Positions 1 through 64,000 of a stretch of DNA of 64,000 bases are shown in pieces. Below the pieces are notes generated by a model. The model saw only the letters and a list, made by a program, of their open reading frames with translations, ran no database searches and was not told the DNA's origin. A program made the translations under genes and the position numbers. The stretch comes from an uncultured Methanomassiliicoccus sp. GTDB lineage: Archaea; Thermoplasmatota; Thermoplasmata; Methanomassiliicoccales; Methanomassiliicoccaceae. Numbering within the stretch: position 1 is the stretch's first letter; every line of letters begins with the position of its first letter. The DNA lies in assembly GCA_964426205.1 (NCBI GenBank), contig CAYRPG010000005.1, positions 44,574-108,573 of the forward strand. The letters are read 5' to 3'.

Positions 1-256
1 GATCCTCTTCTTCAGGTCTCCTATGCTCTCGATCGGCCTTGCATCTGGCACGGGCATACCGGCCCCGCTGCTATCACGGTTGATGGACTGGTCCACCGTT
101 AAGCGCCTCTCCTCTTGAGGAAGGTAACCTGCCCCCCCATGTAAAGGTGATTGTCTGGCGCTCTCGTTCCGAGAAGACCTCCGTCCCCGGAGCACTTCCG
201 AGGGAGGAAAGACCATTTAAAAAAGTTCAAGAGCCAGGAAATCCGGTATACTCGAC

Positions 257-838
257 GTGAACACCAAGTTCCTCTCCCCCAGGGTGGGGGCCATCAGCGG
301 GCTGATCGGTGCGGTGGCCTTCGTGGCCCTGTGGACGGCCGCGGCCTACCAGGACGGGCACTGGGTGCTCGGCAAGATGATGCTGAGCGAGCTGGGAGAC
401 CGCTCGCGCCCCGGCGCGATGCTGTTCAACGGCGGGGCCGTCATCGCCGGCGTGATGTCCCTCCTCTTCTCCATCGGACTCTACCGTGTGCTGTCCACCA
501 GCGCCCTTGGGCGCCTCGGCACTGCGACCATGGGGGTGGCGTCCGTCTTCCTCATAGGCGTGGGTGCGTTCCCCATCGACACTGGCATGCCTCACGAGGC
601 CGCTTCGCTGGGGTTCTTCTTCCTGGGGGCCGTGGCCATGGCCCTGATGATCCTTCCGGCGTGGAGGAGCCATGTGCTGCATCCCAGCGGTGGCCTGGTC
701 ACGGCCATCCTTTTGCTGGTGTCACTTGCCGGCCTGGTCCTGCTCCCCCTGGCGGCGGCGGAAGCGCTGTCCGTGGGATGCCTGCTGCTGTGGACCTCGC
801 TGATAAGCATCAGGATGCTCTGGCACCACCCGGCGTGA
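257..838 (+). CDS. polytopic membrane protein (DUF998-like, from memory)
   Basis: 193-aa ORF with about six hydrophobic segments and normal composition. The two ORFs overlapping it look like GC-rich frame artefacts. Confidence 0.55.
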   Translation: MNTKFLSPRVGAISGLIGAVAFVALWTAAAYQDGHWVLGKMMLSELGDRSRPGAMLFNGGAVIAGVMSLLFSIGLYRVLSTSALGRLGTATMGVASVFLIGVGAFPIDTGMPHEAASLGFFFLGAVAMALMILPAWRSHVLHPSGGLVTAILLLVSLAGLVLLPLAAAEALSVGCLLLWTSLISIRMLWHHPA

Positions 839-922
839 TCACAATTCCATGTGCGAGTGAACCTTCATGTACGGTAAGAGCGATCGCAACGGCTATGACG
901 CGTTGATGCCCAGCATCCCTCG

Positions 923-1330
923 TTGATCCTGACCCGCAAGGTCAAGCTGCTCCCGAACGAGGAGAGGCGTACCGCTCTCCAAGAGACGATGGGGCGGTTC
1001 AACGCTGCATGCGGCTTCGTTTCCGTCGCCGCCTTCCGCACCAAATCCGCGAACATGATCCGGCTGCAGAAGGAAGTTTATCACGAGATCAGGGACCGCT
1101 TCTCTCTGCCAGAGCAACCGGCCGTCCGCGCCATCGCTGAAGAATGCGAAGCGTACGAGCGAGACGGGACTCGGAACACCTCGCGCATGTGTCCGAGATG
1201 ATGACACGTCGATGCGAGCAATAGGAAAAACAGAGACGGCCTCATGTGCGTCCGGTGCGGGTTCGCTGACCTCGCCGATCGCACGGCAGCTTTGAAAATA
1301 GCTGCCAGGGGCCTTGTCAGCGGTCATGGT
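923..1330 (+). pseudogene. tnpB: internally deleted IS200/IS605-type TnpB (OrfB) relic
   Basis: The N-terminus MILTRKVKLLPNEERRTALQETMGRFNAACGFVS is typical of TnpB. The same frame hits TGATGA at 1199-1204, then resumes with the C-terminal zinc-finger/RuvC-III tail CVRCGFADLADRTAALKIAARG. About 300 aa of the RuvC core are missing. Confidence 0.6.
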
Positions 1331-1397
1331 GACAGGGGATTGTCCGAGCCACGTTGGTCAACCTCGGTCACAGGCCCACGAGCTCGATCGGAGCGGT

Positions 1398-2471
1398 TTA
1401 CATCTTGCCGCGATACCGGAAGGCGATGTTGCAGCCTCCCTCCCGGGAGACCATGCACGGCCCCATGGGGTATCTCGGGGTGCATGCCTTGCCGAACGCA
1501 GGGCACTCGTAGGACTCGATGAGCCCCCTGAGCATCTCGCCGCAGCGGCAGCCCCTGTTCTCCTCTCTCACCGGGGGACGGCCCTTCAGAATGTCCTCGT
1601 GGACCTTGCGGGCGTTGTGCTGATCGAACTCCTCCCTGAGGTCATAGGCGCTCTGGGGGATCATCGGGAATCCCCTCCAGGCACGGTCCACGGGCTTGAA
1701 GACCTGCTCCAGGAGCTTGATCGCCCTGGGGTTCCCCTCTGTCTTGACCAGCCGGCCGTACTCGTTCTCGATATCGGCCCTGCCCTCCTTGATCTGCTTG
1801 ACCAGCATGTGGACGGACATCAGCATGTCCAGGGGCTCGAATCCGGCGATCACCTGGGGGACCTTGTACTTGGTCGAGAACACGCGGTACGGCTCCACCC
1901 CGATGATCGCGCTCACATGGCCCGGCTCGATGAGACCGTCGATCCTGAACTCCCCCATGTTGATGATGGCGTGCAGCGCCGGGGGCAGGAGGCGGTGGCA
2001 GGAGTAGACGGAGAAGTTCTCCGGCAGCTTCTCCACCATCACCGCGGCGGTGGTGGGGCTGGTGGTCTCGAAGCCGATGCCCATGAAGACCATGTGCTTG
2101 ACCTCCGGGGCCATGCGCACGGCGTCCTCCACCGAGTAGACCACCCGGACGTCGCGGCCCCTGGCCTTGGCATCCCCGAGCGAGCCTATCGGTGTGGGCA
2201 CCTTCATCATGTCCCCGAAGACCGCGATGGTGCACCCGGCGTCCGCCAGCGCGATCGCGTCGGCGACCTCGGACGTGGTGGTAACGCAGACCGGGCACCC
2301 CGGTCCCTGCCTTATCTCGACGCCCACGTCCTTCAGGAGGGGGTCCAGGCCGAACCTGACCAGGGTGTCCTGATGGGTGCCGCAGACGTGCATGAAACGG
2401 AGGTTAACGTCCTCCCTGCGAATTGCATCCAGGATCCTCTGCGCCGCTCCTTCGTCCCTAAGCCGGAACAT
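1398..2471 (-). CDS. hypD: [NiFe]-hydrogenase maturation protein HypD
   Basis: 357 aa containing FMHVCGTHQD and GPGCPVCV motifs; collinear with HypD along its full length. Confidence 0.9.
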   Translation of the reverse strand: MFRLRDEGAAQRILDAIRREDVNLRFMHVCGTHQDTLVRFGLDPLLKDVGVEIRQGPGCPVCVTTTSEVADAIALADAGCTIAVFGDMMKVPTPIGSLGDAKARGRDVRVVYSVEDAVRMAPEVKHMVFMGIGFETTSPTTAAVMVEKLPENFSVYSCHRLLPPALHAIINMGEFRIDGLIEPGHVSAIIGVEPYRVFSTKYKVPQVIAGFEPLDMLMSVHMLVKQIKEGRADIENEYGRLVKTEGNPRAIKLLEQVFKPVDRAWRGFPMIPQSAYDLREEFDQHNARKVHEDILKGRPPVREENRGCRCGEMLRGLIESYECPAFGKACTPRYPMGPCMVSREGGCNIAFRYRGKM

Positions 2472-2844
2472 CTTCCTCCACCACCTTGATAGATCGTACC
2501 ATGCAGCTCTTGCCCTTCACCACTTCGACCCTGGAGCCGCACTTGGGACAGTTCAGGGTAGGAACGTTGGAGCTGTACATCTCGTCCTGGTAGTACTCTG
2601 CCTCTCCGCGATACCCGCACGAGGGGCAATGGACCTCCACGCCCTCATGCTCCACCACCAGCTTTGAGCCTTCCAGGATCGTCCCTCGGGTCAGGATCTC
2701 GAAGGCAAAGCTGAGCTGGTCCTCTCCAAGATAGGTCAGGTCCCCGATCGTCAGGAGGACCTCCTCTACCTTCTGGACCTTGTGGTCCTTGAGCTCGTCA
2801 AGGATGGCCTCCAGAATGCTGGTCATGACCCCGACCTCGTGCAT
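2458..2844 (-). CDS. hypA: hydrogenase nickel-insertion protein HypA
   Basis: Canonical MHEVGV start at 2844 and a CPSCG...CPKCG zinc site. Its 3' end overlaps the hypD start by 14 nt. Confidence 0.85.
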   Translation of the reverse strand: MHEVGVMTSILEAILDELKDHKVQKVEEVLLTIGDLTYLGEDQLSFAFEILTRGTILEGSKLVVEHEGVEVHCPSCGYRGEAEYYQDEMYSSNVPTLNCPKCGSRVEVVKGKSCMVRSIKVVEEDVPA

Positions 2845-2948
2845 CGGTTTGCCCAAGGGAGGCCAACTAGATAAATTGTACGCCAGATGCTCTTGTGACC
2901 ACGGCGTTATTCATCCACCCTTTCAAAGGCGTGTTTCCTGGCGACATT

Positions 2949-2957
2949 CTTTATAAT
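2949..2957 (+). promoter_or_regulatory. TATA-like box (CTTTATAAT) about 30 nt upstream of the ATG at 2985
   Basis: AT-rich octamer in an otherwise GC-rich spacer. The spacing fits a leaderless or short-leader archaeal mRNA. Confidence 0.3.
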
Positions 2958-2984
2958 CCTCCGGGGATACGAACCCCGTTCCCT

Positions 2985-3272
2985 ATGGCCAACGAGGAGC
3001 GTTCCCGCAAAGAGCTGACCCTTGAGTCGATCGTGGAGGGCAAGAAGATGGAGGCCTACGTGGAGCACCGCACCCGTGACATGCACGTCTGCGCTATCTG
3101 CGGGGGCATCGGATACAAGAAGAGGCCGATGAAGAGCGTGGGCGGACGCTGGTTCTGCATGGACTGCATAAGGCAGCTCAAGGACATCATGGACGGTCTG
3201 GAGAAGTGGGACGCCGAGGTCAAACTGGAGGCCGAGATGTCCAAGAAGATCGATGAGGGGCTGGGCCTCTAG
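2985..3272 (+). CDS. small CxxC...CxxC zinc-ribbon protein, function unknown
   Basis: Internal ATG of the 2895-3272 ORF (MANEERS...). Contains CAICGG...CMDC followed by a charged helical tail. Confidence 0.45.
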   Translation: MANEERSRKELTLESIVEGKKMEAYVEHRTRDMHVCAICGGIGYKKRPMKSVGGRWFCMDCIRQLKDIMDGLEKWDAEVKLEAEMSKKIDEGLGL

Positions 3273-3931
3273 TCCTTCCTGTTCTCGAGATATAGGTCGC
3301 AGAACTCCCTTATCGGGCAGATCTCATGCTTCGGGCGCAGGGGCGTGCATACCTCCTGGCCGAAGCGCACCATGAGCTCGTTGACCGTTCTCCACCTCTC
3401 GCGGGGAACGACCTCCTTCAGCTGCTCCTCCGTTCCCTCGGGATCGCTGCTCTTGACCAGCCCGATGCGGTTGGAGATGCGGTGGACGTGAACATCGACG
3501 CATATGGCGTCCTTCTCGAACGCGTAAGCGAGAACGCAGTTGGCCGTCTTCCTGCCCACCATGGGGAGGGCCATCAGCCCTTCGATGTCATCAGGGACGC
3601 GGTCCCCGAGGTCCTCATGGACTATCCTAGCGATCTCCCTGATCGCCCTTGCTTTACCGAGATGGAAGTTCACCGTGCGGATGAGCTCGTCGACATCCCC
3701 CTCGCTCGCGTTCATGAGCTTTTCAGGAGTATCGTACCTGGCAAAAAGCCTCTCCGAGGCAAGGTAGGTGCACTCGTCCCTGTTTCGCTGCGACAGCACC
3801 GTGGCGATGAGCATGGTGAACGGCGTGCGGTGCCACGACGGCTCCCGGCCGAGGGCGGTGCCCGGAGAGGCGCGCTCCCTCGAGCGGCGCTCCAGGCGGT
3901 CCAGGATCTCAATGATCGGCTTTCCTTCCAT
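3269..3931 (-). CDS. nth: endonuclease III (HhH-GPD base-excision glycosylase)
   Basis: 220 aa with an HhH-GPD core and a C-terminal Cys cluster, CTPLRPKHEICPIREFC. Confidence 0.85.
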   Translation of the reverse strand: MEGKPIIEILDRLERRSRERASPGTALGREPSWHRTPFTMLIATVLSQRNRDECTYLASERLFARYDTPEKLMNASEGDVDELIRTVNFHLGKARAIREIARIVHEDLGDRVPDDIEGLMALPMVGRKTANCVLAYAFEKDAICVDVHVHRISNRIGLVKSSDPEGTEEQLKEVVPRERWRTVNELMVRFGQEVCTPLRPKHEICPIREFCDLYLENRKD

Positions 3932-5198
3932 CCAACCACCTGTAGGCCTCTCCGATGGTATATAGCGAGCCGGTCACCAGGATGGTGTCCTCCGGGGATG
4001 CGAGCTCGAGGGCCCGGTCCAGAGCGTCCGCGACCCTGGGCCTCTCCTCCACCGTCGGGCAGTGGCGGCGCAGGGCCTCGGCCACCACGCCGGACGGGAA
4101 CGCCCTGGGCGTGATGGGCGCGGTCGCCACCGCGACCCTCGCGAGCGGGCCGAAATGGGCTGCGATGCCGGCGATGTCCTTGTCGTCGAGGACGCCCATC
4201 ACCAGGATGATGCGGTCTCCGATGAGCCTCCTGATCTCTGACGCGACCTCCCGCGCGCCGTCAGGGGTGTGGGTCACGTCGAACATGATCGAGGGGGTTC
4301 GGGACACGACCTCCATGCGCCCGGGCCACCTTACTTTCGCGAGGCCGTTAACGATGGCCTCGTCCGGAACGTAGGTCCCGCGCTTCATCAGCTCCACGAT
4401 TACGCCGCACGCGACCGCACAGTTCGACGCCTGATACCTGCCGATGAGCGGGACCCGCACCGTCGCGTCGATCTCATCGACGTGCACCACGGTGCCGTCC
4501 AGCGTCGAGGATACCGTCTCGAAGGATACGTCGCGGCCGACCACCTTGAGGGGGGCGCTCCTCTCCGCGGCCATGCGGCGGAACACGCCCATCACCTCCT
4601 CCTCCTGATCGATGGTCACGACCGGGACCCCGGGCTTTATGATGCCCGCCTTCTCGCCGGCGATCGCTCTCAGCGTGCTCCCCAGGTACCTTGTGTGCTC
4701 GAGGCCTATGCGGGTTATGGCGCAGCAGTCCGGGGTGATGACGTTCGTGGCATCCAGCCTGCCGCCCATGCCCACCTCGACCACCGCCTCCTCGACCCCG
4801 GAGTCGGCGAAGTAGGCGAACGCGATCCCAGTCGTGAGCTCGAAGAAGGTGAGACGCTCCTCCGGGGACGTGGTGCTCTCGGCGATCCCCCTGATCTCCT
4901 CGACGAGGCGCAGGAGCTCGTGCTCCGGGACCTCCTTGCCGTTGACGCGCATGCGCTCCCGGAAATCGACGAGATGGGGCGATGTGTAGAGCCCGGTGGT
5001 GTACCCTGCTTCCTGCAGCACCGATGCGGTCATAGCACTGACCGAGCCCTTCCCGTTGCTGCCGGCCACGTGCACAGAACGGAACCTCAGATGGGGGTCC
5101 CCCAGCTTGCCCAGCAGCCTGGTTATGTTCCCAAGGCCTAGCTTGATGCCCATCGTCTCCCGCCCATACAGCCAGGAGAGCGCATCCTTTTGGTCCAC
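3909..5198 (-). CDS. folC: folylpolyglutamate synthase/dihydrofolate synthase-type Mur ligase
   Basis: 429 aa with the P-loop VAGSNGKGS and an overall FolC-like layout. Confidence 0.75.
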   Translation of the reverse strand: MDQKDALSWLYGRETMGIKLGLGNITRLLGKLGDPHLRFRSVHVAGSNGKGSVSAMTASVLQEAGYTTGLYTSPHLVDFRERMRVNGKEVPEHELLRLVEEIRGIAESTTSPEERLTFFELTTGIAFAYFADSGVEEAVVEVGMGGRLDATNVITPDCCAITRIGLEHTRYLGSTLRAIAGEKAGIIKPGVPVVTIDQEEEVMGVFRRMAAERSAPLKVVGRDVSFETVSSTLDGTVVHVDEIDATVRVPLIGRYQASNCAVACGVIVELMKRGTYVPDEAIVNGLAKVRWPGRMEVVSRTPSIMFDVTHTPDGAREVASEIRRLIGDRIILVMGVLDDKDIAGIAAHFGPLARVAVATAPITPRAFPSGVVAEALRRHCPTVEERPRVADALDRALELASPEDTILVTGSLYTIGEAYRWLDGRKADH

Positions 5199-5220
5199 GG
5201 CCGCCGATGTCCTCCTTGAT

Positions 5221-5979
5221 TTAACTATGTTGCTCCGGTGCGAGGGACGCGAGATACTTCTCGACCGTGAGCCTCTCCTTCCTCGCCCGGGCCTTGAGGA
5301 CCTTCATGAACCCGGAGCCGTACTGGGCCGCCTTCTTCTCCCGGGAGGCGATAAGGTCCGATCCGACAGCATGGGCGGCGTCCCTGAGCGGGGCCTTCCT
5401 CACCCCTCCGCGTATCTTCTCGGCCACCGGCATGGAGGCGGCCAGCTTCCTCACCTCTGGATCGAGGAACGGCCGCTCCACCCTCTTGCCGTACCGCCCG
5501 GCGATCGCGTCCTCGAGCGGGAGAACATCGGAGAACATCCTGGCGAGATCGTCGACCATGGCCCTCTGGGCGTCCTCCGGGCCCATCTCGAGGTAGCGAG
5601 AGTACCCGCCGAACATCTCGTCCGCGCCCTGGCCGCTGATCAGGATCTCCTCCTCGGCCCGGGAGGCGATGATCTGGAGGGGCAGCTCGAAGGACACCAT
5701 CACCGGGCTCTTCGCCCTTACCGTCGAGAGCATCTCCCGGCAGGCGTTGATGATATCGTCGGCGCCCATGACGATCGGCGTCCACGGCAGGTCGAGGTGC
5801 CTGGCCGCCTCCTCGCCCATGGCCATGTCATGGGAGCCCTCCAGCCCCACGGTGTACAGGTGCGGCGTGCCGTGCCTGCTGGCCAGCGCGGCGATCAGCC
5901 CGCTGTCCAGGCCCCCGGAGAACATGATGGCCGCCGGCCCCTTGAGCATTATCCCCTCAACTGCCCCGTCCAGAGCCAT
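5221..5979 (-). CDS. asparagine-synthase C-terminal-domain-like PP-loop ATP pyrophosphatase
   Basis: SGGLDSG PP-loop motif. I chose the start at internal Met62 (MALDGAVEG) because the upstream extension runs into the nikR divergent promoter. Confidence 0.6.
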   Translation of the reverse strand: MALDGAVEGIMLKGPAAIMFSGGLDSGLIAALASRHGTPHLYTVGLEGSHDMAMGEEAARHLDLPWTPIVMGADDIINACREMLSTVRAKSPVMVSFELPLQIIASRAEEEILISGQGADEMFGGYSRYLEMGPEDAQRAMVDDLARMFSDVLPLEDAIAGRYGKRVERPFLDPEVRKLAASMPVAEKIRGGVRKAPLRDAAHAVGSDLIASREKKAAQYGSGFMKVLKARARKERLTVEKYLASLAPEQHS

Positions 5980-5986
5980 TACCAAC

Positions 5987-6014
5987 CCGTCCGACGTGCT
6001 AGACACCCGGACGG
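5987..6014. promoter_or_regulatory. perfect inverted repeat CCGTCCG-N14-CGGACGG in the divergent nikR spacer
   Basis: Read directly from the sequence. It lies between the divergent starts at 5979 and 6086. Confidence 0.3.
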
Positions 6015-6085
6015 AGAGGTACGAGGGGGGATATGGAACCATCTCCAAGGGGTTTATTATCGGCCTTCGCCATCGCAGGAACACC

Positions 6086-6535
6086 ATGGACAAGGTGACC
6101 CGCATCGGGATATCGCTCGAGCCGGAGCTGCTCAAGGAGTTCGACCAGCTGGTGTCGGGCAAGGGCTACACCAACCGCTCAGAGGCGGTGAGGGACATCA
6201 TACGGTTCGCGCTGACCGACGAGCGCTGGAAGGACAGCGAGGCGGACGTCGTGGGAACCATCACCATAGTCTACGATCATGGGAAGGGCACCGCTCAGGA
6301 CCGTCTGATGGAGATCCAGCACGGCCACCACGAGAACATCGTGAGCACCATCCACATACATCTGAGCACCGAGCAATGCCTCGAGGTGCTCATCGTCTGT
6401 GGAAAGGTGAAGGAGGTGCAGCATCTCGCGGACGAGGTGATAGCGGTCAAGGGCGTCAACTTCGGGAAGCTGACCATGACCTCCGGCTCGTTGGACCGTC
6501 AGCATCATGAGGTGACCCACCCTCACCATCACTAG
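6086..6535 (+). CDS. nikR: nickel-responsive regulator NikR (ribbon-helix-helix plus ACT-like domain)
   Basis: MDKVTRIGISLEPELLKEFD RHH N-terminus, then a His-rich metal site and a C-terminal HPHHH. It begins at an internal ATG of the 5669-6535 ORF. Confidence 0.85.
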   Translation: MDKVTRIGISLEPELLKEFDQLVSGKGYTNRSEAVRDIIRFALTDERWKDSEADVVGTITIVYDHGKGTAQDRLMEIQHGHHENIVSTIHIHLSTEQCLEVLIVCGKVKEVQHLADEVIAVKGVNFGKLTMTSGSLDRQHHEVTHPHHH

Positions 6536-6609
6536 GCCAGCACAAGAGATGCCATCGCGGTGCCGGTAGCCGATGAGCATTATTTTTTATACTCCGTGCT
6601 CTTTGGTCG

Positions 6610-9051
6610 ATGGCCATGAGCAGGCTTATCATCTCGGAGAAGAGCGATGCTGCTGCGAGGATCGCCACGATCCTGTCCAGAGGCGGCTCGAAGAGGATCA
6701 GCATCAACAAGGTGCCGGTCTTCCAGTTCGAGGATGATGGCGGGCCGGTTCATATCATCGGGCTGAGGGGTCACATCATAGAGCTTGACTATCCGGCGGC
6801 CCTTAATGATTGGCGGGGCGTGAACCTGGCCGACCTGATCAAGGCCGAGCCGGAGAAGCGCATCACCGCTCACAACATCGTGTCGACGCTCCGTGACATC
6901 TCCAAGGATGTCGACGAGGTCGTCATCGCGACCGACTTTGACCGCGAGGGAGAGCTCATCGGCCTGGAGACCGCCAGGCTGCTGGACCTTCAGGGCAAGA
7001 AGGTAGGCAGGGCAAGGTTCAGCGCGTTCACCCGCCAGGAGATCGACACCGCCTTCGGCTCGCTCACCGAGCCGGACGAGAGGCTGGCCGATTCGGCGGA
7101 GTGCCGCCAGAAGATCGACCTGGCATGGGGCGCCGTGCTCACCCGGTTCATCTCCCTGGCCTCCAACCAGGGAGGCAGTAACTTCCTGTCCGTGGGCAGG
7201 GTCCAGAGCCCCACGCTCGCGCTCGTCGTGGCCAGGCACAAGGCGATAGAGGAGTTCGTACCAAAACCCTACTGGAACGTCAACGCCCGGTTCGAGAAGG
7301 GCGCGGAGTTCACTGGCCATCACGTCAAGAACCCCTTCAATGAGGAGGCCAAGGCCGCGGAGGCCCTCGCCAACTGCAAGGGACAGGAGAAGGGGAGGGT
7401 GACCCGGTACGAGAAGAACGAGAAGGACGAGTATCCCCTCCCCCCGTTCAACACCACCATGCTCCTCATGGAGGCGAACAAGCTCGGCTTCACCGCCGCC
7501 AGGGCCATGAAGATCGCCGAGGACCTCTATACTGCCGGCTACATATCATATCCAAGGACGGACAACACCGTATACCCGACATCGCTCGGGCTGCGCCGCA
7601 TCCTGGAGAAGCTCAAGGAGTCGGAAGACCTGAAGAAGGAGGCCGAGGAGCTCCTGCAGCAGGAGCACATAAGGCCGTCCCGGGGCAAGGTCCAGACGAC
7701 CGATCACCCGCCTATCTATCCGACCGAGGCGGCGACGAGCAAGCAGCTGAAGGGGGAGAAGTGGGCAATATACGAGCTTGTGGCCCGGAGATTCATGGCC
7801 ACCGTGGCCCCGCCGGCGAAGGCCCAGCTGTCGAGCGCGTCCATCGACGTCAACGGAGAGGTGTTCGACTCCAAGGGCTACAAGCTGCTCTTCCCCGGCT
7901 GGAAGAAGTACTATCCATATTTCAAGGTCAACGAGATCGATCTGCCAGAGCTTGTGGTGGGCGAGGACGTCGCGCTGAAGGAGGTATCTTCGGACAAGAA
8001 GATGACACAACCGCCGGCGCGCTACTCCCAGGGAAGCCTCATCCAGGAGATGGAGAGGCTCGCGCTGGGCACCAAGTCCACGAGGCACGACATCATCCAG
8101 AAGCTCTACGACCGCAAGTACGTGGAGGGCAACGACCTCATACCGACCGCCAGCGGCGTTGCGGTGGCCGAGGCGCTGATAAAGCACGCACAGATCGTCA
8201 CCGACCCGAAGATGACCGCCCACCTGGAGCAGGACATGGACGACATCGCCAACGGGAAGGCCGCCCTGGACGAGGTCGTGGAAGAGTCGCAGGACATGCT
8301 CTCTGACATCCTGGATACGATGGAGGACCACCGCCAGCAGATCGGCGATGAGATCAGGAAGGCCATCGAGGAGCAGCACTACATGGGCAAGTGTCCCGAT
8401 TGCGGCTCGGACCTCAAGGTGATAAGGGCCAAGTTCGGGAAGCCCTTCGTCGGCTGCTCCAGCTACCCCGACTGCAAGCGCATCTATCAGTATCCGCCGT
8501 CCGCGCTGGTCCAGGCGACCGGCGAGGTGTGCGAGGTGTGCAGATCCCCCATGGTCCGCGTCGTACGCCGCGGCCAGCCGCCACAGGTGCAATGTCTCGA
8601 TCCGGCATGCGAGAGCAACCGGGAGAGGACGACCGTCGGCGTCTGCCCCAAGTGCGGCAAGGACCTCCGCGTCCTGTACTCGAGAGCGGGCAAGCGTTTC
8701 CTGGGCTGCTCCGGATATCCTGACTGCAAGCAGACCTATCCCCTTCCGCAGTTCGGCAAGTTCTCCGCTACCGGTGAGAAGTGCGAGCAGTGCGGAGCGC
8801 CTGTCCTCCAGATCTGGATGAGGGGGCAGTCGTGGAGGTCCTGCGCGGACATGGACTGTCCCTCCAAGAACAAGGAAAAGAAGGAGGGAGCGAAGAAGGC
8901 CGCTCCGAAGAAGAAGGCCACCGCGAGCAAGACGGCGGCGAAGGAGACGACCGCCAAGAAGACCGCGGTGAAGAAGGCCGCTGCCAAGAAACCGGCGACG
9001 AAGAGGTCGGCCAAGGCTGAACCCGCTCCCGCCCCCGCGACCACCCAGTGA
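6610..9051 (+). CDS. topA: DNA topoisomerase I (type IA) with multiple C-terminal zinc ribbons and a Lys/Ala-rich tail
   Basis: 813 aa: Toprim N-terminus, type IA core with an active-site region motif (GYISYPRTD), several C4 ribbons, then about 60 aa of a KKAA-type tail. Confidence 0.9.
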   Translation: MAMSRLIISEKSDAAARIATILSRGGSKRISINKVPVFQFEDDGGPVHIIGLRGHIIELDYPAALNDWRGVNLADLIKAEPEKRITAHNIVSTLRDISKDVDEVVIATDFDREGELIGLETARLLDLQGKKVGRARFSAFTRQEIDTAFGSLTEPDERLADSAECRQKIDLAWGAVLTRFISLASNQGGSNFLSVGRVQSPTLALVVARHKAIEEFVPKPYWNVNARFEKGAEFTGHHVKNPFNEEAKAAEALANCKGQEKGRVTRYEKNEKDEYPLPPFNTTMLLMEANKLGFTAARAMKIAEDLYTAGYISYPRTDNTVYPTSLGLRRILEKLKESEDLKKEAEELLQQEHIRPSRGKVQTTDHPPIYPTEAATSKQLKGEKWAIYELVARRFMATVAPPAKAQLSSASIDVNGEVFDSKGYKLLFPGWKKYYPYFKVNEIDLPELVVGEDVALKEVSSDKKMTQPPARYSQGSLIQEMERLALGTKSTRHDIIQKLYDRKYVEGNDLIPTASGVAVAEALIKHAQIVTDPKMTAHLEQDMDDIANGKAALDEVVEESQDMLSDILDTMEDHRQQIGDEIRKAIEEQHYMGKCPDCGSDLKVIRAKFGKPFVGCSSYPDCKRIYQYPPSALVQATGEVCEVCRSPMVRVVRRGQPPQVQCLDPACESNRERTTVGVCPKCGKDLRVLYSRAGKRFLGCSGYPDCKQTYPLPQFGKFSATGEKCEQCGAPVLQIWMRGQSWRSCADMDCPSKNKEKKEGAKKAAPKKKATASKTAAKETTAKKTAVKKAAAKKPATKRSAKAEPAPAPATTQ

Positions 9052-9186
9052 GCCCGCTCCTCATTGACCTCCCAGGCAGTGGAAGGAATCCAGGGCGGTC
9101 TATCATCGCCGCTGCACCGCGCTCGTGGCCCGCCGTGCCCTGGCATCAAGGCCGGCATTCGTGAGATGGCCTTGGCTTCGAACCGA

Positions 9187-9606
9187 TCAATGCTTCTTTC
9201 TATGCCATACGTCGTCAGCCAACGAATCGTACACTGAGTCCTTGTTCGCACCATCGGTCGCAACGGTCCTGCCCTCGATCAGCTCCCGGATGCGCTGCCT
9301 GCGCAACAGCCAGTAATGGATCCTCCATTCCCTTCCGTCGTACAGGGAGATCTCTTCCATCTCGGTGGTCAAGATCCCGCGGTCCTCGAGCATGTAGAAA
9401 AGGTCCCTGTCTACCGGCTCCAGGATGTTGTCGACCACCCGATCGCTGTGACCGAAGAAGTTGAGGATGCGATGGGCCATCTCCTTGGCCTGGTCGTTGG
9501 GCATCTCGTCCTCTTCGATGCTGTTCCTGATCGCGAGCGCCAGCTCATCCAGAGTAATGGCGTGGTGGTCAACTGGCGATTCCCTTGTTGCCATGTTCAT
9601 CCCCAT
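9187..9606 (-). CDS. hypothetical protein
   Basis: 139-aa ORF with normal, acidic-helical composition. A TATA-like box lies in the AT-rich spacer upstream. Confidence 0.5.
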   Translation of the reverse strand: MGMNMATRESPVDHHAITLDELALAIRNSIEEDEMPNDQAKEMAHRILNFFGHSDRVVDNILEPVDRDLFYMLEDRGILTTEMEEISLYDGREWRIHYWLLRRQRIRELIEGRTVATDGANKDSVYDSLADDVWHRKKH

Positions 9607-9913
9607 TGCCTGTCCCGAGCAAGGGCCAGGTGCTAAAAGACATTAAACTGGTGATGTCTATTTATATAAGTATGTTAACGCTCATTTATTGTTCTACACA
9701 GATTATTAGATGAACGATGCCAGACGATCCAACGGATTCTCCATAATCAGGGCGTTATAAGAACGTGTATAGGGAGACCATGAACGAGGTCGACCCTCCA
9801 TAGGGGCATGATGGCCGTGATGAGTTCGCTGATCGGCGTTTCGACCAGAGGCCAGTATTGGTCGGATCTACTGGTCAGGATCCCATTAGCTATAATGTGC
9901 ATCGGGTGGAGGG

Positions 9914-10474
9914 CTAGGCCTCTGGGAGCTCCCGATCGAGCAGTATCAGGGCGTCGTACATGCCGACCAGACCTACGACCCTGGACGTTGCCACCCCGAT
10001 CTCAGGGTCCCTTGATAGGTTGCTCCATGTCGCCATCAACCTGGCGGTCCGGTCAGGGATCGTCCCTAGACCAATGATCAGATTCTTCCTAGTACCATAG
10101 GCTACCAGCTGCCTCATGAGCTCCTCGCTCTCTCTTACCCTGGTGAGCTGAGGTTTGATCTCTTCAGTAACAATATCGACCGCTTTTCGAAAAACCGCGA
10201 TGCTCACAGTTTCCATTATCCTGCTACGCGTTAGCTTCCCCGGCAGCACAATGCCGTCTGGGACGGTCCCCCTCTCAGACGAAACGATCATGCTTCTCAG
10301 CATGGCAAGGTTCGATGCTATGGGCACTTTGCTCTTCGCCATCAGCTCCTCCATCCTCACCAGCCATTCTTTTACCGATGGGGGGAAGGCCCTATCATGC
10401 CGATCATACATGTCCACCATGGAGGGGGCTTGCAGGAGAAGTTCCTGAACCACGTCCAATGAGGGGATGTTCAT
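9914..10474 (-). CDS. hypothetical all-helical protein, third gene of the low-GC cassette
   Basis: 186 aa, starting 9 nt after the stop of the upstream gene. No motif I recognise. Confidence 0.55.
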   Translation of the reverse strand: MNIPSLDVVQELLLQAPSMVDMYDRHDRAFPPSVKEWLVRMEELMAKSKVPIASNLAMLRSMIVSSERGTVPDGIVLPGKLTRSRIMETVSIAVFRKAVDIVTEEIKPQLTRVRESEELMRQLVAYGTRKNLIIGLGTIPDRTARLMATWSNLSRDPEIGVATSRVVGLVGMYDALILLDRELPEA

Positions 10475-10483
10475 TGTGCTCGC

Positions 10484-11182
10484 CTATTCGGGAACCAGAC
10501 GGCTTTTCATCCCGCCCTTTGTGTCGATCCTTGTTATCTCGAACCCATCCTCCGACATGGTGATGTGGAGGGTCACGAGGTTCTCGAGTGGGCCTGCCTG
10601 CATCACCTCTGCCGTCGTGGCCTTGACACTTAGCCGGGGAGGCTGAACAGATAGTCCTACGGCCTTCGCCCTAACCGCCGGTACGAGCTCATCGGAGAAC
10701 CTCTGCGCAGACTCCTCATCAGGCAACCACCCAGTTTCCTTGAGGTAGGACAAAGCGGTGGATGAGGCTTCATCCGCTATGCCAACGACACCGACCGACA
10801 CCTCTACCGGTTGTTCAGACCTCGCCATGGTGTTGGTTATACGGTTGACCAGTTCGTTCTTCTCATCCCCGCTCAGGCCCAGTTTGAACTTCCGCATTTT
10901 TGTTTCCACGGTTTGCTGGATCCCTTTCTTCAGATCGTCTTTTGACACTCCTCCTCTTGGTGAGAGGTGCCCTTTAGGTTCCTCGATCTTATCTATGATT
11001 ACCGGGACCGCGAGCTCTATCGTCGGAAGCCTGAAATGAGGTACCGGGAAATGTTGCAGGATCGGGTCGGCATCGTAATAGTCGGCGATCCTCTTAGTCT
11101 CCAGGTCAACCTGATGCCTCGCGATTATCAGCTCTGATGCGATCGTTCCGACCAGATCTCCAAGATATGGCATGTCGACCAC
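10484..11182 (-). CDS. hypothetical protein, paralog of the 11243-11875 product
   Basis: 232 aa. It shares with the upstream gene an N-terminal helix motif (LGDLVGTIASELIIARHQ versus FASMIGGPLTAVVNAQAQ) and a second motif (FRLPTIELAVPVIIDKIEE versus LRVPILTMLPIPFIRIEE). Confidence 0.6.
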   Translation of the reverse strand: MVDMPYLGDLVGTIASELIIARHQVDLETKRIADYYDADPILQHFPVPHFRLPTIELAVPVIIDKIEEPKGHLSPRGGVSKDDLKKGIQQTVETKMRKFKLGLSGDEKNELVNRITNTMARSEQPVEVSVGVVGIADEASSTALSYLKETGWLPDEESAQRFSDELVPAVRAKAVGLSVQPPRLSVKATTAEVMQAGPLENLVTLHITMSEDGFEITRIDTKGGMKSRLVPE

Positions 11183-11242
11183 TCGTCCTGTCCTACCATG
11201 ATTTTCATTGGGGCGACTGCTTGATCAGGGCTAAGGTCATCC

Positions 11243-11875
11243 TCAGCTCGAGTGGGGCTTGTCCTGCATCGACCCCTCCAGCATCGTCAATAGCCTCTCC
11301 AGACCTGCTGGCATCTCATCCTGCACCGCCCGAACATGGATTGCCATCGAATAGGTACGTTCCACGTTCGAGCCGGACTCCGTGTTCCTCTTGTAGGAGA
11401 CCGATACATTGAGCTTCGCACTTGCTGTCAGCCATCCAGCCTTTGCCTCAAGGCTTGAGGATATGTCAAGCTCGCTGGTGGTTTTCGAATATTCCATCGA
11501 GTTGATCTTGGCATTGAAATCGATCGTTGTCTCTTCGATCCTTATGAAGGGTATCGGGAGCATGGTGAGTATTGGCACCCGGAGATCGAACGTGCCGTAC
11601 TTCGGATCGGTGCCCTTCTGTTCGGGATGGTCTGCCGGTGGCGGGACATATGGCGTTATCATCTTTGTGTAGGTGAAATCCACATACACCGGTTCAATGT
11701 CCGTTTCTGTTGCACCGGATTTATCGGATTTCTTGAACCCTACGGCCTTTATGAAGTTCACAGAGCTCAAGGCTGCTTGAGCCTGTGCGTTCACCACAGC
11801 CGTTAGGGGCCCGCCGATCATAGACGCGAAGTCTATGCTAGATAGCTCTGTTCCTGGGTCAACCATTCTCTCCAC
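11243..11875 (-). CDS. hypothetical protein (recalls DUF2589; unverified memory), first gene of the low-GC cassette
   Basis: 210 aa: an N-terminal amphipathic helix followed by a beta-rich C-terminal half. Preceded by a 420-bp AT-rich spacer. Confidence 0.6.
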   Translation of the reverse strand: MERMVDPGTELSSIDFASMIGGPLTAVVNAQAQAALSSVNFIKAVGFKKSDKSGATETDIEPVYVDFTYTKMITPYVPPPADHPEQKGTDPKYGTFDLRVPILTMLPIPFIRIEETTIDFNAKINSMEYSKTTSELDISSSLEAKAGWLTASAKLNVSVSYKRNTESGSNVERTYSMAIHVRAVQDEMPAGLERLLTMLEGSMQDKPHSS

Positions 11876-12296
11876 CCCATGTTAGACTTTTCTATATTTC
11901 TAGAACGTCCTCTATTTAATAGTGATTATAGCATGCTACTTTCTTTTAATTTCAAAATAATTCTTATGACCTCGGTAGGGGGGACAGACAGACCATGGAC
12001 ATCTGGGGGCAGAATCCGAGGACAAGGTCCTAATGCTGGTGCCGGTCCCCCTGGGAGATCGAAGGGTAGTTAGAACCGCTGAGATACTTCCTCCCCATCC
12101 GCGACGCCCGTCGCGGAGAATTTTGAGAACGGTCCACAGGTCATCGGTTAATAAAAATCGAAGGAGGCCCTGTACTGGAAAATATATGCTCTTTTTAAGG
12201 CATCTATGATCTCGATCGATCACCCATTCAGGTCTGCAACATACAATAATGAACTCGAGATTCTAGAGTAGAGACATCCTATCGTGCAGGTGAGAG

Positions 12297-12575
12297 ATGG
12301 TGTCCAAGGAAAGGGCTGCGCTGCTGTGGGAGCAGTGGGTGATGGGGTTGAGCCCCGCTCTGTTCATGGAGAGGGCACAAGACCTGGCCTTGAACCTAGG
12401 TGCCTGGTGGACCACTCCCAGGAAGGCCGTCCAGTGGTACTTGGATCACCTGGACGACATATTCGGCCCTGGATCTTCGGACCAGGCCCCCGAGGACCTG
12501 GAGGATGCCCTGGTGCAACACATCAAGGATGAGCTTGGGGTGGATGATGATTCGCCTTGGCATGTAGCGGCTTGA
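12297..12575 (+). CDS. small acidic hypothetical protein
   Basis: 92-aa ORF with GGTGAGAG 0 to 1 nt before the ATG. Divergent from the cassette. No homology recognised. Confidence 0.3.
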   Translation: MVSKERAALLWEQWVMGLSPALFMERAQDLALNLGAWWTTPRKAVQWYLDHLDDIFGPGSSDQAPEDLEDALVQHIKDELGVDDDSPWHVAA

Positions 12576-12686
12576 GATAAGGCCGAGCGTGACCTTGCCA
12601 GCACATTGTCAGATGAGAAGAAGTGTGTCGTGGGCCCAGATCTCTTCGGGCCCACCATTCAGATGGATGGTGGAGAAAGGCGACGA

Positions 12687-13181
12687 TCAGTGGTGATCGT
12701 GCTCATTCTCATGGTCGTGATGGTGCTCGTGCTCATGATCATGCTCATGAGCGTGGCCGTGCCCGTCATCACCATGCGCGTGCTCGTGCTTCTCCAGGTC
12801 CTCCAGGGTCAGGTGGCCACCGGGCACCGAAAGCTCCTGGCGGACCAGGGGATCGACGATCTCCTGTATCTTGGACCTCTTGAGACCATACAGCAGGACG
12901 TTGATGATGACGTCCATCTCCTTGATGCCTTCCTGGAGCTCTCCCCTGGTGTGCGGCTGCCCGGAAGCGTCGACCACGCTGACCGCCAGGAATCCCTTTC
13001 CTCCGGTCTCCACGATGCACTTTATGTGGCCGATGAGGTCAGCTCCCTCGTTCATGCATTCGAGCGCGATCTTGGTCAGCAGGCCTTCTATCCTGCGGGT
13101 CATCTCGGCGGATGACGTCCCATTATGAAGGTGCACGTCCGCTCCGACGGCGTAGGCTGCGAAATCTGGAGTTATCATCAC
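12687..13181 (-). CDS. His-rich metal-binding protein, likely the detached C-terminal partner of the adjacent COG0523 GTPase
   Basis: 164 aa ending in EKHEHAHGDDGHGHAHEHDHEHEHHHDHENEHDHH. Its start (GTG 13181 or ATG 13178) overlaps the upstream stop codon. Confidence 0.65.
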   Translation of the reverse strand: MMITPDFAAYAVGADVHLHNGTSSAEMTRRIEGLLTKIALECMNEGADLIGHIKCIVETGGKGFLAVSVVDASGQPHTRGELQEGIKEMDVIINVLLYGLKRSKIQEIVDPLVRQELSVPGGHLTLEDLEKHEHAHGDDGHGHAHEHDHEHEHHHDHENEHDHH

Positions 13182-13771
13182 ATCACCATCGCATCGACGA
13201 CCTTGTCCATGTTGGTACCTTCGGTCGCGGATATCGGGATGATGGGCTTTGAGCCGTTGATGTCCCTCAGAACGCCGGCCATCCTGTCGATCTCCGAAGC
13301 GCTCACGGCATCCATCTTGTTGAGCAGTATGAGATCGGCAGAGCTGACCTGGTTCGTGAGAGGGCGACCCAGGGCCTTGAGGATCACGTCAAAGCGGGAG
13401 GCGTCGACGATGACGGCGGACCTGATGCTAAGCCCATCGCCGTCGTACGTGTCCATGGCGCGAACGATGGCCGAGGGGTCAGCGACACCGGTCGGCTCGA
13501 TCACCACGAGGTCCGGAGCGATCTGGTTCTCGATATCCTTCACCGTCTGCAGCAGATCGGCCCCCAGCGTGCAGCAGATGCAACCGCTGGCGAGCTCCTT
13601 GACGTTCAGGCCATACTTGCTCATGACCTTGCCGTCGATGCCCACGGTCCCGAAGTCGTTCACGATGATCACGACCTTCTTTCCGGTCCGTTCGATGATG
13701 CGGCTAATGACGGAAAGAACCAACGTGGTCTTGCCAGAGCCCAGAAAACCAGCGACGATGAGCATCTCCAT
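13178..13771 (-). CDS. G3E-family (CobW/COG0523-like) metallochaperone GTPase, GTPase domain only
   Basis: Begins at MEMLIVAGFLGSGKTT (P-loop) and has the GCICCT CxCC motif and an NKMD G4 motif. Only about 197 aa, so it lacks the usual C-terminal domain. Confidence 0.8.
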   Translation of the reverse strand: MEMLIVAGFLGSGKTTLVLSVISRIIERTGKKVVIIVNDFGTVGIDGKVMSKYGLNVKELASGCICCTLGADLLQTVKDIENQIAPDLVVIEPTGVADPSAIVRAMDTYDGDGLSIRSAVIVDASRFDVILKALGRPLTNQVSSADLILLNKMDAVSASEIDRMAGVLRDINGSKPIIPISATEGTNMDKVVDAMVM

Positions 13772-13839
13772 GTTACAGCACCTAGCTATATTGCGATTCG
13801 GGGAACGGTATTTAACGATATATCCGAAACGGTCGTCGA

Positions 13840-14115
13840 CTACCTGAGCTTCGATAAATGGTAACGCAGCCCGTTGGGGAAGGCGGAGCACAAATGATCC
13901 TCTTCCTGCACCTCATCGTCCAGTCCCTGAAAGTGCCGGTCAAGCGCTTCCTTCTCCTCGGCGATGCGGCGGTTGCGGCACCTGGAGCACTCTACCCGCT
14001 TTCCCAGATCATGCTTTCTGCGGACAATGTCCGTATCCAGGTCGGCGATGGCGCCACAGCCGCACAGGGCCTTGTTCATCAAGTTCGGACCAAACATGAG
14101 CTCTACCTCTAGCAA
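13840..14115 (-). CDS. small Cys-containing hypothetical protein
   Basis: 91-aa ORF with CGC...CSRC, upstream of and co-oriented with the GTPase gene. Weak support. Confidence 0.35.
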   Translation of the reverse strand: MLEVELMFGPNLMNKALCGCGAIADLDTDIVRRKHDLGKRVECSRCRNRRIAEEKEALDRHFQGLDDEVQEEDHLCSAFPNGLRYHLSKLR

Positions 14116-14453
14116 TGCTTGATCCCATCGGATCGACCCTCGGCAATCCCATCCCGTCCTATCGGACGTCTACTTACCTTGATGATCCTATGAGAGATGC
14201 ATAGCCTTAGCTAATGACCTTTATTTGATAGGGGAATATTTTTAAAGGACCTGCTCCCACGGCCGAGGGTTCCCCCCACACGGCCTATGGTTCATAACAG
14301 GTTCTATAGGCAAGAACTAGAGGTCAGGCTTAAAGATTTCCTTAACAGGTTAGAACCTAAGATTTCATAAAAAGCATATGCTGGCCATTCTGGATGGTGA
14401 TACGATCGATATCAATTATCATACCGATGGAAAGATCAACATCGGAGGGAGGC

Positions 14454-14918
14454 TCAGGCCTTCCCGCCGTTCTCCGGAAGGTCGTCCCGAGGGCGGTAGG
14501 GGAACACCTCGACATCCACCGGTATGCCGTTCCTCACGCTCTGCGTGACGATGCAGAAGTCCTCGAAGAGCGAGCGACAGCGCTTGAACTTCTCATCGTC
14601 GGCCACCTGGGGGAACATCTTCACCGACATGTGGGTTATGCGCAAGCGGCCTTTCTCGTTCCTCCCCAGGGTGGTGGAGACCTCGGCGCATATCTTGGGC
14701 AGCTCGGAGCGGGACCTCTCCATACAGAAGACGAGCGAAGCGCACAGGCAGTTGCCGACCGCGGCCGCCAGGAGCTTTCCGGCGTTGGGGTGCTCCCCCG
14801 TCCCCAGGGGGGCGGGCTCGTCCATCACAATGTCCTCTATCTTGTCGTTGTTGAAGGACACCCGGAACCTGTAGTGCTCCTCCCTCGTTATCTTGGTCAG
14901 GAACTCGGTCTCTTCCAC
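14454..14918 (-). CDS. OsmC/Ohr-family peroxiredoxin-like protein
   Basis: 154 aa with two conserved Cys regions (GNCLCASL, FCIVTQS) typical of OsmC. Confidence 0.8.
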   Translation of the reverse strand: MEETEFLTKITREEHYRFRVSFNNDKIEDIVMDEPAPLGTGEHPNAGKLLAAAVGNCLCASLVFCMERSRSELPKICAEVSTTLGRNEKGRLRITHMSVKMFPQVADDEKFKRCRSLFEDFCIVTQSVRNGIPVDVEVFPYRPRDDLPENGGKA

Positions 14919-16124
14919 CTAGGGCATCTCCATTTTCTGCAGTTGCCTCAGCACGTCTGCGCGTATATCGCTCGCGGACCTCTCCGGCACCAGCCGGCGT
15001 CCCTTCTCCATCAGCTTGGTGTACGCCGGCACCATCTCCTCCCCGCACTTGGCGCAGCAGGGGACCTCGTCAGCGCTGGCCGATACCTCATAGGTAAAGC
15101 AGTCAGGGCAGTGGTAAAGGTTCTTGCGACCTCCGAACTTGCCGCGCTTGGCCACTGGCCTGTCCCCGATCGCCACGATGTCCAGCGCGAAGTCGACGGT
15201 AGGCGCGTTGGATATGCTCGTTCCCACACCGAAGCCGTCCGCTCCAGCTTGGGCGAGGCTCGCAAGCGTCTTCTCGTCCAGGCCTCCGGACACGAAGATG
15301 CTGACGTTCTTGAACCCACGGAGGTCCAGCTCCCATCGGACCTCCCTGATGAGCTCGGTGAACGAGCCACGGCGGGAGCCTGGGGTGTCGAGGCGGACCC
15401 CGGCGAGGTCCTTGACGGCCTCGCAGGCGGCGATGGCCTCGGTCTTCTCATCGGAGTACGTGTCAACGAGCACCGTTCTGGGAACGCTCGGCTCCACGAT
15501 CTCGTCGAAGGCCTTGAACGCCTTGATGGAGTCGCCCATCATGATGATGAGCGCGTGAGGCATGGTGCCTTCCGGGGGCTTCCCGATCGTCTCCGCTCCC
15601 ATCAGGGAGGACACCGCGTCGCACCCACCGATGAACGAGGAGCGGTCCAGCATCGGTGATATCGCCGGATGCGTCCTCCGGATCCCGAAGGCGATCATGG
15701 GGTGGTCACCAGCGGCCTTGCGGCACCGCGCCGCCATGGTCGCCACGCCGGTGGAGTGGCACAGGAAGCCGAGCAGGGGGGTCTCGAAGATGCAATACTC
15801 CGAGTACGGGCCTTCGATGTTGAGCACGGGGAGCTTCACTCCGCTCTGGGTGCGGGAGGGGAAGATCGTTCCCTCCGGAAGCCCCCAGATGTCCACGTTC
15901 TTTCCCTCCATGAGGCGGAGGGCCTCTTCCATCCCGGTGAGCACGGCCCACGGCCACTCCCTAGGGAGCTTGGCCACCGTCATCTCGGCAAGGGCGATGT
16001 TATCAGCAAGTCCCTTGGCCTTGAGGATCTCCATGGTCCTGACGAAATAGATGTCAGTTGTACGTCCATTCTGGATGTCCTCATCGGAAGCGGTGAAGAA
16101 CCGCTTCCCCTCCTTCCGTTCCAT
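14919..16124 (-). CDS. nicotinate phosphoribosyltransferase (archaeal type with C-terminal zinc ribbon)
   Basis: 401 aa: N-terminus with TDIYF, a PRTase barrel, and a C-terminal CPDC...CCAKCG. Confidence 0.8.
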   Translation of the reverse strand: MERKEGKRFFTASDEDIQNGRTTDIYFVRTMEILKAKGLADNIALAEMTVAKLPREWPWAVLTGMEEALRLMEGKNVDIWGLPEGTIFPSRTQSGVKLPVLNIEGPYSEYCIFETPLLGFLCHSTGVATMAARCRKAAGDHPMIAFGIRRTHPAISPMLDRSSFIGGCDAVSSLMGAETIGKPPEGTMPHALIIMMGDSIKAFKAFDEIVEPSVPRTVLVDTYSDEKTEAIAACEAVKDLAGVRLDTPGSRRGSFTELIREVRWELDLRGFKNVSIFVSGGLDEKTLASLAQAGADGFGVGTSISNAPTVDFALDIVAIGDRPVAKRGKFGGRKNLYHCPDCFTYEVSASADEVPCCAKCGEEMVPAYTKLMEKGRRLVPERSASDIRADVLRQLQKMEMP

Positions 16125-16194
16125 GTCCTTGGTCCCTCGGAGTGCCGTGAACGGTTCCTATCTGTTTAATGATTGCCTTACGGTGAAGACCCCA

Positions 16195-17487
16195 TCACGA
16201 CGGTCGGAACGCAGAGCGCCCGGCGTACCTCGCCCGTTCGCCTAGGCGCTCCTCGATCCTCAGCAGGCGGTTGTACTTGGCCGTCCTCTCCCCCCTGGCG
16301 GGAGCGCCGGTCTTGATCTGGCCGCACCCGAGCGCCACGGCGATGTCGGCGATGGAGGTATCCTCGGACTCACCGGAGCGGTGGCTGACCATGACCGCGT
16401 ACTTGGAGCGCTGTGCAAGCGCGGCCGCGTCCATGGCCTCCGAGACCGTGCCGATCTGGTTGACCTTTAACAGTAGAGCGTTCCCGGCCTTGGCCTCGAT
16501 GCCGATGCGCAGCCTCTCGGGGTTGGTTACGAACAGGTCATCGCCCACGAGCTGTAGCTTCTTGCCCATCTTGGCGGTCATCTCCGCCATGGTCTTGAAG
16601 TCGTCCTCCATGAACGGGTCCTCGAGGCTGATGAGCGGATAGCGGGCCTTGAGGTCAGCGTAGAAGTCGATGAGCTCACCGGGGCTCAGCCGCTTGCCGT
16701 CGACGTTATAGACGCCGTCCTCGTAGAACTCCGAGGCCGCCGCGTCCATTGCCAGGCAGACGTCCTTTCCCGGGACGAAGCCCGCGGCCTCGATGGCCTT
16801 CACGATAACGTCCAGCGCCTGGTCGGTGGTGTCCACGGGAGGGGCGAACCCGCCCTCGTCCCCGATGTTGACCGCGCCGACCCCGTAGGCCTCCTTCAGC
16901 TTCTTCTTCAGGGAGTGGTACACCTCGGTACCGGTGCGCAGCGCCTCAGCGAAGGTCGGGGCCCCGACCGGAGAGACCATGAACTCCTGGATGCGCAACT
17001 TGGTGCCGGCGTGCTTCCCTCCGTTGAGGATGTTCATCATCGGCACGGGGAGCATGTGGCTGCCGGCCTGAAGATGCTCGTGGAGCGGCATTCCCCTCAC
17101 CTCGGCGCCTGCCCTGGCGACGGCAAGGGAGACCGCGACCGTTGCGTTGGCGCCCAGCTTGGACTTGTTGGGCGTACCGTCCAGCTCTATCATCCGGAGG
17201 TCCACGGCCCTGAGATCGGTGACGTCCATGCCTATCAGCTGGGGGGCGATGACCTCTCTCACGCCCTTGACGACATTTGCCACACCCTTGCCGCCGTACC
17301 TCTTGCCCCCGTCCCTCAGCTCGAGGGCCTCGTGCGAACCGGTCGACGCTCCGGAAGGAGCGATCGCGGTGACCGTCACCTTTCCGGCCTCGACCTCTGC
17401 CTCTACCGTCGGATTGCCTCTGGAATCAAGGACCTCCCGGGCCCACACACGAGTGATCTTGGACGACATGATATTCCCTGCATCCAT
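16195..17487 (-). CDS. eno: enolase
   Basis: REVLDSRGNPTVE N-terminal motif and SHRSGETED-like SHRSGESED. The start may be Met7. Confidence 0.9.
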   Translation of the reverse strand: MDAGNIMSSKITRVWAREVLDSRGNPTVEAEVEAGKVTVTAIAPSGASTGSHEALELRDGGKRYGGKGVANVVKGVREVIAPQLIGMDVTDLRAVDLRMIELDGTPNKSKLGANATVAVSLAVARAGAEVRGMPLHEHLQAGSHMLPVPMMNILNGGKHAGTKLRIQEFMVSPVGAPTFAEALRTGTEVYHSLKKKLKEAYGVGAVNIGDEGGFAPPVDTTDQALDVIVKAIEAAGFVPGKDVCLAMDAAASEFYEDGVYNVDGKRLSPGELIDFYADLKARYPLISLEDPFMEDDFKTMAEMTAKMGKKLQLVGDDLFVTNPERLRIGIEAKAGNALLLKVNQIGTVSEAMDAAALAQRSKYAVMVSHRSGESEDTSIADIAVALGCGQIKTGAPARGERTAKYNRLLRIEERLGERARYAGRSAFRPS

Positions 17488-17533
17488 TGATGCGAGAGGG
17501 GATATGAGCAGACCCTACTTAATCCCGATGAGC

Positions 17534-18541
17534 TCACCGGGCGATCTTGACCGGGGGGCGGACGTCTCCCTCGATGGTCTCCATGTTCCGCTCCAGAAGC
17601 GCCATCTCCCTCACGTCCAAAGCTCTCGGGTCGACCGAGATGATCAGACGGGACCTGTACTCCATGACCACCTCGGTTATGCGGTGGATCATCTTGAGCA
17701 CCTTGTCGAAGCCGTTGTTGACGATGAGGAACTCGATCCCATCGATCATCACCACGCTGTCGTCCGACTTCTCGATGAACCGGATCACGGTGTCGCCCAA
17801 TATGCCGATGTTGGCGGGGTTGACGTACACCTTGCCGAGCTGGTTGCTGAGCCAGATGATCGGCGTTTCATCGAGCGCCCATTCCTGCCGCACGGTCGCC
17901 GGGTACTGCCTCGTGATGCACAGTCCCTGTATGTTGTGGGTGACCTGGTCGGTGAAGATATCGAAGGACTTGACCGCCTTCTGCTCCTTGACCAGGTAGC
18001 TCAGGCCGGGCCGGAGCTCGTATTTCTTGGCCACCCTGGTGGCCCTCTCCTTCCCCTCGGACCCCTCGCCCTTCTTCTTACCGCTGAACAGCGAGAACAG
18101 GCGGGGCTCCTCCTTCGGCTGTGCTTCCACCGGTGCCGAGGGCTTCTCCTCCAGCACCGACTTCAGGCGGTCGGACAGGTCCTTGTTGTTGAACGGCTTC
18201 CTGATGTAGCCGGACACCACGTCCTGGAGACCGAAGATGTCGGTCCCCACATCAGTGGTGGCGGTCAGCATCATGACCTTGGTCTTGGCGGTTATCCCCT
18301 CCTCCTTCAGCTTCCGGAGGACCGTCCAGCCGTCCATGTCCGGCATGTTGATGTCCAGGAGTATCAGGTCAGGATGCTCGGCGGCCGCCTTCTCCAGCGC
18401 CTCCTTCCCTCCGGAGGCGATGCATGGGTCGAAGCCTGCACCGGAGACCAGTTCTGATACTATGTCCAGGATGGCTGGGTTATCGTCAACTATCAGAACC
18501 TTCTTGATACCTAATGCCTCCTGGATTGCTATTGACGTCAA
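17534..18541 (-). CDS. CheY-like response regulator fused to a DUF835-type output domain
   Basis: Receiver (KKVLIVDDNP...DINMPDMDG) plus a C-terminal GLCITRQYP...WLSN region. The listed 398-aa ORF overlaps rpl40e out of frame, and there is no ATG before the receiver, so TTG at 18541 is proposed as the start. Confidence 0.65.
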   Translation of the reverse strand: MTSIAIQEALGIKKVLIVDDNPAILDIVSELVSGAGFDPCIASGGKEALEKAAAEHPDLILLDINMPDMDGWTVLRKLKEEGITAKTKVMMLTATTDVGTDIFGLQDVVSGYIRKPFNNKDLSDRLKSVLEEKPSAPVEAQPKEEPRLFSLFSGKKKGEGSEGKERATRVAKKYELRPGLSYLVKEQKAVKSFDIFTDQVTHNIQGLCITRQYPATVRQEWALDETPIIWLSNQLGKVYVNPANIGILGDTVIRFIEKSDDSVVMIDGIEFLIVNNGFDKVLKMIHRITEVVMEYRSRLIISVDPRALDVREMALLERNMETIEGDVRPPVKIAR

Positions 18542-18650
18542 AGCGATAAGCTTGGTTAAAAATCTATCCCTTCCAATTAGGAAAGATATTAATTGGGGAA
18601 GGGTGTGGTCGGGAGGCTTGGACCTCCACGAAAAATAGCCAGGGGAAGGA

Positions 18651-18800
18651 TCACGCCTTCCTGCTTTCCTTGGCCTTCTGGCGAAGACCTTCGTACCCGC
18701 ACTTGCGGCAGCGCGTTGCTCTCGGCGCATTGCGCGCGTCGCACTTCATGCAGACCTTCTTGTTAAGAAGCCTCTCATCAGCTTCCTTGAAACGTGCCAT
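18651..18800 (-). CDS. rpl40e: 50S ribosomal protein L40e
   Basis: Hand translation gives [49 protein letters not shown] (49 aa). This is below the ORF-track cutoff. Confidence 0.8.
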
Positions 18801-18859
18801 CTAAATCCTCTTCCGTGATGAATATGAAGGTCCTATAAATAAATTGGCAACCACCAAGA

Positions 18860-21718
18860 TCAGTCAGCACTGTCTCCGCGGTGCTCTCCGACCAGCACCA
18901 TGTATGCGAGCAGCGACTCGAGCTGGATGCGCTCGTTCGATCCCTCGACGATGCGGAACTCCGTCTCTCCGGTGCGGTCGATCAGCTTCACCTTCTCATA
19001 GTCCGGTATATCGAGGTCGAATATCGTGCGGTGTATCTGCTTGATGATATCCTCGCCCGACAGCCCGTAGGATATCATGATCTCGTCAAGGCGGTTACGA
19101 GCGGCTATGAAATCACCGGTTATCGCTGTCTGGAGGAGCTCCCTGACCTCTTCCGGTCTTGCCGTCCCGGTGGTGTGGTAGACGAGGTCCACATTGATCT
19201 TATCGCCCAGCGACGCGGCCACCTGAAGGGAGTTGACGGCTTTCCTCATGTCCCCCTGGGACACGTGCACGAGCGCGTCCAGCGCATCATCGGTTATGCT
19301 GATTGCCTCAAGGGACGCGATATGCGTCAGGTAGTTGCGGACATCCTCAGCCCTCAGGGGGCGGAAGCGGAACACCGCGCATCTCGACTGGATGGGCTCG
19401 ATGATCTTTGAACTATAGTTACAATTGTGAGATACTATTCCGTTCGCAATGAAGTTGTGATTGTTCAGGCAGCCTATGTCACGCACGTCGTCGCACTCTA
19501 TCTCTCTCTTGCCGATGATTTCGTTCAAGACAAGCTCGGTCCCTGGAATATCGTACCGTTGCTCCCACTCCGAGTAACCCATGAAGCTTCTTGGCAGGTG
19601 CACTGGTTTGCCTTGGTTCACATGGATAACGAAATCCACGCTGCATCCATTTCTTCTCGAGATCTCACGCAGCGAGCGTTTACCGATCTCAAGCATTATT
19701 TGCGATGCTTTATTCTCCTGTTGCTCGAGAACGAATTGCTTGTGCTTTAGATACTCTCCAGCGAGTTGTGCTTTTTTCATCCTGTTCTTTTCATACGCGT
19801 ACCCTACCTTCTTGAAAAAGGCCAGCATGTTCTCGTTCGAGGAGTTTAGCACTAAGCTGAAGACAATCGGTACTTTTCTGTCCTTCTTCCTTGAGTATCC
19901 TGTCGATCTTTCCTCGATGTAGCTTTTTATGTCAAATTGAGCTAGAAGGTCCCTCATTTGCTCAAAGAAGGTCAATGCCTCAGCCCTTAACTCGGGCACC
20001 TTTTGCTGTCTGAACGATATCGCATTGAATGATTTCCTACCATCATGCGCAGGCGAGTCCGCCTCGCATCCGAACAACGAGCGCAGGAATTCCCTCTTGA
20101 CGAAACGGGTCCCATTGGCCACCCACGAGGGAATCGAGAAGCTCGTTGTTACCTTGTCACCGATCGGCGCCCCGAGGTACTCGCAGAGGAGAGCGAATGG
20201 TAGCGAGTCCACGTGGAACCAGGTTGTTGTCCCGACCAAGCGCCTTTGTGCTAGCTTATGGTCGATCCTCTTACTGTAGATATCCGAGCTTTTTATATGG
20301 AGGATCTCAAGGTCTTTTTTAACAGCATTCAGAGTGTCTTCGTTCCCCGTGAAAATTAGCCTTCTGCTCTTCCTCGTTACATGACCATCGCCCATTAAAA
20401 AGGCCACTATCCTGGCTAATGCGCCGATATGCTCGTCAGAATATGAGAGAGGAAGCAGTCCCTTCTGGGCCAATTCGTTGATGACCCTGTCCACAGTGCC
20501 CTTTGGAATATCCCTTCTCTTTATGTGTCTCTCGACTGTGGCAAACGCGACCTCTATCCCAAATTCCTTTTTGATCGCATTCTGTATGTCCCCTATGTTC
20601 CTTATCGAATGATGCGGCCCGATAGCCCTGAAATTATGGGTCTTTTTGTCAACTGTCCTTTCGACAGCCCCTTTTTGTTCTATGCTCCTCAATAATTGGC
20701 AAGTTCGGACCCTGCTAAGGTTGAGAGCGTTCTGTACCTCTTCCCGTGATGCTTTTCCCCTTGAGCTTATATAGTCATATGCTTCCTTCTCACGAACGGT
20801 GAGTCCCTTTCCCTGGGTGACGAGGGAGTGCAGCTCCCTGATCCTTTTTATTACGTTATCCTTCTGGACGGTCGTCATCCCCTTGAACGCCCCGTTGTCA
20901 TTGGCGCGCTCCAGCTCCACTTCTGAGATGAATTTTTTAAAGTCCTCTGGATCGACCACTTGCCTCAGGTCGTCCTCAAATGGTGTCCCTTCGAGGTTTG
21001 GGTAAACTACGACCTCCGTCCCCAGAGCTATCTCGCCTGCTTTAGTCCAACCATCCTTGGTCAGAATAGGATGATCCTCAGTAACCTTGAGGATTCTGCC
21101 ATTCATCGTGGTAAGCTCATATACTTTTTTACCATTGGCGGAGGGGTTCATCTGCATACCGAACAGGACCAGGTCGTTCTCCAGACCTCTCGTTCCTTCG
21201 TTGACCCCGAGAGTGTTCTTTATCTCCCTGTTCTCAAACCTCCGCATGAAGTCGGCTATCGATATCTCCCTGTCCTCTGAGAGAAGGATCTTTGTGTCTG
21301 GTGTAACGCACGATAGAATGAATCTGCAGGTCTTGCTGTACTTCTCCATCGTTCGCCTCAATGCTGCCTGCGCGTCACCGGTTAGAGCGTCGGCCTCGTC
21401 CAGGAAAATGATCTTGAAACCGGCGCCCCCGATGGGCGCCGTCCTTGCGAAATCCTTTATCTTGCCACGGACCACATCGATGCCCCTCTCGTCCGACGCG
21501 TTCAGCTCGTTGAAGTTGCCCCTCCAGTTCTCCCCGAAGAGCTCCCTGGCCAGAGCGATGGCGGAGGTGGTCTTACCGGTGCCGGCCGGACCAGCGAACA
21601 TCAGGTGGGGAAGGTTCTTCGCCTGAACGTAGGACTCCAGGCGGTCCACGATGTCCTTCTGTCCGACGATCTCCTTAAGCGTCCTCGGCCGGTACTTCTC
21701 TATCCAAATCTCATTCAT
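18860..21718 (-). CDS. rfcS: replication factor C small subunit precursor containing one intein
   Basis: The exteins (136 + 187 aa) give a standard RFC small subunit with Walker [13 protein letters not shown] box FLDEAD and RFILS|[15 protein letters not shown]. Confidence 0.9.
19424..21310 (-). mobile_element. 629-aa intein with LAGLIDADG homing-endonuclease core
   Basis: Starts at Cys ([10 protein letters not shown]) and has block [18 protein letters not shown] motifs [11 protein letters not shown] and [11 protein letters not shown], and terminal [13 protein letters not shown] followed by the +1 Cys. Visibly more AT-rich than the exteins. Confidence 0.85.
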
Positions 21719-21972
21719 CTAAGCTCGGCCCGAGCAAAGGTGGTGGGGTCAATTAAAGGTTTTGACCACACACACGCGGGACCTTCCAGCATCACAGCGC
21801 CTCCCGCTGAGATAAAATAATAAAAAAACACAAGGTTTCGCCCTAATTGACCATTTCCGCTTTCGAGATTGAAGAAAATGAACAGACTGGCTACGTCCTC
21901 GGAGGTCGGATTTTTATCAGTAGTATTATTAATCAAGGCGATTAATACCCCCTAACAAGTGGAGGAAGAGCA

Positions 21973-22461
21973 ATGAACTGTCCGAACTGTGGAAAGGATT
22001 CGGCTCCAGGCGCAAAGTTCTGCGAGAGCTGCGGAACCGCGCTGCCGGCCGATCAGACCGCGCAGGCAGCAGGCCAGCAATATGCACAAGCACCGCCCCA
22101 GCAGGCTCCGCCGTATGGCCAGCCTCAGTACGGGCAGCCTCAGCAGTATGGGCAACCCCAGCCCTATGGTCAGCCTCAGCAGTATGGGCAACCGATGTAC
22201 GCGCCCGTACCGCTCAAGAACGCCGGGCTCGCCGCCGTGCTGGCATTCCTGTGGGCTGGACTGGGACACATATACCTGGGAATGATCACCAAGGGCATAC
22301 TGTACATGATCCTGTACGTCGTGTTCCTGGTCATCGGAGTGCTGACCTTCATCGGGCTCATCATCCCCCTGGTGTTCTGGATCTGGCAGATCTATGATGT
22401 CTATAAGCTGGCGAACCAGTACAACTCCGCCGTCCAGCAGACCGGTCGGGCCCCCTGGTAA
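21973..22461 (+). CDS. zinc-ribbon / Q-P-Y repeat / TM2-like membrane protein
   Basis: CPNCG...CESCG ribbon, a YGQPQ repeat linker, and a GLGHIYLG motif with two TM helices. Confidence 0.7.
   Translation: MNCPNCGKDSAPGAKFCESCGTALPADQTAQAAGQQYAQAPPQQAPPYGQPQYGQPQQYGQPQPYGQPQQYGQPMYAPVPLKNAGLAAVLAFLWAGLGHIYLGMITKGILYMILYVVFLVIGVLTFIGLIIPLVFWIWQIYDVYKLANQYNSAVQQTGRAPW
22114..22197 (+). repeat. five imperfect 15-18-nt tandem units encoding (Q/P)YGQPQ
   Basis: The units are tatggccagcctcag / tacgggcagcctcag / cagtatgggcaaccccag / ccctatggtcagcctcag / cagtatgggcaaccgatg. Confidence 0.8.
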
Positions 22462-22562
22462 ATCTTTTCCCTTCCCATTTTTATTATCATCCCAGCGAGC
22501 TTTTATTACGCACAACTGAATAGATGATTGAGGCGGCCACGGCCGCTGTAGGAGGAAAAAGA

Positions 22563-23042
22563 ATGTACTGTCCAAATTGCGGGACCGAGCTGCCCGATAA
22601 TTCGATGTTCTGCGCGAACTGCGGAGCGAAGCTTGGACCGGGAGGCAACGCGCCCGTCTACCCGGCCCCACCGTACCCGGGCCAGCAGTATGGAGCCTAT
22701 ATGCCCCAGCAGAAGAACGAGATCATATCGATCGTACTGGCGTTCTTCGTCCCCGGGCTGGGCCACATCTACCTGGGTAAGTTCATGAGAGGGATCATGT
22801 TCCTGGCGAGCTACATCGCCCTCAGCGCGATATCGGCCTTCATAGTGATCAACGCCGTGGGCGACCTGAGCATGATGAGCGATCCCAATGCCATGATGAA
22901 CCTCAGCAGCGGGACCTGGACCGCGATCATCTTGGTCAGCATGATAAGCTTCATCATCTGGATCGTGAACCTGGTCGATGTGTACCTGCAGACCAAGAAG
23001 TACAACGAGGCCATCCGCCTGACCGGAAAGGCCCCGTGGTGA
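22563..23042 (+). CDS. zinc-ribbon / TM2-like membrane protein, tandem paralog
   Basis: MYCPNCG...CANCG, GLGHIYLG, and the same C-terminal ...TGKAPW ending as its neighbour. GGAGG lies upstream of the ATG at 22563. Confidence 0.7.
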   Translation: MYCPNCGTELPDNSMFCANCGAKLGPGGNAPVYPAPPYPGQQYGAYMPQQKNEIISIVLAFFVPGLGHIYLGKFMRGIMFLASYIALSAISAFIVINAVGDLSMMSDPNAMMNLSSGTWTAIILVSMISFIIWIVNLVDVYLQTKKYNEAIRLTGKAPW

Positions 23043-23153
23043 GCTGTCAGAGATCTAACGACGCCCTCCGGGACAGGGGCCGTCCGACCTTGGTCCGAGA
23101 GGTCGGACTGGCCTCGCAATTATTATTAGCATCGTCCATTATGCTCGGCCGAT

Positions 23154-23783
23154 ATGGCCTTCATAGACCCCAATCAATTGTTCTACGCCGCGACGCTGCT
23201 GTTCTTCATCTTCGATCCGTTCGCCAGCGTTCCGGTGTTCATAGCAATGACCAAGGGGTACTCCGAGGAGGCCCTGGTCTCCTGTGCCAACAGGGCGGTC
23301 GCTGTGGCGGCCATCCTGTTCGTCATCTTCGTGCTGATAGGGGAGCAGCTGCTCAGCGTGTTCGGCATCACCGTCGACGGGTTCCGGATGGCCGGAGGCC
23401 TAGTCCTCCTGCTCATGTCGATGGAGATCATATTCGGGCTGAGCCTCGTCCGGTCGGGCGACCAGAACGTGGCCTGGGTCATCATCGCCACCCCCATACT
23501 GACCGGACCGGGGGTCATCACCACGGCGATCATACTCACCACCGAGTTCGACCCCCTGACCGTCCTGATGGCGGGCAGCTTCTCGCTCATCATCACCTGG
23601 TTCCTGATGCGCAACGCCCACCGGGTCACCAGGGTAGTGGGCACGCAGGTGATCGACATCTTCTCCAAGGTGGTCGGCCTGCTGATCGCCGCCATGGCCA
23701 TAGAGTACATCTTCAACGGAGCGATGGGCTGGATCACCCACTACTCGGCATCCATGATGCCGCTGGTCCCCGGCCTGTTGTGA
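23154..23783 (+). CDS. MarC-family (UPF0056) integral membrane protein
   Basis: 209 aa, six TM segments, and an FDPFASVPVF motif. Confidence 0.8.
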   Translation: MAFIDPNQLFYAATLLFFIFDPFASVPVFIAMTKGYSEEALVSCANRAVAVAAILFVIFVLIGEQLLSVFGITVDGFRMAGGLVLLLMSMEIIFGLSLVRSGDQNVAWVIIATPILTGPGVITTAIILTTEFDPLTVLMAGSFSLIITWFLMRNAHRVTRVVGTQVIDIFSKVVGLLIAAMAIEYIFNGAMGWITHYSASMMPLVPGLL

Positions 23784-23811
23784 AAGGCAAGCCTTAATAC
23801 CGTCCGCAGCG

Positions 23812-24771
23812 GTGGCCGCGTCCATGGTCCAGTGCTCCAAGTGCGGGCGGGCCGCGGTGACCTACATCAGGTACAACGGCAGCCACCTGTGCTCCGCTCA
23901 CTTCCAGGAATACGTAGAGAGGAGAGTGAAGAAGGAGCTGCGGTACCAGTTCGATCTCGATAGGAACAAGCATATCGCCGTCGCCGTCTCGGGGGGGAAG
24001 GACAGCTGCGCCGCGCTTCTTCTCGTGCACGACATCCTGTCCGAGCGCAGGGACGTCACCATCTCGGCGATCACCGTCGACGAGGGCATCGCCGGATACC
24101 GTCCGGAGGCCATGGAGAAGGCCAGAAGGCTGAGCGCCCGCCTGGGGGTGGAGCATCACGTCGTCTCCTTCCGGGACAGGGTCGGGCACACCATGGACGA
24201 TATCTCCGGCCGGCTAGGTCACCGGACGCCCTGCGCCTACTGCGGGGTCTTCCGCCGCCAGTGCATGAACGGCGAGGCCAGAAGGATCGGGGCCAACGTG
24301 CTGGCCACCGGCCACAACCTTGACGATGTTGCGCAGGCGGCCCTCATGAACTTCACCCGGGGGGACGTCGAGAGGCTGGCAAGGATGGGGCCGCACGTGA
24401 AGGTCCAACCGGGCCTCGTGCCCCGCATCCTGCCCCTTCGCTCCATCCCAGAGAAGGAGGTGTACCTCTACGCCATGCTCCAGGAGATCGATTTCGCCGA
24501 TTCCACCTGTCCCTACTGGGAGGCGGCCATGCGCAACGAGTACCGGGACATCATCGACGGCATGGAGTCGAGGTCCCCCGGGACCAAGCACTCTATACTC
24601 GCCAGCTATGATGCCCTGCGGCCGGTCCTCCAGGAGAAGTACCCCCAGACGAGCCTGCGCCTGTGCGAGTGCGGGGAGCCGTCGCCGCGGGGGAGGTGCA
24701 TGGCCTGCACCATGAAGGAGGAGCTGGAGCGAAGGTTCGGGGACAGGGGCAACGGGCAGGACCCGGCGTGA
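23812..24771 (+). CDS. PP-loop tRNA 2-thiolation protein (NcsA/TtuA/Ncs6-like)
   Basis: N-terminal CSKCG...CSAH zinc finger, SGGKDS PP-loop, and C-terminal Cys pairs. Confidence 0.75.
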   Translation: MAASMVQCSKCGRAAVTYIRYNGSHLCSAHFQEYVERRVKKELRYQFDLDRNKHIAVAVSGGKDSCAALLLVHDILSERRDVTISAITVDEGIAGYRPEAMEKARRLSARLGVEHHVVSFRDRVGHTMDDISGRLGHRTPCAYCGVFRRQCMNGEARRIGANVLATGHNLDDVAQAALMNFTRGDVERLARMGPHVKVQPGLVPRILPLRSIPEKEVYLYAMLQEIDFADSTCPYWEAAMRNEYRDIIDGMESRSPGTKHSILASYDALRPVLQEKYPQTSLRLCECGEPSPRGRCMACTMKEELERRFGDRGNGQDPA

Positions 24772-24814
24772 ACGGTCGGCGGCGATACGCTTCCGCCCGA
24801 TGCTTCCCGGCCGC

Positions 24815-26647
24815 CTACCTTGCGGGGTACAGGTCCGATATGCCCAGCTCGACCGAGCGCTGCTGGACGGCCTCGCGGACCTCGGGGGACATCTCGATCT
24901 CGTCCGGCCATTCTCTCGCGTGACCGTCGGCCACCCCCTTCTTGGAGGCGTCGATGGACACAGACGTGTCGGTCAGCCTGATGTCCCTCTGGGGGTCCAC
25001 GTTGTTGAAGAACTTCCATAGGCACAGCGAATCGTCGCGCAGATCGATGTCGTCGTAGAGCACGAACGCTCCCTCTCCCACCAGCTCCCGGCAGGACGCC
25101 AGCGGCCCGAGGAAGTGCATGGTCCCCCGGCCCGCCTTGCGCATGCCGATCAGGATGAGGGGGGTCCTCCGCTCCGTCCCCACCCTCCGGCAAGAGACGA
25201 TGTCCCTGTCCAGGCCCCTCAGGATCTCGAGGACCTCGGTCTCCGACAGCCTGGGAGAGAAGCGCCCGCGCCCGCGGGGGGTCTCGTCCGTCAGCCGGGC
25301 GGTGGCATCGATGCCCAGCTTCCCTCCGAACAGGGGCCTGGGGGCCGAGTGGTCGAGGACGTCCAGAACGCCCTCCGTCACCTGGAGGTCGGACCACGGG
25401 TCGATGGTGTCCAGCAGATGGCCGAAGACGTCCCCGGGCACCTTGAGCGAGACGTCGGAGTCCACTACGGCGATCATCTTGGCGAAGCTCATCTGTCCGG
25501 AGCCCCACAGGGCGTTCATGACCTTGCGGGCATGAAGGGGATACTCCTTCCTTATCGAAACGACGACGATGTTGTGGAATACGCCCTCCCAGGGCATCCA
25601 CTGGTCGACCACCTCAGGCACCACGATGCGCAGGGGCGGAAGGAATATCCTCTCGGTGGCCTTGGCCAGGTAGCAGTCCTCCATCGGCGGCCTTCCCACC
25701 ACCGTGGCCGGATAGATGGCGTCCCTGCGGTGCGTGATCGCCGTCACGTGGAACACCGGATATTCACCCTTCAGCGAGTAGTAGCCAGTATGGTCGCCGA
25801 AGGGGCCCTCGGTCCTCATCTCCTGCGGGTCGACGTAACCTTCCAGTACGAACTCCGCGGTCGCGGGCACCTCGATGTCGACGGTCCTGCACTTCACAAG
25901 GTCCACCGGTGCTCCCCGGATGAAGCCCGCCAGCAGCATCTCGTCCAGGCCCTGGGGCATGGGGGCGGTGGCCGCGTAGGTGATCGCAGGCGCGGTCCCG
26001 ATGGCCACCGCCACCTCCATCCTCCTCCCCTCCTTCTTATACCCCATGTAGTTGTGGCTCCCGTCCTTGTGGACGTGCCAGTGCATGCCCGTGGTGTTGC
26101 GGCCGTAGACCTGCAGGCGATACATGCCCACGTTCCTCCTCCCGTCCATGCTCTTGGTGAAGACCACCGGGAGGGTCACGAAGCGCCCGCCGTCCTGGGG
26201 CCAGCACTTGAGGACCGGGATCTTGCCGAGGTCCACCTCGTCGCCCTGCAGGACAACCTCCTGGCAGGGCGGGCGCGATGATCTCTTTACGCGCGGGATG
26301 CACTTCGCTAGGCCCATCAGCTCGGGCAGGGTGCCCACCTTGCCCATGAAGGTGGAGGGCATCTGCATCTCCAGCAGACCGGAGATCCTGGCCGCCAGCG
26401 TGTCCAGCGAATCGGTCTCCAGCGCCAGCGCCATCCTTCCCTCGCTGCCGAAGGCGTTGGTGAGAACGGGGAACTCGCTGCCGCGGACCTTCTCGAACAG
26501 CAGCGCCTTGCCTCCGCCCGGGCTCTTGGACATGCGGTCCGTGATCTCGGTGATCTCCAGCTCGGCCGATACCTCGCCCTTGATCCTCCGCAGCTCCCCC
26601 TTGCTCTCGAGGAGGTCGACGAACTCGTGCAGGTCCCTGTAGGTCAT
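24815..26647 (-). CDS. UbiD-family (prenylated-FMN-dependent) aromatic decarboxylase
   Basis: 610 aa with a typical UbiD N-terminus (DLHEFVDLLESKGELRRI). Translationally coupled (ATGA) to the upstream methyltransferase gene. Confidence 0.85.
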   Translation of the reverse strand: MTYRDLHEFVDLLESKGELRRIKGEVSAELEITEITDRMSKSPGGGKALLFEKVRGSEFPVLTNAFGSEGRMALALETDSLDTLAARISGLLEMQMPSTFMGKVGTLPELMGLAKCIPRVKRSSRPPCQEVVLQGDEVDLGKIPVLKCWPQDGGRFVTLPVVFTKSMDGRRNVGMYRLQVYGRNTTGMHWHVHKDGSHNYMGYKKEGRRMEVAVAIGTAPAITYAATAPMPQGLDEMLLAGFIRGAPVDLVKCRTVDIEVPATAEFVLEGYVDPQEMRTEGPFGDHTGYYSLKGEYPVFHVTAITHRRDAIYPATVVGRPPMEDCYLAKATERIFLPPLRIVVPEVVDQWMPWEGVFHNIVVVSIRKEYPLHARKVMNALWGSGQMSFAKMIAVVDSDVSLKVPGDVFGHLLDTIDPWSDLQVTEGVLDVLDHSAPRPLFGGKLGIDATARLTDETPRGRGRFSPRLSETEVLEILRGLDRDIVSCRRVGTERRTPLILIGMRKAGRGTMHFLGPLASCRELVGEGAFVLYDDIDLRDDSLCLWKFFNNVDPQRDIRLTDTSVSIDASKKGVADGHAREWPDEIEMSPEVREAVQQRSVELGISDLYPAR

Positions 26648-27378
26648 GAGGACCCCTTCTCCAGCACATAGATGTGGCAGGCCCCGAGCGTCAGCTCCCT
26701 TGACCTCAGGACGTGGAGACCACGGGCCTCCATCATGCCCTCCAGGACCTTCGGAGCTGGGAAGGTGATGATCGAGTCGCAGAGGTAACGGTACGAGGAA
26801 GCATCACCTTTCTGCATCCTCACCACCATGGGCATCACCCTGGTCAGGTAGAGAAGGAACGCCTCCTTCACGACCGGGAACCGGGGCACAGACATCTCCA
26901 CCACCGCCAGGCGGCCCCCCGGGCGGAGGATGCGATGGACCTCGCCGAGGAAGCGGTCGATGTCCACCATGTTGCGGATGCCGAAGGCGACCATCGCCCG
27001 ATCGAACGAACCGTCCTTGAAGGGCATGCGGAGGGCATCGCCCTGGAGCACCGAGTACGGATCTTCGCCGACCTTCGCTCTCCACTTGTCCAGCGCGGTC
27101 CGCAACATGTTCTTCGAGAGATCGACCCCGACGATCTGGCAATCCTTCATCGAGATGGCCTGCAGGGCCATATCCCCCGTCCCGGTGGCTATGTCCAGGA
27201 CCCGGTCGCCCTGCTGGATGTCCAGCTCCATCAGGGTCTCCCTCCTCCACCATCGATCGATGGACGCGGACATGATGAGGTTGAGCCGGTCATAGGTCGG
27301 GGTGATGTCATCGAACATACCCTCGATGCGGGCCGGCCTCTTGTCAAGCTCCTTCCTTATGCTGGCATGTTCGCTCAT
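26644..27378 (-). CDS. UbiE/MenG-type C-methyltransferase
   Basis: The last 244 aa of the 594-aa track ORF, starting at MSEHAS. Contains the SAM motif VLDIATGTGD and FGIRN. Confidence 0.85.
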   Translation of the reverse strand: MSEHASIRKELDKRPARIEGMFDDITPTYDRLNLIMSASIDRWWRRETLMELDIQQGDRVLDIATGTGDMALQAISMKDCQIVGVDLSKNMLRTALDKWRAKVGEDPYSVLQGDALRMPFKDGSFDRAMVAFGIRNMVDIDRFLGEVHRILRPGGRLAVVEMSVPRFPVVKEAFLLYLTRVMPMVVRMQKGDASSYRYLCDSIITFPAPKVLEGMMEARGLHVLRSRELTLGACHIYVLEKGSS

Positions 27379-27422
27379 CACAGTCCCCTCGTTCTCTTCG
27401 CAAGTGTTGGCACGGTCCGGTC

Positions 27423-29051
27423 TCATATCAGGAAGGCCCCCAGGGCCACGGCGACGAACACCATGATGGATATCACGCTGTTGACATCGAAGAACGCGAC
27501 GTTTATCTTTGAAAGGTCCGACGGCCTGACCAGCAGATGCTCGATGACGAAGAGACCGCCGATGAGGGCCACGCAGACCAGGTAGGCTATGCTGAGGTCG
27601 AGCAGCCAGTACAGGGATGCCAGGCTCACGATGCTTATGACGTGCAGGCCGGTGGATATGAGCAGCGCGGGGGTTACGCCCAGGCGCGACGGTATGGACC
27701 GCAGCCCCTCCCTGCGGTCGAACTCGATGTCCTGGCATGCATAGAGGATATCGAAGCCGGCGATGTAGGTCGAGAGGGCAAGGCTCAGGACCGCGGTGGC
27801 CATCGTGATGGTCCCGGTGACCGCCACACTCGCCCCCAGGGGCATGAGGCCTATGGATATGCCCAGCACCAGGTGGCTGGCGGAGGTGAACCTCTTCGTA
27901 AAGGAGTATCCGATCAGGATCGCCAGCACCGGGAACGACAGGACGAGGCACAGCGGCGACAGCATCGCCGCCGCTCCGACGAAGACCGCCGCGGAGAACA
28001 CGCCGAACATCGTGGCCTCTCGGACCGATAGTGTCCCGGACGGTATGTGCCGCTTCGCCGTTCGCGGGTTCCTGCCGTCGATACCGGCGTCGATCACCCG
28101 GTTGAAGCCCATCGCCGCGGAGCGTGCGCTCACGATCGCGACGATGATCCAGAGCATCGCCTCCGCGCTGATGGCATAGTCCTTGTTGAGGATCACCAGG
28201 GCCGCGAGCCCGAAGGGCAGGGCGAACACGGTGTGGCTTATCTTGATCATATGGGAGTAGGTGACGATCTTTTCCCACAGCCGCCCCTTCTCCTCCTCTT
28301 CCTCGCCCTGCACCATCCAACGGCAGCTCCTGCGCTCTAGGAAGGTAAAGGCCTCGTAGATCGTTATCCCCAGGAGGCTCATGGCCAGGATGCCGACGTA
28401 GATCTGCACGTACTGCCCCCAGTTCCACGCGCTCATGATCATGTACCCGAGGCCGGAGGAGCCGGCGAAGGTCTCGGCGAAGAACAGCACCGAGATCGAC
28501 GTCCCGGTGACTATGCGCAGGGCGGTGAAGCAGCTGGGGAGCGCCGCGGGGATCACCGCCTCCCGGATGATGTCCTTCTCCGACGCTCCCATGGAGCGCA
28601 TCGAGTCGATATACTTGCGGTCCAGACCGCTGACGCCTTCCTTGGTCGCCACCAGGATCTGGAAGAAGACCACCAGGGTGATCAGCAGGATCTTGGAGAG
28701 GTCCCCCAGGCCGAACAGCAGGATGATGACCGGCAGGAACACCATCTTCGGTATCGGGTAGGTGAGGAATATGAGGGGGCTGACCAGCCGGTCCGTCTTG
28801 CGATTATAGCCTATGATCATTCCGAGGGGGAAGGCGAGCGTCCAGGCCAGCGCGATGCTCGCGAGCACCCTGAACGAGCTAATGGCGAGATGGGACCAGA
28901 ACTGGCTGGTTCCCGCGGCATCCCAGAACGCCCTCAGGGTCTGCTCCGGGCCCGGAAGGACCACCGATCCGACCGCGAGCGAGGCGACCTTCCAGATGAG
29001 AAGACAGGCGGCCACGGACATGGCATAGCCGAGGAGGCGCTGCTTGTTCAT
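27423..29051 (-). CDS. NitT/TauT-type ABC permease (about aa 1-245) continuous in frame with a UbiA-family prenyltransferase (aa 246-542)
   Basis: The permease start ATG at 29051 overlaps the ATPase stop. The natural permease end ...FLERRSCRW runs straight into MVQGEEEEEKGRLW...NRVIDAGIDGRNPRT (UbiA motif) with no in-frame stop; I checked the junction by hand at 28301-28360. UbiA could instead initiate separately at ATG 28316. Confidence 0.6.
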   Translation of the reverse strand: MNKQRLLGYAMSVAACLLIWKVASLAVGSVVLPGPEQTLRAFWDAAGTSQFWSHLAISSFRVLASIALAWTLAFPLGMIIGYNRKTDRLVSPLIFLTYPIPKMVFLPVIILLFGLGDLSKILLITLVVFFQILVATKEGVSGLDRKYIDSMRSMGASEKDIIREAVIPAALPSCFTALRIVTGTSISVLFFAETFAGSSGLGYMIMSAWNWGQYVQIYVGILAMSLLGITIYEAFTFLERRSCRWMVQGEEEEEKGRLWEKIVTYSHMIKISHTVFALPFGLAALVILNKDYAISAEAMLWIIVAIVSARSAAMGFNRVIDAGIDGRNPRTAKRHIPSGTLSVREATMFGVFSAAVFVGAAAMLSPLCLVLSFPVLAILIGYSFTKRFTSASHLVLGISIGLMPLGASVAVTGTITMATAVLSLALSTYIAGFDILYACQDIEFDRREGLRSIPSRLGVTPALLISTGLHVISIVSLASLYWLLDLSIAYLVCVALIGGLFVIEHLLVRPSDLSKINVAFFDVNSVISIMVFVAVALGAFLI

Positions 29052-29782
29052 AGCGCCTCCACCGCCCGACGGACCTGACGGCACACCTCGAAGAACTCCT
29101 CCTTGTTCCGGTAGTCCCGATCTCCGGCGCCGGGATTGGGAAGGACCGTCCTGATGCTGCACGGCCGGCCGCCGAGGACCATGATCGAGCCGCCGAGGAA
29201 AACGGCCTCCTCGATGCTGTGGGTCACCATCACCATGGTGAGGTCCCGTTGCGACCTGATCTCCAGCATGGCGTTCTGCAGCCTCTCCCGGGTCAGGGTG
29301 TCCAGGGAGGAGAACGGCTCGTCCATGAGGAGGAGGGACGGCTCCAGGGCGAGCGCCCTTCCTATGGCCAGTCTCTGCCTCTCCCCGCCGCTGAGCCGGG
29401 CGGGGTACTTGTCCCCGTGCGGCCCGAGGCCGAGGTGCTCGAGCATCTCCCTCGAACGGCGTTCCTGCTCCTCCTTGGGAACCTTCCTTATCCTCATCCC
29501 AAGGCACAGGTTCTCCTTCACCGTCTTCCACGGGAGGAGCCCGAAGTCCTGAAGAATGAAGCCCACCTGACGGGAGGGGGCGGTGACCTCCCTTCCGTCG
29601 ATGAGCACGCGGCCCGCGGTCGGCTTCGTCAGCCCGGCCATGATGTACAGCAGGGTGCTCTTGCCGCAGCCGGAGGGGCCGATGATGGTCAGCGAGGTGC
29701 CTCTCTTCACTGAGAACGAGAGGTCCTCAAGGACCTTCGTCCCAGCTCCGTACTCCTTGCAGAGGCCCTCGACCGCCAGCAT
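29048..29782 (-). CDS. ABC transporter ATP-binding protein (NitT/TauT family)
   Basis: Walker A GPSGCGKST, signature LSGGERQR, Walker B LLLMDEP. Confidence 0.85.
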   Translation of the reverse strand: MLAVEGLCKEYGAGTKVLEDLSFSVKRGTSLTIIGPSGCGKSTLLYIMAGLTKPTAGRVLIDGREVTAPSRQVGFILQDFGLLPWKTVKENLCLGMRIRKVPKEEQERRSREMLEHLGLGPHGDKYPARLSGGERQRLAIGRALALEPSLLLMDEPFSSLDTLTRERLQNAMLEIRSQRDLTMVMVTHSIEEAVFLGGSIMVLGGRPCSIRTVLPNPGAGDRDYRNKEEFFEVCRQVRRAVEAL

Positions 29783-29786
29783 CAGG

Positions 29787-30752
29787 TCACCGGTACAGCG
29801 CAGTGGCCATCACGTCATCGTACTCGAACCCAGCGGTCAGCATGCCCTTGCCGACCATCCATTCCTGGACCCTCGCCAGGTCGGACCCCGTGGGAAGTGA
29901 GATCGAGGACATGGGAGGGAAGTCGAACGCCTTCTCCAGGTCCGCCGGGAAGTGGATCTTGTCCTCGAGGGTCCTGTTGAACGCCATGGGGTCGGAGTTC
30001 ACCAGGGAGACGCTTTCGTTGTAACCGTCGAGGAAGCTCCTCACGGCACCCTCATGCTCGGAGATGACGCTGTCGCGCAGAGCGAGCACCGTCGCGGCGG
30101 TGTCGATGCCGCGATCGTCCGCCAGGAGGACCGCCCCGTCCTTGATGGCCCGGGTGGCGAACGGTTCCGGCAGGACCGCCACGCCGATCTGGTCGGCCAG
30201 CAGGGAGTTGTACCGGATGGGTATGGACGGTATCTCGTTGATCTTCACCTCGCCGGTGTAGTTGTTGACCCTCAGCATCTCCCCGAGGAAGAACTCGGAG
30301 ATGGACGCGCGGGAGGTGGCGATGGCCGAACCGTTGAGCTGCGAGAGATCGGTGATGCCAGAATGGGGGGAGGCCAGGATGGCGAACATCCGGTGGTCCT
30401 CGAGAGTGTGATAGTCGACGGTGACCACCTTGACGGCGGTGCTCTTCGCGATGACCAGGGTGTTGACCAGATCGCCGAAGTAACCATCGATGCTGCCGGC
30501 AGTGAAGGCAGCGTCACGCTCCATGGCGCTGTTGAACTCCACCAGCTCGACGTTGACACCTTTGTCGGAGAATATGTTATTCTCCGCCCCAACATAGAGG
30601 GGCAAGGTGTCGATCACGGGCAGGACCCCTATCCTCAGGGTCACCTTACCATCGTCGCCCTTGGGTGACAGCATGGTCGCAGCACCCGCGATGATGACAG
30701 CGGACGCGATCAGCAAAGTGATCGCGATGAGTATCTTGTTCCTCTTTTCCAT
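29787..30752 (-). CDS. membrane-anchored ABC substrate-binding protein (NMT1/SsuA-like)
   Basis: 321 aa with an N-terminal signal/anchor helix and a type-2 PBP-like body (RIGVLPVIDTLPLYVG). Confidence 0.8.
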   Translation of the reverse strand: MEKRNKILIAITLLIASAVIIAGAATMLSPKGDDGKVTLRIGVLPVIDTLPLYVGAENNIFSDKGVNVELVEFNSAMERDAAFTAGSIDGYFGDLVNTLVIAKSTAVKVVTVDYHTLEDHRMFAILASPHSGITDLSQLNGSAIATSRASISEFFLGEMLRVNNYTGEVKINEIPSIPIRYNSLLADQIGVAVLPEPFATRAIKDGAVLLADDRGIDTAATVLALRDSVISEHEGAVRSFLDGYNESVSLVNSDPMAFNRTLEDKIHFPADLEKAFDFPPMSSISLPTGSDLARVQEWMVGKGMLTAGFEYDDVMATALYR

Positions 30753-30880
30753 AATGATCGTGCAGGTCTCGGAGAGACCCCCTGGTGGGCGGTTATTGCC
30801 GCCCTCGCCTTAATCATGTCGCCCGGACCGATGGGGGAGCTTGCTGCTGCACGCTCGTACCCCAGCCAGGACATCATAGA

Positions 30881-30911
30881 TGAAAGGAAATAAAAGGAGG
30901 CCAGAGGCCTC
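30881..30911 (-). terminator. hairpin GAGGCC-N3-GGCCTC followed by a T-rich run downstream of glyA
   Basis: On the minus strand the stem at 30897-30911 is followed by CTTTTATTTCCTTTC. Confidence 0.35.
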
Positions 30912-30919
30912 TTGGGACC

Positions 30920-32197
30920 TCAGACCAGGTCGTGATACTCGTACGCCTCGGTGCCCTCGTTGAGGCAGTACTGCACCTTGGTGAAGTCCTTCTTGAGCTC
31001 CCAGACGTCCTTCTTGACGTTCTCCGGGTTCTCCTTCTTCACCACCACGCGGTAGATCAGGCGGGCGACCTCTTCCATCTCCCCCTTCTCCATGCCCAGC
31101 CTGGTGAGCTCCTGCGTGCCCAGTCTTATGCCGGACGGCTTCACCGAGCTGGTGTCGCCGGGCAGCATGTTCTTGTTGCAGATGATGTTGGCCCTCTCGA
31201 GGTCGAGGGCCACCTGGGCACCGCCGCCGTACTTGGCCACGCTGACCGCCAGGGTGTGGGACTCGGTGAACCCGAGGTGGGGGCACATGACGTCGATGCC
31301 CATCTCGTTCAGGGCGCCGCCCAGGGCCTTGGCGTTCTTGATGACCTGGCTGGCATACTGCTTGCCGTAGATCTCGTACTCGGCCATGGTGACCGCCAGG
31401 GCGGCCATGGCGTGCAGGTGGTGGGACGAGGTCACACCGGGGAAGGCCGCCTTCTGAAGCTTGGCCTCCATCTCGTCGGTGAGCTTGTCCCCGATGATGA
31501 TGCCGTGGTTCGGACCGGGGAAGGTCTTGTGGGTGCTCGCGGATATGATGTGAACGCCCTCCCTCAGGGGGTCCTGGAACTTGCCGCCGGCGATAAGGCC
31601 GAGGACGTGGGCCGCGTCGTACCAGACAGTGCACCCAGCCTCCTGCAGCGCGTCCTGGATCTCCTTTATCGGGGTAGGGAACAGGAACACCGACAGACCG
31701 AACTGGGCCACCTTGGGCTTCTCCTTGACGAGGAACTTGCGGGTCGCATCGATGTCCAGGTTCCAGTTCTTGTAGTCCCAGGGGTAGTGAACGGGGTTCA
31801 GGCCGCGCAGGCCGACCGCGCCGAACGGGGCGGTGGAGATGTGGGCGCCGGATGCCAGCTCAGGGGTCGATATCTTGTCACCAGGCTTGGCTATCGCCAT
31901 CAGCACGGCGATATTGGCCACGGTGCCGGAGATGGGACGGACATCCACGAAGTGGGCCTTGAATATCTTCCTGGCCAGCTCCAGGCACTTCAGCTCCACC
32001 TTGTCCACGTAGATGTTGCCCTGATAGTACCTCTTGCCGGGCAGGCCCTCGGCATACCGGTCGTGGAAGTCCGATATCATCATTTCCTTGGCCAGGGGGC
32101 TCATGAGGTTCTCGGAGGCTATCATGGGGAGGGATTCCTTGAACCACTTGGTGTGGGCTTTTACCTGGTCCTTGACATAGTAAGCATCTTCCTTCAT
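30920..32197 (-). CDS. glyA: serine hydroxymethyltransferase
   Basis: Starts at MKEDAYY, an internal Met of the 477-aa ORF. SHMT core with a PLP-Lys region (STHKTFPGP). Confidence 0.9.
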   Translation of the reverse strand: MKEDAYYVKDQVKAHTKWFKESLPMIASENLMSPLAKEMMISDFHDRYAEGLPGKRYYQGNIYVDKVELKCLELARKIFKAHFVDVRPISGTVANIAVLMAIAKPGDKISTPELASGAHISTAPFGAVGLRGLNPVHYPWDYKNWNLDIDATRKFLVKEKPKVAQFGLSVFLFPTPIKEIQDALQEAGCTVWYDAAHVLGLIAGGKFQDPLREGVHIISASTHKTFPGPNHGIIIGDKLTDEMEAKLQKAAFPGVTSSHHLHAMAALAVTMAEYEIYGKQYASQVIKNAKALGGALNEMGIDVMCPHLGFTESHTLAVSVAKYGGGAQVALDLERANIICNKNMLPGDTSSVKPSGIRLGTQELTRLGMEKGEMEEVARLIYRVVVKKENPENVKKDVWELKKDFTKVQYCLNEGTEAYEYHDLV

Positions 32198-32412
32198 GAA
32201 AGTTACCGTGCTGACATGAGGCAACATATAAAAAAAAGTGTTGCATGTCTCTCGGCCGCCTCTTTTCCTAGCAGGGAACGGCCCACCGTCGGACGCGGAT
32301 ATGGAAGGCTGGCACCGCCCATGCTGACCATGGATTATACGGTCCAGGACCATAGAAGGGTGCTTATCAGATTTTGATATGAATATGAGATATATTATTA
32401 GCCCGTATTTTT

Positions 32413-32907
32413 TTGGTTCGTTATATGTCTCAAGTCTACTCCCGTACCGTAAAGGCCGTCGGAGATATCGACGTGATCTATGACCGCCTGTGGGCCACGA
32501 TGAAGGCCAAGGGATTCAATATCATCGCATCGGAAAAGCCCAACCTCATCATCGGCGAGAGAGGGTCGCTGAGACCTACCAGGAAGGTATACAAATATCC
32601 CCACAGCGTGGTCGTGGCCTTCCATTCCGGAGAAAGCAACCCGTTCATCTCGTTCTCGTACCTGATGAGCGATCTGTGGGACTACACCGCCGGGGACCAG
32701 GACTACTTCAACTCGGAGATCAACTCGGTCATCTCCGCCCTGAACATGAACTCCTCGGTCATCGAGCTGAGGAGCGCCCGGGATATCGTCTCCCAGGCAT
32801 CCCAGGCCTACATCGGGGAGCTACGCGGCCTGGCGAAGCTGCGCGATGACGGCGTCATCACCGTCGATGAGTTCGAGTTCAAGAAGAGAAGGCTCATGGG
32901 GATCTGA
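32413..32907 (+). CDS. hypothetical protein with C-terminal SHOCT-like motif
   Basis: Ends in LAKLRDDGVITVDEFEFKKRRLMG, typical of the SHOCT short C-terminal domain. The rest is unassigned. Confidence 0.55.
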   Translation: MVRYMSQVYSRTVKAVGDIDVIYDRLWATMKAKGFNIIASEKPNLIIGERGSLRPTRKVYKYPHSVVVAFHSGESNPFISFSYLMSDLWDYTAGDQDYFNSEINSVISALNMNSSVIELRSARDIVSQASQAYIGELRGLAKLRDDGVITVDEFEFKKRRLMGI

Positions 32908-32949
32908 GCCCCTTCCCTTTTTCCACGGCCCTTCTGGGCCTTTTCCCTT

Positions 32950-33987
32950 TCAGCCCAGCCGCTTCTTCAGCTCACTTATCGAGGACACCGGTGTGGGATC
33001 GACACCCTTGAGCATGGCCAGATAGTAGCTGACATGGTCACCGAGGACCATGCCCCGCATGCTGTTCTCGAGCGGCGAGCGGCCTTCGAGATCGACGAGC
33101 ACGGGGTCGAGGCGGAAGTCCTCGAAGATGGAGATCGTCGCCTTCACGATGTCAGAGAGCATCCCTTGGTCCGATGAGGCCTTAAGGAAGACCGGCTGGC
33201 ACTCCTGCCTGCGGGTCCCGTCGATCCATCCCACGACCTGGTTGTGGTCCGACTCCGGGAGCTCACCGAACAGGCACAGCATCTTGGAGTTCTCGTTGAT
33301 CTGGGTCTGCCAACGGCGACCCGCTGTACGGACGCTGCGGGACGAGTAGATGAACGGGATCTTGCCGTCCAGGCGGAGAGCGATCTGCTTCGCGCGGTTG
33401 TCCGTCAGCGGCACTCCGGGAGAGCAGGCCTCGATCTCCTGCTTGATCCCCGGCAGCATGGCCCTCAGCTCCCTGTCTATGGTGGACAGGCCGGTCGCTC
33501 CGATGACCGACGCGGCGGCACCAAGCAGGTATCCCAGCGCGGCCCTGGGCTGGATCCCGGGCGGGACGAGGACCGTCGGGTCCCCGTTCTCCTTGCTCCT
33601 CATGAGGAGGTGGCCTCCGGAGGTGATGACGACGATATGGGCATTGCGGCGGCGGGCCTCCTCGTACATAGCCAGGGTCTCCCTGGTGTTGCCTGAGTAG
33701 GAGATGAGGATCGTCAGCGTGTCGCTGTCGACCCACCCGGGAAGGGTGACGTCCCTGACCACCGAGGCCACGACCCCGGTGGTGCGCTCGATGTGGTCGG
33801 AGAGCACATCCGCGCCCATGGCCGAACCGCCCAGCCCGCACAGGCAGAGCCTCTCCGCTCCCTGGTCGATCCTCACATCGCTGGAGAGCGATCTATCGAG
33901 CTGGTCTGCAAGGGCGGTCATCTGTCGCAACATGCCTGCCTTATCGACCTTGGCCAGGGCATCGACATCATCCAGCGCTACGGGCAT
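32950..33987 (-). CDS. bifunctional phosphoglucose/phosphomannose isomerase (SIS domains)
   Basis: The tandem SIS-domain layout and the CGLGGSAMG motif are typical of archaeal PGI/PMI. The start could be at 34011 or 33987. Confidence 0.75.
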   Translation of the reverse strand: MPVALDDVDALAKVDKAGMLRQMTALADQLDRSLSSDVRIDQGAERLCLCGLGGSAMGADVLSDHIERTTGVVASVVRDVTLPGWVDSDTLTILISYSGNTRETLAMYEEARRRNAHIVVITSGGHLLMRSKENGDPTVLVPPGIQPRAALGYLLGAAASVIGATGLSTIDRELRAMLPGIKQEIEACSPGVPLTDNRAKQIALRLDGKIPFIYSSRSVRTAGRRWQTQINENSKMLCLFGELPESDHNQVVGWIDGTRRQECQPVFLKASSDQGMLSDIVKATISIFEDFRLDPVLVDLEGRSPLENSMRGMVLGDHVSYYLAMLKGVDPTPVSSISELKKRLG

Positions 33988-34140
33988 GAACGACGAATAG
34001 CATGTGGTCATATATTAGCTGATTGATTCCGATGACATTTTCAGGAGCACTGGCCTGGAAATGTCGCAAGCATTCATGACCAATAAACCAGTAGCTACCC
34101 AATAGATAATATACGGTGGTCAATATGGCCGTTCGAGAGC

Positions 34141-34844
34141 ATGATGGACAAGATCGGTGAAGCACAAGCTGCCCTTAGATCGGGCAAGTTCGTTCTGGTT
34201 TTTGATTCGGACAGCAGGGAGGCGGAGACGGACATGATGATCGCCTCGGAGCATGTCACGTACGAGAGCATAAGGACGCTGCGACGGGAGGCCGGCGGAC
34301 TGATCTGTACGACCGTGCCCGCAGAGGTGTCCCATAAGCTGGGCCTGCCATTCATGGCCGAGCTTTTCGCCGAGGCGTATGCCAAGCACCCAGTGCTGAA
34401 GGGCCTGGCCCCCAACGACCTGCCCTACGACACCAAGTCAGCGTTCTCGCTCACCATCAATCACCGCCGCACGTTCACCGGGATCCCCGACCGCGACCGC
34501 GCGCTTACGATCTCCGAGTTCGCCAAGCTGGGAAAACGGGTCGTGGACATGGAGGCTGACGCCGCCCGCACGGAGATGGGCACGGCGTTCAGGGCCCCCG
34601 GGCACGTCTTCCTGCTCAACTCCCAGCCAGGAGTGCTCAACGACCGCAGGGGGCATACCGAACTGGCCACCGCGCTCATGAAGATGGGCGAGATGTATCC
34701 ATCGGCCACCATCTGCGAGATGATGGGCGATGACGGAAAGGCCATGCGCAAGGACAAGGCTCAAGAGTATGCCAAGCGATATGGTCTGCCTTACCTCGAG
34801 GGTGCCGACATCATCGAGGCGTGGAAGAAGAGCGTGTATTCGAA

Positions 34845-34848
<4 letters not shown>
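34141..34848 (+). CDS. ribB: 3,4-dihydroxy-2-butanone 4-phosphate synthase
   Basis: FDSDSREAETDMMIA and GGLICT motifs. Confidence 0.85.
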
Positions 34849-35755
<907 letters not shown>

Positions 35756-35759
35756 GAAC

Positions 35760-36170
35760 ATGAAGCAATACAACATTGGAATAGTGGTTTCCGAGTTCAA
35801 CTTCGACATCACATCGATGATGTTGGAACGGGCGAAGGCACACGCGGCCTTCCTGGACGTGAACGTGGCCAAGGTCATCTCGGTCCCCGGGGTCTACGAC
35901 ATGCCCCTGGCCATCAAGAAGCTGTGCGAGGACCCCAGCATCGACGGGGTGGCCACTCTGGGCTGCGTGATCGAGGGCGAGACCGAGCATGATGAGATCG
36001 TCATCCAGCACGCCGCCAGGAAGATCATCGACCTCAGCCTCCAGTACAACAAGCCGGTGTCCCTCGGCATCACCGGGCCGGGAATGACCCGCCTGCAGGC
36101 CGAGGAGCGCATCGAGAAGGGACGCGACGCCGTCGAAGCGGTCGTGAAGCTCCTGAAGAACTTGGCGTGA
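35760..36170 (+). CDS. ribH: 6,7-dimethyl-8-ribityllumazine synthase
   Basis: Internal ATG of the 35571-36170 ORF, giving [14 protein letters not shown]... and [12 protein letters not shown]. Confidence 0.85.
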
Positions 36171-36222
36171 AACCTCTTCCCGCAATCATCTTTTAATAAC
36201 ATGCACTGCAAGGTTAGCATCG

Positions 36223-37119
36223 GTGTATCGAATGAAGGACAAGGTCATCTTCGTCACCGGTGCCACCGGACACCAAGGAAGCGCTGCGGCAAGGCACTTG
36301 CTGGAGGCGGGCTTCAGGGTCAGGGGGCTCACGAGGGACCCTGATTCTCCGAGGGGCAGGGAGCTGATGAACCTCGGCGTAGAGCTGGTCAAGGGTGATC
36401 TGAACGACCCGACGAGCGTCCGAAACGCCATCGCCGGGTCCTATGGTGTCTTCTCAGTCCTGACCTGGAAGGAGGAGGGGGTGGCGGGAGAGATTAAGCA
36501 TGGACAGATCCTCGCGGACGCTGCCAAGGCCGAGGGGGTCGAGCACTTCCTCTACAGCTCGGTGTGCGATGCTGACGGCCACACGGGCATCCCGCACTTC
36601 GAGAGCAAGGCGGCCAACGAGCGGTACATGAGATCGATCGGATTGCCCCTGACGGTACTGAGGCCGGTCTACTTTATGGAGAACTTCAACGCACCGACGG
36701 CTCGCAGGCTTATCTCCGAGGGCAACCTGGTGATGGCGCTGGGCCCGGAGAAACCGCTTCAAATGGTGTCGGTGGAGGATATCGGATTCATGGCCGCCAT
36801 CATCCTGGACAACCCGGAGGACTGGGCCGGGAGGACGGTGGACATCGCGGGGGACTCCCTGACCATGCCCCAGGTGGCCGAGAGGTTCTCCGCTTACACG
36901 GGCAGGTATGTCTTCTATCGCGAGCAGTCGCTGCAGGACCTGAAGCGGATCGACAGTGAACGCTACCTCATGATGAGGTGGTTCAACGACCACGGCTACG
37001 ATGCGGACATCGAGGCCGTCAGGAGGGTGCACCCCGCCCTGATGGACCTGGAGCAGTGGCTGAACAGGGGCCTTTGGAGGGCGGAGGCGACAGAGGTCAC
37101 CACCCTCCAGATGGTGTGA
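36223..37119 (+). CDS. NmrA-family NAD(P)-binding protein
   Basis: GATGHQG Rossmann motif and an NmrA-like length of 298 aa. Confidence 0.75.
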   Translation: MYRMKDKVIFVTGATGHQGSAAARHLLEAGFRVRGLTRDPDSPRGRELMNLGVELVKGDLNDPTSVRNAIAGSYGVFSVLTWKEEGVAGEIKHGQILADAAKAEGVEHFLYSSVCDADGHTGIPHFESKAANERYMRSIGLPLTVLRPVYFMENFNAPTARRLISEGNLVMALGPEKPLQMVSVEDIGFMAAIILDNPEDWAGRTVDIAGDSLTMPQVAERFSAYTGRYVFYREQSLQDLKRIDSERYLMMRWFNDHGYDADIEAVRRVHPALMDLEQWLNRGLWRAEATEVTTLQMV

Positions 37120-37122
37120 ACC

Positions 37123-38322
37123 TCAGGCGACCTTGTTCATGTACTCCTCGATGGAGTCAAAGGCCTTGGCCAGCGTCTCCACCGGGGGAAGGAACACCGC
37201 CCGGAAGTGCATCTTGCCATAGGTCTCGTCGAAGCCGTGGCCGGGGACCAGGAGCACGTGGCAATTGTTCAGCACGTCCAGCACAAAGTCCTGGTCGTTG
37301 GTCCAGTGCTTGGACTCGATCTTGGGGAAGATGTAGAACGCGCCCTTGGGACTGGCCGTCGACAGCCCGGGGATCGAGTTGATGCGCTTAACCGTGTAGT
37401 CCCTGCGGGCCCTCAGCTTGTTGTTCATGATCTCCAGGTGGTCCTTGGGACCCTTGAGCGCCTCGATGACTGCCATCTGGCAGGGGTTGTTGGCGCTTAT
37501 GCGCAGCCGTAGCTGCCGCATCATTCCCTCCTTGATCTCGTCCAGCTTCCCCTGGGGGTCGCGGAACACCGTGTACCCGAGCCTCCAGCCAGGGAGGAGG
37601 TCCACCTTGGAGAAACCGTTGAACAAGATGATCGGCACGTCCTTGCACAGCGCCGCGGGCGAGTGATGGACGCCGTCGAAGGTCATGAGGTCGTAGATCT
37701 CGTCGGAGATGATGAACAGGTCGTACTCGCCGGCCAGGTCGGTGATCTCCTTGAGCACCTTGTCCGAGTACAACGCCCCGGTCGGGTTGTTGGGGTTGAT
37801 CACGGTGATGTACTTGGTCTTGGGGGTGATCTTCTTCCTCATGTCGTCCACGTCAGGCTGCCAGTCATTAGCCTCGTCGGCCTTGTAGGGGACGGGGACG
37901 CCGCCGAAGAACTTGGTGAACTCGATGTATGCCGGGTATCCGGGACCGGGCATGAGTACCTGGTCCCCAGGCTCCACCACCGCGGCGCTGATCATCTGTA
38001 TGGCCTCGGTGACACCATTGGTGATGACGCAGTCCTCGATCCCCACGTCCACGTTGTTCTTCTGCTTCTCCTTCTCGAGGATGGCCTGACGAAGCTCGAC
38101 GTAGCCCTCCGACTCGGCGTACCCATTATCGTTGACCTCGACAGCACGGCACAAGGCATCGCGCACGTGCTTGGGCGTCTCGAAATCGAACTTGTTGGGA
38201 TCTCCGATATGGAGCTTGATGATCTCCGCGCCCTTCTTCTCCAGCTCCCTCGCGGGGAGGAGGATGTCTCGAATGGCATAGGATACATCCAACGAGCGTT
38301 TGGTCGCTTTCATCTTGACCAT
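37123..38322 (-). CDS. class I/II PLP-dependent aminotransferase (aspartate/alanine type)
   Basis: 399 aa with INPNNPTG and a SKVDLLPGWRLGY Lys motif. Confidence 0.85.
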   Translation of the reverse strand: MVKMKATKRSLDVSYAIRDILLPARELEKKGAEIIKLHIGDPNKFDFETPKHVRDALCRAVEVNDNGYAESEGYVELRQAILEKEKQKNNVDVGIEDCVITNGVTEAIQMISAAVVEPGDQVLMPGPGYPAYIEFTKFFGGVPVPYKADEANDWQPDVDDMRKKITPKTKYITVINPNNPTGALYSDKVLKEITDLAGEYDLFIISDEIYDLMTFDGVHHSPAALCKDVPIILFNGFSKVDLLPGWRLGYTVFRDPQGKLDEIKEGMMRQLRLRISANNPCQMAVIEALKGPKDHLEIMNNKLRARRDYTVKRINSIPGLSTASPKGAFYIFPKIESKHWTNDQDFVLDVLNNCHVLLVPGHGFDETYGKMHFRAVFLPPVETLAKAFDSIEEYMNKVA

Positions 38323-38405
38323 CTTCTATTTTCTGGCCATGAATTGAGTCCGGGTATAAACTTCCTTCGACATTGATAGAGAGGCGCACGCCGCCCGATG
38401 TCCCG

Positions 38406-38420
38406 AAAAAGGTTAATTAC
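38406..38420 (+). promoter_or_regulatory. TATA-like box (AAAAAGGTTAATTAC) about 25-30 nt upstream of GTG 38442
   Basis: The only AT-rich element in the short divergent spacer. Confidence 0.3.
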
Positions 38421-38441
38421 TTCTTCGCCTACACATCGACC

Positions 38442-40361
38442 GTGTCCCTGGTACGTCTTGGAAAGATACCTCTCAGGTGGTGCGATTCCTGCAACCTGCC
38501 CGTTCTCGAGATCAAGCAGTGCGGGCGTTGCGGCGGGGCGACCCGTCAGATGGAGATCACTCCGCCCGGCGATGCCCGTCCGGCAACGGCCCATGACATC
38601 GCTCACGCCCGCGAGGTCATAGACAGGCAGTTCGGCCAGGGGTGCGGCGAGGCTGTCCTCAGGGACGGCCATTTCGCTCTCATGAACAAGGCCCCGGCGC
38701 TCGACCGCATGGACGAGATCATCGTCGATGGCAAGGTCACCGGGACGATGCGTTACGACATCGGGCGGGGGTGGGTCCTTTTGCCCCGCATGTCCGCGGC
38801 CAAGGCCATGCAGCGCGTGATGACTCGGGGCAAGGTCGTCGCCGACGACGGGGCCCTCAAGCCCATACTGGGAGGCTCCAACCTCCTTGCCCCCGGGGTC
38901 CTCTCGTGCAGCGATGATATCGCGGTAGGCGACGAGCTGATCGTTGTCGACAGGCAGGGGCGAGCGTTCGCGGCAGGCATTGCCAGGATGTCCTCCGTGG
39001 AGATGAGAGCGGGCAACAAGGGCATGGCGGTGAAGGTCCGCTGGTGCGAGGCTCCCGAGGACGAGGCCACCGTGAGGGGCAAAGCAGGATGGCCTGAGGT
39101 GCTGGAGGCCAACCGGCCGGAGATGGAGCGCAAGATCGCCGAGGCGGTGAACTTCATGAACCGCGCGATGAGAGAGCGCAAGGTCCCCGCCATCGTATCG
39201 TTCTCGGGCGGAAAGGACTCTCTGGCGACGTATCTGCTGAGCACGAGGACCGGTGCGAAGCTTCCGATCTTCTACATCGACACAGGGCTGGAGTTCCCGG
39301 AGACCGTGAAGCATGTGAAGGACATCGCGCAGCGCCATGGGGCGGAGCTCATCTTCGAGGAGGCGCCGAGGGAGGCGTTCGAGGAGGGACTGAGGGTCTT
39401 CGGCCCTCCGGGACGCGATTATCGCTGGTGCTGCAAGACCAACAAGCTCGGCCCGACGGTCAGGGCCATAACCAAGCACTTCCCCTCCGGCGTGCTGTCG
39501 TTCATCGGGCAACGCCGCTACGAGTCGGAGTCGCGCGCCTCCAAGCCCCGGATCTGGGAGAACCCCTGGACGCCTGGACAGGTGGGCGCGTCGCCTATCC
39601 AGAACTGGACCGCCCTGCATGTCTGGTTGCTCATCAAGGGGGACGGGGAGCCGTACAACCCGTGGTACGATCGCGGCCTCGACCGCATCGGGTGCTTCAT
39701 GTGCCCGGCGTCGGACCTTGCGGAGCTGAAGTTGGTGGAGGAGCTTTCGGAGGGCTACCGCCGCTGGGACGCGGTGCTGAGGAAGCGCGCCGAGGACCGC
39801 GGGCTCCCGGGCGAGTGGGTCGATTACGGCATGTGGCGTTGGAGGGCGGTGCCCCAGTCCATCAGGCAGGAGCTGGAGAAGGCCGGCATCACCATCAAAG
39901 CGGAGCCGAGGGAGCAGAGGACCGGCGAGGGGAACCTCAGGCTGTTCATCCAGAAGGGCGTCTCCCCATGCACGATGGGCTACTCCATCGAGGGGGCGTT
40001 CGATCGCGCCCTCCATCTCGACCGCGTCGCCAATCTCATGAACATGGCCGGCGAGGTCACCGTCAGCGAGGATGAGGGCTGGGCGGCCGTGGACGGTATC
40101 ACCGTCTTCGACGAGGGTGCGCTCATGGGCAAGAACGCCGACGCAGAAAAATTGAAAGAAAAGGTTGAGAGGGTGCGGCGGACGGTGGTCAAGGCCGAGG
40201 AGTGCGTCGGATGCGGCGTGTGCACCGGAAGATGCAGCGAGGGTGCACTTAGGCTAGAGCTGGGACGGATCCACGTAGAGGTTGGTAAATGCGTCCATTG
40301 CGGTCGCTGCGTGGAACCGTGTCCGGCCATCACCTTCGGTGACAACGCCTTTGATTTCTGA
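38442..40361 (+). CDS. zinc-ribbon / PUA / PAPS-reductase-like PP-loop / 2x[4Fe-4S] ferredoxin multidomain protein
   Basis: WCDSCNLPV...CGRCG ribbon, a PUA-like segment, the PP-loop FSGGKDS, and C-terminal CVGCGVCTGRC and CVHCGRCVEPC. The start is uncertain (TTG 38373 or GTG 38442). Confidence 0.7.
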   Translation: MSLVRLGKIPLRWCDSCNLPVLEIKQCGRCGGATRQMEITPPGDARPATAHDIAHAREVIDRQFGQGCGEAVLRDGHFALMNKAPALDRMDEIIVDGKVTGTMRYDIGRGWVLLPRMSAAKAMQRVMTRGKVVADDGALKPILGGSNLLAPGVLSCSDDIAVGDELIVVDRQGRAFAAGIARMSSVEMRAGNKGMAVKVRWCEAPEDEATVRGKAGWPEVLEANRPEMERKIAEAVNFMNRAMRERKVPAIVSFSGGKDSLATYLLSTRTGAKLPIFYIDTGLEFPETVKHVKDIAQRHGAELIFEEAPREAFEEGLRVFGPPGRDYRWCCKTNKLGPTVRAITKHFPSGVLSFIGQRRYESESRASKPRIWENPWTPGQVGASPIQNWTALHVWLLIKGDGEPYNPWYDRGLDRIGCFMCPASDLAELKLVEELSEGYRRWDAVLRKRAEDRGLPGEWVDYGMWRWRAVPQSIRQELEKAGITIKAEPREQRTGEGNLRLFIQKGVSPCTMGYSIEGAFDRALHLDRVANLMNMAGEVTVSEDEGWAAVDGITVFDEGALMGKNADAEKLKEKVERVRRTVVKAEECVGCGVCTGRCSEGALRLELGRIHVEVGKCVHCGRCVEPCPAITFGDNAFDF

Positions 40362-40418
40362 CCTTCCGAACAAATAGATGAGGGAAGGGGTTTCCGAGCT
40401 CCTCGATAGCCCCCGCGT

Positions 40419-41654
40419 TCACCGCACGAAGTCTATCCCATCGTCGTCGTATGAGCCTCTTTGCTGGGGCCTGGCGGCGGGCTGGGGCTGGGCACCGAGC
40501 TTGGGCTTGGGAATGTCGCTCTCAAGGGCACCGAGCCTGCTGGTAGGCTGTCCGCCCTTGCCGTACATGTACTTGGACGAAGCGCCGGTGACGATCAGGA
40601 GGATCTTGATGGTGCCCTCCAGCTCGGGATCGACGGAGCAACCCCAGATTATCCTGGCGCGCTCGTTGACGCTGTTGGTTACGATCTCGGCAGCTCTCTG
40701 GGCCTCTCCGACGGACATGTCCGGACCACCGACGACACGGATAAGCGCGCCCTTGGCGTCCTTCAGGTTGATCTCGCCCAGCAGCGGAGAGGTCAGTGCC
40801 TCGTGGACCGCGGCCTTGACCCTGTCGTCCTCTTCGGTGTTCGCCTCGCCGATGCCGACGAACGCGACGCCGCCTTCCTTCATGACGGTCTGTATATCGG
40901 CGTAGTCGAGGTTGACCAGGCCGGGCTTGGTGATGATCTCGGTCAGGCCCTTGATCGTCTGCATGAGGACCTCGTCCGCAACCTTGAACGCCGCGTCAAC
41001 GGGGAGCTTGGGGACCAGCTCGAGCAGCTTGTCGTTGGGGACCACGATGGTGGTGTCGCAAACCGACCTGAGCTTGTTGAGGCCGATCATTGCGTTCTCG
41101 GCGCGGACGGTACCTTCGGCCTTGAACGGGAAGGTGACCACACCGATGGTGAGCGCCCGGATCTGCTCCTTGGCGATGGAAGCTACATAGTGAGCGGAAC
41201 CGGTACCGGTGCCGCCGCCCATCCCTGCGGTGACGAACACGATGTTGGATCCGGTCAGGAACTGGCGGATATCATTGTCGTTCTCCCTGGCGGCCGCCTC
41301 TCCGTTCTCGGGAAGCGCACCGGCACCCATTCCCCGGGTGGTGCTCTTTCCGATGAGGATCTTCTTCGGCGCACGGATGGTCAGGAGGTGCTTCGCGTCG
41401 GTGTTGATGGCACAAAGCTGAGCTCCGCTGATGCCGGCATCCACGCAGCGGTTGATGGTGTTCGAGCCGCCGCCACCGCACCCGATGATCTTGATACAGA
41501 CATCAAGCTTGGCGGCCATCTCCATGATCTCTCTGTCGGCGTCCGACAGGGCCTGCTCCGGGGCAGGGACATAAGCTGGAGCAGCGACTGGCTGAGTCAC
41601 TAGCTTCTTCTCGTAGTCACTCCCTAGAGCGTTCTTTACCAACGAATTTGGCAT
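40419..41654 (-). CDS. ftsZ: cell division GTPase FtsZ
   Basis: GCGGGGSN and the GGGTGTG tubulin signature. Confidence 0.9.
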   Translation of the reverse strand: MPNSLVKNALGSDYEKKLVTQPVAAPAYVPAPEQALSDADREIMEMAAKLDVCIKIIGCGGGGSNTINRCVDAGISGAQLCAINTDAKHLLTIRAPKKILIGKSTTRGMGAGALPENGEAAARENDNDIRQFLTGSNIVFVTAGMGGGTGTGSAHYVASIAKEQIRALTIGVVTFPFKAEGTVRAENAMIGLNKLRSVCDTTIVVPNDKLLELVPKLPVDAAFKVADEVLMQTIKGLTEIITKPGLVNLDYADIQTVMKEGGVAFVGIGEANTEEDDRVKAAVHEALTSPLLGEINLKDAKGALIRVVGGPDMSVGEAQRAAEIVTNSVNERARIIWGCSVDPELEGTIKILLIVTGASSKYMYGKGGQPTSRLGALESDIPKPKLGAQPQPAARPQQRGSYDDDGIDFVR

Positions 41655-41778
41655 AAGTGCATCCCTCGTCAGACGGAACCGCCTCTCTGGAATATAAATT
41701 TTGCGAGTTCCATATGGTCGATTAAAATATACTGGTGATATTCATGCGGCCCATAGTAGAACTGGACAGCGATGTCCC

Positions 41779-42948
41779 TTACAGCTGATCATTGTCTGAC
41801 GCGGGTCGGACGTCCTCACGACCCATGATCTCGACAGGAAGGACGACGACATGAACGCTGGCCGCCTTCTCGAGGTCCCTGAACCCCTCGAGGTATGCTC
41901 CCTCGGCGGTCATCGGCAGCAGGTACGAGGCCATCTTGACGCAGCCAAGGCACATGAGATACATGGTGGCCAGCGCCTCCTGGTCCCCGGCCTGGACCCT
42001 CGGCAGGAGGGTGGCCCTGTAGCTCTTGAGGGAGCTGTCGATGTATCCATGTAGCATGCCCATGGCCTTCGTCCGGCGCCCGCCGTTAAGCAGGGTCTCG
42101 ACCGATCCGGCCATCTCGCGCAGGGTCGCCAGCACCTCCCAGTCCTCATCCTTCAACGAACCCATGTCCAGCTGTGGCCTGGAAGTGACGTTCGCTCCGA
42201 CCTCCACCACGATGGAGCGGAGATCATGGCGGAGCTCGGATTCCCTGGTCCGCTCCTCGATTATCTCCCTGGTCTCGTCGAAGCTGCGGTTGCGCGAGGC
42301 CTTCATGGCCTTGCGGAGGGGCTCCTCGATCGAGCTGCTATAAACACCCATCCTGGACAGGTCGGGGGCCATCTTCAGGAAGTCGGCGAGATAGTCCTTC
42401 AACTGTTCCGAACTGCGGTAGCGGTGCTTCGCATGGTCGAGACAGAAGCCGATGTCCCTTACCGACAGCATGACCTCCCCGTCCATGAACGTCTCCCTGG
42501 ACAGCTCGGCGAGGGACACTATGTCATCCACCGGGACGTCCTTGCGCTTGGACATCGCCACTAGCAGCATCGTCTGCTCGTAGAGGGAGGCATAGACCAC
42601 CGCGTGCGGTCCGATCGTCTCCCCCAGGAAGCTCTGCACGGCCTTGCGGACGTTGCGGTTTGGGTGGACCATCTCCCCCATGATGAGGCTGAGGACCGCC
42701 CTGTCCTTCGCCATCTCGGAAAGGACGCCGAGGATGAACCTCCTCACGCGCTCGTCCTCGCTCCCGTAGTTCCTGAGGAGCAACCGCACTGTCTCCTGGG
42801 GCTTGGTGCTGGCTCGCTTCAGCAGCTTTCGTCTGATCCGGGTGGTGCCCGATTCGAGGTCGGAGGCGAAGGAGTCGAGCATGCTCGCCTCAAGCCGTTC
42901 CTCCTTGTACTTCGCACCGAAAATACCAACGAACGACATCGGCCTCAC
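41779..42948 (-). CDS. hypothetical helical-repeat (HEAT-like) protein upstream of ftsZ
   Basis: 389 aa, all-helical, with a HEAT-like segment (EDERVRRFILGVLSEMA...HPNRNVRKAVQSFLGE). Confidence 0.55.
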   Translation of the reverse strand: MRPMSFVGIFGAKYKEERLEASMLDSFASDLESGTTRIRRKLLKRASTKPQETVRLLLRNYGSEDERVRRFILGVLSEMAKDRAVLSLIMGEMVHPNRNVRKAVQSFLGETIGPHAVVYASLYEQTMLLVAMSKRKDVPVDDIVSLAELSRETFMDGEVMLSVRDIGFCLDHAKHRYRSSEQLKDYLADFLKMAPDLSRMGVYSSSIEEPLRKAMKASRNRSFDETREIIEERTRESELRHDLRSIVVEVGANVTSRPQLDMGSLKDEDWEVLATLREMAGSVETLLNGGRRTKAMGMLHGYIDSSLKSYRATLLPRVQAGDQEALATMYLMCLGCVKMASYLLPMTAEGAYLEGFRDLEKAASVHVVVLPVEIMGREDVRPASDNDQL

Positions 42949-43167
42949 CGGTTGCTGGAAGGAAGCATCGTGAGCTACAAATAGATTCGCCTCCAGATAT
43001 TATATTCTGCTAGGCAGGGACATCCTTGCGGCATCATCGCCAAGAAAACCCACTATCGGCGCCCGTTGTTTTTCCCAAGCATGCTGGATGGCCAGTCCGG
43101 AATATTTTTATCAAAACCTATATATGGCCGCGGCTCATTAGGCAAAAAATCGGGAACGAGGAATACC

Positions 43168-43527
43168 ATGAGCGAGCTTTCACCTGTGAGAAGCGCATTG
43201 GACCAGATCAAGAATCAAGATCACGTCCTCGACGCTTCGCTGGTGTCCCGCGGAGGCATGTACATCATGGGCGGACCCCTCAAAGGGATCCACCGTGAGA
43301 CCTTCGCGGCCATGTCTGCCATCATCTTCGGCGCAGCGGAGACGACCTCCACCGAGCTCAAGGACAAGCTCACCAAGGTCACGATCGAGCTTACCGAGCA
43401 GACCTTGATCATCGTCGGCATCGGCACGAAGTACCTGGTCACGATCCTGATGGACCAGGGCGGTGACCGCGATAAGGTCACCAACCTGACGCGCGAGCTC
43501 CTGGCGAACGCGGAATCGATCCTCTGA
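43168..43527 (+). CDS. Roadblock/LC7 (MglB-like) domain protein
   Basis: 119 aa from an internal ATG. The pattern ...VLDASLVSRGGMYIMG...TIELTEQTLIIVGIG... is typical of the family. Confidence 0.7.
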   Translation: MSELSPVRSALDQIKNQDHVLDASLVSRGGMYIMGGPLKGIHRETFAAMSAIIFGAAETTSTELKDKLTKVTIELTEQTLIIVGIGTKYLVTILMDQGGDRDKVTNLTRELLANAESIL

Positions 43528-43594
43528 TCGCCCGCACCAACTTCATTTTTCTTCTGCCGACAGCTCTCCAGGCCGAGCCATGCGAAGCCCGGCC

Positions 43595-44254
43595 TTACAT
43601 CCGCCTGAACCCGCGGAGGGACCACCGCATCACGCTCACAATGCCGGAGCGCGCCGACCTGGAGGAGCCTTGGCCCCTGCCGAACGCCCTGGTGCGGCGA
43701 TCCAGTATGGCCCTGATGATGTCGTGATGATCGCGGCAGTCGTCGGGCAGCTCGGTGTACGCCCTCCCGATCGCCTCGTTGTAATGAGCATCGCTCCCCC
43801 CGACCACGGGCGCGGACAGCAGCTTGGCGAGACGCTTGGCGCGCAGGTTGCCGATCCGCTTGGAGCGGCCGTTCGTGGCCTCCACCGCATCGAAGTCGTT
43901 CTCCCTCGTGTTCCTCTCGCCCAGTCCCGACCAGGTCCGATAGGGGTGTGGAGCGATGGCGATGCCCCCGGCGGCATGGATGAGCTCGATGGTCTCGGCC
44001 ACTGAGCGCCCGCGGGGTACGGGGGCCGATATGCCCATGGCCAGGATGTGGCCGCCCTCCGAGGTGACCTCCATGCCCGGAACGACGATTATGCCGGACC
44101 CGAGGGCCTCCGCTTCCTTGTGGGCCTCGAAGGCGTTGTGGTCGGTGATGGCCACAGCGCCTATCCCCAGCTCCTTGCACCTCGCAAGTATCTCCGCTAC
44201 CGTCTGCTTGCCGTCGTCGGAGAAGGTGGAATGAACGTGCAGATCGGCCCTCAT
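43595..44254 (-). CDS. PHP-domain metal-dependent phosphoesterase
   Basis: DLHVHSTFSDD, ITDHN and GGSDAH motifs. ATGA overlap with the metG stop. Confidence 0.75.
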   Translation of the reverse strand: MRADLHVHSTFSDDGKQTVAEILARCKELGIGAVAITDHNAFEAHKEAEALGSGIIVVPGMEVTSEGGHILAMGISAPVPRGRSVAETIELIHAAGGIAIAPHPYRTWSGLGERNTRENDFDAVEATNGRSKRIGNLRAKRLAKLLSAPVVGGSDAHYNEAIGRAYTELPDDCRDHHDIIRAILDRRTRAFGRGQGSSRSARSGIVSVMRWSLRGFRRM

Positions 44255-46467
44255 CTTATGGTGGCCCCGCTGGGCAGCCTGGGATCGGCGGTCACCGGCG
44301 CGCCCTTGTCGGTAAAGAACGCGAGACCCTCGCCCGCCTCCGGGGTGGGCAGGAACACCGCTATCCTGGTGCCCTCGGGAACATCAGGACAGCGGCACTT
44401 GATCTCCCGCCCGACGTCCACGCGGTCCTTTCCGACCACCGTGCCGACCCTGAGGGTGAGCTTCTGGAAGTCCTTGAACTCGATCTGCTTCTCTCCCGGG
44501 GTCATGCCGCTGTTGACCGCGTCCCCGGGGCTGGCGTCGGCCGGCGGGGAGAGCAGGGTCACGAGCTCGCCCGCCTCGGCGGCCAGCAGCATGCCCTGCG
44601 ACTCGTAGCCCCGAAGCTTGGCCGGCTTGAGGTTGGAGACCACGACGACCTTCCTTCCCTTAAGCTCCTCCGGAGAGTAATAGGCCTTGAGGCCGGCCAC
44701 GATCTGCACCTTCCTTCCGATGTCCACCTGCATCAGCAGGAGGGAGTCGGCGTTGGGGTGGTTCCCCGCCTCGACGATCTGCCCCACCCTGAGGTTGAGA
44801 GCGCTGAACCCCTTGAACACCGAGCCCGCATCCTCCTTCTCCACAGATATCTTGGAGAACAGCGGCCTCGGCTCCTGCAGCTTCTGCCCGCCCTTCAGGG
44901 TCACATCGATAGCTTTCCAGCCTTCCGATATGATGTCCCCGTCCTGGCCGAGCAGCCTCCATGCTCCCTTGGCCGAGCGGGGCATGAAGGGATAGCTCAT
45001 GACCGCCAGGGCCTTCACCAGTTCGAGGTTCAGGTTGAGGGCGGAGCCGCAGGCCTCGCGGTCCTTCTTGATGAGCGCCCACGGGCCGACCCCGTCGAAG
45101 TACCGGTTGCCGAACTGGGCGAGGTCCATGATGCCCTTCAGGGCACGCTTGAACTCGCATGCCTCCAGGTCGGAAGCCACTTGCTTCTTGGTGACCTCGA
45201 TGGCGTCCATGACCTCCTTGCGGTCCGCGTCCGAGCCCTTGTACTCGGGCACGATGCCGAAGTGCTTGTAGGTGAAGCTGAGGACGCGGTGGTAGAAGTT
45301 GCCGAGGGTGGCCACCAGCTCGTTGTTGACCTTGGTCTCGAAATCGCTCCAGGAGAAGTCAGCATCCTTGTTCTCGGGCATGTTGACCGCCACGTAGTAG
45401 CGGATGGCATCGACCTCGAACTTATCCAGCATGGACGGGATGTCGATGCTGTTCCCCCGGCTCTTGGAGAGCTTGTCGCCCTTGAAGGTGAGGAACTCGT
45501 TGGCCGGGACGTCGTACGGGAGGTTCATCCCTCCGTAGCCCATGAGCATCGAGGGCCAGATGATGGTGTGGAACGGGATGTTGTCCTTACCCAGGAAGTA
45601 GTAGCTGCGCACCGACGGGTCCTGCCAGTAGGCCTTCCACTCATCGGGGCGGCCGGTCATCTTCGACCATTCCTTGGACGCCGAGAGGTAGCCGATGACC
45701 GCCTCGAACCAGACGTAGATGACCTTGCCGTCCCAGCCCGGAAGGGGGACCGGGATGCCCCAGGCCATGTCCCTGGTCACGGAGCGGTCGTGCAGTCCCG
45801 CTTCCAGCCAGTTCCTGGTGAACAGCTTGACCGATGACTTCCAGTTCTCCTTGCCCGAGATCCACTGGATGAGCGGCTCCTGGAACTCGGAGAGCTTGAG
45901 GAAGTACTGCTCGGTCTCCCTCATCTCTGGGGCGGTGCTGCAGTGAAGGCAGGTCGCGTTCTCGAGCTCCCCGCCCTCGAACGTCTTGCCGCACTTCTCG
46001 CACTGGTCGCCCCTCGCCCTCTCGTTGCCGCAGAAGGGGCACTTGCCCTCCACATAGCGATCGGGAAGGAACTTCTCGCACTTGGGGCAGTAGTACTGCT
46101 GGGTGCCCTTCTTGTAGAGGTAGCCCTTGTCCTTGAGGGTCAGGAAGACGTCGTTGACGACCTCGATGTGGTTCGGGGTATGCGTCTTGGTGAAGAGCGA
46201 GAACTCGATGTCCAGCCCCTCGATCGCCTTCTTGTTGATCGCATGATACCGTTCCGCGATGACCTCGGGGGTCACCCCCTCCTTGTCAGCCTTTACGGTG
46301 ATGGGCGTGCCGTGCTGGTCCGATCCGGAGACCATCAGGACCTCGTCGCCGATCAGGCGGTGATACTTCGAGAATATGTCAGGAGGCAACAGGGAACCGG
46401 CCACATGCCCCAGGTGGATGGGGGAGTTCGCGTATGGCCAGGCAACGCACACTAGAACCTTTACCAT
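44251..46467 (-). CDS. metG: methionine--tRNA ligase with C-terminal Trbp111/EMAPII-like tRNA-binding domain plus an extra partial OB-like segment
   Basis: HLGH (HIGH-type) and KLSKS (KMSKS-type) motifs, a zinc knuckle, and LNLRVGQIVEA...NLKPAKLRG. This is followed by a second LTLRVGTVV segment. Confidence 0.9.
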   Translation of the reverse strand: MVKVLVCVAWPYANSPIHLGHVAGSLLPPDIFSKYHRLIGDEVLMVSGSDQHGTPITVKADKEGVTPEVIAERYHAINKKAIEGLDIEFSLFTKTHTPNHIEVVNDVFLTLKDKGYLYKKGTQQYYCPKCEKFLPDRYVEGKCPFCGNERARGDQCEKCGKTFEGGELENATCLHCSTAPEMRETEQYFLKLSEFQEPLIQWISGKENWKSSVKLFTRNWLEAGLHDRSVTRDMAWGIPVPLPGWDGKVIYVWFEAVIGYLSASKEWSKMTGRPDEWKAYWQDPSVRSYYFLGKDNIPFHTIIWPSMLMGYGGMNLPYDVPANEFLTFKGDKLSKSRGNSIDIPSMLDKFEVDAIRYYVAVNMPENKDADFSWSDFETKVNNELVATLGNFYHRVLSFTYKHFGIVPEYKGSDADRKEVMDAIEVTKKQVASDLEACEFKRALKGIMDLAQFGNRYFDGVGPWALIKKDREACGSALNLNLELVKALAVMSYPFMPRSAKGAWRLLGQDGDIISEGWKAIDVTLKGGQKLQEPRPLFSKISVEKEDAGSVFKGFSALNLRVGQIVEAGNHPNADSLLLMQVDIGRKVQIVAGLKAYYSPEELKGRKVVVVSNLKPAKLRGYESQGMLLAAEAGELVTLLSPPADASPGDAVNSGMTPGEKQIEFKDFQKLTLRVGTVVGKDRVDVGREIKCRCPDVPEGTRIAVFLPTPEAGEGLAFFTDKGAPVTADPRLPSGATIR

Positions 46468-46740
46468 TATACCGGCCAGTGGATTGTGGAGGAAGGATTT
46501 AACTCATGCGGGGGGAAGCCCCTCTCCATGTGAACGCAAGATGAAGGCCATCATGTCGGAAGGCTCTGAAGAGCGTGAGGGTCGGATGATCATCGCCGCC
46601 GGAAAGTATGAACTGAGAGGGATCAGCGCAACGATCTTCAGCACAGGTTGGCGAAACAGCATGTCGGCGATCATGACCTCATCATCACCGAAAAATTGGG
46701 TCCGGAAAACAGGCTAAGGCATCACGTGCTAACGGGAACG

Positions 46741-47200
46741 ATATCGGACGCTCCATGGAGCTTGTTCGATCGGAAGCTGGCACGCGGGGCTTAGAGCGCC
46801 GGTAAGCCACTCGTTCAGGCAAATGCGAAGGTACGAGCCGGACATGCCCCACTCGTGAAAGAATTGAAAAAGGACCAATGATCAACGAGCTCATTGCGGC
46901 CCTTGCGGATCCACGGACATCGTGACCATGCATCCATCCCCGTGGTCGTTGGTCTGGGAACACGGAGGGTGCGGTCGGAAGAGAGGAGCTCACGCTTGCG
47001 GACAAGCGACCGCCACGGCCGTCGGCGAGCGGGCTGCAGGCCAAGTGGATCGAACAAGGAGCCTCGCTCGCCAGGGCGGGGGAGTTCACCGATATGGCGG
47101 ATCGCTCCCGATGATAGGTCCGCCCCCGGACTGGGCAACCCTCGGTGATGTGCGCGTGAGCTTGAGCCACGAGCGCCATCTGCCTGTCGCTCGCCCCCTG
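46741..47200. ncRNA. candidate large structured RNA of unresolved class and strand
   Basis: GC-rich and without a protein-like ORF, whereas the other large spacers here are AT-rich. Many perfect helices, including long-range pairs (46761-46771 with 47048-47058; 46816-46825 with 47177-47186). See the corresponding finding for details. Confidence 0.4.
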
Positions 47201-47212
47201 TTTCCCATCATC

Positions 47213-47219
47213 TTTTTAT
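47213..47219 (+). promoter_or_regulatory. TATA-like box (TTTTTAT) about 30 nt upstream of the abce1 ATG; could equally be an oligo-T terminator for a plus-strand RNA or a minus-strand TATA
   Basis: The only AT-rich element between the structured region and the ATG at 47243. Confidence 0.3.
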
Positions 47220-47242
47220 CGACGGGGTATATTGCGTTGAAC

Positions 47243-49015
47243 ATGCGAATCGCCGTACTGCTGAGAGACCATTGTCAACCGAAGAAGTGCAACTCGGAGT
47301 GCAGGAACTACTGCCCGAAGGTGCGCACCGGGGTGGAGGCTGTGGTCATCGGGGACGGCGGGAAGCCGATCATATCCGAGGAGCTCTGCGCGGGCTGCGG
47401 CATCTGCGTGCACAAGTGCCCGTTCGAGGCGATCAAGATCATCGGCCTGCCGGAGGAGCTGAAGTCGGACCTGATGCATCAGTACGGGAAGAACGGGTTC
47501 CGCATCTACCGCCTCCCGGTCCCCAAGAGGGGGCTGGTGACCGGTATCCTGGGTCCGAACGGTATCGGCAAGACCACGTCCATAAGGCTGCTGTCCGGCG
47601 AGGAGACCCCGAACTTCGGCAACTTTGACAACCCGCCCAGCAGGGACGAGGTCCTGGCGAGGCTGTCGGGGACCGAGCTCGGGGACTACCTGACCAAGGT
47701 GTACGCCGGTAACGTGCGGACAGCGCTCAAACCGCAGTACGTGGACAAGCTGCCCAGGGTCGTGAAGGGGGTCGTTAGGGACCTCCTCTCCAAGGTGGCG
47801 GAAAGGATGACCGTGGACCAAGCGGCCGAGCTGCTGGAACTGCAGGAGGTCATCGACCGTCCGCTGGACAAGCTGTCCGGGGGCGAGCTGCAGCGGGTGG
47901 CCATAGCCGCCTCGCTGATGAAGGACGCCGACACTTACTTCTTCGACGAACCTTCCTCATACCTTGACATCTATCAGCGCATCAAGGTCGCCAGGCTCAT
48001 CCAGCAGCTGGCCGAGGAGAAGCAGGTGGTCGTCATCGAGCATGACCTGGCCATACTGGACTTCCTTGCCGACAACGCCTACCTGGTCTATGGTTCCGAG
48101 GGCGCGTACGGTGTCTTCGCCCAGCCCCGCCAGGTGCGCATAGCCATCAACACCTACCTTGACGGCTACATGCGGGAGGAGAACATCCGCTTCCGGGACA
48201 CCCACATACGCTTCGAGTCCCACCCCCCGCGGGATAGCCAGGTCACGGCGCACCTGCTCGACTACCCCCGCCTGGAGTGTGACTACAAGGAGTTCAAGCT
48301 GACCGCCGAGGCAGGTACCATCAAGATCGGGGAGTCCATCGGCGTGGTCGGCCCGAACGCCATTGGGAAGACGACCTTCGTGAAGATGCTCGCAGGGATC
48401 CAGGAACCGACCGCGGGGAAGATCGACAAGAGCGTGAAGGTCTCGTACAAGCCGCAGTACATCGCACCGGACTTCGACGGCTCGGTGATGGAGCTGTTCA
48501 TGGTCACCAACCACGAGTTCTTCCAGTCCGGCTTCTTCGAGAGCGAGATCGCCCACCCGCTGGCGCTCAAGAGGCTCTACGAGAAGAACGTCAACACCCT
48601 ATCGGGCGGGGAGCTGCAGCGGGTGGCCATCGCCATCTGCCTGTCCAAGGAGGCGGACATGTACCTGCTCGACGAGCCGTCCGCGTACCTGGACTCGAAC
48701 CAGAGGATGGAGGCGGCGAAGACGGTGCGGAGGGTCATGGAGAAGAGGGGGCGCAGCGCGCTCATCGTCGACCACGACATCTACTTCCTGGACATGGTCT
48801 CCGATTCCATCATGGTGTTCTCCGGGGTTCCCGGCAAGGAGGGCCATGCCAACGGCCCGTTCGACATGCGTGCGGGCATGAACATGTTCCTGAAGGAGGT
48901 CGACGTGACCTTCAGACGGGACAACGATACCAACCGGCCGAGGATAAACAAGCCCGGCTCGAGGCTGGACCGGGAGCAGAAGGAGAGGGGCGAGTACTAT
49001 TACTCGCAGGCCTAG
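47243..49015 (+). CDS. abce1: ABCE1 (RNase L inhibitor-type ribosome recycling ATPase)
   Basis: N-terminal FeS domain (CQPKKCNSECRNYCP, CAGCGICVHKCP) and two ABC cassettes. The upstream 107-aa extension in the track ORF is not protein-like. Confidence 0.9.
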   Translation: MRIAVLLRDHCQPKKCNSECRNYCPKVRTGVEAVVIGDGGKPIISEELCAGCGICVHKCPFEAIKIIGLPEELKSDLMHQYGKNGFRIYRLPVPKRGLVTGILGPNGIGKTTSIRLLSGEETPNFGNFDNPPSRDEVLARLSGTELGDYLTKVYAGNVRTALKPQYVDKLPRVVKGVVRDLLSKVAERMTVDQAAELLELQEVIDRPLDKLSGGELQRVAIAASLMKDADTYFFDEPSSYLDIYQRIKVARLIQQLAEEKQVVVIEHDLAILDFLADNAYLVYGSEGAYGVFAQPRQVRIAINTYLDGYMREENIRFRDTHIRFESHPPRDSQVTAHLLDYPRLECDYKEFKLTAEAGTIKIGESIGVVGPNAIGKTTFVKMLAGIQEPTAGKIDKSVKVSYKPQYIAPDFDGSVMELFMVTNHEFFQSGFFESEIAHPLALKRLYEKNVNTLSGGELQRVAIAICLSKEADMYLLDEPSAYLDSNQRMEAAKTVRRVMEKRGRSALIVDHDIYFLDMVSDSIMVFSGVPGKEGHANGPFDMRAGMNMFLKEVDVTFRRDNDTNRPRINKPGSRLDREQKERGEYYYSQA

Positions 49016-49668
49016 GGCGAGCAGACCTTCTTCGAGGTCCTCCATTTCCACAGGTAGTAGATGGCGAACGCTGCGATGCCGATGACCACCACGTACTCGA
49101 ACGGGCGGTAGAGCGACTCCACGGTCTGCCAGTTCTCTCCAAGGATCACTCCCACATAGGCGAGGACGAGGCACCACGGCAGCGACCCGATGGTCGAGAG
49201 GAGCACGAAGCGCCTGAACGGCATGCGGGCGATGCCTGCCGGGAGAGAGATGAACGTCCTGATGACCGGCAGCAGCCTGGAGCCGAGGATCGCCCAGTCC
49301 CCGTACTTGTGGAACCAGCACTCCGTGAGGTTCAGGTGCTTCTCGTTAAGCCTGATATACCTGCCATACTTGATGACGAACGGACGGCCGCCCTTCAGAC
49401 CGATATAGTAAGCGATGACCGAGCCGAGGGTGCATCCCAGGGTACCGGCGAGAGCGACCAGCAGGGAGTCTGAGAGGGGATCTCCGATCAGTCCCAGCCT
49501 TCCGAGGGAAACGAGCGCGCCGGCGAAGGGCAGCACCACCTCGCTGGGGACGGGCAGGCACATGCTCTCCATGGTCATGAGCAGGACTATGCCGGGATAC
49601 CCAGTGGTCTGTATCAGGTCCATGATGAGCTGGACCGCCCAAGCGATCATCCCCCCGATAAGGTCCAT
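49012..49668 (-). CDS. DedA-family membrane protein
   Basis: Starts at MDLIGG. The LPVPSEVVLPFAG and RLLPVIRTFISLPAG motifs are typical of DedA/SNARE-associated proteins. Confidence 0.8.
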   Translation of the reverse strand: MDLIGGMIAWAVQLIMDLIQTTGYPGIVLLMTMESMCLPVPSEVVLPFAGALVSLGRLGLIGDPLSDSLLVALAGTLGCTLGSVIAYYIGLKGGRPFVIKYGRYIRLNEKHLNLTECWFHKYGDWAILGSRLLPVIRTFISLPAGIARMPFRRFVLLSTIGSLPWCLVLAYVGVILGENWQTVESLYRPFEYVVVIGIAAFAIYYLWKWRTSKKVCSP

Positions 49669-49766
49669 CGGGATGTCGAGCCGGTACACCGATATAAACC
49701 TTGGCGGTCTACGGAGCGGAAACAATAGATATAGCGAGCAGCGTAATCGAACTTCAAGGTTAGAAC

Positions 49767-50954
49767 ATGGACGCTGTCAGGGTGACCGATGGGATCTTCT
49801 GGGTAGGAGCGATCGACTGGAACGTGCGCAGCTTTCACGGGTACACGACGCCGCGGGGCTCGACGTACAACGCCTACCTCATCACCGGGGAGAAGAACAT
49901 TCTGATCGATACCGTCAAGCGGCCGTTCTTCGAGGAGATGCTGTCGCGCATCCGCAGCGTCATCGATCCGGCCAAGATCGACATCATCGTGTCCAACCAC
50001 ACCGAGATGGACCACTCGAGCAGCCTCCCCCTGATGCAGGAGCTGTGCGGGGCCACGGTGCTGGCGTCGCGCTTCGGGGTCGAAGGCCTCCGCCTGCACT
50101 TTCCGGAGCTGAGGACGGAGATGGTCGCCGACGGGCAGGAGATCAGGGCCGGGGGGAAGACTCTGAAGTTCATCGACACCCCGATGCTGCACTGGCCCGA
50201 CTCGATGTTCACCTACGTGGAGGAGGACAAGGTCCTGTTCAGCATGGACGCCTTCGGCCAGCACTTCGCCACCTCCAAGCGGTTCAACGACGAGGTCGAC
50301 CAGGACGCCCTGTTCCAGGAGGCGACCAAATACTATGCGAACATCATCCTCCCCTTCAACGCCCAGGTCCGGCAGACCATCAAGAAGGCCCAGGACATCG
50401 ACATCAAGATCCTGGCGACCGCTCATGGCGTGATATGGAGGACCGATCTGGACAAGATCCTGGGACTGTATACGGATTGGTCATCGGGCAGGACGGCGGA
50501 GAAGGCGGTGGTGGTCTATGACACCATGTGGAACAGCACCCGCAAGATGGCCGAGGAGATCGCCGAGGGCATCGCCTCCCAGGGAGTGGTGGTCCAGGTC
50601 CTGAAGCTCACCGACACCGACCGGAGCGTGGTCATGAGGGAGGTCCTCGACTCGAGAGCGGTGATAGTCGGCACGCCGACGCTCAACAACAACATGTACC
50701 CCTCGGTGGCGGACATGGTCTACTACATGAAGGGGCTGAGGCCCACCGGCAGGATCGGTGCGGTGTTCGGCTCCTACGGCTGGGGTGGCGGGGCGACGAA
50801 GGCGGTGCACGAGCTGATGAAGAGCAGCGGGTTCGAGATGCCGTTCGAGGACATGCAGGTCAGGTACATCCCCCACGAGGAGGAGCGCAGGAAGTGCCGC
50901 GAGCACGGGCAGATGATCGGCAGGAAGATCAAGGAAACGTCCAGCAAAGGCTGA
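49767..50954 (+). CDS. fprA: FprA-type flavodiiron protein (metallo-beta-lactamase plus flavodoxin domains)
   Basis: A HxExDH-type motif (NHTEMDHS) and a C-terminal flavodoxin fold (VVVYDTMWNSTRKMAE). Confidence 0.85.
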   Translation: MDAVRVTDGIFWVGAIDWNVRSFHGYTTPRGSTYNAYLITGEKNILIDTVKRPFFEEMLSRIRSVIDPAKIDIIVSNHTEMDHSSSLPLMQELCGATVLASRFGVEGLRLHFPELRTEMVADGQEIRAGGKTLKFIDTPMLHWPDSMFTYVEEDKVLFSMDAFGQHFATSKRFNDEVDQDALFQEATKYYANIILPFNAQVRQTIKKAQDIDIKILATAHGVIWRTDLDKILGLYTDWSSGRTAEKAVVVYDTMWNSTRKMAEEIAEGIASQGVVVQVLKLTDTDRSVVMREVLDSRAVIVGTPTLNNNMYPSVADMVYYMKGLRPTGRIGAVFGSYGWGGGATKAVHELMKSSGFEMPFEDMQVRYIPHEEERRKCREHGQMIGRKIKETSSKG

Positions 50955-51011
50955 GAGCGGCCCGCAGCACCATACACTAAAAAGAGAGGGTGGAAGAGGT
51001 TTCGGTCCCGC

Positions 51012-54000
51012 CTACATGTCCTTGCGCCTGAACGACAGAATGAACAGGACCATGAGGCCAGCCAGTATGATCGCTGCCACGAGCAGGACCGGCCACTCGA
51101 TGTCCGACGCGGACAGCTCGAAGCTTTGGCTCATCGATCGTGCGCCGGCCGTCACGCCCCCGCTCAGGGTCGCGACGCGGTACACCGCCGTTCCCTCCGG
51201 GGCTCCGTCATCGGTGAAGCTCCTGGCATCGCTGCCGTTCACGACCGCGATCAACACGAACTCGCCTCCCTCGACCTGCCGGTAGATCGCAAAGCCGGTC
51301 GCCGGTGCGGTCGTGGAGTTGGGGCTCGGCATCTCCCAGGTGATGATCGCTCCCTCGCCGCCCCTTGTGACCTTCAGGTTGGTCGGGGCGGGGGGCGGGA
51401 ACAGGGCGGTCGCCGATATCTCGGCCGGCGCACCTTCGCCTCCAGCGTTCACCGCGACGATGCGGTACCTGTAGCTCTCGCCCCCCATGACTCCAGTATC
51501 GTTGTAGCCGTTGGAGAGCACCACTGCGAGCCAGGTCATCGAACCCTCGGCACTGCCGCGATAGACGTTGTAACCGCTGACAGGCGCACCGCCGTCGTCA
51601 GGTGAGCTCCAGCTGAGAGCGACGTAGCCGACGCCCGCGTTCGCTTCCAGGCCCGAGGGGGCGTCCGGGGCGCGGAATGGGATCGCCGGGACCGCGTCGC
51701 TCATGATGCCCTCACCGACCTGGCTGATGGCCGAGACAGAGTAGTAGTAGGCCTGGCCGTTGACCGCCGATGTGTCGTTGAAGTACGCCATGGTGCCGAC
51801 GGTCTTGAGGAGGGCCATCGATCCGGCGCCCGTTCCGCGGTAGATGTTGTAGCCGGTGATCGGCGCGTCCGATGAGGGAACCGTCCACGAGATATTAGCC
51901 CAGGCATTGCCGGCGGACACGCCGATCGTTGCGGCCGAGGGGGCCGCCAAGGTCCTTGCCTGCATCTCCTCGCTTCCCACTCCATCCCCGGCCAGGTTGT
52001 AGGCGACGACGCTCAAGACATAGGTGAGATCGTTGCTCAGCCCACCGATGACAAAGCGGTACGTGAGGCCAGCATCGAACTGTGCGGAGTACGAGTTGCC
52101 AGCGCTCCTGATGAGCACCTTGTAACCCAGGACCGCTGATCCGTTGTCGTTCGATGGAGCGGACCAGGTGACGGTCACGTTCTTCGTCCCTCCCGCCAAG
52201 GCAACGTCCCTTGGTGCCGAGGGGGCGTTGTACGGCACAGCTTTGACCTCTACCGAGCGCTCGCCCTCATAGGCGGCATTGAAGGCCGACACCTGGTAGC
52301 TGTACTGCACACCGGCGACCACATGAACGTCATCGTAGGCCAGGTCCGTACCGGACAGCTCGGCGATCAGTGCGGGTGCCCCGCCGGAGGTCGAGCGGTA
52401 CACGCGGTAGCCGATGGCCGCGTTGCCGTCATCCGCCGGCGCGCCCCATGTAAGGTGGATTTCGCTGATATCTGGCGCAGCCACAACGTTCGACGGGGCG
52501 CTCGGCCAATATATCGTGGAGCTGCCGACCGGCGCGCAGACGGAGCCCTCGCCCGCCCAGTTGGACGCCGAGACGCTGTAGTAATACATCGTGCCGACAA
52601 TGACATCGATATCGGCGTACGAGGTCTGGTTGCCTATGGTAGCAAGGAGCGTCATGCTCTCAGGGGTGAGGCCGCGGTAGATCAGGTAGTGCTGCACACC
52701 GCCGCCCATGTCCGCAGGCGCTGTCCATTCGAGGTGGACGATCTCGCGCCCTCCCTCCACCTTGAGATCGGACGGGACATCGGGCACGTGGCACGGAACG
52801 CAGGTGAGCATGGGCCCATGGCCGCTGCTACCGAGCTCGTTCAGCGCGATCACGAAATAAGTATAGGAGTGCCCGTTGACCACCGAGGTATCGTTGAACT
52901 CGAGCACGGAGGTAGTGGATATCAGCATGGTCTTCGTGCTCCAGTCGATCACATCTCCCTCCAGCCGATACAGCTCATAGGCGGTGATGGTCCGCCCGCC
53001 GTTGTTCGCGACGGGAAGCCAGGACACGTTGACGTACGAATCGCCAGCTTTTGCGGGAAGCAGAACGGGCTCGGACGGCGTAGTCCCCGGCGAGCCCTCG
53101 ATTATGCCGGATAGGGAGCTGGACAGATCGGAGCTGTAGGCGAGCACCGCATAGTAGTACACATTGCCGTTGGTGAGCCCGGCATCGCTGTATTCGAAGC
53201 TCAGCCCAGCGTCGTACAGGAAGGCCATCGCCGACGGGGAAGTGCCGCGATAGATATGGTACCCGGCGATGGAGGGACGGCCCTCGAACCCGGGAGCTTC
53301 CCATGTAAGGTGAACCGTTCCGTCCCCGGGCTCTGCGCTCACCATGGTCGGAGCGCCGGGCGGGGCGTAGGACGAAGCGCTTGCTGCGCCAGAGAATTCG
53401 CCGGCCCCCATCGAACTGCCGGCGAACAACTTGTAGAACCAGGTCTTGTTCTGGCCCACCATGTCCACGTATCTTGTTGTGCTGCCGTCCAGCTCGATCA
53501 ACAGGGTGTACTGACCGTCCGTGGTGGCGCACCGGTACAGGTAATATCCGGTGATCCCTCCGCCGGTATAGGACGGTTGTTCCCACGTCAGGGTGATGTT
53601 GTTGAGACCTCCTACGGCGGTCAGGTCCTGTGGCTCGCTCGGCGGGTTGCCGCACTTGCCGGATACGGTAGCTGGAGCACCCTCGCCGATGCTGTCGGTG
53701 GCCGTTACCCTGTAGTAGTATGTCACACCGTCCTGCAGCCCCTGGTCGAAGAAGCCGGTCCTGTTGGTCGGGACGTCCGAAAGGAAGGTCATGCTGTCGA
53801 GGGATGTGCCCCTGTAGATCGTGTACTTGGTGAGGTCACTGGGATCGTAGCCTGAAGGGGGACCCCAGAACACATTGATCTTGCCCGGACCGTTGTTGTA
53901 ATGGCCGAGGTTCATCACCGGCCCCGGTCCCGCTGATGTCGTGGCGCTTGCTGGGGTACCGGCCGGCCCGGTCCCGATGGCGTTCACCGCGGCGACGGTC

Positions 54001-55481
54001 ACATGGTACTGTGTGCCATCGTCGAGGCCGCCCAGCATGATCGAGAGGCCGCCCTCGTGATGGTCGACATCATCTGCGGAGCAGGTCCGGTTCCAGGTGT
54101 ACGGTCCGGGAGAGGTCCCCCAGTAGATCACATAGCCAGTAATGTCGGAGGTGCCCGGCGCGTCCCAGCTTACGACAAGACCGCCCTTGCCGAGCGCAGA
54201 GGCTGTGATATTGAGGGGCTCGGAAGGAGATGAGCATCTCACCTCCACTGTGTCAGAGCGCACACTCTCGACATTATCTTCGTTCCAGGCCGATATCTCG
54301 TACTGGTAGGTGCACCCTTCCTGGACATCGGTGTCGTTGAAGTAAAGGTCGCCCTCGGTGTACCACAGCCATGTCCAACCATCCCCTGCGGTCACGTTGT
54401 TCCTGTAGATGTCGTACCACACGATGGGGGAGCTGCCGTCATCGACCGGTATCTCCCAGGTAAGCTTGACCTCACCGGGCACGGCGGCCCCCTGGAGGTT
54501 GCGTGGTGCATTGGGGGGTGCGATGTACTTTATTGACACCTCGCTGCCCCGGCCGCTCTCGCCCAGGGAGTTCACCGCGGCGACCTGGTAGTAATACGTC
54601 TCACCGACCGTCACCGCACGGTCGACGTAGCTGAGGTTCGTCCCGCCGGTACTGCCGATCAGGAGCTCATCGCCGGAGACCGTGGACCGGTAGATCCTGT
54701 AATCGGTTATGGCCGAACCGCCGTCCCCAGAGGGCGCCGACCAGGTCAGGGTCATGTTGTCGACCCCTGGAGCGCATTGGAGGTTCTGGGTGACACCCGG
54801 TTTACCGGCCGGCAGGGTGACCGTGATCTCGTTCGTGAGAGCGCTGTTGTAACCGTTGTACGCTGCCAAGGCATAATAATAGGTCTGTCCCCCGGCCACC
54901 GAGTCGTCCAGATAGGACAGGGAAGACCCCGGGAGCGAGGCGATCTGCGTCAGGGCGCCTGATACGGTCCCCCTGTGGACAGTGTAGTTCGCGATGCTTG
55001 CCCCGCCGTCATCGGCTGGAGCCGACCAGCTCAGAGCGACATTGCCATTGGAGACCGATGCCTGGAGGTTCGTCGGGGTTCCAGGATGATCGACCGTGGT
55101 TACGGGAGCCGACCATTCCGAGTAAGTGTATGATCCTCCGTAATCAGCGCAGATCTGGAAGTATAGGGTGTAGCCAGGGGGAAGCGGGGTGGAAAAGTCG
55201 GGGCTTCCACTCGTCGTGACGTGAGAGGTCGTTCCTCCGACCGTGGTCGGGAATCCAGATATCTGGATCGAGCCGTTCACGGTGCTCCAGTAGACATAAT
55301 ACTGCGACGGGGAGCCGGAAGCCGGGCTCCAACTGACATCTATGTACCCGACGCCCCCAACGCCAACAGGGGTCCCTGGAGCACTTCCCGTGGCCCCGGC
55401 CTCCGCCCCCTCGTACAAGAACGTCATTCCAGTCAAAAGCAGTGCAGCAGTCAGCAGAATCGTCGCGAGCTTCCTCATCAT
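51012..55481 (-). CDS. giant cell-surface protein: signal peptide, about 15 fibronectin type III-like repeats, C-terminal TM anchor
   Basis: Starts at MMRKLATILLTAALLL. Repeats of about 95 aa share the pattern P..P.NL.A..G.g.V.LSW..P..DGGS.I..Y.IYRG......Y.D..V..G..YYY.V.A.N..GEG. Ends in a hydrophobic helix followed by RRKDM. Confidence 0.8.
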   Translation of the reverse strand: MMRKLATILLTAALLLTGMTFLYEGAEAGATGSAPGTPVGVGGVGYIDVSWSPASGSPSQYYVYWSTVNGSIQISGFPTTVGGTTSHVTTSGSPDFSTPLPPGYTLYFQICADYGGSYTYSEWSAPVTTVDHPGTPTNLQASVSNGNVALSWSAPADDGGASIANYTVHRGTVSGALTQIASLPGSSLSYLDDSVAGGQTYYYALAAYNGYNSALTNEITVTLPAGKPGVTQNLQCAPGVDNMTLTWSAPSGDGGSAITDYRIYRSTVSGDELLIGSTGGTNLSYVDRAVTVGETYYYQVAAVNSLGESGRGSEVSIKYIAPPNAPRNLQGAAVPGEVKLTWEIPVDDGSSPIVWYDIYRNNVTAGDGWTWLWYTEGDLYFNDTDVQEGCTYQYEISAWNEDNVESVRSDTVEVRCSSPSEPLNITASALGKGGLVVSWDAPGTSDITGYVIYWGTSPGPYTWNRTCSADDVDHHEGGLSIMLGGLDDGTQYHVTVAAVNAIGTGPAGTPASATTSAGPGPVMNLGHYNNGPGKINVFWGPPSGYDPSDLTKYTIYRGTSLDSMTFLSDVPTNRTGFFDQGLQDGVTYYYRVTATDSIGEGAPATVSGKCGNPPSEPQDLTAVGGLNNITLTWEQPSYTGGGITGYYLYRCATTDGQYTLLIELDGSTTRYVDMVGQNKTWFYKLFAGSSMGAGEFSGAASASSYAPPGAPTMVSAEPGDGTVHLTWEAPGFEGRPSIAGYHIYRGTSPSAMAFLYDAGLSFEYSDAGLTNGNVYYYAVLAYSSDLSSSLSGIIEGSPGTTPSEPVLLPAKAGDSYVNVSWLPVANNGGRTITAYELYRLEGDVIDWSTKTMLISTTSVLEFNDTSVVNGHSYTYFVIALNELGSSGHGPMLTCVPCHVPDVPSDLKVEGGREIVHLEWTAPADMGGGVQHYLIYRGLTPESMTLLATIGNQTSYADIDVIVGTMYYYSVSASNWAGEGSVCAPVGSSTIYWPSAPSNVVAAPDISEIHLTWGAPADDGNAAIGYRVYRSTSGGAPALIAELSGTDLAYDDVHVVAGVQYSYQVSAFNAAYEGERSVEVKAVPYNAPSAPRDVALAGGTKNVTVTWSAPSNDNGSAVLGYKVLIRSAGNSYSAQFDAGLTYRFVIGGLSNDLTYVLSVVAYNLAGDGVGSEEMQARTLAAPSAATIGVSAGNAWANISWTVPSSDAPITGYNIYRGTGAGSMALLKTVGTMAYFNDTSAVNGQAYYYSVSAISQVGEGIMSDAVPAIPFRAPDAPSGLEANAGVGYVALSWSSPDDGGAPVSGYNVYRGSAEGSMTWLAVVLSNGYNDTGVMGGESYRYRIVAVNAGGEGAPAEISATALFPPPAPTNLKVTRGGEGAIITWEMPSPNSTTAPATGFAIYRQVEGGEFVLIAVVNGSDARSFTDDGAPEGTAVYRVATLSGGVTAGARSMSQSFELSASDIEWPVLLVAAIILAGLMVLFILSFRRKDM

Positions 55482-55719
55482 CAGATTTCCTCTGTGGCAG
55501 ACCAGTGGCAGGTTGTCCGCTCGCACGATGCTCAGAGCATCTTTGACCAGACAAGGACGAACGGCCCACCGTTCAAAAAAATACACTCTTTTTAATACCG
55601 GAGTTTATAACTATTTGTCTTGATAGTGAGATTGGAAAAACCTGGAGCAACGGCCGATGGCCCATAGGCGAACCTCAGAAGGCTTGACGAGGCACCCTTA
55701 GGAGCAAGAAGGGATCGAT

Positions 55720-55760
55720 AAAGAAAAGAGGGCGCACGGTGCCGGCCCATGGGCGGCACC
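55720..55760 (-). terminator. hairpin GGTGCCG-N9-CGGCACC followed (minus strand) by CTCTTTTCTTT downstream of metK
   Basis: Read directly from the sequence; the stem arms are 55738-55744 and 55754-55760. Confidence 0.35.
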
Positions 55761-55787
55761 CTTGCACCGTTGTTGAGGTCCCTGACC

Positions 55788-57062
55788 TCAGGCCGAGGCC
55801 TTGGCGCCGTTACCGGCCTTGGCCCTGGTCTTGGCCTTGCTCTTCGCAGCGGTCTTCACCCCGGCCGCCTTGAGGAGCGCGTCGACCTTGTCCACCTTCT
55901 CCCAGGTGAACTCCGGCTCGTTGCGCCCGAAGTGGCCGTAGGCGGAGGTCTTCGTGTAGATCGGGCGGCGGAGGTTCAGGGCATCCATGATGCCGTCGGG
56001 AGAGAGGTCAAAGACCTTCACCACGGCCTCGGCGATCTTGTCCTCGGGGATCGTCGCGGTACCCTTTGCGTCCACCATGACCGATACCGGCTGGACGACG
56101 CCGATGGCGTAGGCCACCTGCACCTCCGCGGTCTTGGCGAGGCCTGCGGCCACGATGTTCTTGGCGATGTACCGGCACATGTAGGCGGCCGAGCGGTCCA
56201 CCTTGGTGGGGTCCTTGCCTGAGAACGCCCCGCCCCCATGACGGCCCATGCCCCCGTAGGTGTCCACGATGATCTTGCGCCCCGTCACGCCGGAGTCCCC
56301 GCAGGGCCCGCCGATGACGAACCTGCCAGTGGGGTTTATGAAGTACTTAGTCTTGGAGTCGAGCCACTTGCCGCATACCGGCTTGATGACCTTGTCCTTG
56401 ATGGCCTTCTCGATGAGGGCGTGGACCTTCTCATCCTCGGTCTCGCCCTCGATCTCCGGAGCGTGCTGCGTGGACACGACGACGGTGTCGATCCTCTTCG
56501 GCCTGCCGTCCTCGTACTCCACCGTGACCTGGGTCTTCCCGTCCGGGCGCAGCCAGGGCAGGGTCCCGTCCTTCCTGAGCTTGGCGAGCTGCATTGCCAG
56601 TTTCTGGGCCATCAGGATGGGCATGGGCATGAGCTCGGGGGTCTCGTCGGTCGCATACCCGAACATCAACCCCTGGTCCCCGGCACCGGTGGCCAACTTC
56701 TTTCCCTTCTTCTTCCGGCACACGCCCATGTCGATGTCGGCGGACTGGTCGTGAAGGGACGAGAGGACGCATATGTGGTCCGCATCGAACCCGTACTCAG
56801 GGTGATCGTACCCGATATCCCTTACCGCCTGGCGGATGATCTTGTCAGCGTCGACGTGAACGTTCAGGCAGGAATCGGTCTTGACCTCTCCCGCGACGAT
56901 CACCATGCCGGTCGTCGCCATAGTCTCTATCGCGATGTGCGCATGGGGGTCCTGGGCGAGATAGGCATCGAGAATGGAATCGGAAATACGGTCGCATAGC
57001 TTGTCAGGGTGACCCTCGGTCACGGATTCTGATGTGAACAGGTGGGATACCATCATGACCAC
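55788..57062 (-). CDS. metK: S-adenosylmethionine synthetase of the bacterial/eukaryotic MetK type, with a Lys/Ala-rich C-terminal tail
   Basis: [20 protein letters not shown] and [12 protein letters not shown] motifs. It ends with ...[22 protein letters not shown]. Confidence 0.9.
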
Positions 57063-57140
57063 TTTGTTGGGCTAAATCCCAGAAGGGTATATATATTTTA
57101 ACGCATCATTTCGTGTATAATATTATAACTGCTGGTAATA

Positions 57141-57662
57141 ATGGAGCTTTCCGAGATCAAGAAATTGAGACAGAAGGTGGGAATGTCCCAGACCGAGCTC
57201 GCCAGGAAGGCGGGGGTCTCCCAAGCCCACATCGCAAAGATCGAGAGCGGGAAGGTCGACCCGAGGTTCTCGACCGTGGAGAAGATACTCCGCTGCCTAA
57301 AGGAGGAGGAGAAGGACCACTGCTCTAAGTACATGACCGAGACGCTGTACGGAGTGCAGGTCGACGACACCGTGTACTCAGCGGCCAGGATCATGAGGGA
57401 GCGCGGCGTGTCCCAGCTGCTCGTGTTCAGGGGAGAGACCATACTGGGCCTTCTGACCGAGGAGGACCTGCTGCGGTTCAAGGGCGATCCCCAGACCACT
57501 CCTGCAGGCGAGGTGATGAGCGACCCTCCCCCCACGGTCTCGAGGAGCACCAGCGCCGATACGGTCAGGGACCTGCTGCTGGAGTTCCCTGCAGTGATAG
57601 TGGTCGAGCGCGACCGGGCCGTCGGCATCCTCACCAAGTCGGACCTCATCAAGCGGGACTGA
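57141..57662 (+). CDS. XRE-type HTH plus CBS-pair transcriptional regulator
   Basis: MSQTELARKAGVSQAHIAKIESGK HTH followed by two CBS-like segments. Confidence 0.75.
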   Translation: MELSEIKKLRQKVGMSQTELARKAGVSQAHIAKIESGKVDPRFSTVEKILRCLKEEEKDHCSKYMTETLYGVQVDDTVYSAARIMRERGVSQLLVFRGETILGLLTEEDLLRFKGDPQTTPAGEVMSDPPPTVSRSTSADTVRDLLLEFPAVIVVERDRAVGILTKSDLIKRD

Positions 57663-57738
57663 GCCATCCACCGCTCCCCCGTTCCACGAAAACCGCCTCG
57701 GTAATCTTAAATGCCGGTATTCGTCTAACCAAATCACT

Positions 57739-58656
57739 ATGGGAAAGGCGGACACCCACGTCCACACCAAGTACTCCGGCCTGCACAGGATGGGAGTGCT
57801 AAGGTTCCCCGAATCGGTCTCCGAACCGATGGACGTGATCGAGAGAGCGCGCTCGGCAGGAATGGACGTGGTGTGCATCACGGACCATAACTCGATCGCC
57901 GGTGCCAGGAAGGCCAGGGACATCGGGAAGGGCATCGACGGGATAGATGTGGTCATGGGGGAGGAGGTCAGCACCGCCGACGGCGAGGTCATCGGCCTTT
58001 TCCTGGAGGAGGAGATCCCTCGGGGGCTGTCCGCCGTGGAGACCATAGACCGGATAAGGTCCCAGGACGGGCTGGTCATCGCCCCTCACCCGTTCAGCCT
58101 CCACTGTCCATGTCTAGGCGAGCACATCAATGACCTGGACGTCGATGGGATCGAGGTCCTCAACGGGGGACACATCGATAACTTCGCCAACCCCCGCGCG
58201 GAGAAGGAGGCCCAGGGCGGCAAGTACGCCAGCCTGGGAGGCTCCGACTCCCACTACCTCAAGACCATCGGCCTCGCATACACCAACTTCGACGGCAGCA
58301 CCGCCGAGGAGCTGAGGAGGGCCATCCTGGCCAAGAAGACCTCGGCCGGAGGCAGGGTCATACCGCTGGACAAGGCGATAGCCTGGAGCGTCGGCGTGGT
58401 CCTGGAGTCGGACCGCCTCATCGTCCGCTCCATGTTCGGCCTGGACCGCGAGCCGACCGACGACCCGATCCACAACCTTGTGCAGAAGATGAGGCTGGGA
58501 CAGAAGCTCGGTGCGCTGTTCGGTTCGTTCGTCTACTTCCTGCCGCCTGTCCCGTACCTCGTGGGCATAGCCAGCAAGAAGATCCTGCACCACCGGGAGG
58601 ACGAGGAGAGCAACGGGAACGGCAAGGGCCTCGGCCATCTGGGACTTTTCGAGTGA
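57739..58656 (+). CDS. PHP-domain metal-dependent phosphoesterase (second copy in the window)
   Basis: DTHVHTKYS, ITDHNS and GGSDSH motifs, plus a C-terminal hydrophobic segment. Confidence 0.75.
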   Translation: MGKADTHVHTKYSGLHRMGVLRFPESVSEPMDVIERARSAGMDVVCITDHNSIAGARKARDIGKGIDGIDVVMGEEVSTADGEVIGLFLEEEIPRGLSAVETIDRIRSQDGLVIAPHPFSLHCPCLGEHINDLDVDGIEVLNGGHIDNFANPRAEKEAQGGKYASLGGSDSHYLKTIGLAYTNFDGSTAEELRRAILAKKTSAGGRVIPLDKAIAWSVGVVLESDRLIVRSMFGLDREPTDDPIHNLVQKMRLGQKLGALFGSFVYFLPPVPYLVGIASKKILHHREDEESNGNGKGLGHLGLFE

Positions 58657-60075
58657 TCAGTGGACGTGCTCGTGCTCCATCTGCTCAGGGTCTGACAGGC
58701 GCCCGAGCGCGGATATCAGCACCTCGCTCAGGGCAGGATGGATCACCTGGCTCCTGGCCATCGGCATGTATGACATGTCCCCGGCGTTCATGAGGTACAC
58801 CATCTGCTGGACCAGCAGGTCCGCGTCCTTCCCGGCGATGTGAACGCCCAGGATGCGCCGGGTGCCCTTCTCCACCACGACCTTGACCAGCCCGGTGTCG
58901 TCGGCCATGGCATTGCCCTTGGCCACGTTGGCGTACCGGCTGTAGCCGACCAGGTACTTCAGGCCGTTCGTCTTCGCCGCCTCTTCGGTCATCCCGACGC
59001 TTCCGACGGTCGGGTAGGTGTAGACGGCGTGAGGTATCGCGTGCTCGTCCGTCTCCGCCAGTTCCTGGTTGTTCATGTTGTACCAGACCACCTGGCTCTC
59101 GTAGTTGGCGGTATGACGGAACATGTGATGACCGGTGATATCCCCCAGCGCCCATATGCCTGGCGCGGTGGTCCGCAGGAACCGGTCGACCTTGATGTAG
59201 CCGAGGGCGTCCGTCTCCACCCCGGTCGCGCTGACGTTCAGCAGGTCGGCGTTGCTCTGCATCCCGGTCCCGATGAACAGCATCTCCGCCTCCTCGCTCG
59301 CCACGGCCCCTGTCCCCCGGTCCTCCCTCACCACTTCGACCCCTCCGCTGACGGGCCTCACCTCCCTGACCGTCTGGTTCGTCGAGATGGAAACGTGCTC
59401 CCCCAGCTTCTTCTTCACCACGAAGCTCATCTCCGGCTCCTCTTCCGGCACGAGCCTCACGTTCCTCTGCACGATGGAGACCCTGGTCCCCATGGCCGAG
59501 AAGAAGTGGGCGAACTCGCAGGACTTGTACCCGCCGCCGATCATGATGATGCTCTTCGGCAGGGCGGTGATGTCGAAGATGTTCTCCGAGGTCCGGTACG
59601 GCACCTTCTCCAGGCCCGGTATCGGAGGGATGTGCGATCGGGCGCCGGCGGCGAGCACTATGCTGGGGGCGTGGATCCTCTCGTTCCCCACCTCCAGGGT
59701 GTGGTCCCCGACGAACCTCCCCTGCACGTTGTACAGCTTCATGCGGGGGTCCATCCTGACCGCCTCCTCGATATGCTCCCGGTCGTGCAGGACGACGTCC
59801 CAGGTGCGCCTCCGGATAAGGTCGAAGTCCGCTCTCTCCAGCCGGGCGTGCACCCCGATCCTGGCGGCGTCCTCCATCTCCCTGATGATGTCGGCTGGGT
59901 AGATCCACATCTTGGACGGGATGCAGCCGCGGTTCAGGCAGGTGCCGCCCAGCGGGCCGTTCTCCACCAGGGCGACCCGATGGCCAGCGTTGACCGCCGG
60001 GTCCACGATGTTCATGCCCGCTCCGGACCCCACGATGATGATGTCGTACTCTTCCACGCGAACCCCGCTCAACAA
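58657..60075 (-). CDS. FAD-dependent pyridine nucleotide-disulfide oxidoreductase (dihydrolipoyl dehydrogenase / mycothione reductase-like)
   Basis: GSGAG dinucleotide motif, the redox-active GGTCLNRGCIPSK, and a C-terminal dimerisation domain. Confidence 0.8.
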   Translation of the reverse strand: MLSGVRVEEYDIIIVGSGAGMNIVDPAVNAGHRVALVENGPLGGTCLNRGCIPSKMWIYPADIIREMEDAARIGVHARLERADFDLIRRRTWDVVLHDREHIEEAVRMDPRMKLYNVQGRFVGDHTLEVGNERIHAPSIVLAAGARSHIPPIPGLEKVPYRTSENIFDITALPKSIIMIGGGYKSCEFAHFFSAMGTRVSIVQRNVRLVPEEEPEMSFVVKKKLGEHVSISTNQTVREVRPVSGGVEVVREDRGTGAVASEEAEMLFIGTGMQSNADLLNVSATGVETDALGYIKVDRFLRTTAPGIWALGDITGHHMFRHTANYESQVVWYNMNNQELAETDEHAIPHAVYTYPTVGSVGMTEEAAKTNGLKYLVGYSRYANVAKGNAMADDTGLVKVVVEKGTRRILGVHIAGKDADLLVQQMVYLMNAGDMSYMPMARSQVIHPALSEVLISALGRLSDPEQMEHEHVH

Positions 60076-60347
60076 TGGACCATGCGACTATTATTGACTT
60101 CGCCCAATCCATGCAAGGAGCGGGAGAAGCAGCGAGAGCGGCATATCACATTCCTCCGCGACCTGTGTCCACCGTTTGCACGCTTTTTTTGATTCCCATT
60201 ATACAATTATCTAATACTATCATACATACTATACTAATGTCTGTTAACATAATGTTTAATTATCTATTTGTCTATTTTCAGATTGCAGAAGCGTACAAAC
60301 GACTATTCTTTCGGTGAAAGATGGTCCGTCGGGCGGACGCCCTGCTG

Positions 60348-60371
60348 CCTCCGGGTCGTAGGGCCCGGAGG
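60348..60371 (+). promoter_or_regulatory. 8-bp hairpin in the amt leader (CCTCCGGG-N8-CCCGGAGG) whose 3' arm contains a GGAGG
   Basis: Read directly from the sequence, 19 nt upstream of the amt ATG. A second hairpin lies at 60324-60338. Confidence 0.3.
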
Positions 60372-60389
60372 GTGTGAGGTGGGACCAAG

Positions 60390-61631
60390 ATGGCATACGA
60401 TGCTGGATCGATCGCGTGGATCCTGATATCCACGGCACTGGTCATGATCATGACCCCTGCGGTTGGGTTCTTCTACGGCGGGATGCTGAAGAAGAACAGC
60501 ATGCTATCCATGCTCGGGCAGAGCCTGATAGCCATGGGCGTGGTGACGATAATATGGGTGACGGTCGGGTTCACCCTGGCCTTCGGCCCGGGGAGCACCC
60601 TGATCGGCAACCTGAACTTCGCTTTCATGAACGGGATCGGCGTGTGGTCCAACCCGCCGGCGCTGGCGTACTTCCCCACGGCCATCCCGCCGCTGCTCTT
60701 CATGATGTTCCAGGGCATGTTCGCGATAATCACCGTCGCCCTGATCATCGGCGGCATCGCCGAGCGCATGAAGCTCGCCGCGGTCACCGTCTTCCTGGCC
60801 CTGTGGTCCATCATCGTCTACACCACGGTCGCCCACTGGGTCTGGGGAGGGGGCTGGATAGCCCAGCTGGGGGCGCTTGACTTCGCCGGCGGCACGGTCG
60901 TCCATATCACTGCCGGCGCCACCGTCCTGGCGGCGACCCTGGTGATCGGCAAGAGGCTGTCCAGGCAGAACCGGGTCGAGGAGCAGGCGCACAACATCCC
61001 GTTCGTCGTCCTGGGGGGCGCGCTGCTGTGGATCGGCTGGTTCGGATTCAACGGCGGCAGCGCCCTCTCCTCGGGCGAGCTCGCGGTCAGCGCGTTCGTC
61101 GTCACCCAGGTGGCGGCCGCGACCGCGGGCGTGGTGTGGGGCCTGGTCTCTTACCTTCACCTCGGCCGGACGAGCGTCCTGGGCATGATCACCGGCGCGG
61201 TGGTCGGTCTGGTCGCCATCACCCCGGCTTCCGGTTACGTGGACGTCATGGGCGCCCTGGCCATCGGCATCGTGGCTCCGGTGATCAGCTACGCGGCCAT
61301 CCACCTCAGGAAGAGGGCGGGCTTCGACGATGCCCTGGACGTCTGGGCGTGCCACGGCGTCGGCGGCACGGTCGGCGCCGTGGCCACCGGCTTCCTGGCG
61401 ACCTCCGCCGTCAACCCCGCGGTGGTCACTAACGGCCTGCTGTACGGCGGCGGCTTCGGCCTGCTGGCCGATCAGCTGATAGCCGTCTGCGCGGTGTGGG
61501 CGTTCGTGTTCGTCACGGTGATCGTCATGATGAAGGCCCTCACCCTGCTCTGGCCCAGCTGGCGCCTGACCAGGGAAGAGGAGAGGATCGGCGTCGACAT
61601 CGTCCAGCACGGCGAGAACGCCTATACCTGA
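60390..61631 (+). CDS. amt: ammonium transporter (Amt family)
   Basis: 413 aa, 11-12 TM segments, and motifs DFAGGTVVHI and WGLVS...GAVVGLVAITP. Confidence 0.9.
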   Translation: MAYDAGSIAWILISTALVMIMTPAVGFFYGGMLKKNSMLSMLGQSLIAMGVVTIIWVTVGFTLAFGPGSTLIGNLNFAFMNGIGVWSNPPALAYFPTAIPPLLFMMFQGMFAIITVALIIGGIAERMKLAAVTVFLALWSIIVYTTVAHWVWGGGWIAQLGALDFAGGTVVHITAGATVLAATLVIGKRLSRQNRVEEQAHNIPFVVLGGALLWIGWFGFNGGSALSSGELAVSAFVVTQVAAATAGVVWGLVSYLHLGRTSVLGMITGAVVGLVAITPASGYVDVMGALAIGIVAPVISYAAIHLRKRAGFDDALDVWACHGVGGTVGAVATGFLATSAVNPAVVTNGLLYGGGFGLLADQLIAVCAVWAFVFVTVIVMMKALTLLWPSWRLTREEERIGVDIVQHGENAYT

Positions 61632-61643
61632 GGGGGTCCGAGG

Positions 61644-61991
61644 ATGAGGAAGATAGAAGCGATCATACGGCCGGAGAAGCTGAACCAGGTGAAGACGGCC
61701 CTCGAGGCCATCGACATCAAGGGCATGACCGTCCACGATGTCTCGGGCCGGGGCGAGCAGAACGGGCTGGAGTTCATCAACCGCGCAGGCAAGTTCCGCG
61801 TGGACCTTCTCCCCAAGGTGCTGATCACCATCGTCGCGCCGGACAAGGAGGAGGACAGGATCATCAGCACCATACTGGAGTGCGCCCGGACGGGGGAGAT
61901 GGGTGACGGAAAGGTGTTCGTGAGCAACGTCGAAAGGTGCGTCCGGATCCGGACCGGAGAGGAGGGCGACAAGGCCCTGCGGCCCTCCTGA
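61644..61991 (+). CDS. glnK: P-II nitrogen regulatory protein
   Basis: MRKIEAIIRPEKL...GDGKVFV; 12 nt downstream of amt. Confidence 0.9.
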   Translation: MRKIEAIIRPEKLNQVKTALEAIDIKGMTVHDVSGRGEQNGLEFINRAGKFRVDLLPKVLITIVAPDKEEDRIISTILECARTGEMGDGKVFVSNVERCVRIRTGEEGDKALRPS

Positions 61992-62098
61992 AAAACTTTT
62001 TTCCTCTCTTTATCATGGAAAGGTCGGAAGCATGTCCTCATCGGCCACTAGGCCTCGGACAGGCTTCCTTACGACCTCCGGCGTTCGCTCCTCCTTCC

Positions 62099-64000
62099 CT
62101 ACCTGGGCTTCCTCGGCCGAAAGAACAGGGCTCCCACGACCGCCCCTACCGCCACCACAGCTCCGATCGCGATGATCGGCAGCATGGAGGAACCGCCGTC
62201 CTTCTGCGCACTGCCGATGGTCAGGGCGACGGTCTGATCTACCGAGTTGCCATCGGCGTCCACGGCACGCACGGTGATGGAGCGCTGACCTTCCGACAGA
62301 CCGGTCAGGTCGAAGGAACCAACGGTTCTATCCAGCGTCTTGACCACGACCCCATCGACGAGGACCTCGTAGTGATCGACGATGCCGTCAGGGTCGCTGC
62401 AGGTCCATGAGAGCTTGACCGTCTCTCCCTGGGAGTACGTGGCCTCAAGGCCACCGATCGTCAGGGTGACCGTGCTCATCGGGATGTCGTTGAGGTCCAA
62501 CTTGTTGACGGCCTCGGTGTTCCCGGCCACGTCGACCGAGTAGTACTCAAGGGTGCCGTAACCGGAGTTCAGCACCTTTACCGGAGAGCCATAGTTTTGC
62601 CATTCCCCTCCGTCGATGCGGTATCTGGTAGAGCTGACCCCAGAGGCATTGTCGGTGGCCAGCAGGCGCAACGTGCCATCCCCGTCGAGCGAGTATGCCG
62701 TGACGGGCGCGGTGCCGTCGATGTTGATCGAGAGCGTGTGATCCCCTTCCACATTACCGGCCACGTCCACGGCATGGTAGGTGAGATTGTGCGCGCCGTC
62801 GCTCGCGATGCTCATGTCACCGCCCCAGGCCGCCCAAGCACCGTTGTCCAGCCTGTACTGGACGCTCCCCACCCCGCTCCGGGCGTCCGAGGCGGTCAGC
62901 CGGACCTTCACCGGCCCATCGTACCACCCGCTCGCGCCGGCGGTCCTGTTGACGGACGAAGCGGTCTGCGGAGGCGTCGCGTCCACGGATGTCGAGGCGT
63001 CGGGCACCGATGGTTGCTTTTCGGTCACCCCTCCGCCCGATGCGATACTGTAGAACTGGTAATCGCGCTCGCCGCCGGTGAGGGACGAATCGAAGTGGAC
63101 CACCTCTCCGCTGGAGAAGGACCCGTCCGGGTGGCTTGCATCGGTGTACAGGGAATACGACGAGCTGGCGCTGGACCTGTAGTAGAGCTTGACGCTCTCC
63201 GGGACGCCCTGGCCCGTGTCGATGGATACCTCGATGTCGAAGGTCCCCTTGGAAAATGAGGGCAGGGGACCGACATGGGACCATGAGGCATCGCTCACCT
63301 GAGTGACCAGGATGTTGTCGATGTACGCGCCCTCCTGCCATTCCGTCCCTAATATGTAAGGGCCGCTGATGAAGTCGAAGCTTATGGTCTTGGCGTTCAC
63401 TGGGATGGTGGCGGTGGCCTGCCTCCACGAGGACTCGTCCGAGGATGGCTGTGTCCAGACCGTGGTGTACGTGGAGTTGTCGGCCGACACGCTGACGCTG
63501 AGGTGATCATATCCCCCCGGCACGCTGCTGGCCATCGTCTTCGACCAGTATATGAAGCTCAGGGTACCGTCCCCGAGCCCCGGGTCCATGTTCAGGGAGT
63601 GCCTGATGTACGCGGACATGTTGGCATCATACCTCTGGACCTCGGTGTTCGACTTTATCCCGAGGTTCCTGGTCGGGGCGATGCTGTTGCTACCGATGAC
63701 CGCGCACCACAGGCTATAGGTATTTCCGGAGGGACTGACCCGATAGGTAGAGTGGCACCAGGTGTCTACGCCCGAATCGGGGTTGCTGTCCCCGCGGACC
63801 CATATCTCCTTGCCATCCTGGTCCCAACCCGTATTGCAGTTGAAGTTGGGATTCTCAAAGTTCTCCCTAAGCACGGTGACCGTCGATGCGCTCGCTGCCG
63901 ATGCGGCCGGGATCACAGGCAACAGGATGCCCAGAACGAACGATAGAACGATAGCGATCGCAGCCAGTGGACAGCGGCATTTCCTTCCTCTTACCCCCAT
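62099..64000 (-). CDS. secreted surface protein with Ig-like/OmpL47-type repeats and a C-terminal TM anchor
   Basis: Signal-like N-terminus (CPLAAIAIVLSFVLGILLPVIPAASA). Repeated ...ARSGVGSVQYRLDNGAW...HNLTYHAVDVAGNVE... modules, then a terminal helix followed by RPRKPR. The ATG is the last codon in the window, so the true start may lie outside it. Confidence 0.7.
   Translation of the reverse strand: MGVRGRKCRCPLAAIAIVLSFVLGILLPVIPAASAASASTVTVLRENFENPNFNCNTGWDQDGKEIWVRGDSNPDSGVDTWCHSTYRVSPSGNTYSLWCAVIGSNSIAPTRNLGIKSNTEVQRYDANMSAYIRHSLNMDPGLGDGTLSFIYWSKTMASSVPGGYDHLSVSVSADNSTYTTVWTQPSSDESSWRQATATIPVNAKTISFDFISGPYILGTEWQEGAYIDNILVTQVSDASWSHVGPLPSFSKGTFDIEVSIDTGQGVPESVKLYYRSSASSSYSLYTDASHPDGSFSSGEVVHFDSSLTGGERDYQFYSIASGGGVTEKQPSVPDASTSVDATPPQTASSVNRTAGASGWYDGPVKVRLTASDARSGVGSVQYRLDNGAWAAWGGDMSIASDGAHNLTYHAVDVAGNVEGDHTLSINIDGTAPVTAYSLDGDGTLRLLATDNASGVSSTRYRIDGGEWQNYGSPVKVLNSGYGTLEYYSVDVAGNTEAVNKLDLNDIPMSTVTLTIGGLEATYSQGETVKLSWTCSDPDGIVDHYEVLVDGVVVKTLDRTVGSFDLTGLSEGQRSITVRAVDADGNSVDQTVALTIGSAQKDGGSSMLPIIAIGAVVAVGAVVGALFFRPRKPR

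Follow-up and report, generated by a model that had tools for sequence, protein, structure and literature searches.

Three intact open reading frames, here called A, B and C, follow one another on the minus strand of the window (the whole stretch of 64,000 nucleotides of Methanomassiliicoccus DNA that was analysed), and are bracketed by two AT-rich spacers (Table 1). An earlier note on this DNA had recognised the three frames correctly but had begun A and B too far upstream, at the GTG codons 11875 and 11182. These starts were rejected because the homologues share the N-termini MPxPGQEL (A) and MPYLGD (B), and independent gene calls on same-species contigs likewise place the starts at the ATG codons 11866 and 11173. 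With the corrected starts the gap between A and B is 69 nt instead of 60, and the 9 nt that separate the stop codon of B from the start of C are retained.

Table 1. Positions of the three genes and adjoining spacers in the window
Feature	Position	Strand	Description
Gene A	11243..11866	-	207 aa, DUF2589 family; slowly evolving, presumably major subunit
Gene B	10484..11173	-	229 aa, unannotated family
Gene C	9914..10474	-	186 aa, unannotated family, probably mostly helical
A-B intergenic spacer	11174..11242	-	69 nt
AT-rich upstream spacer	11867..12296	-	45.6% GC (measured over 11876-12296); presumably promoter and ribosome-binding site
AT-rich downstream spacer	9607..9913	-	47.6% GC; between C and the DUF6015 gene

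Computed values bear out the impression, originally gained by eye, that the cassette is less GC-rich than the topA and COG0523 genes. A, B and C have GC contents of 52.9, 54.5 and 55.3% (GC3 of 65, 64 and 68%), as against 62.5% for topA (GC3 87) and 57.8% for the COG0523/CobW gene (GC3 77); the GC3 of the flanking genes ranges from 77 to 89%, compared with 64-68% in the cassette. The window as a whole has 60.9% GC, and a GC content as low as that of the cassette is found in only 7.5% of windows of equal size. A second GC-poor block of the window, at 19-22 kb, is an intein within the RFC small-subunit gene.

The two spacers are indeed very AT-rich, falling in the lowest 1.1-1.4% of 300-nt windows. 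They are ordinary intergenic or promoter DNA, and the suggestion that they insulate the cassette was not borne out; a search for mobile-element boundaries found repeats around the cassette at chance level only. The upstream spacer presumably holds the cassette promoter. A GGTGGAG stretch immediately 5' of ATG 11866 and TATA-like A/T-rich boxes (TATAAT, ATTAAATA) approximately 45-65 nt upstream of A can be read from the sequence, and a long upstream gap is found across the family (median 292 nt). Rfam gave zero matches to the DNA surrounding the cassette, to nine further loci and to the whole window, a consensus scan detected no terminator-like site in the downstream spacer, and no sigma-54, LexA, CIRCE, HAIR, sigma-32, ECF or Fur motif was found in 82 upstream regions. 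Several independent same-species assemblies break inside the downstream spacer, and comparison of loci places the DUF6015 gene beyond it outside the conserved module. All related contigs found belong to the same species (98-100% identical), are collinear with the window and carry the cassette, and no cassette-less sister genome was found among them.

Conservation, spacing and spread of the operon

The order A-B-C recurs irrespective of the gene from which the search is begun. In genome loci selected by A, A is followed by B in 77 of 78 and B by C in 72 of 74; in metagenome loci selected by B, A precedes B in all 67 and C follows B in 53 of 57. Order and orientation are thus kept in essentially every locus, as expected if the three genes are one functional unit, and A-B-C is a near-invariant operon with the same gene order in approximately 20 phyla of bacteria and archaea. 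The divergence of the three proteins is correlated (Spearman 0.74-0.79). The cassette is self-contained: no fourth conserved gene appeared in the loci compared, the flanks are heterogeneous, and the strands of the flanking genes are distributed about 50/50. One locus (L009) was considered as a possible case of B-C without A and set aside, as the contig has just 221 nt upstream of B, a distance that falls inside the range of A-B gaps at other loci. A sister layout, A-B-A', occurs in Bacteroidota-like contigs. Elsewhere DUF2589 genes form tandem paralogues, and a B-like gene lies between two DUF2589 genes in one such locus (L104) and probably in a second (L101).

The spacing within the operon is likewise conserved. 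The B-C gap has a median of 7 nt, with 63 of 75 gaps at or below 12 nt, and by this spacing B and C are translationally coupled. The A-B spacer is longer, with a median of 59 nt in other genomes, where 35 of 58 loci from bacteria and 7 of 17 from archaea carry a strong stem-loop (dG -10 or stronger) right behind the stop codon of A. Folds of the spacer have a mean z of -2.1, and several resemble intrinsic terminators; hairpins can also stabilise mRNA instead of attenuating transcription. The hairpin is missing in about 40% of the loci, and in the window no significant structure follows A (z = -0.6).

The proposal that the cassette is accessory and horizontally mobile agrees with its distribution, since pattern matches occur in just 209 of 185,579 species genomes, its GC3 in the window is atypical for the host, and pairs of one archaeon and one bacterium reach identities of 93% (A), 76% (B) and 84% (C). 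The A proteins of Methanotrichaceae, for instance, are 91-93% identical to those of Smithella and Desulforhopalus. Such identities clearly point to recent movement of the cassette between methanogens and bacterial neighbours, and because it moved in this way the cassette would be both useful and independent of its host. Small modules rarely remain intact over approximately 20 phyla in both prokaryotic domains, and the few that do usually prove to encode basic cell-biological devices. Cultured carriers include Methanothrix harundinacea, Bacteroides pyogenes, Flavobacterium micromati, Limnobacter humi, Aquabacterium lacunae, Marinimicrobium species and Aliikangiella maris, so that the function is directly testable.

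The three protein families

The likeness of A to DUF2589, which the earlier note had proposed, proved correct. A matches PF11655 over nearly the full model (positions 3-152 of 154) with E = 1.2e-25 and a score of 91.1 bits, the cut-off being 23, and on this match can be regarded with confidence as a true member of the family. Homologues at about 60% identity number more than 2,155, and all 120 of those listed carry PF11655 as a precomputed annotation. Compared over the same 76 loci, A has a mean pairwise identity of 62%, B of 31% and C of 28%. One Pro/Ala-rich loop of A is variable; elsewhere invariant residues occur throughout the chain. A is conserved to about the degree of a core chaperone but has no enzymatic motif. 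Judged from this conservation and from its fixed partners, B and C, the A-B-C triad stands apart within DUF2589 as a subfamily of its own that is far better conserved. The protein is acidic (median pI 5.0) and predicted to consist of an N-terminal helix, a proline-punctuated strand, four long amphipathic strands and a C-terminal helix. Only this secondary structure was used, as the AF2 model of A is poor (pLDDT 44) and was built from a shallow alignment (Neff about 1.5). Sequence and profile searches of the PDB with A returned nothing. In the literature DUF2589 is mentioned in passing only, with Archaeoglobus fulgidus AF0414-AF0417 described just as 'unknown, short, DUF2589 related genes' and up-regulated on lactate (PMC3949148); searches for PF11655, IPR024510 and AF0414-0417 gave nothing more.

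B belongs to a family with 928 representatives at 50% clustering, which has no match in Pfam, NCBIfam, PADLOC or PHROGs; a Pfam scan of 53 members and 10 unusually long ones revealed no consistent or fused domain. The AF2 model (pLDDT 94, pTM 0.76) predicts a long N-terminal helix, a PxP strand, an inserted four-helix bundle of approximately 100 residues and a C-terminal three-stranded sheet, and the extreme C-terminus is conserved (R-L-V-P-E). Sequence and profile searches of the PDB were empty, and in a Foldseek comparison of the model with PDB and BFVD no match fell below E = 0.01, with generic helix-bundle noise only. The confidently predicted fold of B is accordingly unmatched in either collection.

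The earlier note had described A and B as paralogues, of which only the local part could be upheld. A BLASTP comparison of the two gave E = 0.025, and profile-profile alignment (hhalign) returned 33-36 columns over the proline-punctuated strand (E 8e-4 to 4e-3, probability 8-25%) together with a second match of 26 columns over the N-terminal helices. The two matches are collinear (A12-37 with B3-28, A108-140 with B37-69), with probabilities of 7-25% over both. They outscore all column shuffles (none of 200 and none of 150 was as good), with the best shuffles coming close and the reversed profile scoring 22.9 against the observed 29.5. The C-terminal halves do not align, and there is no similarity over the full length. 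B as a whole has no Pfam match to DUF2589, one of 53 family members reaching E = 0.019, and an attempt to connect A and B transitively through DUF2589 intermediates (Vibrio, deltaproteobacterial and Fulvitalea sequences) was unconvincing. A shared local module, comprising the two short motifs, is therefore plausible from these alignments, whereas 'paralogues' is an overstatement of what the A/B data can show.

For C nothing was found in Pfam, NCBIfam, PADLOC or PHROGs, and the PDB search was empty even with a profile of 52 sequences. A Pfam scan of the 52 members gave no consistent or fused domain, and no relatives of C were detectable outside the A-B-C module. An alignment-averaged Chou-Fasman prediction, a crude measure, makes C mostly helix, with Pro and Gly confined to a few columns; the former description of C as helical is thus retained, and 'all-helical' only roughly so.

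Features of known machinery were sought in all three proteins (186-229 aa). Pfam and NCBIfam yielded no enzymatic domain, and specifically no sensor, NTPase, nuclease or protease domain; nor was a toxin or antitoxin domain found in these databases or in PADLOC. PADLOC-DB v2 gave no match at E <= 1 and PHROGs nothing below E = 0.04. The highest Kyte-Doolittle means over 19 residues are 1.2 (A), 1.2 (B) and 1.6 (C), with charged residues in the top segments, in line with the original reading that the proteins have neither a TM helix nor an enzyme motif. Pfam and PDB profile searches for encapsulin, gas-vesicle GvpA, bactofilin and BMC-type shells or filaments were empty, and the B model matched no known shell or filament in PDB or BFVD. 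Literature searches for A, B and C found nothing beyond the passing mentions of DUF2589. In combination, the family, structure and literature searches match A-B-C to no described system, as the earlier note had supposed; B and C define two new protein families, and DUF2589 gains a fixed genomic partnership.

A proposed protein assembly and its alternatives

A non-enzymatic, assembly-type mechanism stays the most reasonable reading, and A-B-C probably encodes a self-contained three-component protein assembly. In the proposed arrangement A would be an abundant subunit that self-oligomerises or polymerises through surfaces along nearly its whole length. B would carry an A-like module, the N-terminal helix and proline-punctuated strand, with the bulky four-helix bundle as an insert, and may be a minor component that adapts, nucleates or caps the assembly of A. 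C, which would be produced one-to-one with B, may be its helical partner. The assembly would need no host-specific factor, allowing the cassette to work after transfer between bacterium and archaeon. The division into a major A and minor B and C is about evenly balanced between right and wrong.

The leading guess as to the role is action at the cytoplasmic membrane or cell envelope, in the form of permeabilisation or release. This guess was made because a minority of bacterial loci join the cassette operonically to wall-binding or hydrolase genes that lack a signal peptide. In one operon (L075) the gene for a protein with PG_binding_1 (E = 4e-10) and a weak VanY match overlaps C by 4 nt, in a second (L032) a gene with weak VanY and PG_binding_1 matches follows at a gap of 27 nt, and in three others (L012, L029 and L039) the operon includes a 187-aa protein with only an SxHxxGxAxD motif, at a gap of 19 nt or overlapping. 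PG_binding_1 and muramidase genes lie divergently upstream in L049 and L052, and a muramidase-like or 'peptidoglycan-binding' protein accompanies the distant DUF2589 clusters L103 and L186. MscS channels adjoin L016 and L186. None of the wall-related proteins near the triad or the DUF2589 clusters has a signal peptide, and wall enzymes of this kind need help to cross the membrane. The link holds for about 7 of some 60 bacterial loci, perhaps 4-5 independent events, with two enzymes assigned on scores under the Pfam cut-offs and one on the motif only, with no Pfam or PDB match. In over 85% of the loci, including all archaeal ones and the window, a wall-related neighbour is absent, and the archaea that carry the cassette have no murein. 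Because A, B and C have no hydrophobic segment, action on the membrane would require a beta-type or peripheral mechanism. The whole proposal, with the envelope role included, is accordingly put forward as tentative. Equally speculative is the broader picture of a new kind of portable, self-assembling machine made of folds without solved or described relatives, which would function unaltered in bacteria and archaea and might be either a new cytoplasmic body or filament or a TM-free permeabiliser that releases wall enzymes lacking signal peptides.

A purely cytoplasmic filament, sheet, shell or storage or organising body, made mainly of A with B and C as minor assembly factors, would account for much of the same evidence: the constraint on A, the hairpin after it, the coupling of B and C, the absence of enzymatic domains and flanks of the housekeeping type. 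It also accords with the predominance of loci without a wall-related neighbour, and the predicted long strands of A, which alternate hydrophobic and polar residues, would suit a two-faced sheet. However, such a body matches no known structural family, it leaves the recurrent operonic fusions to wall genes without explanation, and the diverse carriers share no phenotype pointing to a visible structure. We consider it somewhat unlikely.

Defence against viruses, whether by abortive infection or as another conflict module, with A as an effector such as a pore former that is held or triggered by B-C, would fit the patchy distribution, the evident cross-domain transfer and the atypical composition of the cassette in the window. 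A transposase and a type I R-M system adjoin the Methanothrix harundinacea cassette, Cas, ShosA, PsyrA, dCTPase or PDC-candidate genes lie next to a small number of loci, lysis-type enzymes are occasionally adjacent, and the predicted amphipathic strands of A are rich in Ser and Thr. Against this, A, B and C have no PADLOC match and no sensor, NTPase, nuclease or protease domain, and very few of the 142 first and 118 second neighbours (counted by family) match a defence model. Housekeeping genes make up the majority, including those for AdoMet synthase, GcpE, RtcB, tRNA synthetases, glutamate synthase and transketolase, and integrases, transposases and phage genes are not enriched around the approximately 70 loci. 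No A-type gene occurs in 2.9 million IMG/VR contigs, and the phage and plasmid collections hold distant DUF2589 relatives only, the phage collection contributing one unverified 4-kb scaffold at 34% identity. Moreover, a mean identity of 62% for A over approximately 20 phyla is unlike that of arms-race proteins. The framing of the locus as a defence, toxin or provirus element, and its expected placement in defence islands or proviruses, thus found no support in these neighbourhoods, in which PADLOC matches are scattered, and an anti-viral module is unlikely.

An ATP-independent chaperone or holdase, with A as an acidic, SecB-like oligomer and B-C as its co-factors or clients, is very unlikely. 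The top Foldseek matches of the A model are SecB and the SecB-like Rv1957 (E 3e-3 to 8e-2), A is acidic, and the prediction for its C-terminal half is a meander of four strands plus a helix. In chaperone operons, as here, a highly conserved core protein is accompanied by faster-evolving partners. However, the model is unreliable in the matched region (pLDDT 31-43, TM-scores 0.26-0.43, rmsd about 5-13 Å), a SecB signal is absent from Pfam and PDB profile searches, upstream regions lack a heat-shock-type regulatory motif, and neither B nor C is similar to a toxin or antitoxin family. The SecB and hotdog matches of A, coming from a model of pLDDT 44, are a lead only. Finally, that three unrelated lineage-specific genes merely lie side by side, as their lack of known functions and the undetectable boundary repeats might suggest, has practically no probability left, being in effect refuted by the near-perfect synteny that A- and B-based searches recovered over approximately 150 independent loci in both domains, by the co-divergence of A, B and C and by the translational coupling of B to C.

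Comparison with known systems

The minority of bacterial loci in which the triad is joined to, or lies beside, interchangeable wall-binding or wall-hydrolase genes without signal peptides, some of them weakly assigned, would recall a phage-type holin-endolysin cassette or secretion that depends on holin and endolysin. Unlike such cassettes, the triad contains no TM helix and hence no canonical holin, it was not found in viral collections, and most of its loci have no wall enzyme. The logic of the chaperone alternative is loosely that of toxin-antitoxin-chaperone modules or of the horizontally spread grpE-dnaK-dnaJ operon. With SecB toxin-antitoxin-chaperone modules the triad shares the number of genes, an acidic A and, in a low-confidence model, the sheet-plus-helix topology of SecB; it differs in showing no sequence similarity, in gene order and in having partners that match no toxin or antitoxin.

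Clusters of DUF2589 genes such as Archaeoglobus fulgidus AF0414-AF0417 resemble the triad in combining tandem paralogues with unannotated partners, whereas the partners of the triad, B and C, are fixed and neither is in Pfam. Gas-vesicle (gvpA-type) and pilus or fimbrial operons encode the major subunit first and then minor or accessory ones. The triad has no sequence or fold relationship to them and lacks signal peptides and TM segments. The analogy is thus one of logic only, in that the first gene is the most conserved and often followed by a stem-loop, tightly coupled accessory genes come next, and the presumed minor component, B, would share the assembly module of the major one.

The cassette and its surroundings

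The window is archaeal DNA by gene content, with an RFC small subunit whose closest match is from A. fulgidus and with NikR, HypA/HypD and DUF6015 genes. On its minus strand, positions 9914-11875 hold three intact, head-to-tail open reading frames (A, B and C), separated by 69 nt (A-B) and 9 nt (B-C). All three (52.9-55.3% GC, GC3 64-68%) are compositionally distinct from their neighbours, in a window of ~61% GC where GC3 is 87% in topA, 77% in the CobW gene and 79% in the DUF6015 gene. The spacers on either side have 47.6% and 45.6% GC, within the lowest 1.1-1.4% of 300-nt windows. The low-GC, minus-strand cassette between AT-rich spacers described in an earlier note was thus essentially right, whereas its start codons for A and B were moved to those tabulated, to agree with the N-termini of homologues and with gene calls made independently on contigs of the same species. 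A search around the cassette for flanking repeats, Rfam elements and consensus terminators found none, and an Rfam scan of the whole window (1-64000) returned zero families at gathering score, which argues that it contains no tRNA, rRNA or riboswitch.

Coordinates of the cassette genes, of other window features and of features at related loci (L-numbers)
Feature	Location	Position (strand)	Length	Remarks
A, DUF2589 family	window	11243-11866 (-)	207 aa	start ATG 11866
B	window	10484-11173 (-)	229 aa	start ATG 11173
C	window	9914-10474 (-)	186 aa	start 10474
DUF6015 member	window	9187-9606 (-)		E=7e-28; downstream of cassette
Same-species contig ends	window	9699, 9726, 9915, 9944
Divergent ORF	window	12297-12575 (+)	92 aa
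His-rich protein	window	12687-13181 (-)	164 aa	very His-rich C-terminal tail HEHAHGDDGHGHAHEHDHEHEHHHDHENEHDHH
CobW/COG0523-type GTPase	window	13178-13891 (-)		adjoins His-rich gene
RFC small subunit ORF	window	18860-21718 (-)	952 aa	PDB 2chq, E=2e-128
HExxH-like protein	L027	10193-10741	183 aa
HExxH-like protein	L050	10055-10603	183 aa
Stretch with a second, shorter A-like DUF2589 gene	L049	8001-9244		Bacteroidales; E ~1e-21
Stretch with a second, shorter A-like DUF2589 gene	L052	8001-9243		Bacteroidales; E ~1e-21
DUF2589, B-like, second DUF2589 replacing C	L104	144-2441		MT839761.1, unverified 'Bacteriophage sp.' scaffold
DUF2589, probably B-like, second DUF2589 replacing C	L101	4959-7433		Fulvitalea axinellae plasmid pFA8

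The DUF6015 member lies outside the conserved triad in other genomes. The divergent 92-aa ORF, which is predicted as a gene on every contig of the same species, has neither a family match nor conservation beside the triad elsewhere. Independent same-species metagenome assemblies repeatedly end in the AT-rich C-DUF6015 spacer, which may be due to low coverage at this junction or to differences between strains. The His-rich gene starts within the end of the GTPase gene, overlapping its stop codon by 4 nt, with NikR and HypA/HypD nearby, and the pair is probably a metallochaperone. The RFC match is split between residues 3-137 and ~770-950 by an insert of ~630 aa with DnaB-intein-like similarity at residues 147-245, so rfcS contains an intein; this explains a second GC-poor block (50-52% GC, 19-22 kb).

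Conservation of the triad in Bacteria and Archaea

When a single genome was scanned for each species, 209 species had an A-type gene. Synteny was followed in 80 retrieved loci from ~20 phyla, with bacterial carriers including Bacteroidota, Desulfobacterota, Pseudomonadota, Chloroflexota, Planctomycetota, Actinomycetota, Armatimonadota, Thermotogota, Chlorobiota and Bacillota, and archaeal carriers including Methanotrichaceae, Methanosarcinaceae, Methanocellales, Bathyarchaeia and Nitrososphaerales. Among A-selected genome loci, A is followed by B in 77 of 78 and B by C in 72 of 74; of the two exceptions, one has a divergent C. Likewise, B-selected metagenome loci have A upstream of B wherever there is room upstream (67/67) and C downstream in 53 of 57. 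Four metagenome loci (L137, L142, L157, L173) and one from Thermotogae (L024) carry A and B with no C-like gene after B despite room, and may represent a two-gene variant or a replaced third gene. All-against-all clustering of every other ORF in the loci revealed no fourth conserved gene. In several unrelated hosts C is immediately followed by a same-strand gene for a 183-aa protein that has an HExxH-like motif (AEHEQDH) and matches nothing in Pfam (fragments in L020, L022 and L030); it may be an optional fourth gene.

Pairwise divergence is correlated among the three proteins (Spearman 0.74-0.79), and bacterial and archaeal copies are intermixed. A of Methanotrichaceae is 91-93% identical to that of Desulforhopalus and Smithella, and cross-domain identity reaches 76% for B and 84% for C, the latter being the maximum over all archaeon-bacterium pairs. 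The near-identical cassettes of Methanotrichaceae (L020, L025) and of Smithella (L022), Desulforhopalus (L023) and Gammaproteobacteria (L027, L050), at 91-93% for A and 72-76% for B, point to recent whole-cassette transfer between methanogens and co-resident anaerobic bacteria. The window copy is a divergent lineage, with best identities to other copies of 64% (A) and 38% (B).

Over the same 76 loci, mean identity is 62% for A, 31% for B and 28% for C, A being twice as conserved, and the invariant positions of A span the entire chain except one length-variable Pro/Ala-rich loop. The conserved parts of B are the N-terminal helix, the PxP strand and the C-terminal strands, including a terminal LVPE motif that the family member P0248 retains despite an 80-residue insertion; the helical insert is variable. 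A strong stem-loop stands directly 3' of the A stop codon, in an A-B spacer of median 59 nt, in 35 of 58 bacterial loci and 7 of 17 archaeal ones, a rate comparable to that after C, where the operon ends. The spacer fold z averages -2.1 and several spacers resemble intrinsic terminators; the window's own A-B spacer has no such hairpin. The B-C gap has a median of 7 nt. Taken together, the constraint on A, the hairpins behind it and the tight B-C spacing fit an abundant, heavily constrained A with an equimolar minor B-C pair.

Protein families, predicted structures and the relation of A to B

A clearly belongs to DUF2589 (E=1.2e-25), with >2,155 homologues at ~60% identity, counted as clusters. 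B, which has 928 representatives when clustered at 50%, and C are unannotated families: both gave zero matches in Pfam, NCBIfam, PADLOC and PHROGs, comparison with PDB sequences was empty even with family profiles, and dozens of members scanned one by one gave no consistent match. No TM-like segment was found in A, B or C, and median pI values of 5.0, 5.9 and 6.6, respectively, tend to acidic or near neutral. AlphaFold2 gave a confident model of B (pLDDT 94, pTM 0.76), comprising in order a 32-residue N-terminal helix, a PxP motif with a 13-residue strand, an inserted four-helix bundle of ~100 residues and a short C-terminal sheet; the best Foldseek matches had E=0.13 in PDB and 0.012 in BFVD, with low TM-scores throughout. 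The A model was poor (pLDDT 44), which we attribute to a shallow input alignment, and is usable for secondary structure alone, with predicted helices at 13-43 and 187-199 and strands at 61-71, 89-98, 107-120, 131-143, 147-160 and 168-183.

The earlier claim that A and B are paralogues was too strong, although part of it held. BLASTP between them is marginal (E=0.025), and profile-profile comparison aligns the proline-punctuated strand alone (A108-140 with B37-69; E=8e-4, probability 25%); the N-terminal helices, compared separately, align too (A12-37 with B3-28). The two matches are collinear and each lies above all column shuffles (0/200 and 0/150), but the controls score close: 29.5 for the strand against 28.6 for the best shuffle and 22.9 for the reversed profile, and 15.0 against 14.8 for the helix. 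From these alignments an N-terminal assembly module common to both proteins is plausible, and full paralogy is unproven. DUF2589 genes occur as tandem paralogues in other genomes, and two sister layouts have a second one at the position of C; the middle gene of the phage-labelled scaffold matches the B profile (E=1e-8, hhalign probability 91%). In two Bacteroidales loci the second A-like gene lies between A and B.

Genomic context and a proposed assembly

Flanking genes are split ~50/50 between strands and the gap upstream has a median of 292 nt, so the cassette forms a separate transcription unit. In a minority pattern, wall-related genes without signal peptides are attached to the triad or neighbour DUF2589 clusters. 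These encode PG_binding_1 with a weak VanY, in a gene that overlaps C at its end (L075), weak VanY and PG_binding_1 (L032), a common 187-aa protein whose only feature is an SxHxxGxAxD motif (L012, L029, L039), a divergent upstream PG_binding_1 plus muramidase (L049, L052), and, in distant clusters, a muramidase-like or 'peptidoglycan-binding' protein (L103, L186); the total is about a tenth of bacterial loci, with some assignments below curated cut-offs.

In the favoured reading, A would be the main building block of a non-enzymatic assembly, B an adaptor, nucleator or cap reusing the N-terminal module of A, and C the partner of B, an architecture about as likely as not. Because wall-enzyme partners lacking signal peptides recur, this reading leans slightly towards a role at the membrane or envelope, and the statement including that site is tentative; a structure confined to the cytoplasm has nearly the same likelihood. 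Defence or conflict is somewhat less likely than either and lacks contextual support: the 260 first and second neighbour proteins come mostly from ordinary metabolism and information processing, with scattered defence-model matches and no enrichment of integrases, transposases or phage genes. IMG/VR holds no A-type genes, and phage and plasmid collections hold them only as distant DUF2589 relatives (28-37%), which together with the neighbours argues against the defence-island or provirus placement raised earlier. A SecB-like chaperone role is very unlikely, its basis being weak Foldseek matches of the unreliable A model, a lead and not a result.

The sole family link of the cassette is DUF2589, which has no described function or structure and is mentioned only twice, in passing, in the literature searched. 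Among the databases compared, no known system has the same components or the B fold, and the module is therefore rated outside every described kind of system. It is new in the sense of unmatched and uncharacterised, and may yet have a distant structural relative. An abundant subunit with minor coupled genes is the usual operon layout for self-assembling structures, and the cassette resembles such operons in layout, by analogy only.

Follow-up and report, generated by a model that had tools for sequence, protein, structure and literature searches.

The five-gene operon described here, which lies within a 64,000-nucleotide stretch of DNA (the window) from an uncultured Methanomassiliicoccus sp., probably mediates uptake of 1,4-dihydroxy-6-naphthoate and its conversion to menaquinone, a reading based on sequence to which we assign a probability of roughly 60%. 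The operon encodes an ABC transporter together with three ring-tailoring enzymes, and its permease and prenyltransferase form a single polypeptide (Table 1). A first-pass annotation had described five packed, co-directional minus-strand genes for these proteins; the layout was confirmed with identical gaps and overlaps, and the gene identities by Pfam and NCBIfam models. From the binding protein gene to the UbiD gene, the first and third junctions are gaps of 4 and 44 nt, and the second and fourth are 4-nt overlaps. The ATG of the fusion gene overlaps the stop codon of the ATPase gene as ATGA, and an acidic linker joins the permease in frame to the UbiA domain. The operon is surrounded by unrelated housekeeping genes encoding a TtuA-like protein, SHMT, PGI, and an intein-bearing RFC. 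The order of the five genes is the same in eight of nine other Methanomassiliicoccales genomes compared; in the remaining one (L018), no methyltransferase occurs at the corresponding position. Compared to the orthologs in genome L013, all five genes displayed dN/dS values of 0.17–0.50, indicating that they are real and under purifying selection.

Table 1. Genes and domains of the operon, with positions in the window.
Feature	Position	Strand	Supporting matches
Anchored NMT1/SsuA-fold substrate-binding protein, 321 aa	29787..30752	-	Pfam NMT1_2 and NMT1
ABC transporter ATP-binding subunit, 244 aa	29048..29782	-	Pfam ABC_tran, 121 bits
Permease~UbiA fusion, 542 aa, single open frame	27423-29051	-	BPD_transp_1 and UbiA
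Permease domain of the fusion, ~residues 1-255	28287..29051	-	BPD_transp_1, residues 74-241
UbiA/MqnP-type polyprenyltransferase domain of the fusion, ~residues 256-542	27423..28286	-	Pfam UbiA, residues 278-525, 172.8 bits
UbiE/MenG-type C-methyltransferase, 244 aa	26644..27378	-	Ubie_methyltran, 179.8 bits
UbiD-family MqnL-type prFMN-dependent decarboxylase, 610 aa	24815..26647	-	UbiD_N/UbiD/UbiD_C, TIGR03701

The operon combines genes for an extracytoplasmic binding protein, an ABC ATPase, and a permease of the BPD_transp_1 family, as is typical of type I importers. The permease domain is a type I importer membrane domain which resembles SsuC, TauC, and SaoP, with scores under the cut-offs of those models. 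The ATPase displays the Walker A, signature, and Walker B motifs in its translation and is nearest to TauB/SsuB/NrtD-type ATPases; it reached no curated cut-off. According to its translation, the binding protein has an N-terminal hydrophobic membrane anchor, and its bacterial orthologs carry Sec signal peptides or lipoprotein lipoboxes. Its AF2 model has a pLDDT of 94.7, and the best Foldseek matches were SsuA, PqqT, Thi5, TauA, and ThiY, each at an identity (≤20%) too low for the fold match to name the substrate. The match to PqqT, a PQQ binding protein (PDB 9b1u), indicates a fold able to bind an anionic aromatic quinone carboxylate; however, PqqT has no link to prenylation, and at 17–19% identity a shared ligand does not follow. 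It is not a curated SsuA aliphatic sulfonate binder; the score against TIGR01728 (SsuA_fam) was 74.6 bits compared to a cut-off of 163.5. Phylogenetically, the binding protein falls into a clade whose members are nearly all linked to MqnP. No clustering of the transporter with sulfonate or nitrate importers was found. We propose the binding protein as a putative binder of the naphthoate head group.

The UbiA domain of the fusion is the sole quinone-type UbiA found in the host genome. It scored 268.7 bits against the broad subfamily model TIGR01475 (ubiA_other; cut-off 180.8) and 226–249 bits against the MqnP models NF041584, NF041585, and NF041586, which are lineage-specific 'exception' models with cut-offs of 375–430. 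Thus, the domain is nearest to MqnP-type models, though the broad model alone was passed. Both Asp-rich motifs sit in invariant alignment columns. In the UbiA tree, the fusion is placed inside a clade of 95 sequences in which fused and unfused MqnP proteins of futalosine-pathway bacteria interleave with four to five changes of state, and the archaeal fusions group in a single clade (support 99) that branches from within the fused bacterial proteins. The UbiA domain is therefore orthologous to the MqnP of these bacteria. Nineteen bacterial genomes encode the fusion alongside a complete early futalosine pathway; they contain no other MqnP homolog, so that the fused protein must act as the prenyltransferase of the pathway there. 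The archaeal domain is a candidate 1,4-dihydroxy-6-naphthoate prenyltransferase.

The operon UbiD is orthologous to MqnL: it scored 619.5 bits against the MqnL equivalog model TIGR03701 (mena_SCO4490; cut-off 495.9) over model positions 1–433. The protein is extended at its C terminus by about 150 aa, and its best solved relative, E. coli UbiD, aligns over residues 1–462. UbiD proteins of about 600 aa also adjoin MqnP in Syntrophobacteraceae and other groups. A genome-wide search for UbiX, the supplier of prFMN, located the gene outside the operon (C8:74922-75455; TIGR00421, 202.5 bits). The methyltransferase passed TIGR01934 (MenG_MenH_UbiE) with 217.1 bits (cut-off 158.35) and is proposed to convert demethylmenaquinone to menaquinone. 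UbiA, UbiD, and UbiE had initially been assigned to late steps of either ubiquinone or futalosine-type menaquinone synthesis. As the UbiD passes the MqnL model and the UbiA domain lies inside the MqnP clade, the tailoring genes are of the futalosine type (MqnP/MqnL/MenG), and the ubiquinone alternative was not upheld.

Every known ring-forming gene is absent from the host genome, which is 99.96% complete and carries mcrA. Profile searches of this genome yielded no match to PF02621 (MqnA/D) and none to MenB; the best matches to MqnC and MqnE scored 29 and 27 bits (cut-offs ~430), and the best match to MenD 53 bits (cut-off 244). Neither a complete futalosine pathway nor the MenD and MenB of the classical menaquinone pathway is thus encoded, and the lack of ring-forming genes first noted for the operon and the window extends to the whole genome. 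MqnA/D was likewise found in none of the 121 Methanomassiliicoccales genomes sampled, and MenB and MenD in none of the carriers of the importer-MqnP module that were searched.

At least five phyla retain the module, and the adjacency is strongly conserved, in fused form, throughout the archaea and at least four bacterial phyla that carry it. Among Methanomassiliicoccales it occurs in 15 of the 121 genomes and is missing from some genomes of the same genus, so that it cannot serve as the general membrane carrier system of this order. The archaeal gene order is maintained in two subclades across two families at 65–86% identity. In Thermaerobacter, the transporter is unfused, yet adjoins UbiD-UbiA-UbiX. 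The binding-protein tree mirrors the UbiA tree. From the BPD_transp_1 domain, the signal peptides and lipoboxes, the mirrored trees, and the adjacency in Thermaerobacter, we concluded that the transporter is a true importer which travels with MqnP.

Across genomes, carriage of the importer is linked to absence of the early pathway. Of the genomes with an importer-coupled MqnP, 28 of 47 from bacteria and all 10 from archaea lack MqnA/D, compared to 1 of 64 with an unfused MqnP; this difference (38/57 vs. 1/64 without early genes) leaves one to three independent fused/unfused contrasts once shared ancestry is corrected for, too few for a statistical test of the association. A separate search for MqnC and MqnE agreed genome by genome with that for MqnA/D, all four being either present or absent, and early-pathway presence switches at least eight times among the fused proteins of the UbiA tree. 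The remaining 19 of the 47 bacterial carriers also synthesize the ring themselves, indicating that the importer is not simply a replacement for synthesis. Taken together, these data support the initial suggestion, drawn from linkage to an importer, that the head group is scavenged rather than made: no de novo pathway was found, the transporter does not group with sulfonate or nitrate importers, and the adjacency is conserved.

In the proposed route, the binding-protein-dependent, high-affinity ABC importer would bring in a soluble naphthoate head group that nearby bacteria have released; the likeliest ligand is 1,4-dihydroxy-6-naphthoate, after which the futalosine pathway has no further soluble intermediate. 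On the cytoplasmic side of the membrane, the permease would hand the head group to its own C-terminal MqnP domain, which would add the polyprenyl tail. MqnL would then strip the 6-carboxyl group using prFMN from the distant UbiX, and the UbiE/MenG enzyme would methylate the resulting demethylmenaquinone to menaquinone. In this scheme, ligand and product, the direction in which the head group is channelled, and what the archaeon would do with the quinone are inferences.

Clusters with this set of enzyme families, MqnP (SCO4491), MqnL (SCO4490), MqnM/UbiX (SCO4492), and MenG, were predicted for the late futalosine pathway by Ravcheev & Thiele 2016 (PMC4746308), and these late steps rest mostly on genomic prediction (PMC4746308). 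In contrast to that pathway, the MqnP of the operon is fused to an ABC permease and co-transcribed with genes for an ATPase and a binding protein, UbiX of the host is encoded at another locus, and MqnA-E are missing from the host genome and from 28 of the 47 bacterial carriers. With transporters of the SsuABC/TauABC/NrtABC/ThiXYZ type, the operon shares the fold and the subunit families, those of a type I importer built from a single permease gene, a single ATPase, and a binding protein of class II; it differs in meeting no curated cut-off, in its own MqnP-linked binding-protein clade, and in the C-terminal enzyme domain of its permease. Salvage of 1,4-dihydroxy-2-naphthoate by organisms that possess only menA and menG has been put forward as a hypothesis (PMC4746308), and quinones act as growth factors (PMC5738691). 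The operon similarly retains only membrane-bound late steps and would obtain the ring precursor from the community. However, 1,4-dihydroxy-2-naphthoate salvage concerns the classical pathway and has no identified importer, whereas the operon pairs futalosine-type late steps with a candidate importer fused to the first enzyme.

The architecture could also serve another aromatic acid, such as 4-hydroxybenzoate, 1,4-dihydroxy-2-naphthoate, or a different hydroxy-aromatic carboxylate, and yield some other prenylated quinone or phenol. UbiA, UbiD, and UbiE homologs do work on 4-hydroxybenzoate-derived rings, the ligands of proteins structurally close to the binding protein vary widely, and with about 248 bits the UbiA domain stays below the MqnP-specific cut-offs. 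We nevertheless consider this unlikely. The UbiD passes an MqnL equivalog model, and the fused UbiA groups with unfused MqnP proteins, whose genomes nearly always encode MqnA/D, and is itself the only MqnP in the 19 genomes with a full early pathway. Formation of a benzoquinone from 4-hydroxybenzoate would require ring hydroxylases, and the operon contains none; 1,4-dihydroxy-2-naphthoate is handled by MenA without UbiD, which argues against it as the head group. A similarly low probability is given to a transporter that imports a nutrient unrelated to quinones, e.g. a sulfonate, or that scaffolds or regulates, with the ring stemming from an unknown de novo route. This would accommodate the similarity of the subunits to Ssu/Tau/Nrt families and the 19 fused carriers that make the ring. 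It would also fit the standalone close relatives of the transporter, which occur in Desulfovibrionaceae with a full de novo pathway and in three genomes (two Leptospirales, one Dehalococcoidales) in which no MqnP homolog was found with the query used. It does not readily explain why fusion and linkage persist in at least five phyla, with the module passed on as a unit by inheritance or transfer, why an independent unfused adjacency exists in Thermaerobacter, or why all four early genes have been lost almost exclusively in importer-coupled lineages; the missed SsuA cut-off also speaks against it.

The archaeal module might, finally, have been acquired recently as a bacterial cassette and be silent, decaying, or physiologically useless. 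Its patchy occurrence and the nesting of the archaeal clade among bacterial ones, which suggests horizontal transfer, are in line with this, as is the fact that no quinol-using partner was identified in the host genome. Yet all five frames are intact with conserved motifs, the dN/dS values between Methanomassiliicoccus genomes are 0.17–0.50, and the gene order is kept in both archaeal subclades; we therefore regard an idle cassette as very improbable.

The redox potential of menaquinone is above that of the heterodisulfide couple, and a role in methanogenic electron transport is thus not obvious. Among quinol-oxidizing partners, cytochrome bd, NrfD, NarI/HdrE, and VKOR were sought in the host genome and none was found; the genome encodes only an Fpo-like complex I homolog. 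In the current energy model of Methanomassiliicoccales, the Fpo-like complex acts directly on HdrD with no lipid carrier (PMC7374477). We tentatively suggest, at clearly less than even odds, that some free-living Methanomassiliicoccus and related genera make menaquinone from scavenged bacterial naphthoate and employ this quinone for electron transfer in the membrane, for example with the Fpo-like complex. If so, these methanogens would rely on bacteria with the futalosine pathway to supply a respiratory cofactor, and the fusion of permease and MqnP would represent the first menaquinone-precursor importer known, a coupled import-and-prenylation machine.

An exchange of soluble menaquinone precursors among microbes has been proposed, with the corresponding transporters remaining to be annotated (PMC4746308), and our literature search found no paper on an importer-fused MqnP salvage operon. 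The module represents a concrete candidate for such an importer and spans at least five phyla; most carriers show no other source of the ring. On the salvage reading, members of communities in anoxic habitats are predicted to share 1,4-dihydroxy-6-naphthoate as a metabolite, and a quinone is predicted in a methanogen lineage whose energy model has no lipid carrier. Its presence could point to further capacities for electron transport or to a nutritional dependence that matters for cultivation.

The five genes of the module lie tightly packed on the minus strand as described in the first-pass annotation, with junctions that match the lengths it gave. The binding-protein and ATPase genes are 4 nt apart, the ATPase gene overlaps the fusion gene by 4 nt (ATGA), 44 nt separate the fusion gene from the methyltransferase gene, and the latter overlaps the UbiD gene by 4 nt. 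The operon is flanked by housekeeping genes without relation to the module, in a 2.42-Mb assembly that is 99.96% complete and encodes mcrA. Between Methanomassiliicoccus genomes, dN/dS values ranged from 0.17 to 0.50 across all five genes, reflecting purifying selection and indicating that the module is in use by the archaeon. In the closest public relative, Methanomassiliicoccus sp. UBA386 (~86% identity), the module was located at positions 6922-9013 of locus L018. There, UbiD follows ~40 nt after the UbiA domain, the methyltransferase gene is missing between them, and the permease is unmatched over its first 122 residues, which could represent a true change in the gene set of the module or faulty assembly of the draft genome. 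Elsewhere in the window, an RFC small-subunit gene contains an intein bearing a LAGLIDADG homing-endonuclease domain and a TrmB/MarR-like HTH. A dip in G+C content to 0.51-0.54 coincides with this gene (window ~0.61), and the composition profile displayed another low-G+C stretch (0.527).

Features of the module and its surroundings, in window coordinates
Feature	Position	Strand	Basis
Binding protein, 321 aa, N-terminal hydrophobic anchor	29787-30752	minus	Pfam/NCBIfam
ABC ATPase, 244 aa	29048-29782	minus	Pfam/NCBIfam
ABC permease~UbiA prenyltransferase, one open frame, 542 aa	27423-29051	minus	Pfam/NCBIfam
UbiE/MenG methyltransferase, 244 aa	26644-27378	minus	Pfam/NCBIfam
UbiD, 610 aa	24815-26647	minus	Pfam/NCBIfam
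C-terminal extension of UbiD, residues ~460-610	24815-25270
RFC small-subunit gene with intein, 952-aa frame	18860-21718	minus
Low-G+C stretch	10001-12000		Composition profile

To assign the tailoring enzymes to a pathway, we compared them with family models. UbiD scored 619.5 bits (cut-off 495.9) on TIGR03701, the NCBI equivalog model for the futalosine-pathway decarboxylase SCO4490/MqnL, and the methyltransferase was over the cut-off of the MenG/UbiE model of NCBIfam. The UbiA domain exceeded the cut-off only for the broad UbiA-like model and obtained ~226-249 bits on three lineage-specific MqnP models, under their cut-offs. A tree built from 123 UbiA domains places the protein of the window in a starred clade (95 rows) where fused domains interleave with unfused ones (Desulfobacterales, Syntrophobacteraceae, and relatives), corresponding to 4-5 state changes. 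MqnA/MqnD are encoded in 63 of the 64 genomes with an unfused MqnP, and the 19 bacterial genomes that combine the fusion with a complete set of early futalosine genes have no MqnP homolog other than the fused protein. Taken together, the phylogeny and these 19 genomes strongly indicate that the fused domain serves the futalosine pathway as its functional MqnP. A second quinone-type prenyltransferase was considered and rejected, the other strong UbiA match of the genome being the lipid enzyme DGGGP synthase.

UbiD enzymes need prFMN, which is supplied by UbiX. The whole-genome search for ubiX that the first-pass annotation had proposed located the gene outside the operon, at C8:74922-75455 (locus L004), adjoining a gene for an MMPL-family membrane protein; no other strong UbiX gene was detected in this genome. 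In bacteria the module mostly includes a UbiX gene of its own and the archaeal versions are without it, perhaps because archaea already keep UbiX for a UbiD-like enzyme of the mevalonate pathway. The MqnL-type UbiD bears a C-terminal extension of ~150 aa for which no solved homolog was found, and which is common to the ~600-aa UbiD proteins beside MqnP in many Thermodesulfobacteriota and Spirochaetota.

Genes for synthesis of the ring had been reported missing from the operon and the window, and their absence extends to the whole 99.96%-complete genome. PF02621 (MqnA/MqnD) and MenB gave no match, MqnC (29 bits) and MqnE (27 bits) remained at radical-SAM background, and the best MenD score was 53 bits compared to a cut-off of 244. 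Control genomes, the archaeon Sulfolobus among them, were correctly detected by the same searches. MqnA/D occurred in none of the 121 sampled genomes of Methanomassiliicoccales.

The distribution of the early genes was then compared with that of the importer. MqnA/D were sought with PF02621, and MqnC and MqnE jointly with TIGR03699 (E <= 1e-60); the two independent searches were concordant genome by genome. Among bacteria with an importer-coupled MqnP, all early genes were present in 19 genomes and none in 28, and they were absent from 10/10 archaeal carriers. MenD was absent in all 28 bacterial carriers without early genes. MenB was searched in twelve carriers, namely the nine archaeal relatives plus three members of this bacterial set, and exceeded its cut-off in none. 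A near miss of MenB in the bacterial carrier genome G011 (334.8 bits, cut-off 342.7) was read as a related crotonase because MenD is absent there. MqnA/D are missing from only one of the 64 genomes with an unfused MqnP, which also puts the false-negative rate in draft genomes at ~2%. By this pattern, ring synthesis was lost essentially only in lineages whose prenyltransferase is coupled to the importer, exactly as a salvage route predicts. Early-pathway presence changes at least eight times among the fused rows of the UbiA tree, and pairing fusion with early-pathway loss yields 1-3 phylogenetically independent contrasts, too few for a formal test. De novo synthesis is retained in 40% of the bacterial carriers, so the importer would there supplement synthesis or recapture precursor rather than replace synthesis.

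Co-occurrence of the transporter with the tailoring genes, suggested earlier as a check, was borne out, as the linkage is kept across phyla. The permease-UbiA architecture occurs in more than 120 protein clusters at identities of at least 51%. In species-representative genomes, the module is ordered as binding protein, ATPase, permease~UbiA, usually UbiX, and then a ~600-aa UbiD in Thermodesulfobacteriota, Spirochaetota, Bdellovibrionota, Chloroflexota, and Methanomassiliicoccales (taxa as in the record titles). In Thermaerobacter marianensis (L167), late futalosine genes are linked independently to this transporter family without a fusion, with UbiD, UbiA, and UbiX placed immediately upstream of separate binding-protein, ATPase, and permease genes; this genome also gave MqnA/C/E matches. 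The binding-protein tree mirrors the UbiA tree, which argues that the module travelled as a unit. The binding-protein tree has one group of MqnP-linked sequences, in which 54 of 58 rows are linked, and the standalone transporters of Desulfovibrionaceae form a separate starred clade. The archaeal clade (support 100) adjoins Spirochaetota sequences, and the archaea most likely acquired the module from bacteria. It was found in 15 of the 121 sampled Methanomassiliicoccales genomes, all among the larger ones, and is missing from part of the same genus (present in 6/11 sampled genomes, absent in 5/11). The first-pass annotation had tied the module to the open question of the membrane electron carrier in such methanogens; with this patchy occurrence, it represents an accessory trait and not the core carrier of the order.

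Sec or lipoprotein signal peptides on the bacterial binding proteins indicate that the system is outward-facing and, hence, an importer. The AF2 model of the binding protein was confident (pLDDT 94.7), and a fold search returned SsuA, the PQQ binder PqqT, Thi5, TauA, and ThiY; these matches establish the fold family, but identities of 20% or less are too low to deduce a ligand. The fold can hold anionic aromatic ligands. Standalone orthologs of the transporter occur in heterogeneous gene contexts, which were uninformative. Two Leptospirales loci (L102 and L103) and one of Dehalococcoidales (L140) encode a permease without a UbiA fusion, and no MqnP homolog or MqnA/D was found in the three genomes; the transporter may serve another purpose there. 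Both Leptospirales orthologs fall within the MqnP-linked clade, and the next genes after the L103 permease encode a radical SAM protein and a molybdopterin oxidoreductase.

As MqnA, C, D, and E are all absent, 1,4-dihydroxy-6-naphthoate would be the only futalosine intermediate usable by the remaining enzymes. The binding protein would capture this compound outside the cell, the ABC system would move it across the membrane, and the C-terminal MqnP domain of the permease would prenylate it at the cytoplasmic face. MqnL would take off the carboxyl group and the methyltransferase would complete menaquinone, although the order of prenylation and decarboxylation is only predicted (PMC4746308). The fused architecture hints that a substrate which is scarce and readily oxidised may be channelled. 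Both domains were confident in an AF2 model of the whole fusion (mean pLDDT 83.6, pTM 0.60), and the linker at residues 251-255 scored <50 and is disordered; with these values, a fixed orientation between permease and MqnP domains is unsupported.

In the current model for Methanomassiliicoccus, an Fpo-like complex acts directly on HdrD, with no HdrE, cytochromes, or lipid carrier (PMC7374477). Among the candidate quinol-using partners sought in the window's genome, only FpoH/NuoH-type subunits were detected, including an FpoH homolog, while NrfD, NarI/HdrE, and VKOR were not found. Cytochrome bd is also absent from this genome and present in 1 of 121 genomes of Methanomassiliicoccales.

All components of the module belong to known families. 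Full-text literature searches returned no account of an importer-MqnP fusion, nor of a quinone in these archaea, and the 2016 paper naming MqnP, MqnL, and MqnM described menaquinone-precursor importers as still to be found (PMC4746308). The novelty lies in an importer physically coupled to MqnP and in a pattern across genomes that marks this coupled system as a likely route of precursor salvage. Such a module would imply a quinone in a methanogen lineage.

Follow-up and report, generated by a model that had tools for sequence, protein, structure and literature searches.

We found that a single open frame on the minus strand of the 64,000-nucleotide stretch of DNA analysed here (the window) encodes a polypeptide in which a type-I ABC importer permease (residues 1–245) runs into a complete UbiA prenyltransferase (residues ~263–542). 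The frame extends from the ATG at 29051 to the TGA at 27423–27425 and comprises 542 aa with zero internal stops, and both Pfam domains fall in the one chain (BPD_transp_1 at aa 74–241, UbiA at aa 278–525), as expected from the 542-aa fusion predicted in a preliminary description of this DNA. Judging from its homologs, the fusion is a genuine, evolutionarily conserved single polypeptide under selection, and the system to which it belongs is probably the missing importer for the ring precursor in vitamin K2 scavenging, coupled to attachment of the lipid tail. The fusion and the genes of its cluster are located as follows:

24815..26647, minus strand: long UbiD-family decarboxylase of the MqnL type, 610 aa, with a C-terminal extension of ~160 aa
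26644..27378, minus strand: UbiE/MenG-type C-methyltransferase, 244 aa (Pfam Ubie_methyltran, 179.8 bits)
27423..29051, minus strand: whole fusion ORF, 542 aa plus stop (from translation, Pfam, homologs, alignments and AF2)
27423..28265, minus strand: UbiA-family (MqnP-like) prenyltransferase domain, aa 263–542 plus stop, nine TM helices
27705..27731, minus strand: second Asp-rich motif DIEFDRREG, aa 441–449, with D441 and D445 invariant in 114 homologs
28059..28103, minus strand: first Asp-rich motif NRVIDAGIDGRNPRT, aa 317–331, read from the sequence
28266..28316, minus strand: acidic linker, aa 246–262 (MVQGEEEEEKGRLWEKI), from alignment and AF2
28317..29051, minus strand: permease domain, aa 1–245, six TM helices, with the invariant C243-x-W245 as its end
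28536..28643, minus strand: cytoplasmic EAA/coupling loop of the permease, aa 137–172 (...DSMRSMGASEKDIIREAVIPAALP), read from the sequence
29048..29782, minus strand: ABC ATPase, 244 aa (Pfam ABC_tran, 121 bits), its stop overlapping the start of the fusion
29787..30752, minus strand: extracytoplasmic substrate-binding protein, 321 aa, NMT1/SsuA fold with N-terminal membrane anchor

The codons at the junction read TTC CTA GAG CGC AGG AGC TGC CGT TGG ATG GTG CAG GGC GAG GAA, and the peptide passes from ...FLERRSCRW directly into MVQGEEEEEKGRLWEK, with Trp245 at 28317–28319 and Met246 at 28314–28316. The preliminary description had noted no in-frame stop at this point, and our translation agrees, the sole TAG lying out of frame inside C-CTA-GAG. 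The permease portion ends at a natural C-terminus, as had also been claimed: C-x-W closes the free permeases, and those of the same subfamily stop 3–10 residues past it. At its other end the fusion ATG shares 4 nt with the ATPase stop (ATGA), an overlap of the same length being present in three homologous loci (L001–L003). With a TGG ATG that is one substitution away from TGA-ATG, a Met as the residue after the Trp, and a Shine-Dalgarno-like AGGAG 10 nt upstream of this ATG (28316), one might suspect an assembly artefact or recent lesion, in which a TGA between two ordinary genes was read as, or mutated to, TGG. The chance of this is negligible. In the alignment of 114 homologs, which come from independent assemblies and two domains of life and reach down to 51% identity, C243 and W245 are invariant; the TGG is therefore a conserved Trp codon and not a mutated TGA, and a decayed stop codon is ruled out. 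Met246 is present in this sequence alone, a cluster of four 542-aa proteins with 99% identity to the fusion derives from other assemblies, and a set of 80 species-representative loci contained no intermediate in which the permease and an MqnP-like UbiA are neighbours encoded by separate genes. The linker is acidic as previously described, and its length and sequence vary among homologs. The AF2 model of the whole fusion (pLDDT 86.7, pTM 0.71) shows low confidence in the linker only, with a minimum at aa 250–252 (pLDDT <50). Such a variable, acidic and predicted disordered segment, together with the AGGAG motif of this genome, could also suit a protein that is made as a fusion and works as two, through linker proteolysis or internal initiation, with the fusion serving only co-expression and 1:1 stoichiometry. 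We consider this improbable: the first conserved Met further on is M268, already within the first helix of the UbiA part, a conserved motif for cleavage is not to be seen, and the pTM of the chain is a hint that its two domains are arranged in a defined way. A conserved internal start at Met246 is ruled out by its uniqueness; the earlier suggestion of ATG 28316 as internal start is thus reduced to, at most, a local peculiarity, from which some free UbiA could also be made. The halves are compatible in topology, with the C-terminus of the permease and the N-terminus of the UbiA part both in the cytoplasm.

The permease half matched Pfam BPD_transp_1 (PF00528) with 92.3 bits against a cut-off of 26.4. 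Hydropathy and the AF2 helices show six TM segments, with the C-terminus in the cytoplasm, and the EAA/coupling loop sits between TM4 and TM5 of a 6-TM core with cytoplasmic termini. Within this loop, whose stretch ...DSMRSMGASEKDIIREAVIPAALP spans aa 149–172, S153, P168 and P172 are invariant in the 114 homologs and K146, Y147 and A169–L171 are nearly so. A PDB profile search and Foldseek both revealed resemblance to CmpB and NrtB (TM-score 0.75–0.80). Because the scores fell below every NCBIfam equivalog cut-off (SaoP 135.6/295, SsuC 130.9/347, TauC 120.2/342, ntrB 77.4/209), the permease is to be regarded as none of SsuC, TauC, NrtB/ntrB or SaoP and is assigned to the broad family only. By these matches it is the predicted transmembrane subunit of a binding-protein-dependent type I, NitT/TauT-like ABC importer, and the predicted direction of transport is uptake. 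The ATPase translation contains Walker A (GPSGCGKST), signature (LSGGERQR), Walker B (LLLMDEP) and H-loop (VTHS) motifs. The binding protein was matched by Pfam NMT1_2 and NMT1 and stayed below the cut-off of NCBIfam SsuA_fam; an N-terminal anchor, lipobox or signal peptide is found in all 83 of its 83 aligned homologs. Its AF2 model (pLDDT 92.6) has SsuA, TauA, ThiY, Thi5 and PqqT as Foldseek neighbours at 13–21% identity, too low to name a ligand, and the PDB sequence search yielded weak matches only. Within this fold family PqqT with bound PQQ (9b1u) accommodates a polycyclic quinone carboxylate. Further Foldseek matches, 7an5–7an8, 7ahr and 7ywc, are labelled only "Enzyme of biosynthetic pathway"; they are probably MqnA, and we give them no weight.

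The UbiA half matched Pfam UbiA (PF01040) with 172.8 bits (cut-off 34.2) and NCBIfam TIGR01475 with 268.7 bits (cut-off 180.8), and superimposes on ApUbiA (4od4) with a Foldseek TM-score of 0.87. That it is a complete enzyme, as the preliminary description held, is confirmed by both Asp-rich motifs being in frame; in the first, N317, R318, D321, D325, N328, R330 and T331 are invariant in the 114 homologs. Hydropathy and AF2 helices agree on nine TM helices with a cytoplasmic N-terminus and both Asp motifs on cytoplasmic loops. MqnP, of the UbiA family, is the prenyltransferase assigned by prediction to the late part of the futalosine pathway, and is defined by its co-occurrence with MqnL (UbiD-like), MqnM (UbiX-like) and MenG (Ravcheev & Thiele 2016, PMC4746308). 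Such partner genes adjoin the fusion: the neighbouring UbiD passes TIGR03701, "menaquinone biosynthesis decarboxylase" of the futalosine route (619.5 bits, cut-off 495.9, aa 8–443 only), and the neighbouring UbiE/MenG methyltransferase passes TIGR01934 (217.1 bits, cut-off 158.35). The UbiA half itself scored below the NCBIfam MqnP cut-offs (MqnP_DT 248.8/430, MqnP_SCO4491 248.1/420, MqnP_Cj_Hp 226.5/375), which does not exclude an MqnP function because these are clade-specific "exception" models. Homologs are named "UbiA-like polyprenyltransferase" by NCBI and "4-hydroxybenzoate polyprenyltransferase" by JGI, and since these names mention the prenyltransferase only, metabolic reconstructions fail to show the transporter half. 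Early pathway genes, MqnA–E among them, were not found in the 64-kb window, a result of little weight for the genome outside it.

More than 110 full-length homologs of the fusion, from 99% down to 51% identity, share the same architecture. They are carried by Methanomassiliicoccales, Thermodesulfobacteriota (Desulfobacterota)/Desulfobacterales, Spirochaetota and Chloroflexota, and both Pfam domains were present in 120 of the 120 matches listed, most of which are 534–568 aa long, a few being fragments on short contigs. The two halves diverge in step: identities of permease and UbiA to the fusion in the window are 82 and 79% in L001, 51 and 57% in L002, 57 and 53% in L009 and 59 and 55% in L018. 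In archaea and three bacterial phyla the genes follow a conserved order of binding protein, ATPase, fusion, (UbiE or UbiX) and long UbiD. The long UbiD lies downstream of the fusion in every complete fused locus, with UbiX placed between the two in 8 of 10 distinct complete bacterial ones. Among the 80 species-representative loci about 11 are fused, and here binding protein and ATPase are always present where the contig reaches upstream; next to the approximately 69 unfused MqnP-like genes (48–58% identity) they are never found. The linkage of these ABC genes to the fused UbiA is specific, and regarding fused versus separate genes in relatives, a point left for checking by the preliminary description, the two are fused wherever this ABC system accompanies this UbiA clade. 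The closest free relatives, of the same 48–58% identity, reside in UbiA-UbiX-UbiD clusters of Desulfobacterota. In a neighbor-joining tree of the UbiA domains (no bootstrap) the fused proteins are scattered among free ones and do not form one clade; the permease tree (no bootstrap) keeps them together.

A sister lineage of the transporter occurs in split form, in Syntrophorhabdaceae, Desulfomonile and others, where 6 of 7 sampled loci have the order binding protein, ATPase, permease, (MenG), MenA. Identities to the proteins of the window amount to 33–36% for the binding protein, 41–45% for the permease and 43–49% for the ATPase, and the split-cluster permeases share the C-x-W end. The MenA type was assigned by NCBIfam in L091, L093 and L094 (L093 with 124 bits on TIGR00751, cut-off 102) and by blastp to the L093 protein in L095 and L096; in L092, counted among the six, the contig stops directly behind the methyltransferase and no prenyltransferase is seen. 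A relative from Desulfosporosinus has no prenyltransferase beside its transporter genes. MenA belongs to the classical pathway, uses DHNA as substrate and needs no separate decarboxylase. The only split clusters found use MenA rather than an MqnP-like UbiA, and as far as we can tell they have not been described. These gene orders tie one transporter lineage to two non-orthologous naphthoate prenyltransferases. It is this pairing that suggests import of a soluble menaquinone head-group precursor, and a dihydroxynaphthoate would be the plausibly importable substrate that MenA plus MenG and MqnP plus MqnL plus MenG have in common. The likeliest candidate is 1,4-dihydroxy-6-naphthoate, an assignment drawn entirely from gene neighbourhood.

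The solute might also have nothing to do with the prenyltransferase, being for example a sulfonate, nitrate/bicarbonate, a pyrimidine or a metal chelate, in which case the fusion would be a neutral by-product of operon compaction that couples no functions. The three ABC proteins (binding protein, permease, ATPase) do match systems of the SsuA/TauA/NrtB/CmpB type, though all below equivalog cut-offs, and the Desulfosporosinus relative would fit as well. We nevertheless regard this as unlikely: the ABC genes adjoin this UbiA clade only as a fusion, UbiD always and UbiX or UbiE mostly follow in archaea and three bacterial phyla, the sister lineage is independently linked to MenA/MenG, and a neutral accident is not expected to persist at 51–86% identity in both halves. 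A somewhat more probable, though still minor, alternative concerns the ring itself, as a benzenoid or other aromatic acid such as 4-hydroxybenzoate may be imported and prenylated to give a different carrier, which in the methanogens might be an undescribed membrane redox cofactor. UbiA, UbiD and UbiE also form the core of benzoquinone synthesis, and because the UbiA half scores similarly on 4-hydroxybenzoate polyprenyltransferase models (PRK12888 285 bits against 226–249 for the MqnP models, all sub-cut-off), a benzenoid substrate retains a minor share of the probability, to which the JGI name of the homologs adds. To our knowledge no quinones are known from Methanomassiliicoccales, which fits a different carrier too; our literature searches for quinone reports from this order returned nothing usable, and 1,4-naphthoquinone in culture medium was dismissed as evidence, being part of a standard vitamin mix. 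Against a benzenoid ring stand the partner decarboxylase, which passes a menaquinone-specific model, the nearest unfused relatives in MqnP-UbiX-UbiD clusters of strict anaerobes, and the link of the sister lineage to a dihydroxynaphthoate-specific enzyme family. Such anaerobes generally use menaquinone and not ubiquinone.

Very unlikely, in our view, is an ABC module that, instead of importing the head-group, brings the enzyme a lipid-linked species or takes one away from it, be it polyprenyl diphosphate, the intermediate after prenylation or the completed quinone. Both partners are membrane-embedded, and in UbiA enzymes a lateral portal opens into the bilayer, as known from the ApUbiA structure 4od4; however, BPD_transp_1 type-I domains that work with an external binding protein import soluble solutes, and the fold of the binding protein here, SsuA/ThiY, is one for small ligands. 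Taking these alternatives together with the evidence above, we favour, with reasonable though not strong confidence, an anchored importer whose fused MqnP-like prenyltransferase would prenylate a menaquinone head-group precursor after import. Prenylation of the imported head-group on arrival, as put forward in the preliminary description, is the best-supported reading from comparative genomics, short of proof.

With NrtB and CmpB, which are homodimers, as a guide, the working complex would probably consist of (permease::UbiA)2, (ATPase)2 and the membrane-anchored external binding protein. The latter would catch a soluble aromatic-acid precursor outside the cell, 1,4-dihydroxy-6-naphthoate or a close naphthoate, which the permease dimer would pass through the membrane driven by ATP hydrolysis. 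On the cytoplasmic face the precursor would exit beside the cytoplasm-facing active site of the tethered prenyltransferase and be alkylated there with polyprenyl diphosphate. The membrane-bound product could then be decarboxylated by the adjacent MqnL-type, prFMN-dependent UbiD, with UbiX encoded in most bacterial fused clusters, and methylated by the adjacent UbiE/MenG to a menaquinone-type quinone. A salvage role and a kinetic advantage of the tether may be presumed from this arrangement; substrate channelling between the fused halves is conjecture. If the mechanism holds, the precursor would be trapped in the membrane on arrival, a step resembling group translocation for a lipid cofactor, and Methanomassiliicoccales would make a prenylated naphthoquinone, starting from a precursor that they scavenge from bacteria living nearby. 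This raises the question whether a scavenged quinone takes part in energy conservation in this group of methanogens from the human gut and from wetlands.

Numerous anaerobes and microbes of the gut retain the last menaquinone steps only and grow when given precursors such as DHNA. The need for importers of menaquinone precursors has been stated, together with the remark that "nothing is known" of them and that the transporters "remain to be annotated" (Ravcheev & Thiele 2016, PMC4746308), and in 2023 the uptake pathways were still "yet to be identified" (PMC10746273). The fusion and its split MenA-linked relatives provide a concrete candidate family for this uptake, with a Rosetta-stone argument for the cargo. 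It is possible, though we put it forward tentatively, that the split/MenA and fused/MqnP forms make up the first recognisable importer class for soluble menaquinone head-group precursors, with uptake and prenylation coupled.

The claim of the preliminary description that no example had been described was upheld by full-text literature searches, in which no published permease-UbiA fusion was found, nor are we aware of any intramembrane prenyltransferase joined to the transmembrane domain of an ABC importer. Should the coupling be real, a transmembrane domain tethered to an intramembrane enzyme would, as far as known, be a new ABC importer architecture. With NitT/TauT importers (SsuABC, TauABC, NrtABCD, CmpABCD; 8wm8, 9u9z) the system shares the trio of an NMT1/SsuA-fold binding protein, one ATPase and one 6-TM EAA-loop BPD_transp_1 permease; in contrast, the permeases of all described members are free of a fused enzyme, and these importers carry an inorganic anion or sulfonate, whereas the substrate proposed here is an aromatic quinone precursor. 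MqnP and ApUbiA (4od4) have the same nine TM helices and two cytoplasmic Asp-rich motifs as the fusion, and MqnP has the same neighbours, MqnL-type UbiD and MenG/UbiE plus, in bacteria, an MqnM-like UbiX, but the fusion adds a 245-aa N-terminal ABC permease. The split MenA clusters have in common with it the transporter lineage, the C-x-W end and the linkage to a naphthoate prenyltransferase and the MenG methylase; they differ in that the genes are separate, the enzyme is of the MenA and not the MqnP type, and UbiD is absent. Couplings of transport and modification are familiar from MprF (lysyl-PG synthase plus flippase), LplT-Aas, vectorial acylation by FadL/FadD and PTS group translocation. 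Although transporter classes and chemistries differ from those of the fusion, the logic is shared: what has been transported passes directly to a modifying enzyme, tethered or partnered, and is trapped by it.

The minus-strand frame that opens with the ATG at 29051 runs without interruption to a TGA at 27423-27425 and encodes 542 aa, in which Pfam places both BPD_transp_1 (aa 74-241) and UbiA (aa 278-525) far above their gathering scores. The preliminary description had claimed that an ABC importer permease reads through into a UbiA-family prenyltransferase, and this was confirmed on translation: the frame is single and continuous, the only TAG at the junction lies out of frame inside C-CTA-GAG, and the two UbiA motifs noticed before are in frame at 28059-28103 and 27705-27731. 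The permease ends in ...FLERRSCRW (TGG = 28317-28319) and passes directly into MVQGEEEEEKGRLWEK... The start codon of the fusion and the stop codon of the upstream ABC ATPase overlap as ATGA, and the gene is found in the following neighborhood:

29787-30752, minus strand, binding protein
29048-29782, minus strand, ATPase
27423-29051, minus strand, permease-prenyltransferase fusion
26644-27378, minus strand, UbiE/MenG methyltransferase (passes NCBIfam TIGR01934)
24815-26647, minus strand, UbiD of 610 aa (passes NCBIfam TIGR03701)

As TGG-ATG is only one base away from TGA-ATG, a stop codon lost between two ordinary genes, or an artefact, was taken as the main alternative. It is refuted by the invariance of Cys243 and Trp245 in two homolog alignments (20 and 114 sequences), and by homologs from other assemblies that carry both domains. 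In a search of 5.8 billion proteins all 120 matches listed bear both domains; most are 534-568 aa long, with a few fragments on short contigs, identity falls from 99% to 51%, and four 542-aa members from other assemblies form one 99%-identical cluster. In the same alignments the 15-25 residues past the junction form a variable, mostly acidic linker, and the Met after Trp245 is found in the window sequence alone. Free permeases of the same subfamily end 3-10 residues past the same C-x-W, so that the fusion point corresponds to the natural C-terminus of the permease. We regard the fusion as real and conserved with near certainty. It is possible that in the window genome two separate polypeptides arise by post-translational separation or internal initiation, as the in-frame Met246 (ATG 28316) is preceded, at a distance of 10 nt, by an SD-like AGGAG within Arg-Arg-Ser codons (28320-28334, minus strand), but neither this motif nor Met246 is conserved among the homologs.

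The named sources of the homologs are Methanomassiliicoccus/Methanomassiliicoccales, Thermodesulfobacteriota/Desulfobacterales and Spirochaetota, to which a scan with each GTDB species represented by a single genome adds fusions from 'delta proteobacteria' and a fragment from Chloroflexota. When the library was clustered at 50% identity, the entire fused family fell into one representative and one fragment. Judged by sequence, the fused family appears to be a compact clade common to Archaea and Bacteria, which would imply horizontal transfer of the module. The window gene order is repeated in a related archaeal genome (L001), a Thermodesulfobacteriota MAG (L002), Spirochaetota (L003/4, L011, L012, L014) and deltaproteobacterial MAGs (L009, L010, L013, L015, L016, L018); in 8 of 10 distinct bacterial fused loci UbiX takes the place of the archaeal UbiE. 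The UbiD scores 619.5 bits on TIGR03701 'menaquinone biosynthesis decarboxylase' (cut-off 495.9). This model covers only aa 8-443 of 610, and a C-terminal extension of ~160 aa (aa ~450-610) is kept in the ~600-aa UbiDs beside fused and free MqnP-like genes.

Genes for MqnA-E, Men, UbiX or polyprenyl synthase were not found within the 64-kb window, and the other scanned genes are housekeeping. The replication factor C small subunit (18860-21718, minus strand) is a 952-aa ORF broken by a ~620-aa intein (Pfam Intein_splicing, aa 147-765, enclosing a LAGLIDADG_3 endonuclease and a TrmB-like HTH region), while the syntenic gene in L001 (18256-19227) encodes 323 aa without intein. The S-adenosylmethionine synthetase (55788-57062, minus strand) has the three-domain S-AdoMet_synt architecture, which we take to be the bacterial/eukaryotic and not the typical archaeal type, and it may stem from horizontal transfer. 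A 1524-aa ORF with many fibronectin type III repeats (51012-55586, minus strand) is presumably a cell-surface protein. At 58657-60075 (minus strand) a 472-aa pyridine nucleotide-disulphide oxidoreductase with dimerisation domain shows a dihydrolipoamide-dehydrogenase-like architecture; lpdA is absent from Methanomassiliicoccales according to a recent survey (PMC10804542), and the protein could instead be another flavoprotein disulfide reductase.

At about 69 of 80 species-representative loci the UbiA is unfused and 48-58% identical to the C-terminal half of the fusion. These MqnP-like genes are usually followed by UbiX and/or a long UbiD, the same MqnP-MqnM-MqnL arrangement that a published prediction assigns to the final steps of the futalosine pathway (PMC4746308). 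ABC genes are present at every fused locus whose contig extends upstream and at none of the ~69 unfused loci; the transporter thus accompanies this prenyltransferase clade only as a fusion. Candidate fusions of MqnP-like UbiA with other partners were also noted, with one representative each (P0145, P0187, P0129): UbiE-like methyltransferase::UbiA (721 aa), Amidohydro_1::UbiA (713 aa), whose partner, we assume, may relate to aminofutalosine deaminase, and UbiA::Na_H_Exchanger (722 aa).

More distant relatives of the transporter (binding protein 33-36%, permease 41-45% identical, same C-x-W end) are encoded by separate genes in the order binding protein, ATPase, permease, (UbiE), UbiA in six of seven sampled loci (L091-L096, not L089), the contig of L092 ending right after the methyltransferase with its prenyltransferase outside view. 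In the five others the UbiA is MenA-like, not MqnP-like, MenA being the 1,4-dihydroxy-2-naphthoate (DHNA) polyprenyltransferase. The L093 protein reaches 124 bits on TIGR00751 (cut-off 102), and for the other four the best match is either a MenA model of the PRK06080 type or, in blastp, the L093 protein. A tree of the permeases groups the fused domains in a single clade, with the MenA-linked permeases as neighbors. Directly upstream of the split clusters in L096 (binding protein, ATPase, permease, MenG, MenA) and L092 (ending after MenG), a TetR-family regulator gene is located at 4943-5599 and 5320-5985, respectively; it may be precursor-responsive and could help to identify the ligand.

These gene linkages connect one transporter lineage with the last enzymes of the two menaquinone routes, MenA+MenG acting from DHNA and MqnP+MqnL(+MqnM)+MenG from 1,4-dihydroxy-6-naphthoate. 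A soluble dihydroxynaphthoate head-group is the plausibly importable substrate common to both sets and hence the probable import substrate. An external binding protein would capture such a precursor, a (permease::UbiA)2-(ATPase)2 complex would import it, and the tethered prenyltransferase would alkylate it at the cytoplasmic face, possibly with channelling; the MqnL-type UbiD would then remove the carboxylate from the lipid-anchored product, and UbiE/MenG would methylate it. The separate decarboxylase points to a carboxylate that is still present after prenylation, which suits 1,4-dihydroxy-6-naphthoate, and 4-hydroxybenzoate as well, better than DHNA. The fold group of the binding protein also takes in PqqT, seen in 9b1u with the quinone tricarboxylate PQQ, so that aromatic polycyclic acids fall within what the family can bind. 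The earlier interpretation, prenylation of an imported head-group, is thereby supported, and we lean towards the complete salvage-and-prenylate mechanism for a menaquinone precursor, with considerable reservation.

The strongest rival reading has a benzenoid as substrate, for example 4-hydroxybenzoate: the prenyltransferase half stays below the clade-specific NCBIfam MqnP models, models that carry the 4-hydroxybenzoate name give it similar scores, and to our knowledge no quinone is known from Methanomassiliicoccales methanogens. That the transporter carries an unrelated solute and the fusion is incidental is unlikely given two independent linkages and conservation across domains of life, and movement of a lipid by the ABC part is at odds with its being a type-I importer whose binding protein takes small ligands. 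The parts belong to the well-known BPD_transp_1 and UbiA superfamilies, and the novelty lies in the fusion architecture and in the function implied for the transporter lineage; the permease half fails every named NitT/TauT equivalog, and public annotation of the homologs gives UbiA-like or 4-hydroxybenzoate prenyltransferase and nothing more. No description of the fusion or of a naphthoate importer was found in the full-text literature searched, which covers few subscription journals, and the main text of a survey of archaeal fusion proteins mentions neither UbiA nor permeases. According to Ravcheev & Thiele (2016, PMC4746308), transporters that bring in soluble precursors of menaquinone 'remain to be annotated', and quinone uptake routes were still 'yet to be identified' in a 2023 mBio paper (PMC10746273).

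The catalytic and coupling motifs of the system are intact, the ATPase carrying Walker A, Q-loop, LSGGERQR, Walker B and H-loop in its translation. The binding protein has an N-terminal membrane anchor, and all 83 aligned homologs possess an anchor, lipobox or signal peptide, which identifies the transporter as an importer. By hydropathy and AlphaFold2 (114-sequence alignment, pLDDT 86.7, pTM 0.71) the permease half has six helices, a cytoplasmic EAA loop (aa 137-172) and a cytoplasmic C-terminus; pLDDT drops below 50 only in the linker (aa 250-252) and at the first three residues, and the pTM gives no more than a hint that the two domains are arranged in a defined way. The UbiA half has nine helices starting from the cytoplasm, so that the two topologies are compatible in one 15-helix chain and both Asp-rich motifs come to lie in loops facing the cytoplasm, as they do in UbiA enzymes of known structure. 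Its fold matches ApUbiA (4od4, TM-score 0.87), and the permease half matches NrtB/CmpB (TM-score 0.75-0.80), which belong to cyanobacterial importers of nitrate and bicarbonate; by analogy with NrtB/CmpB the fusion complex would be homodimeric.
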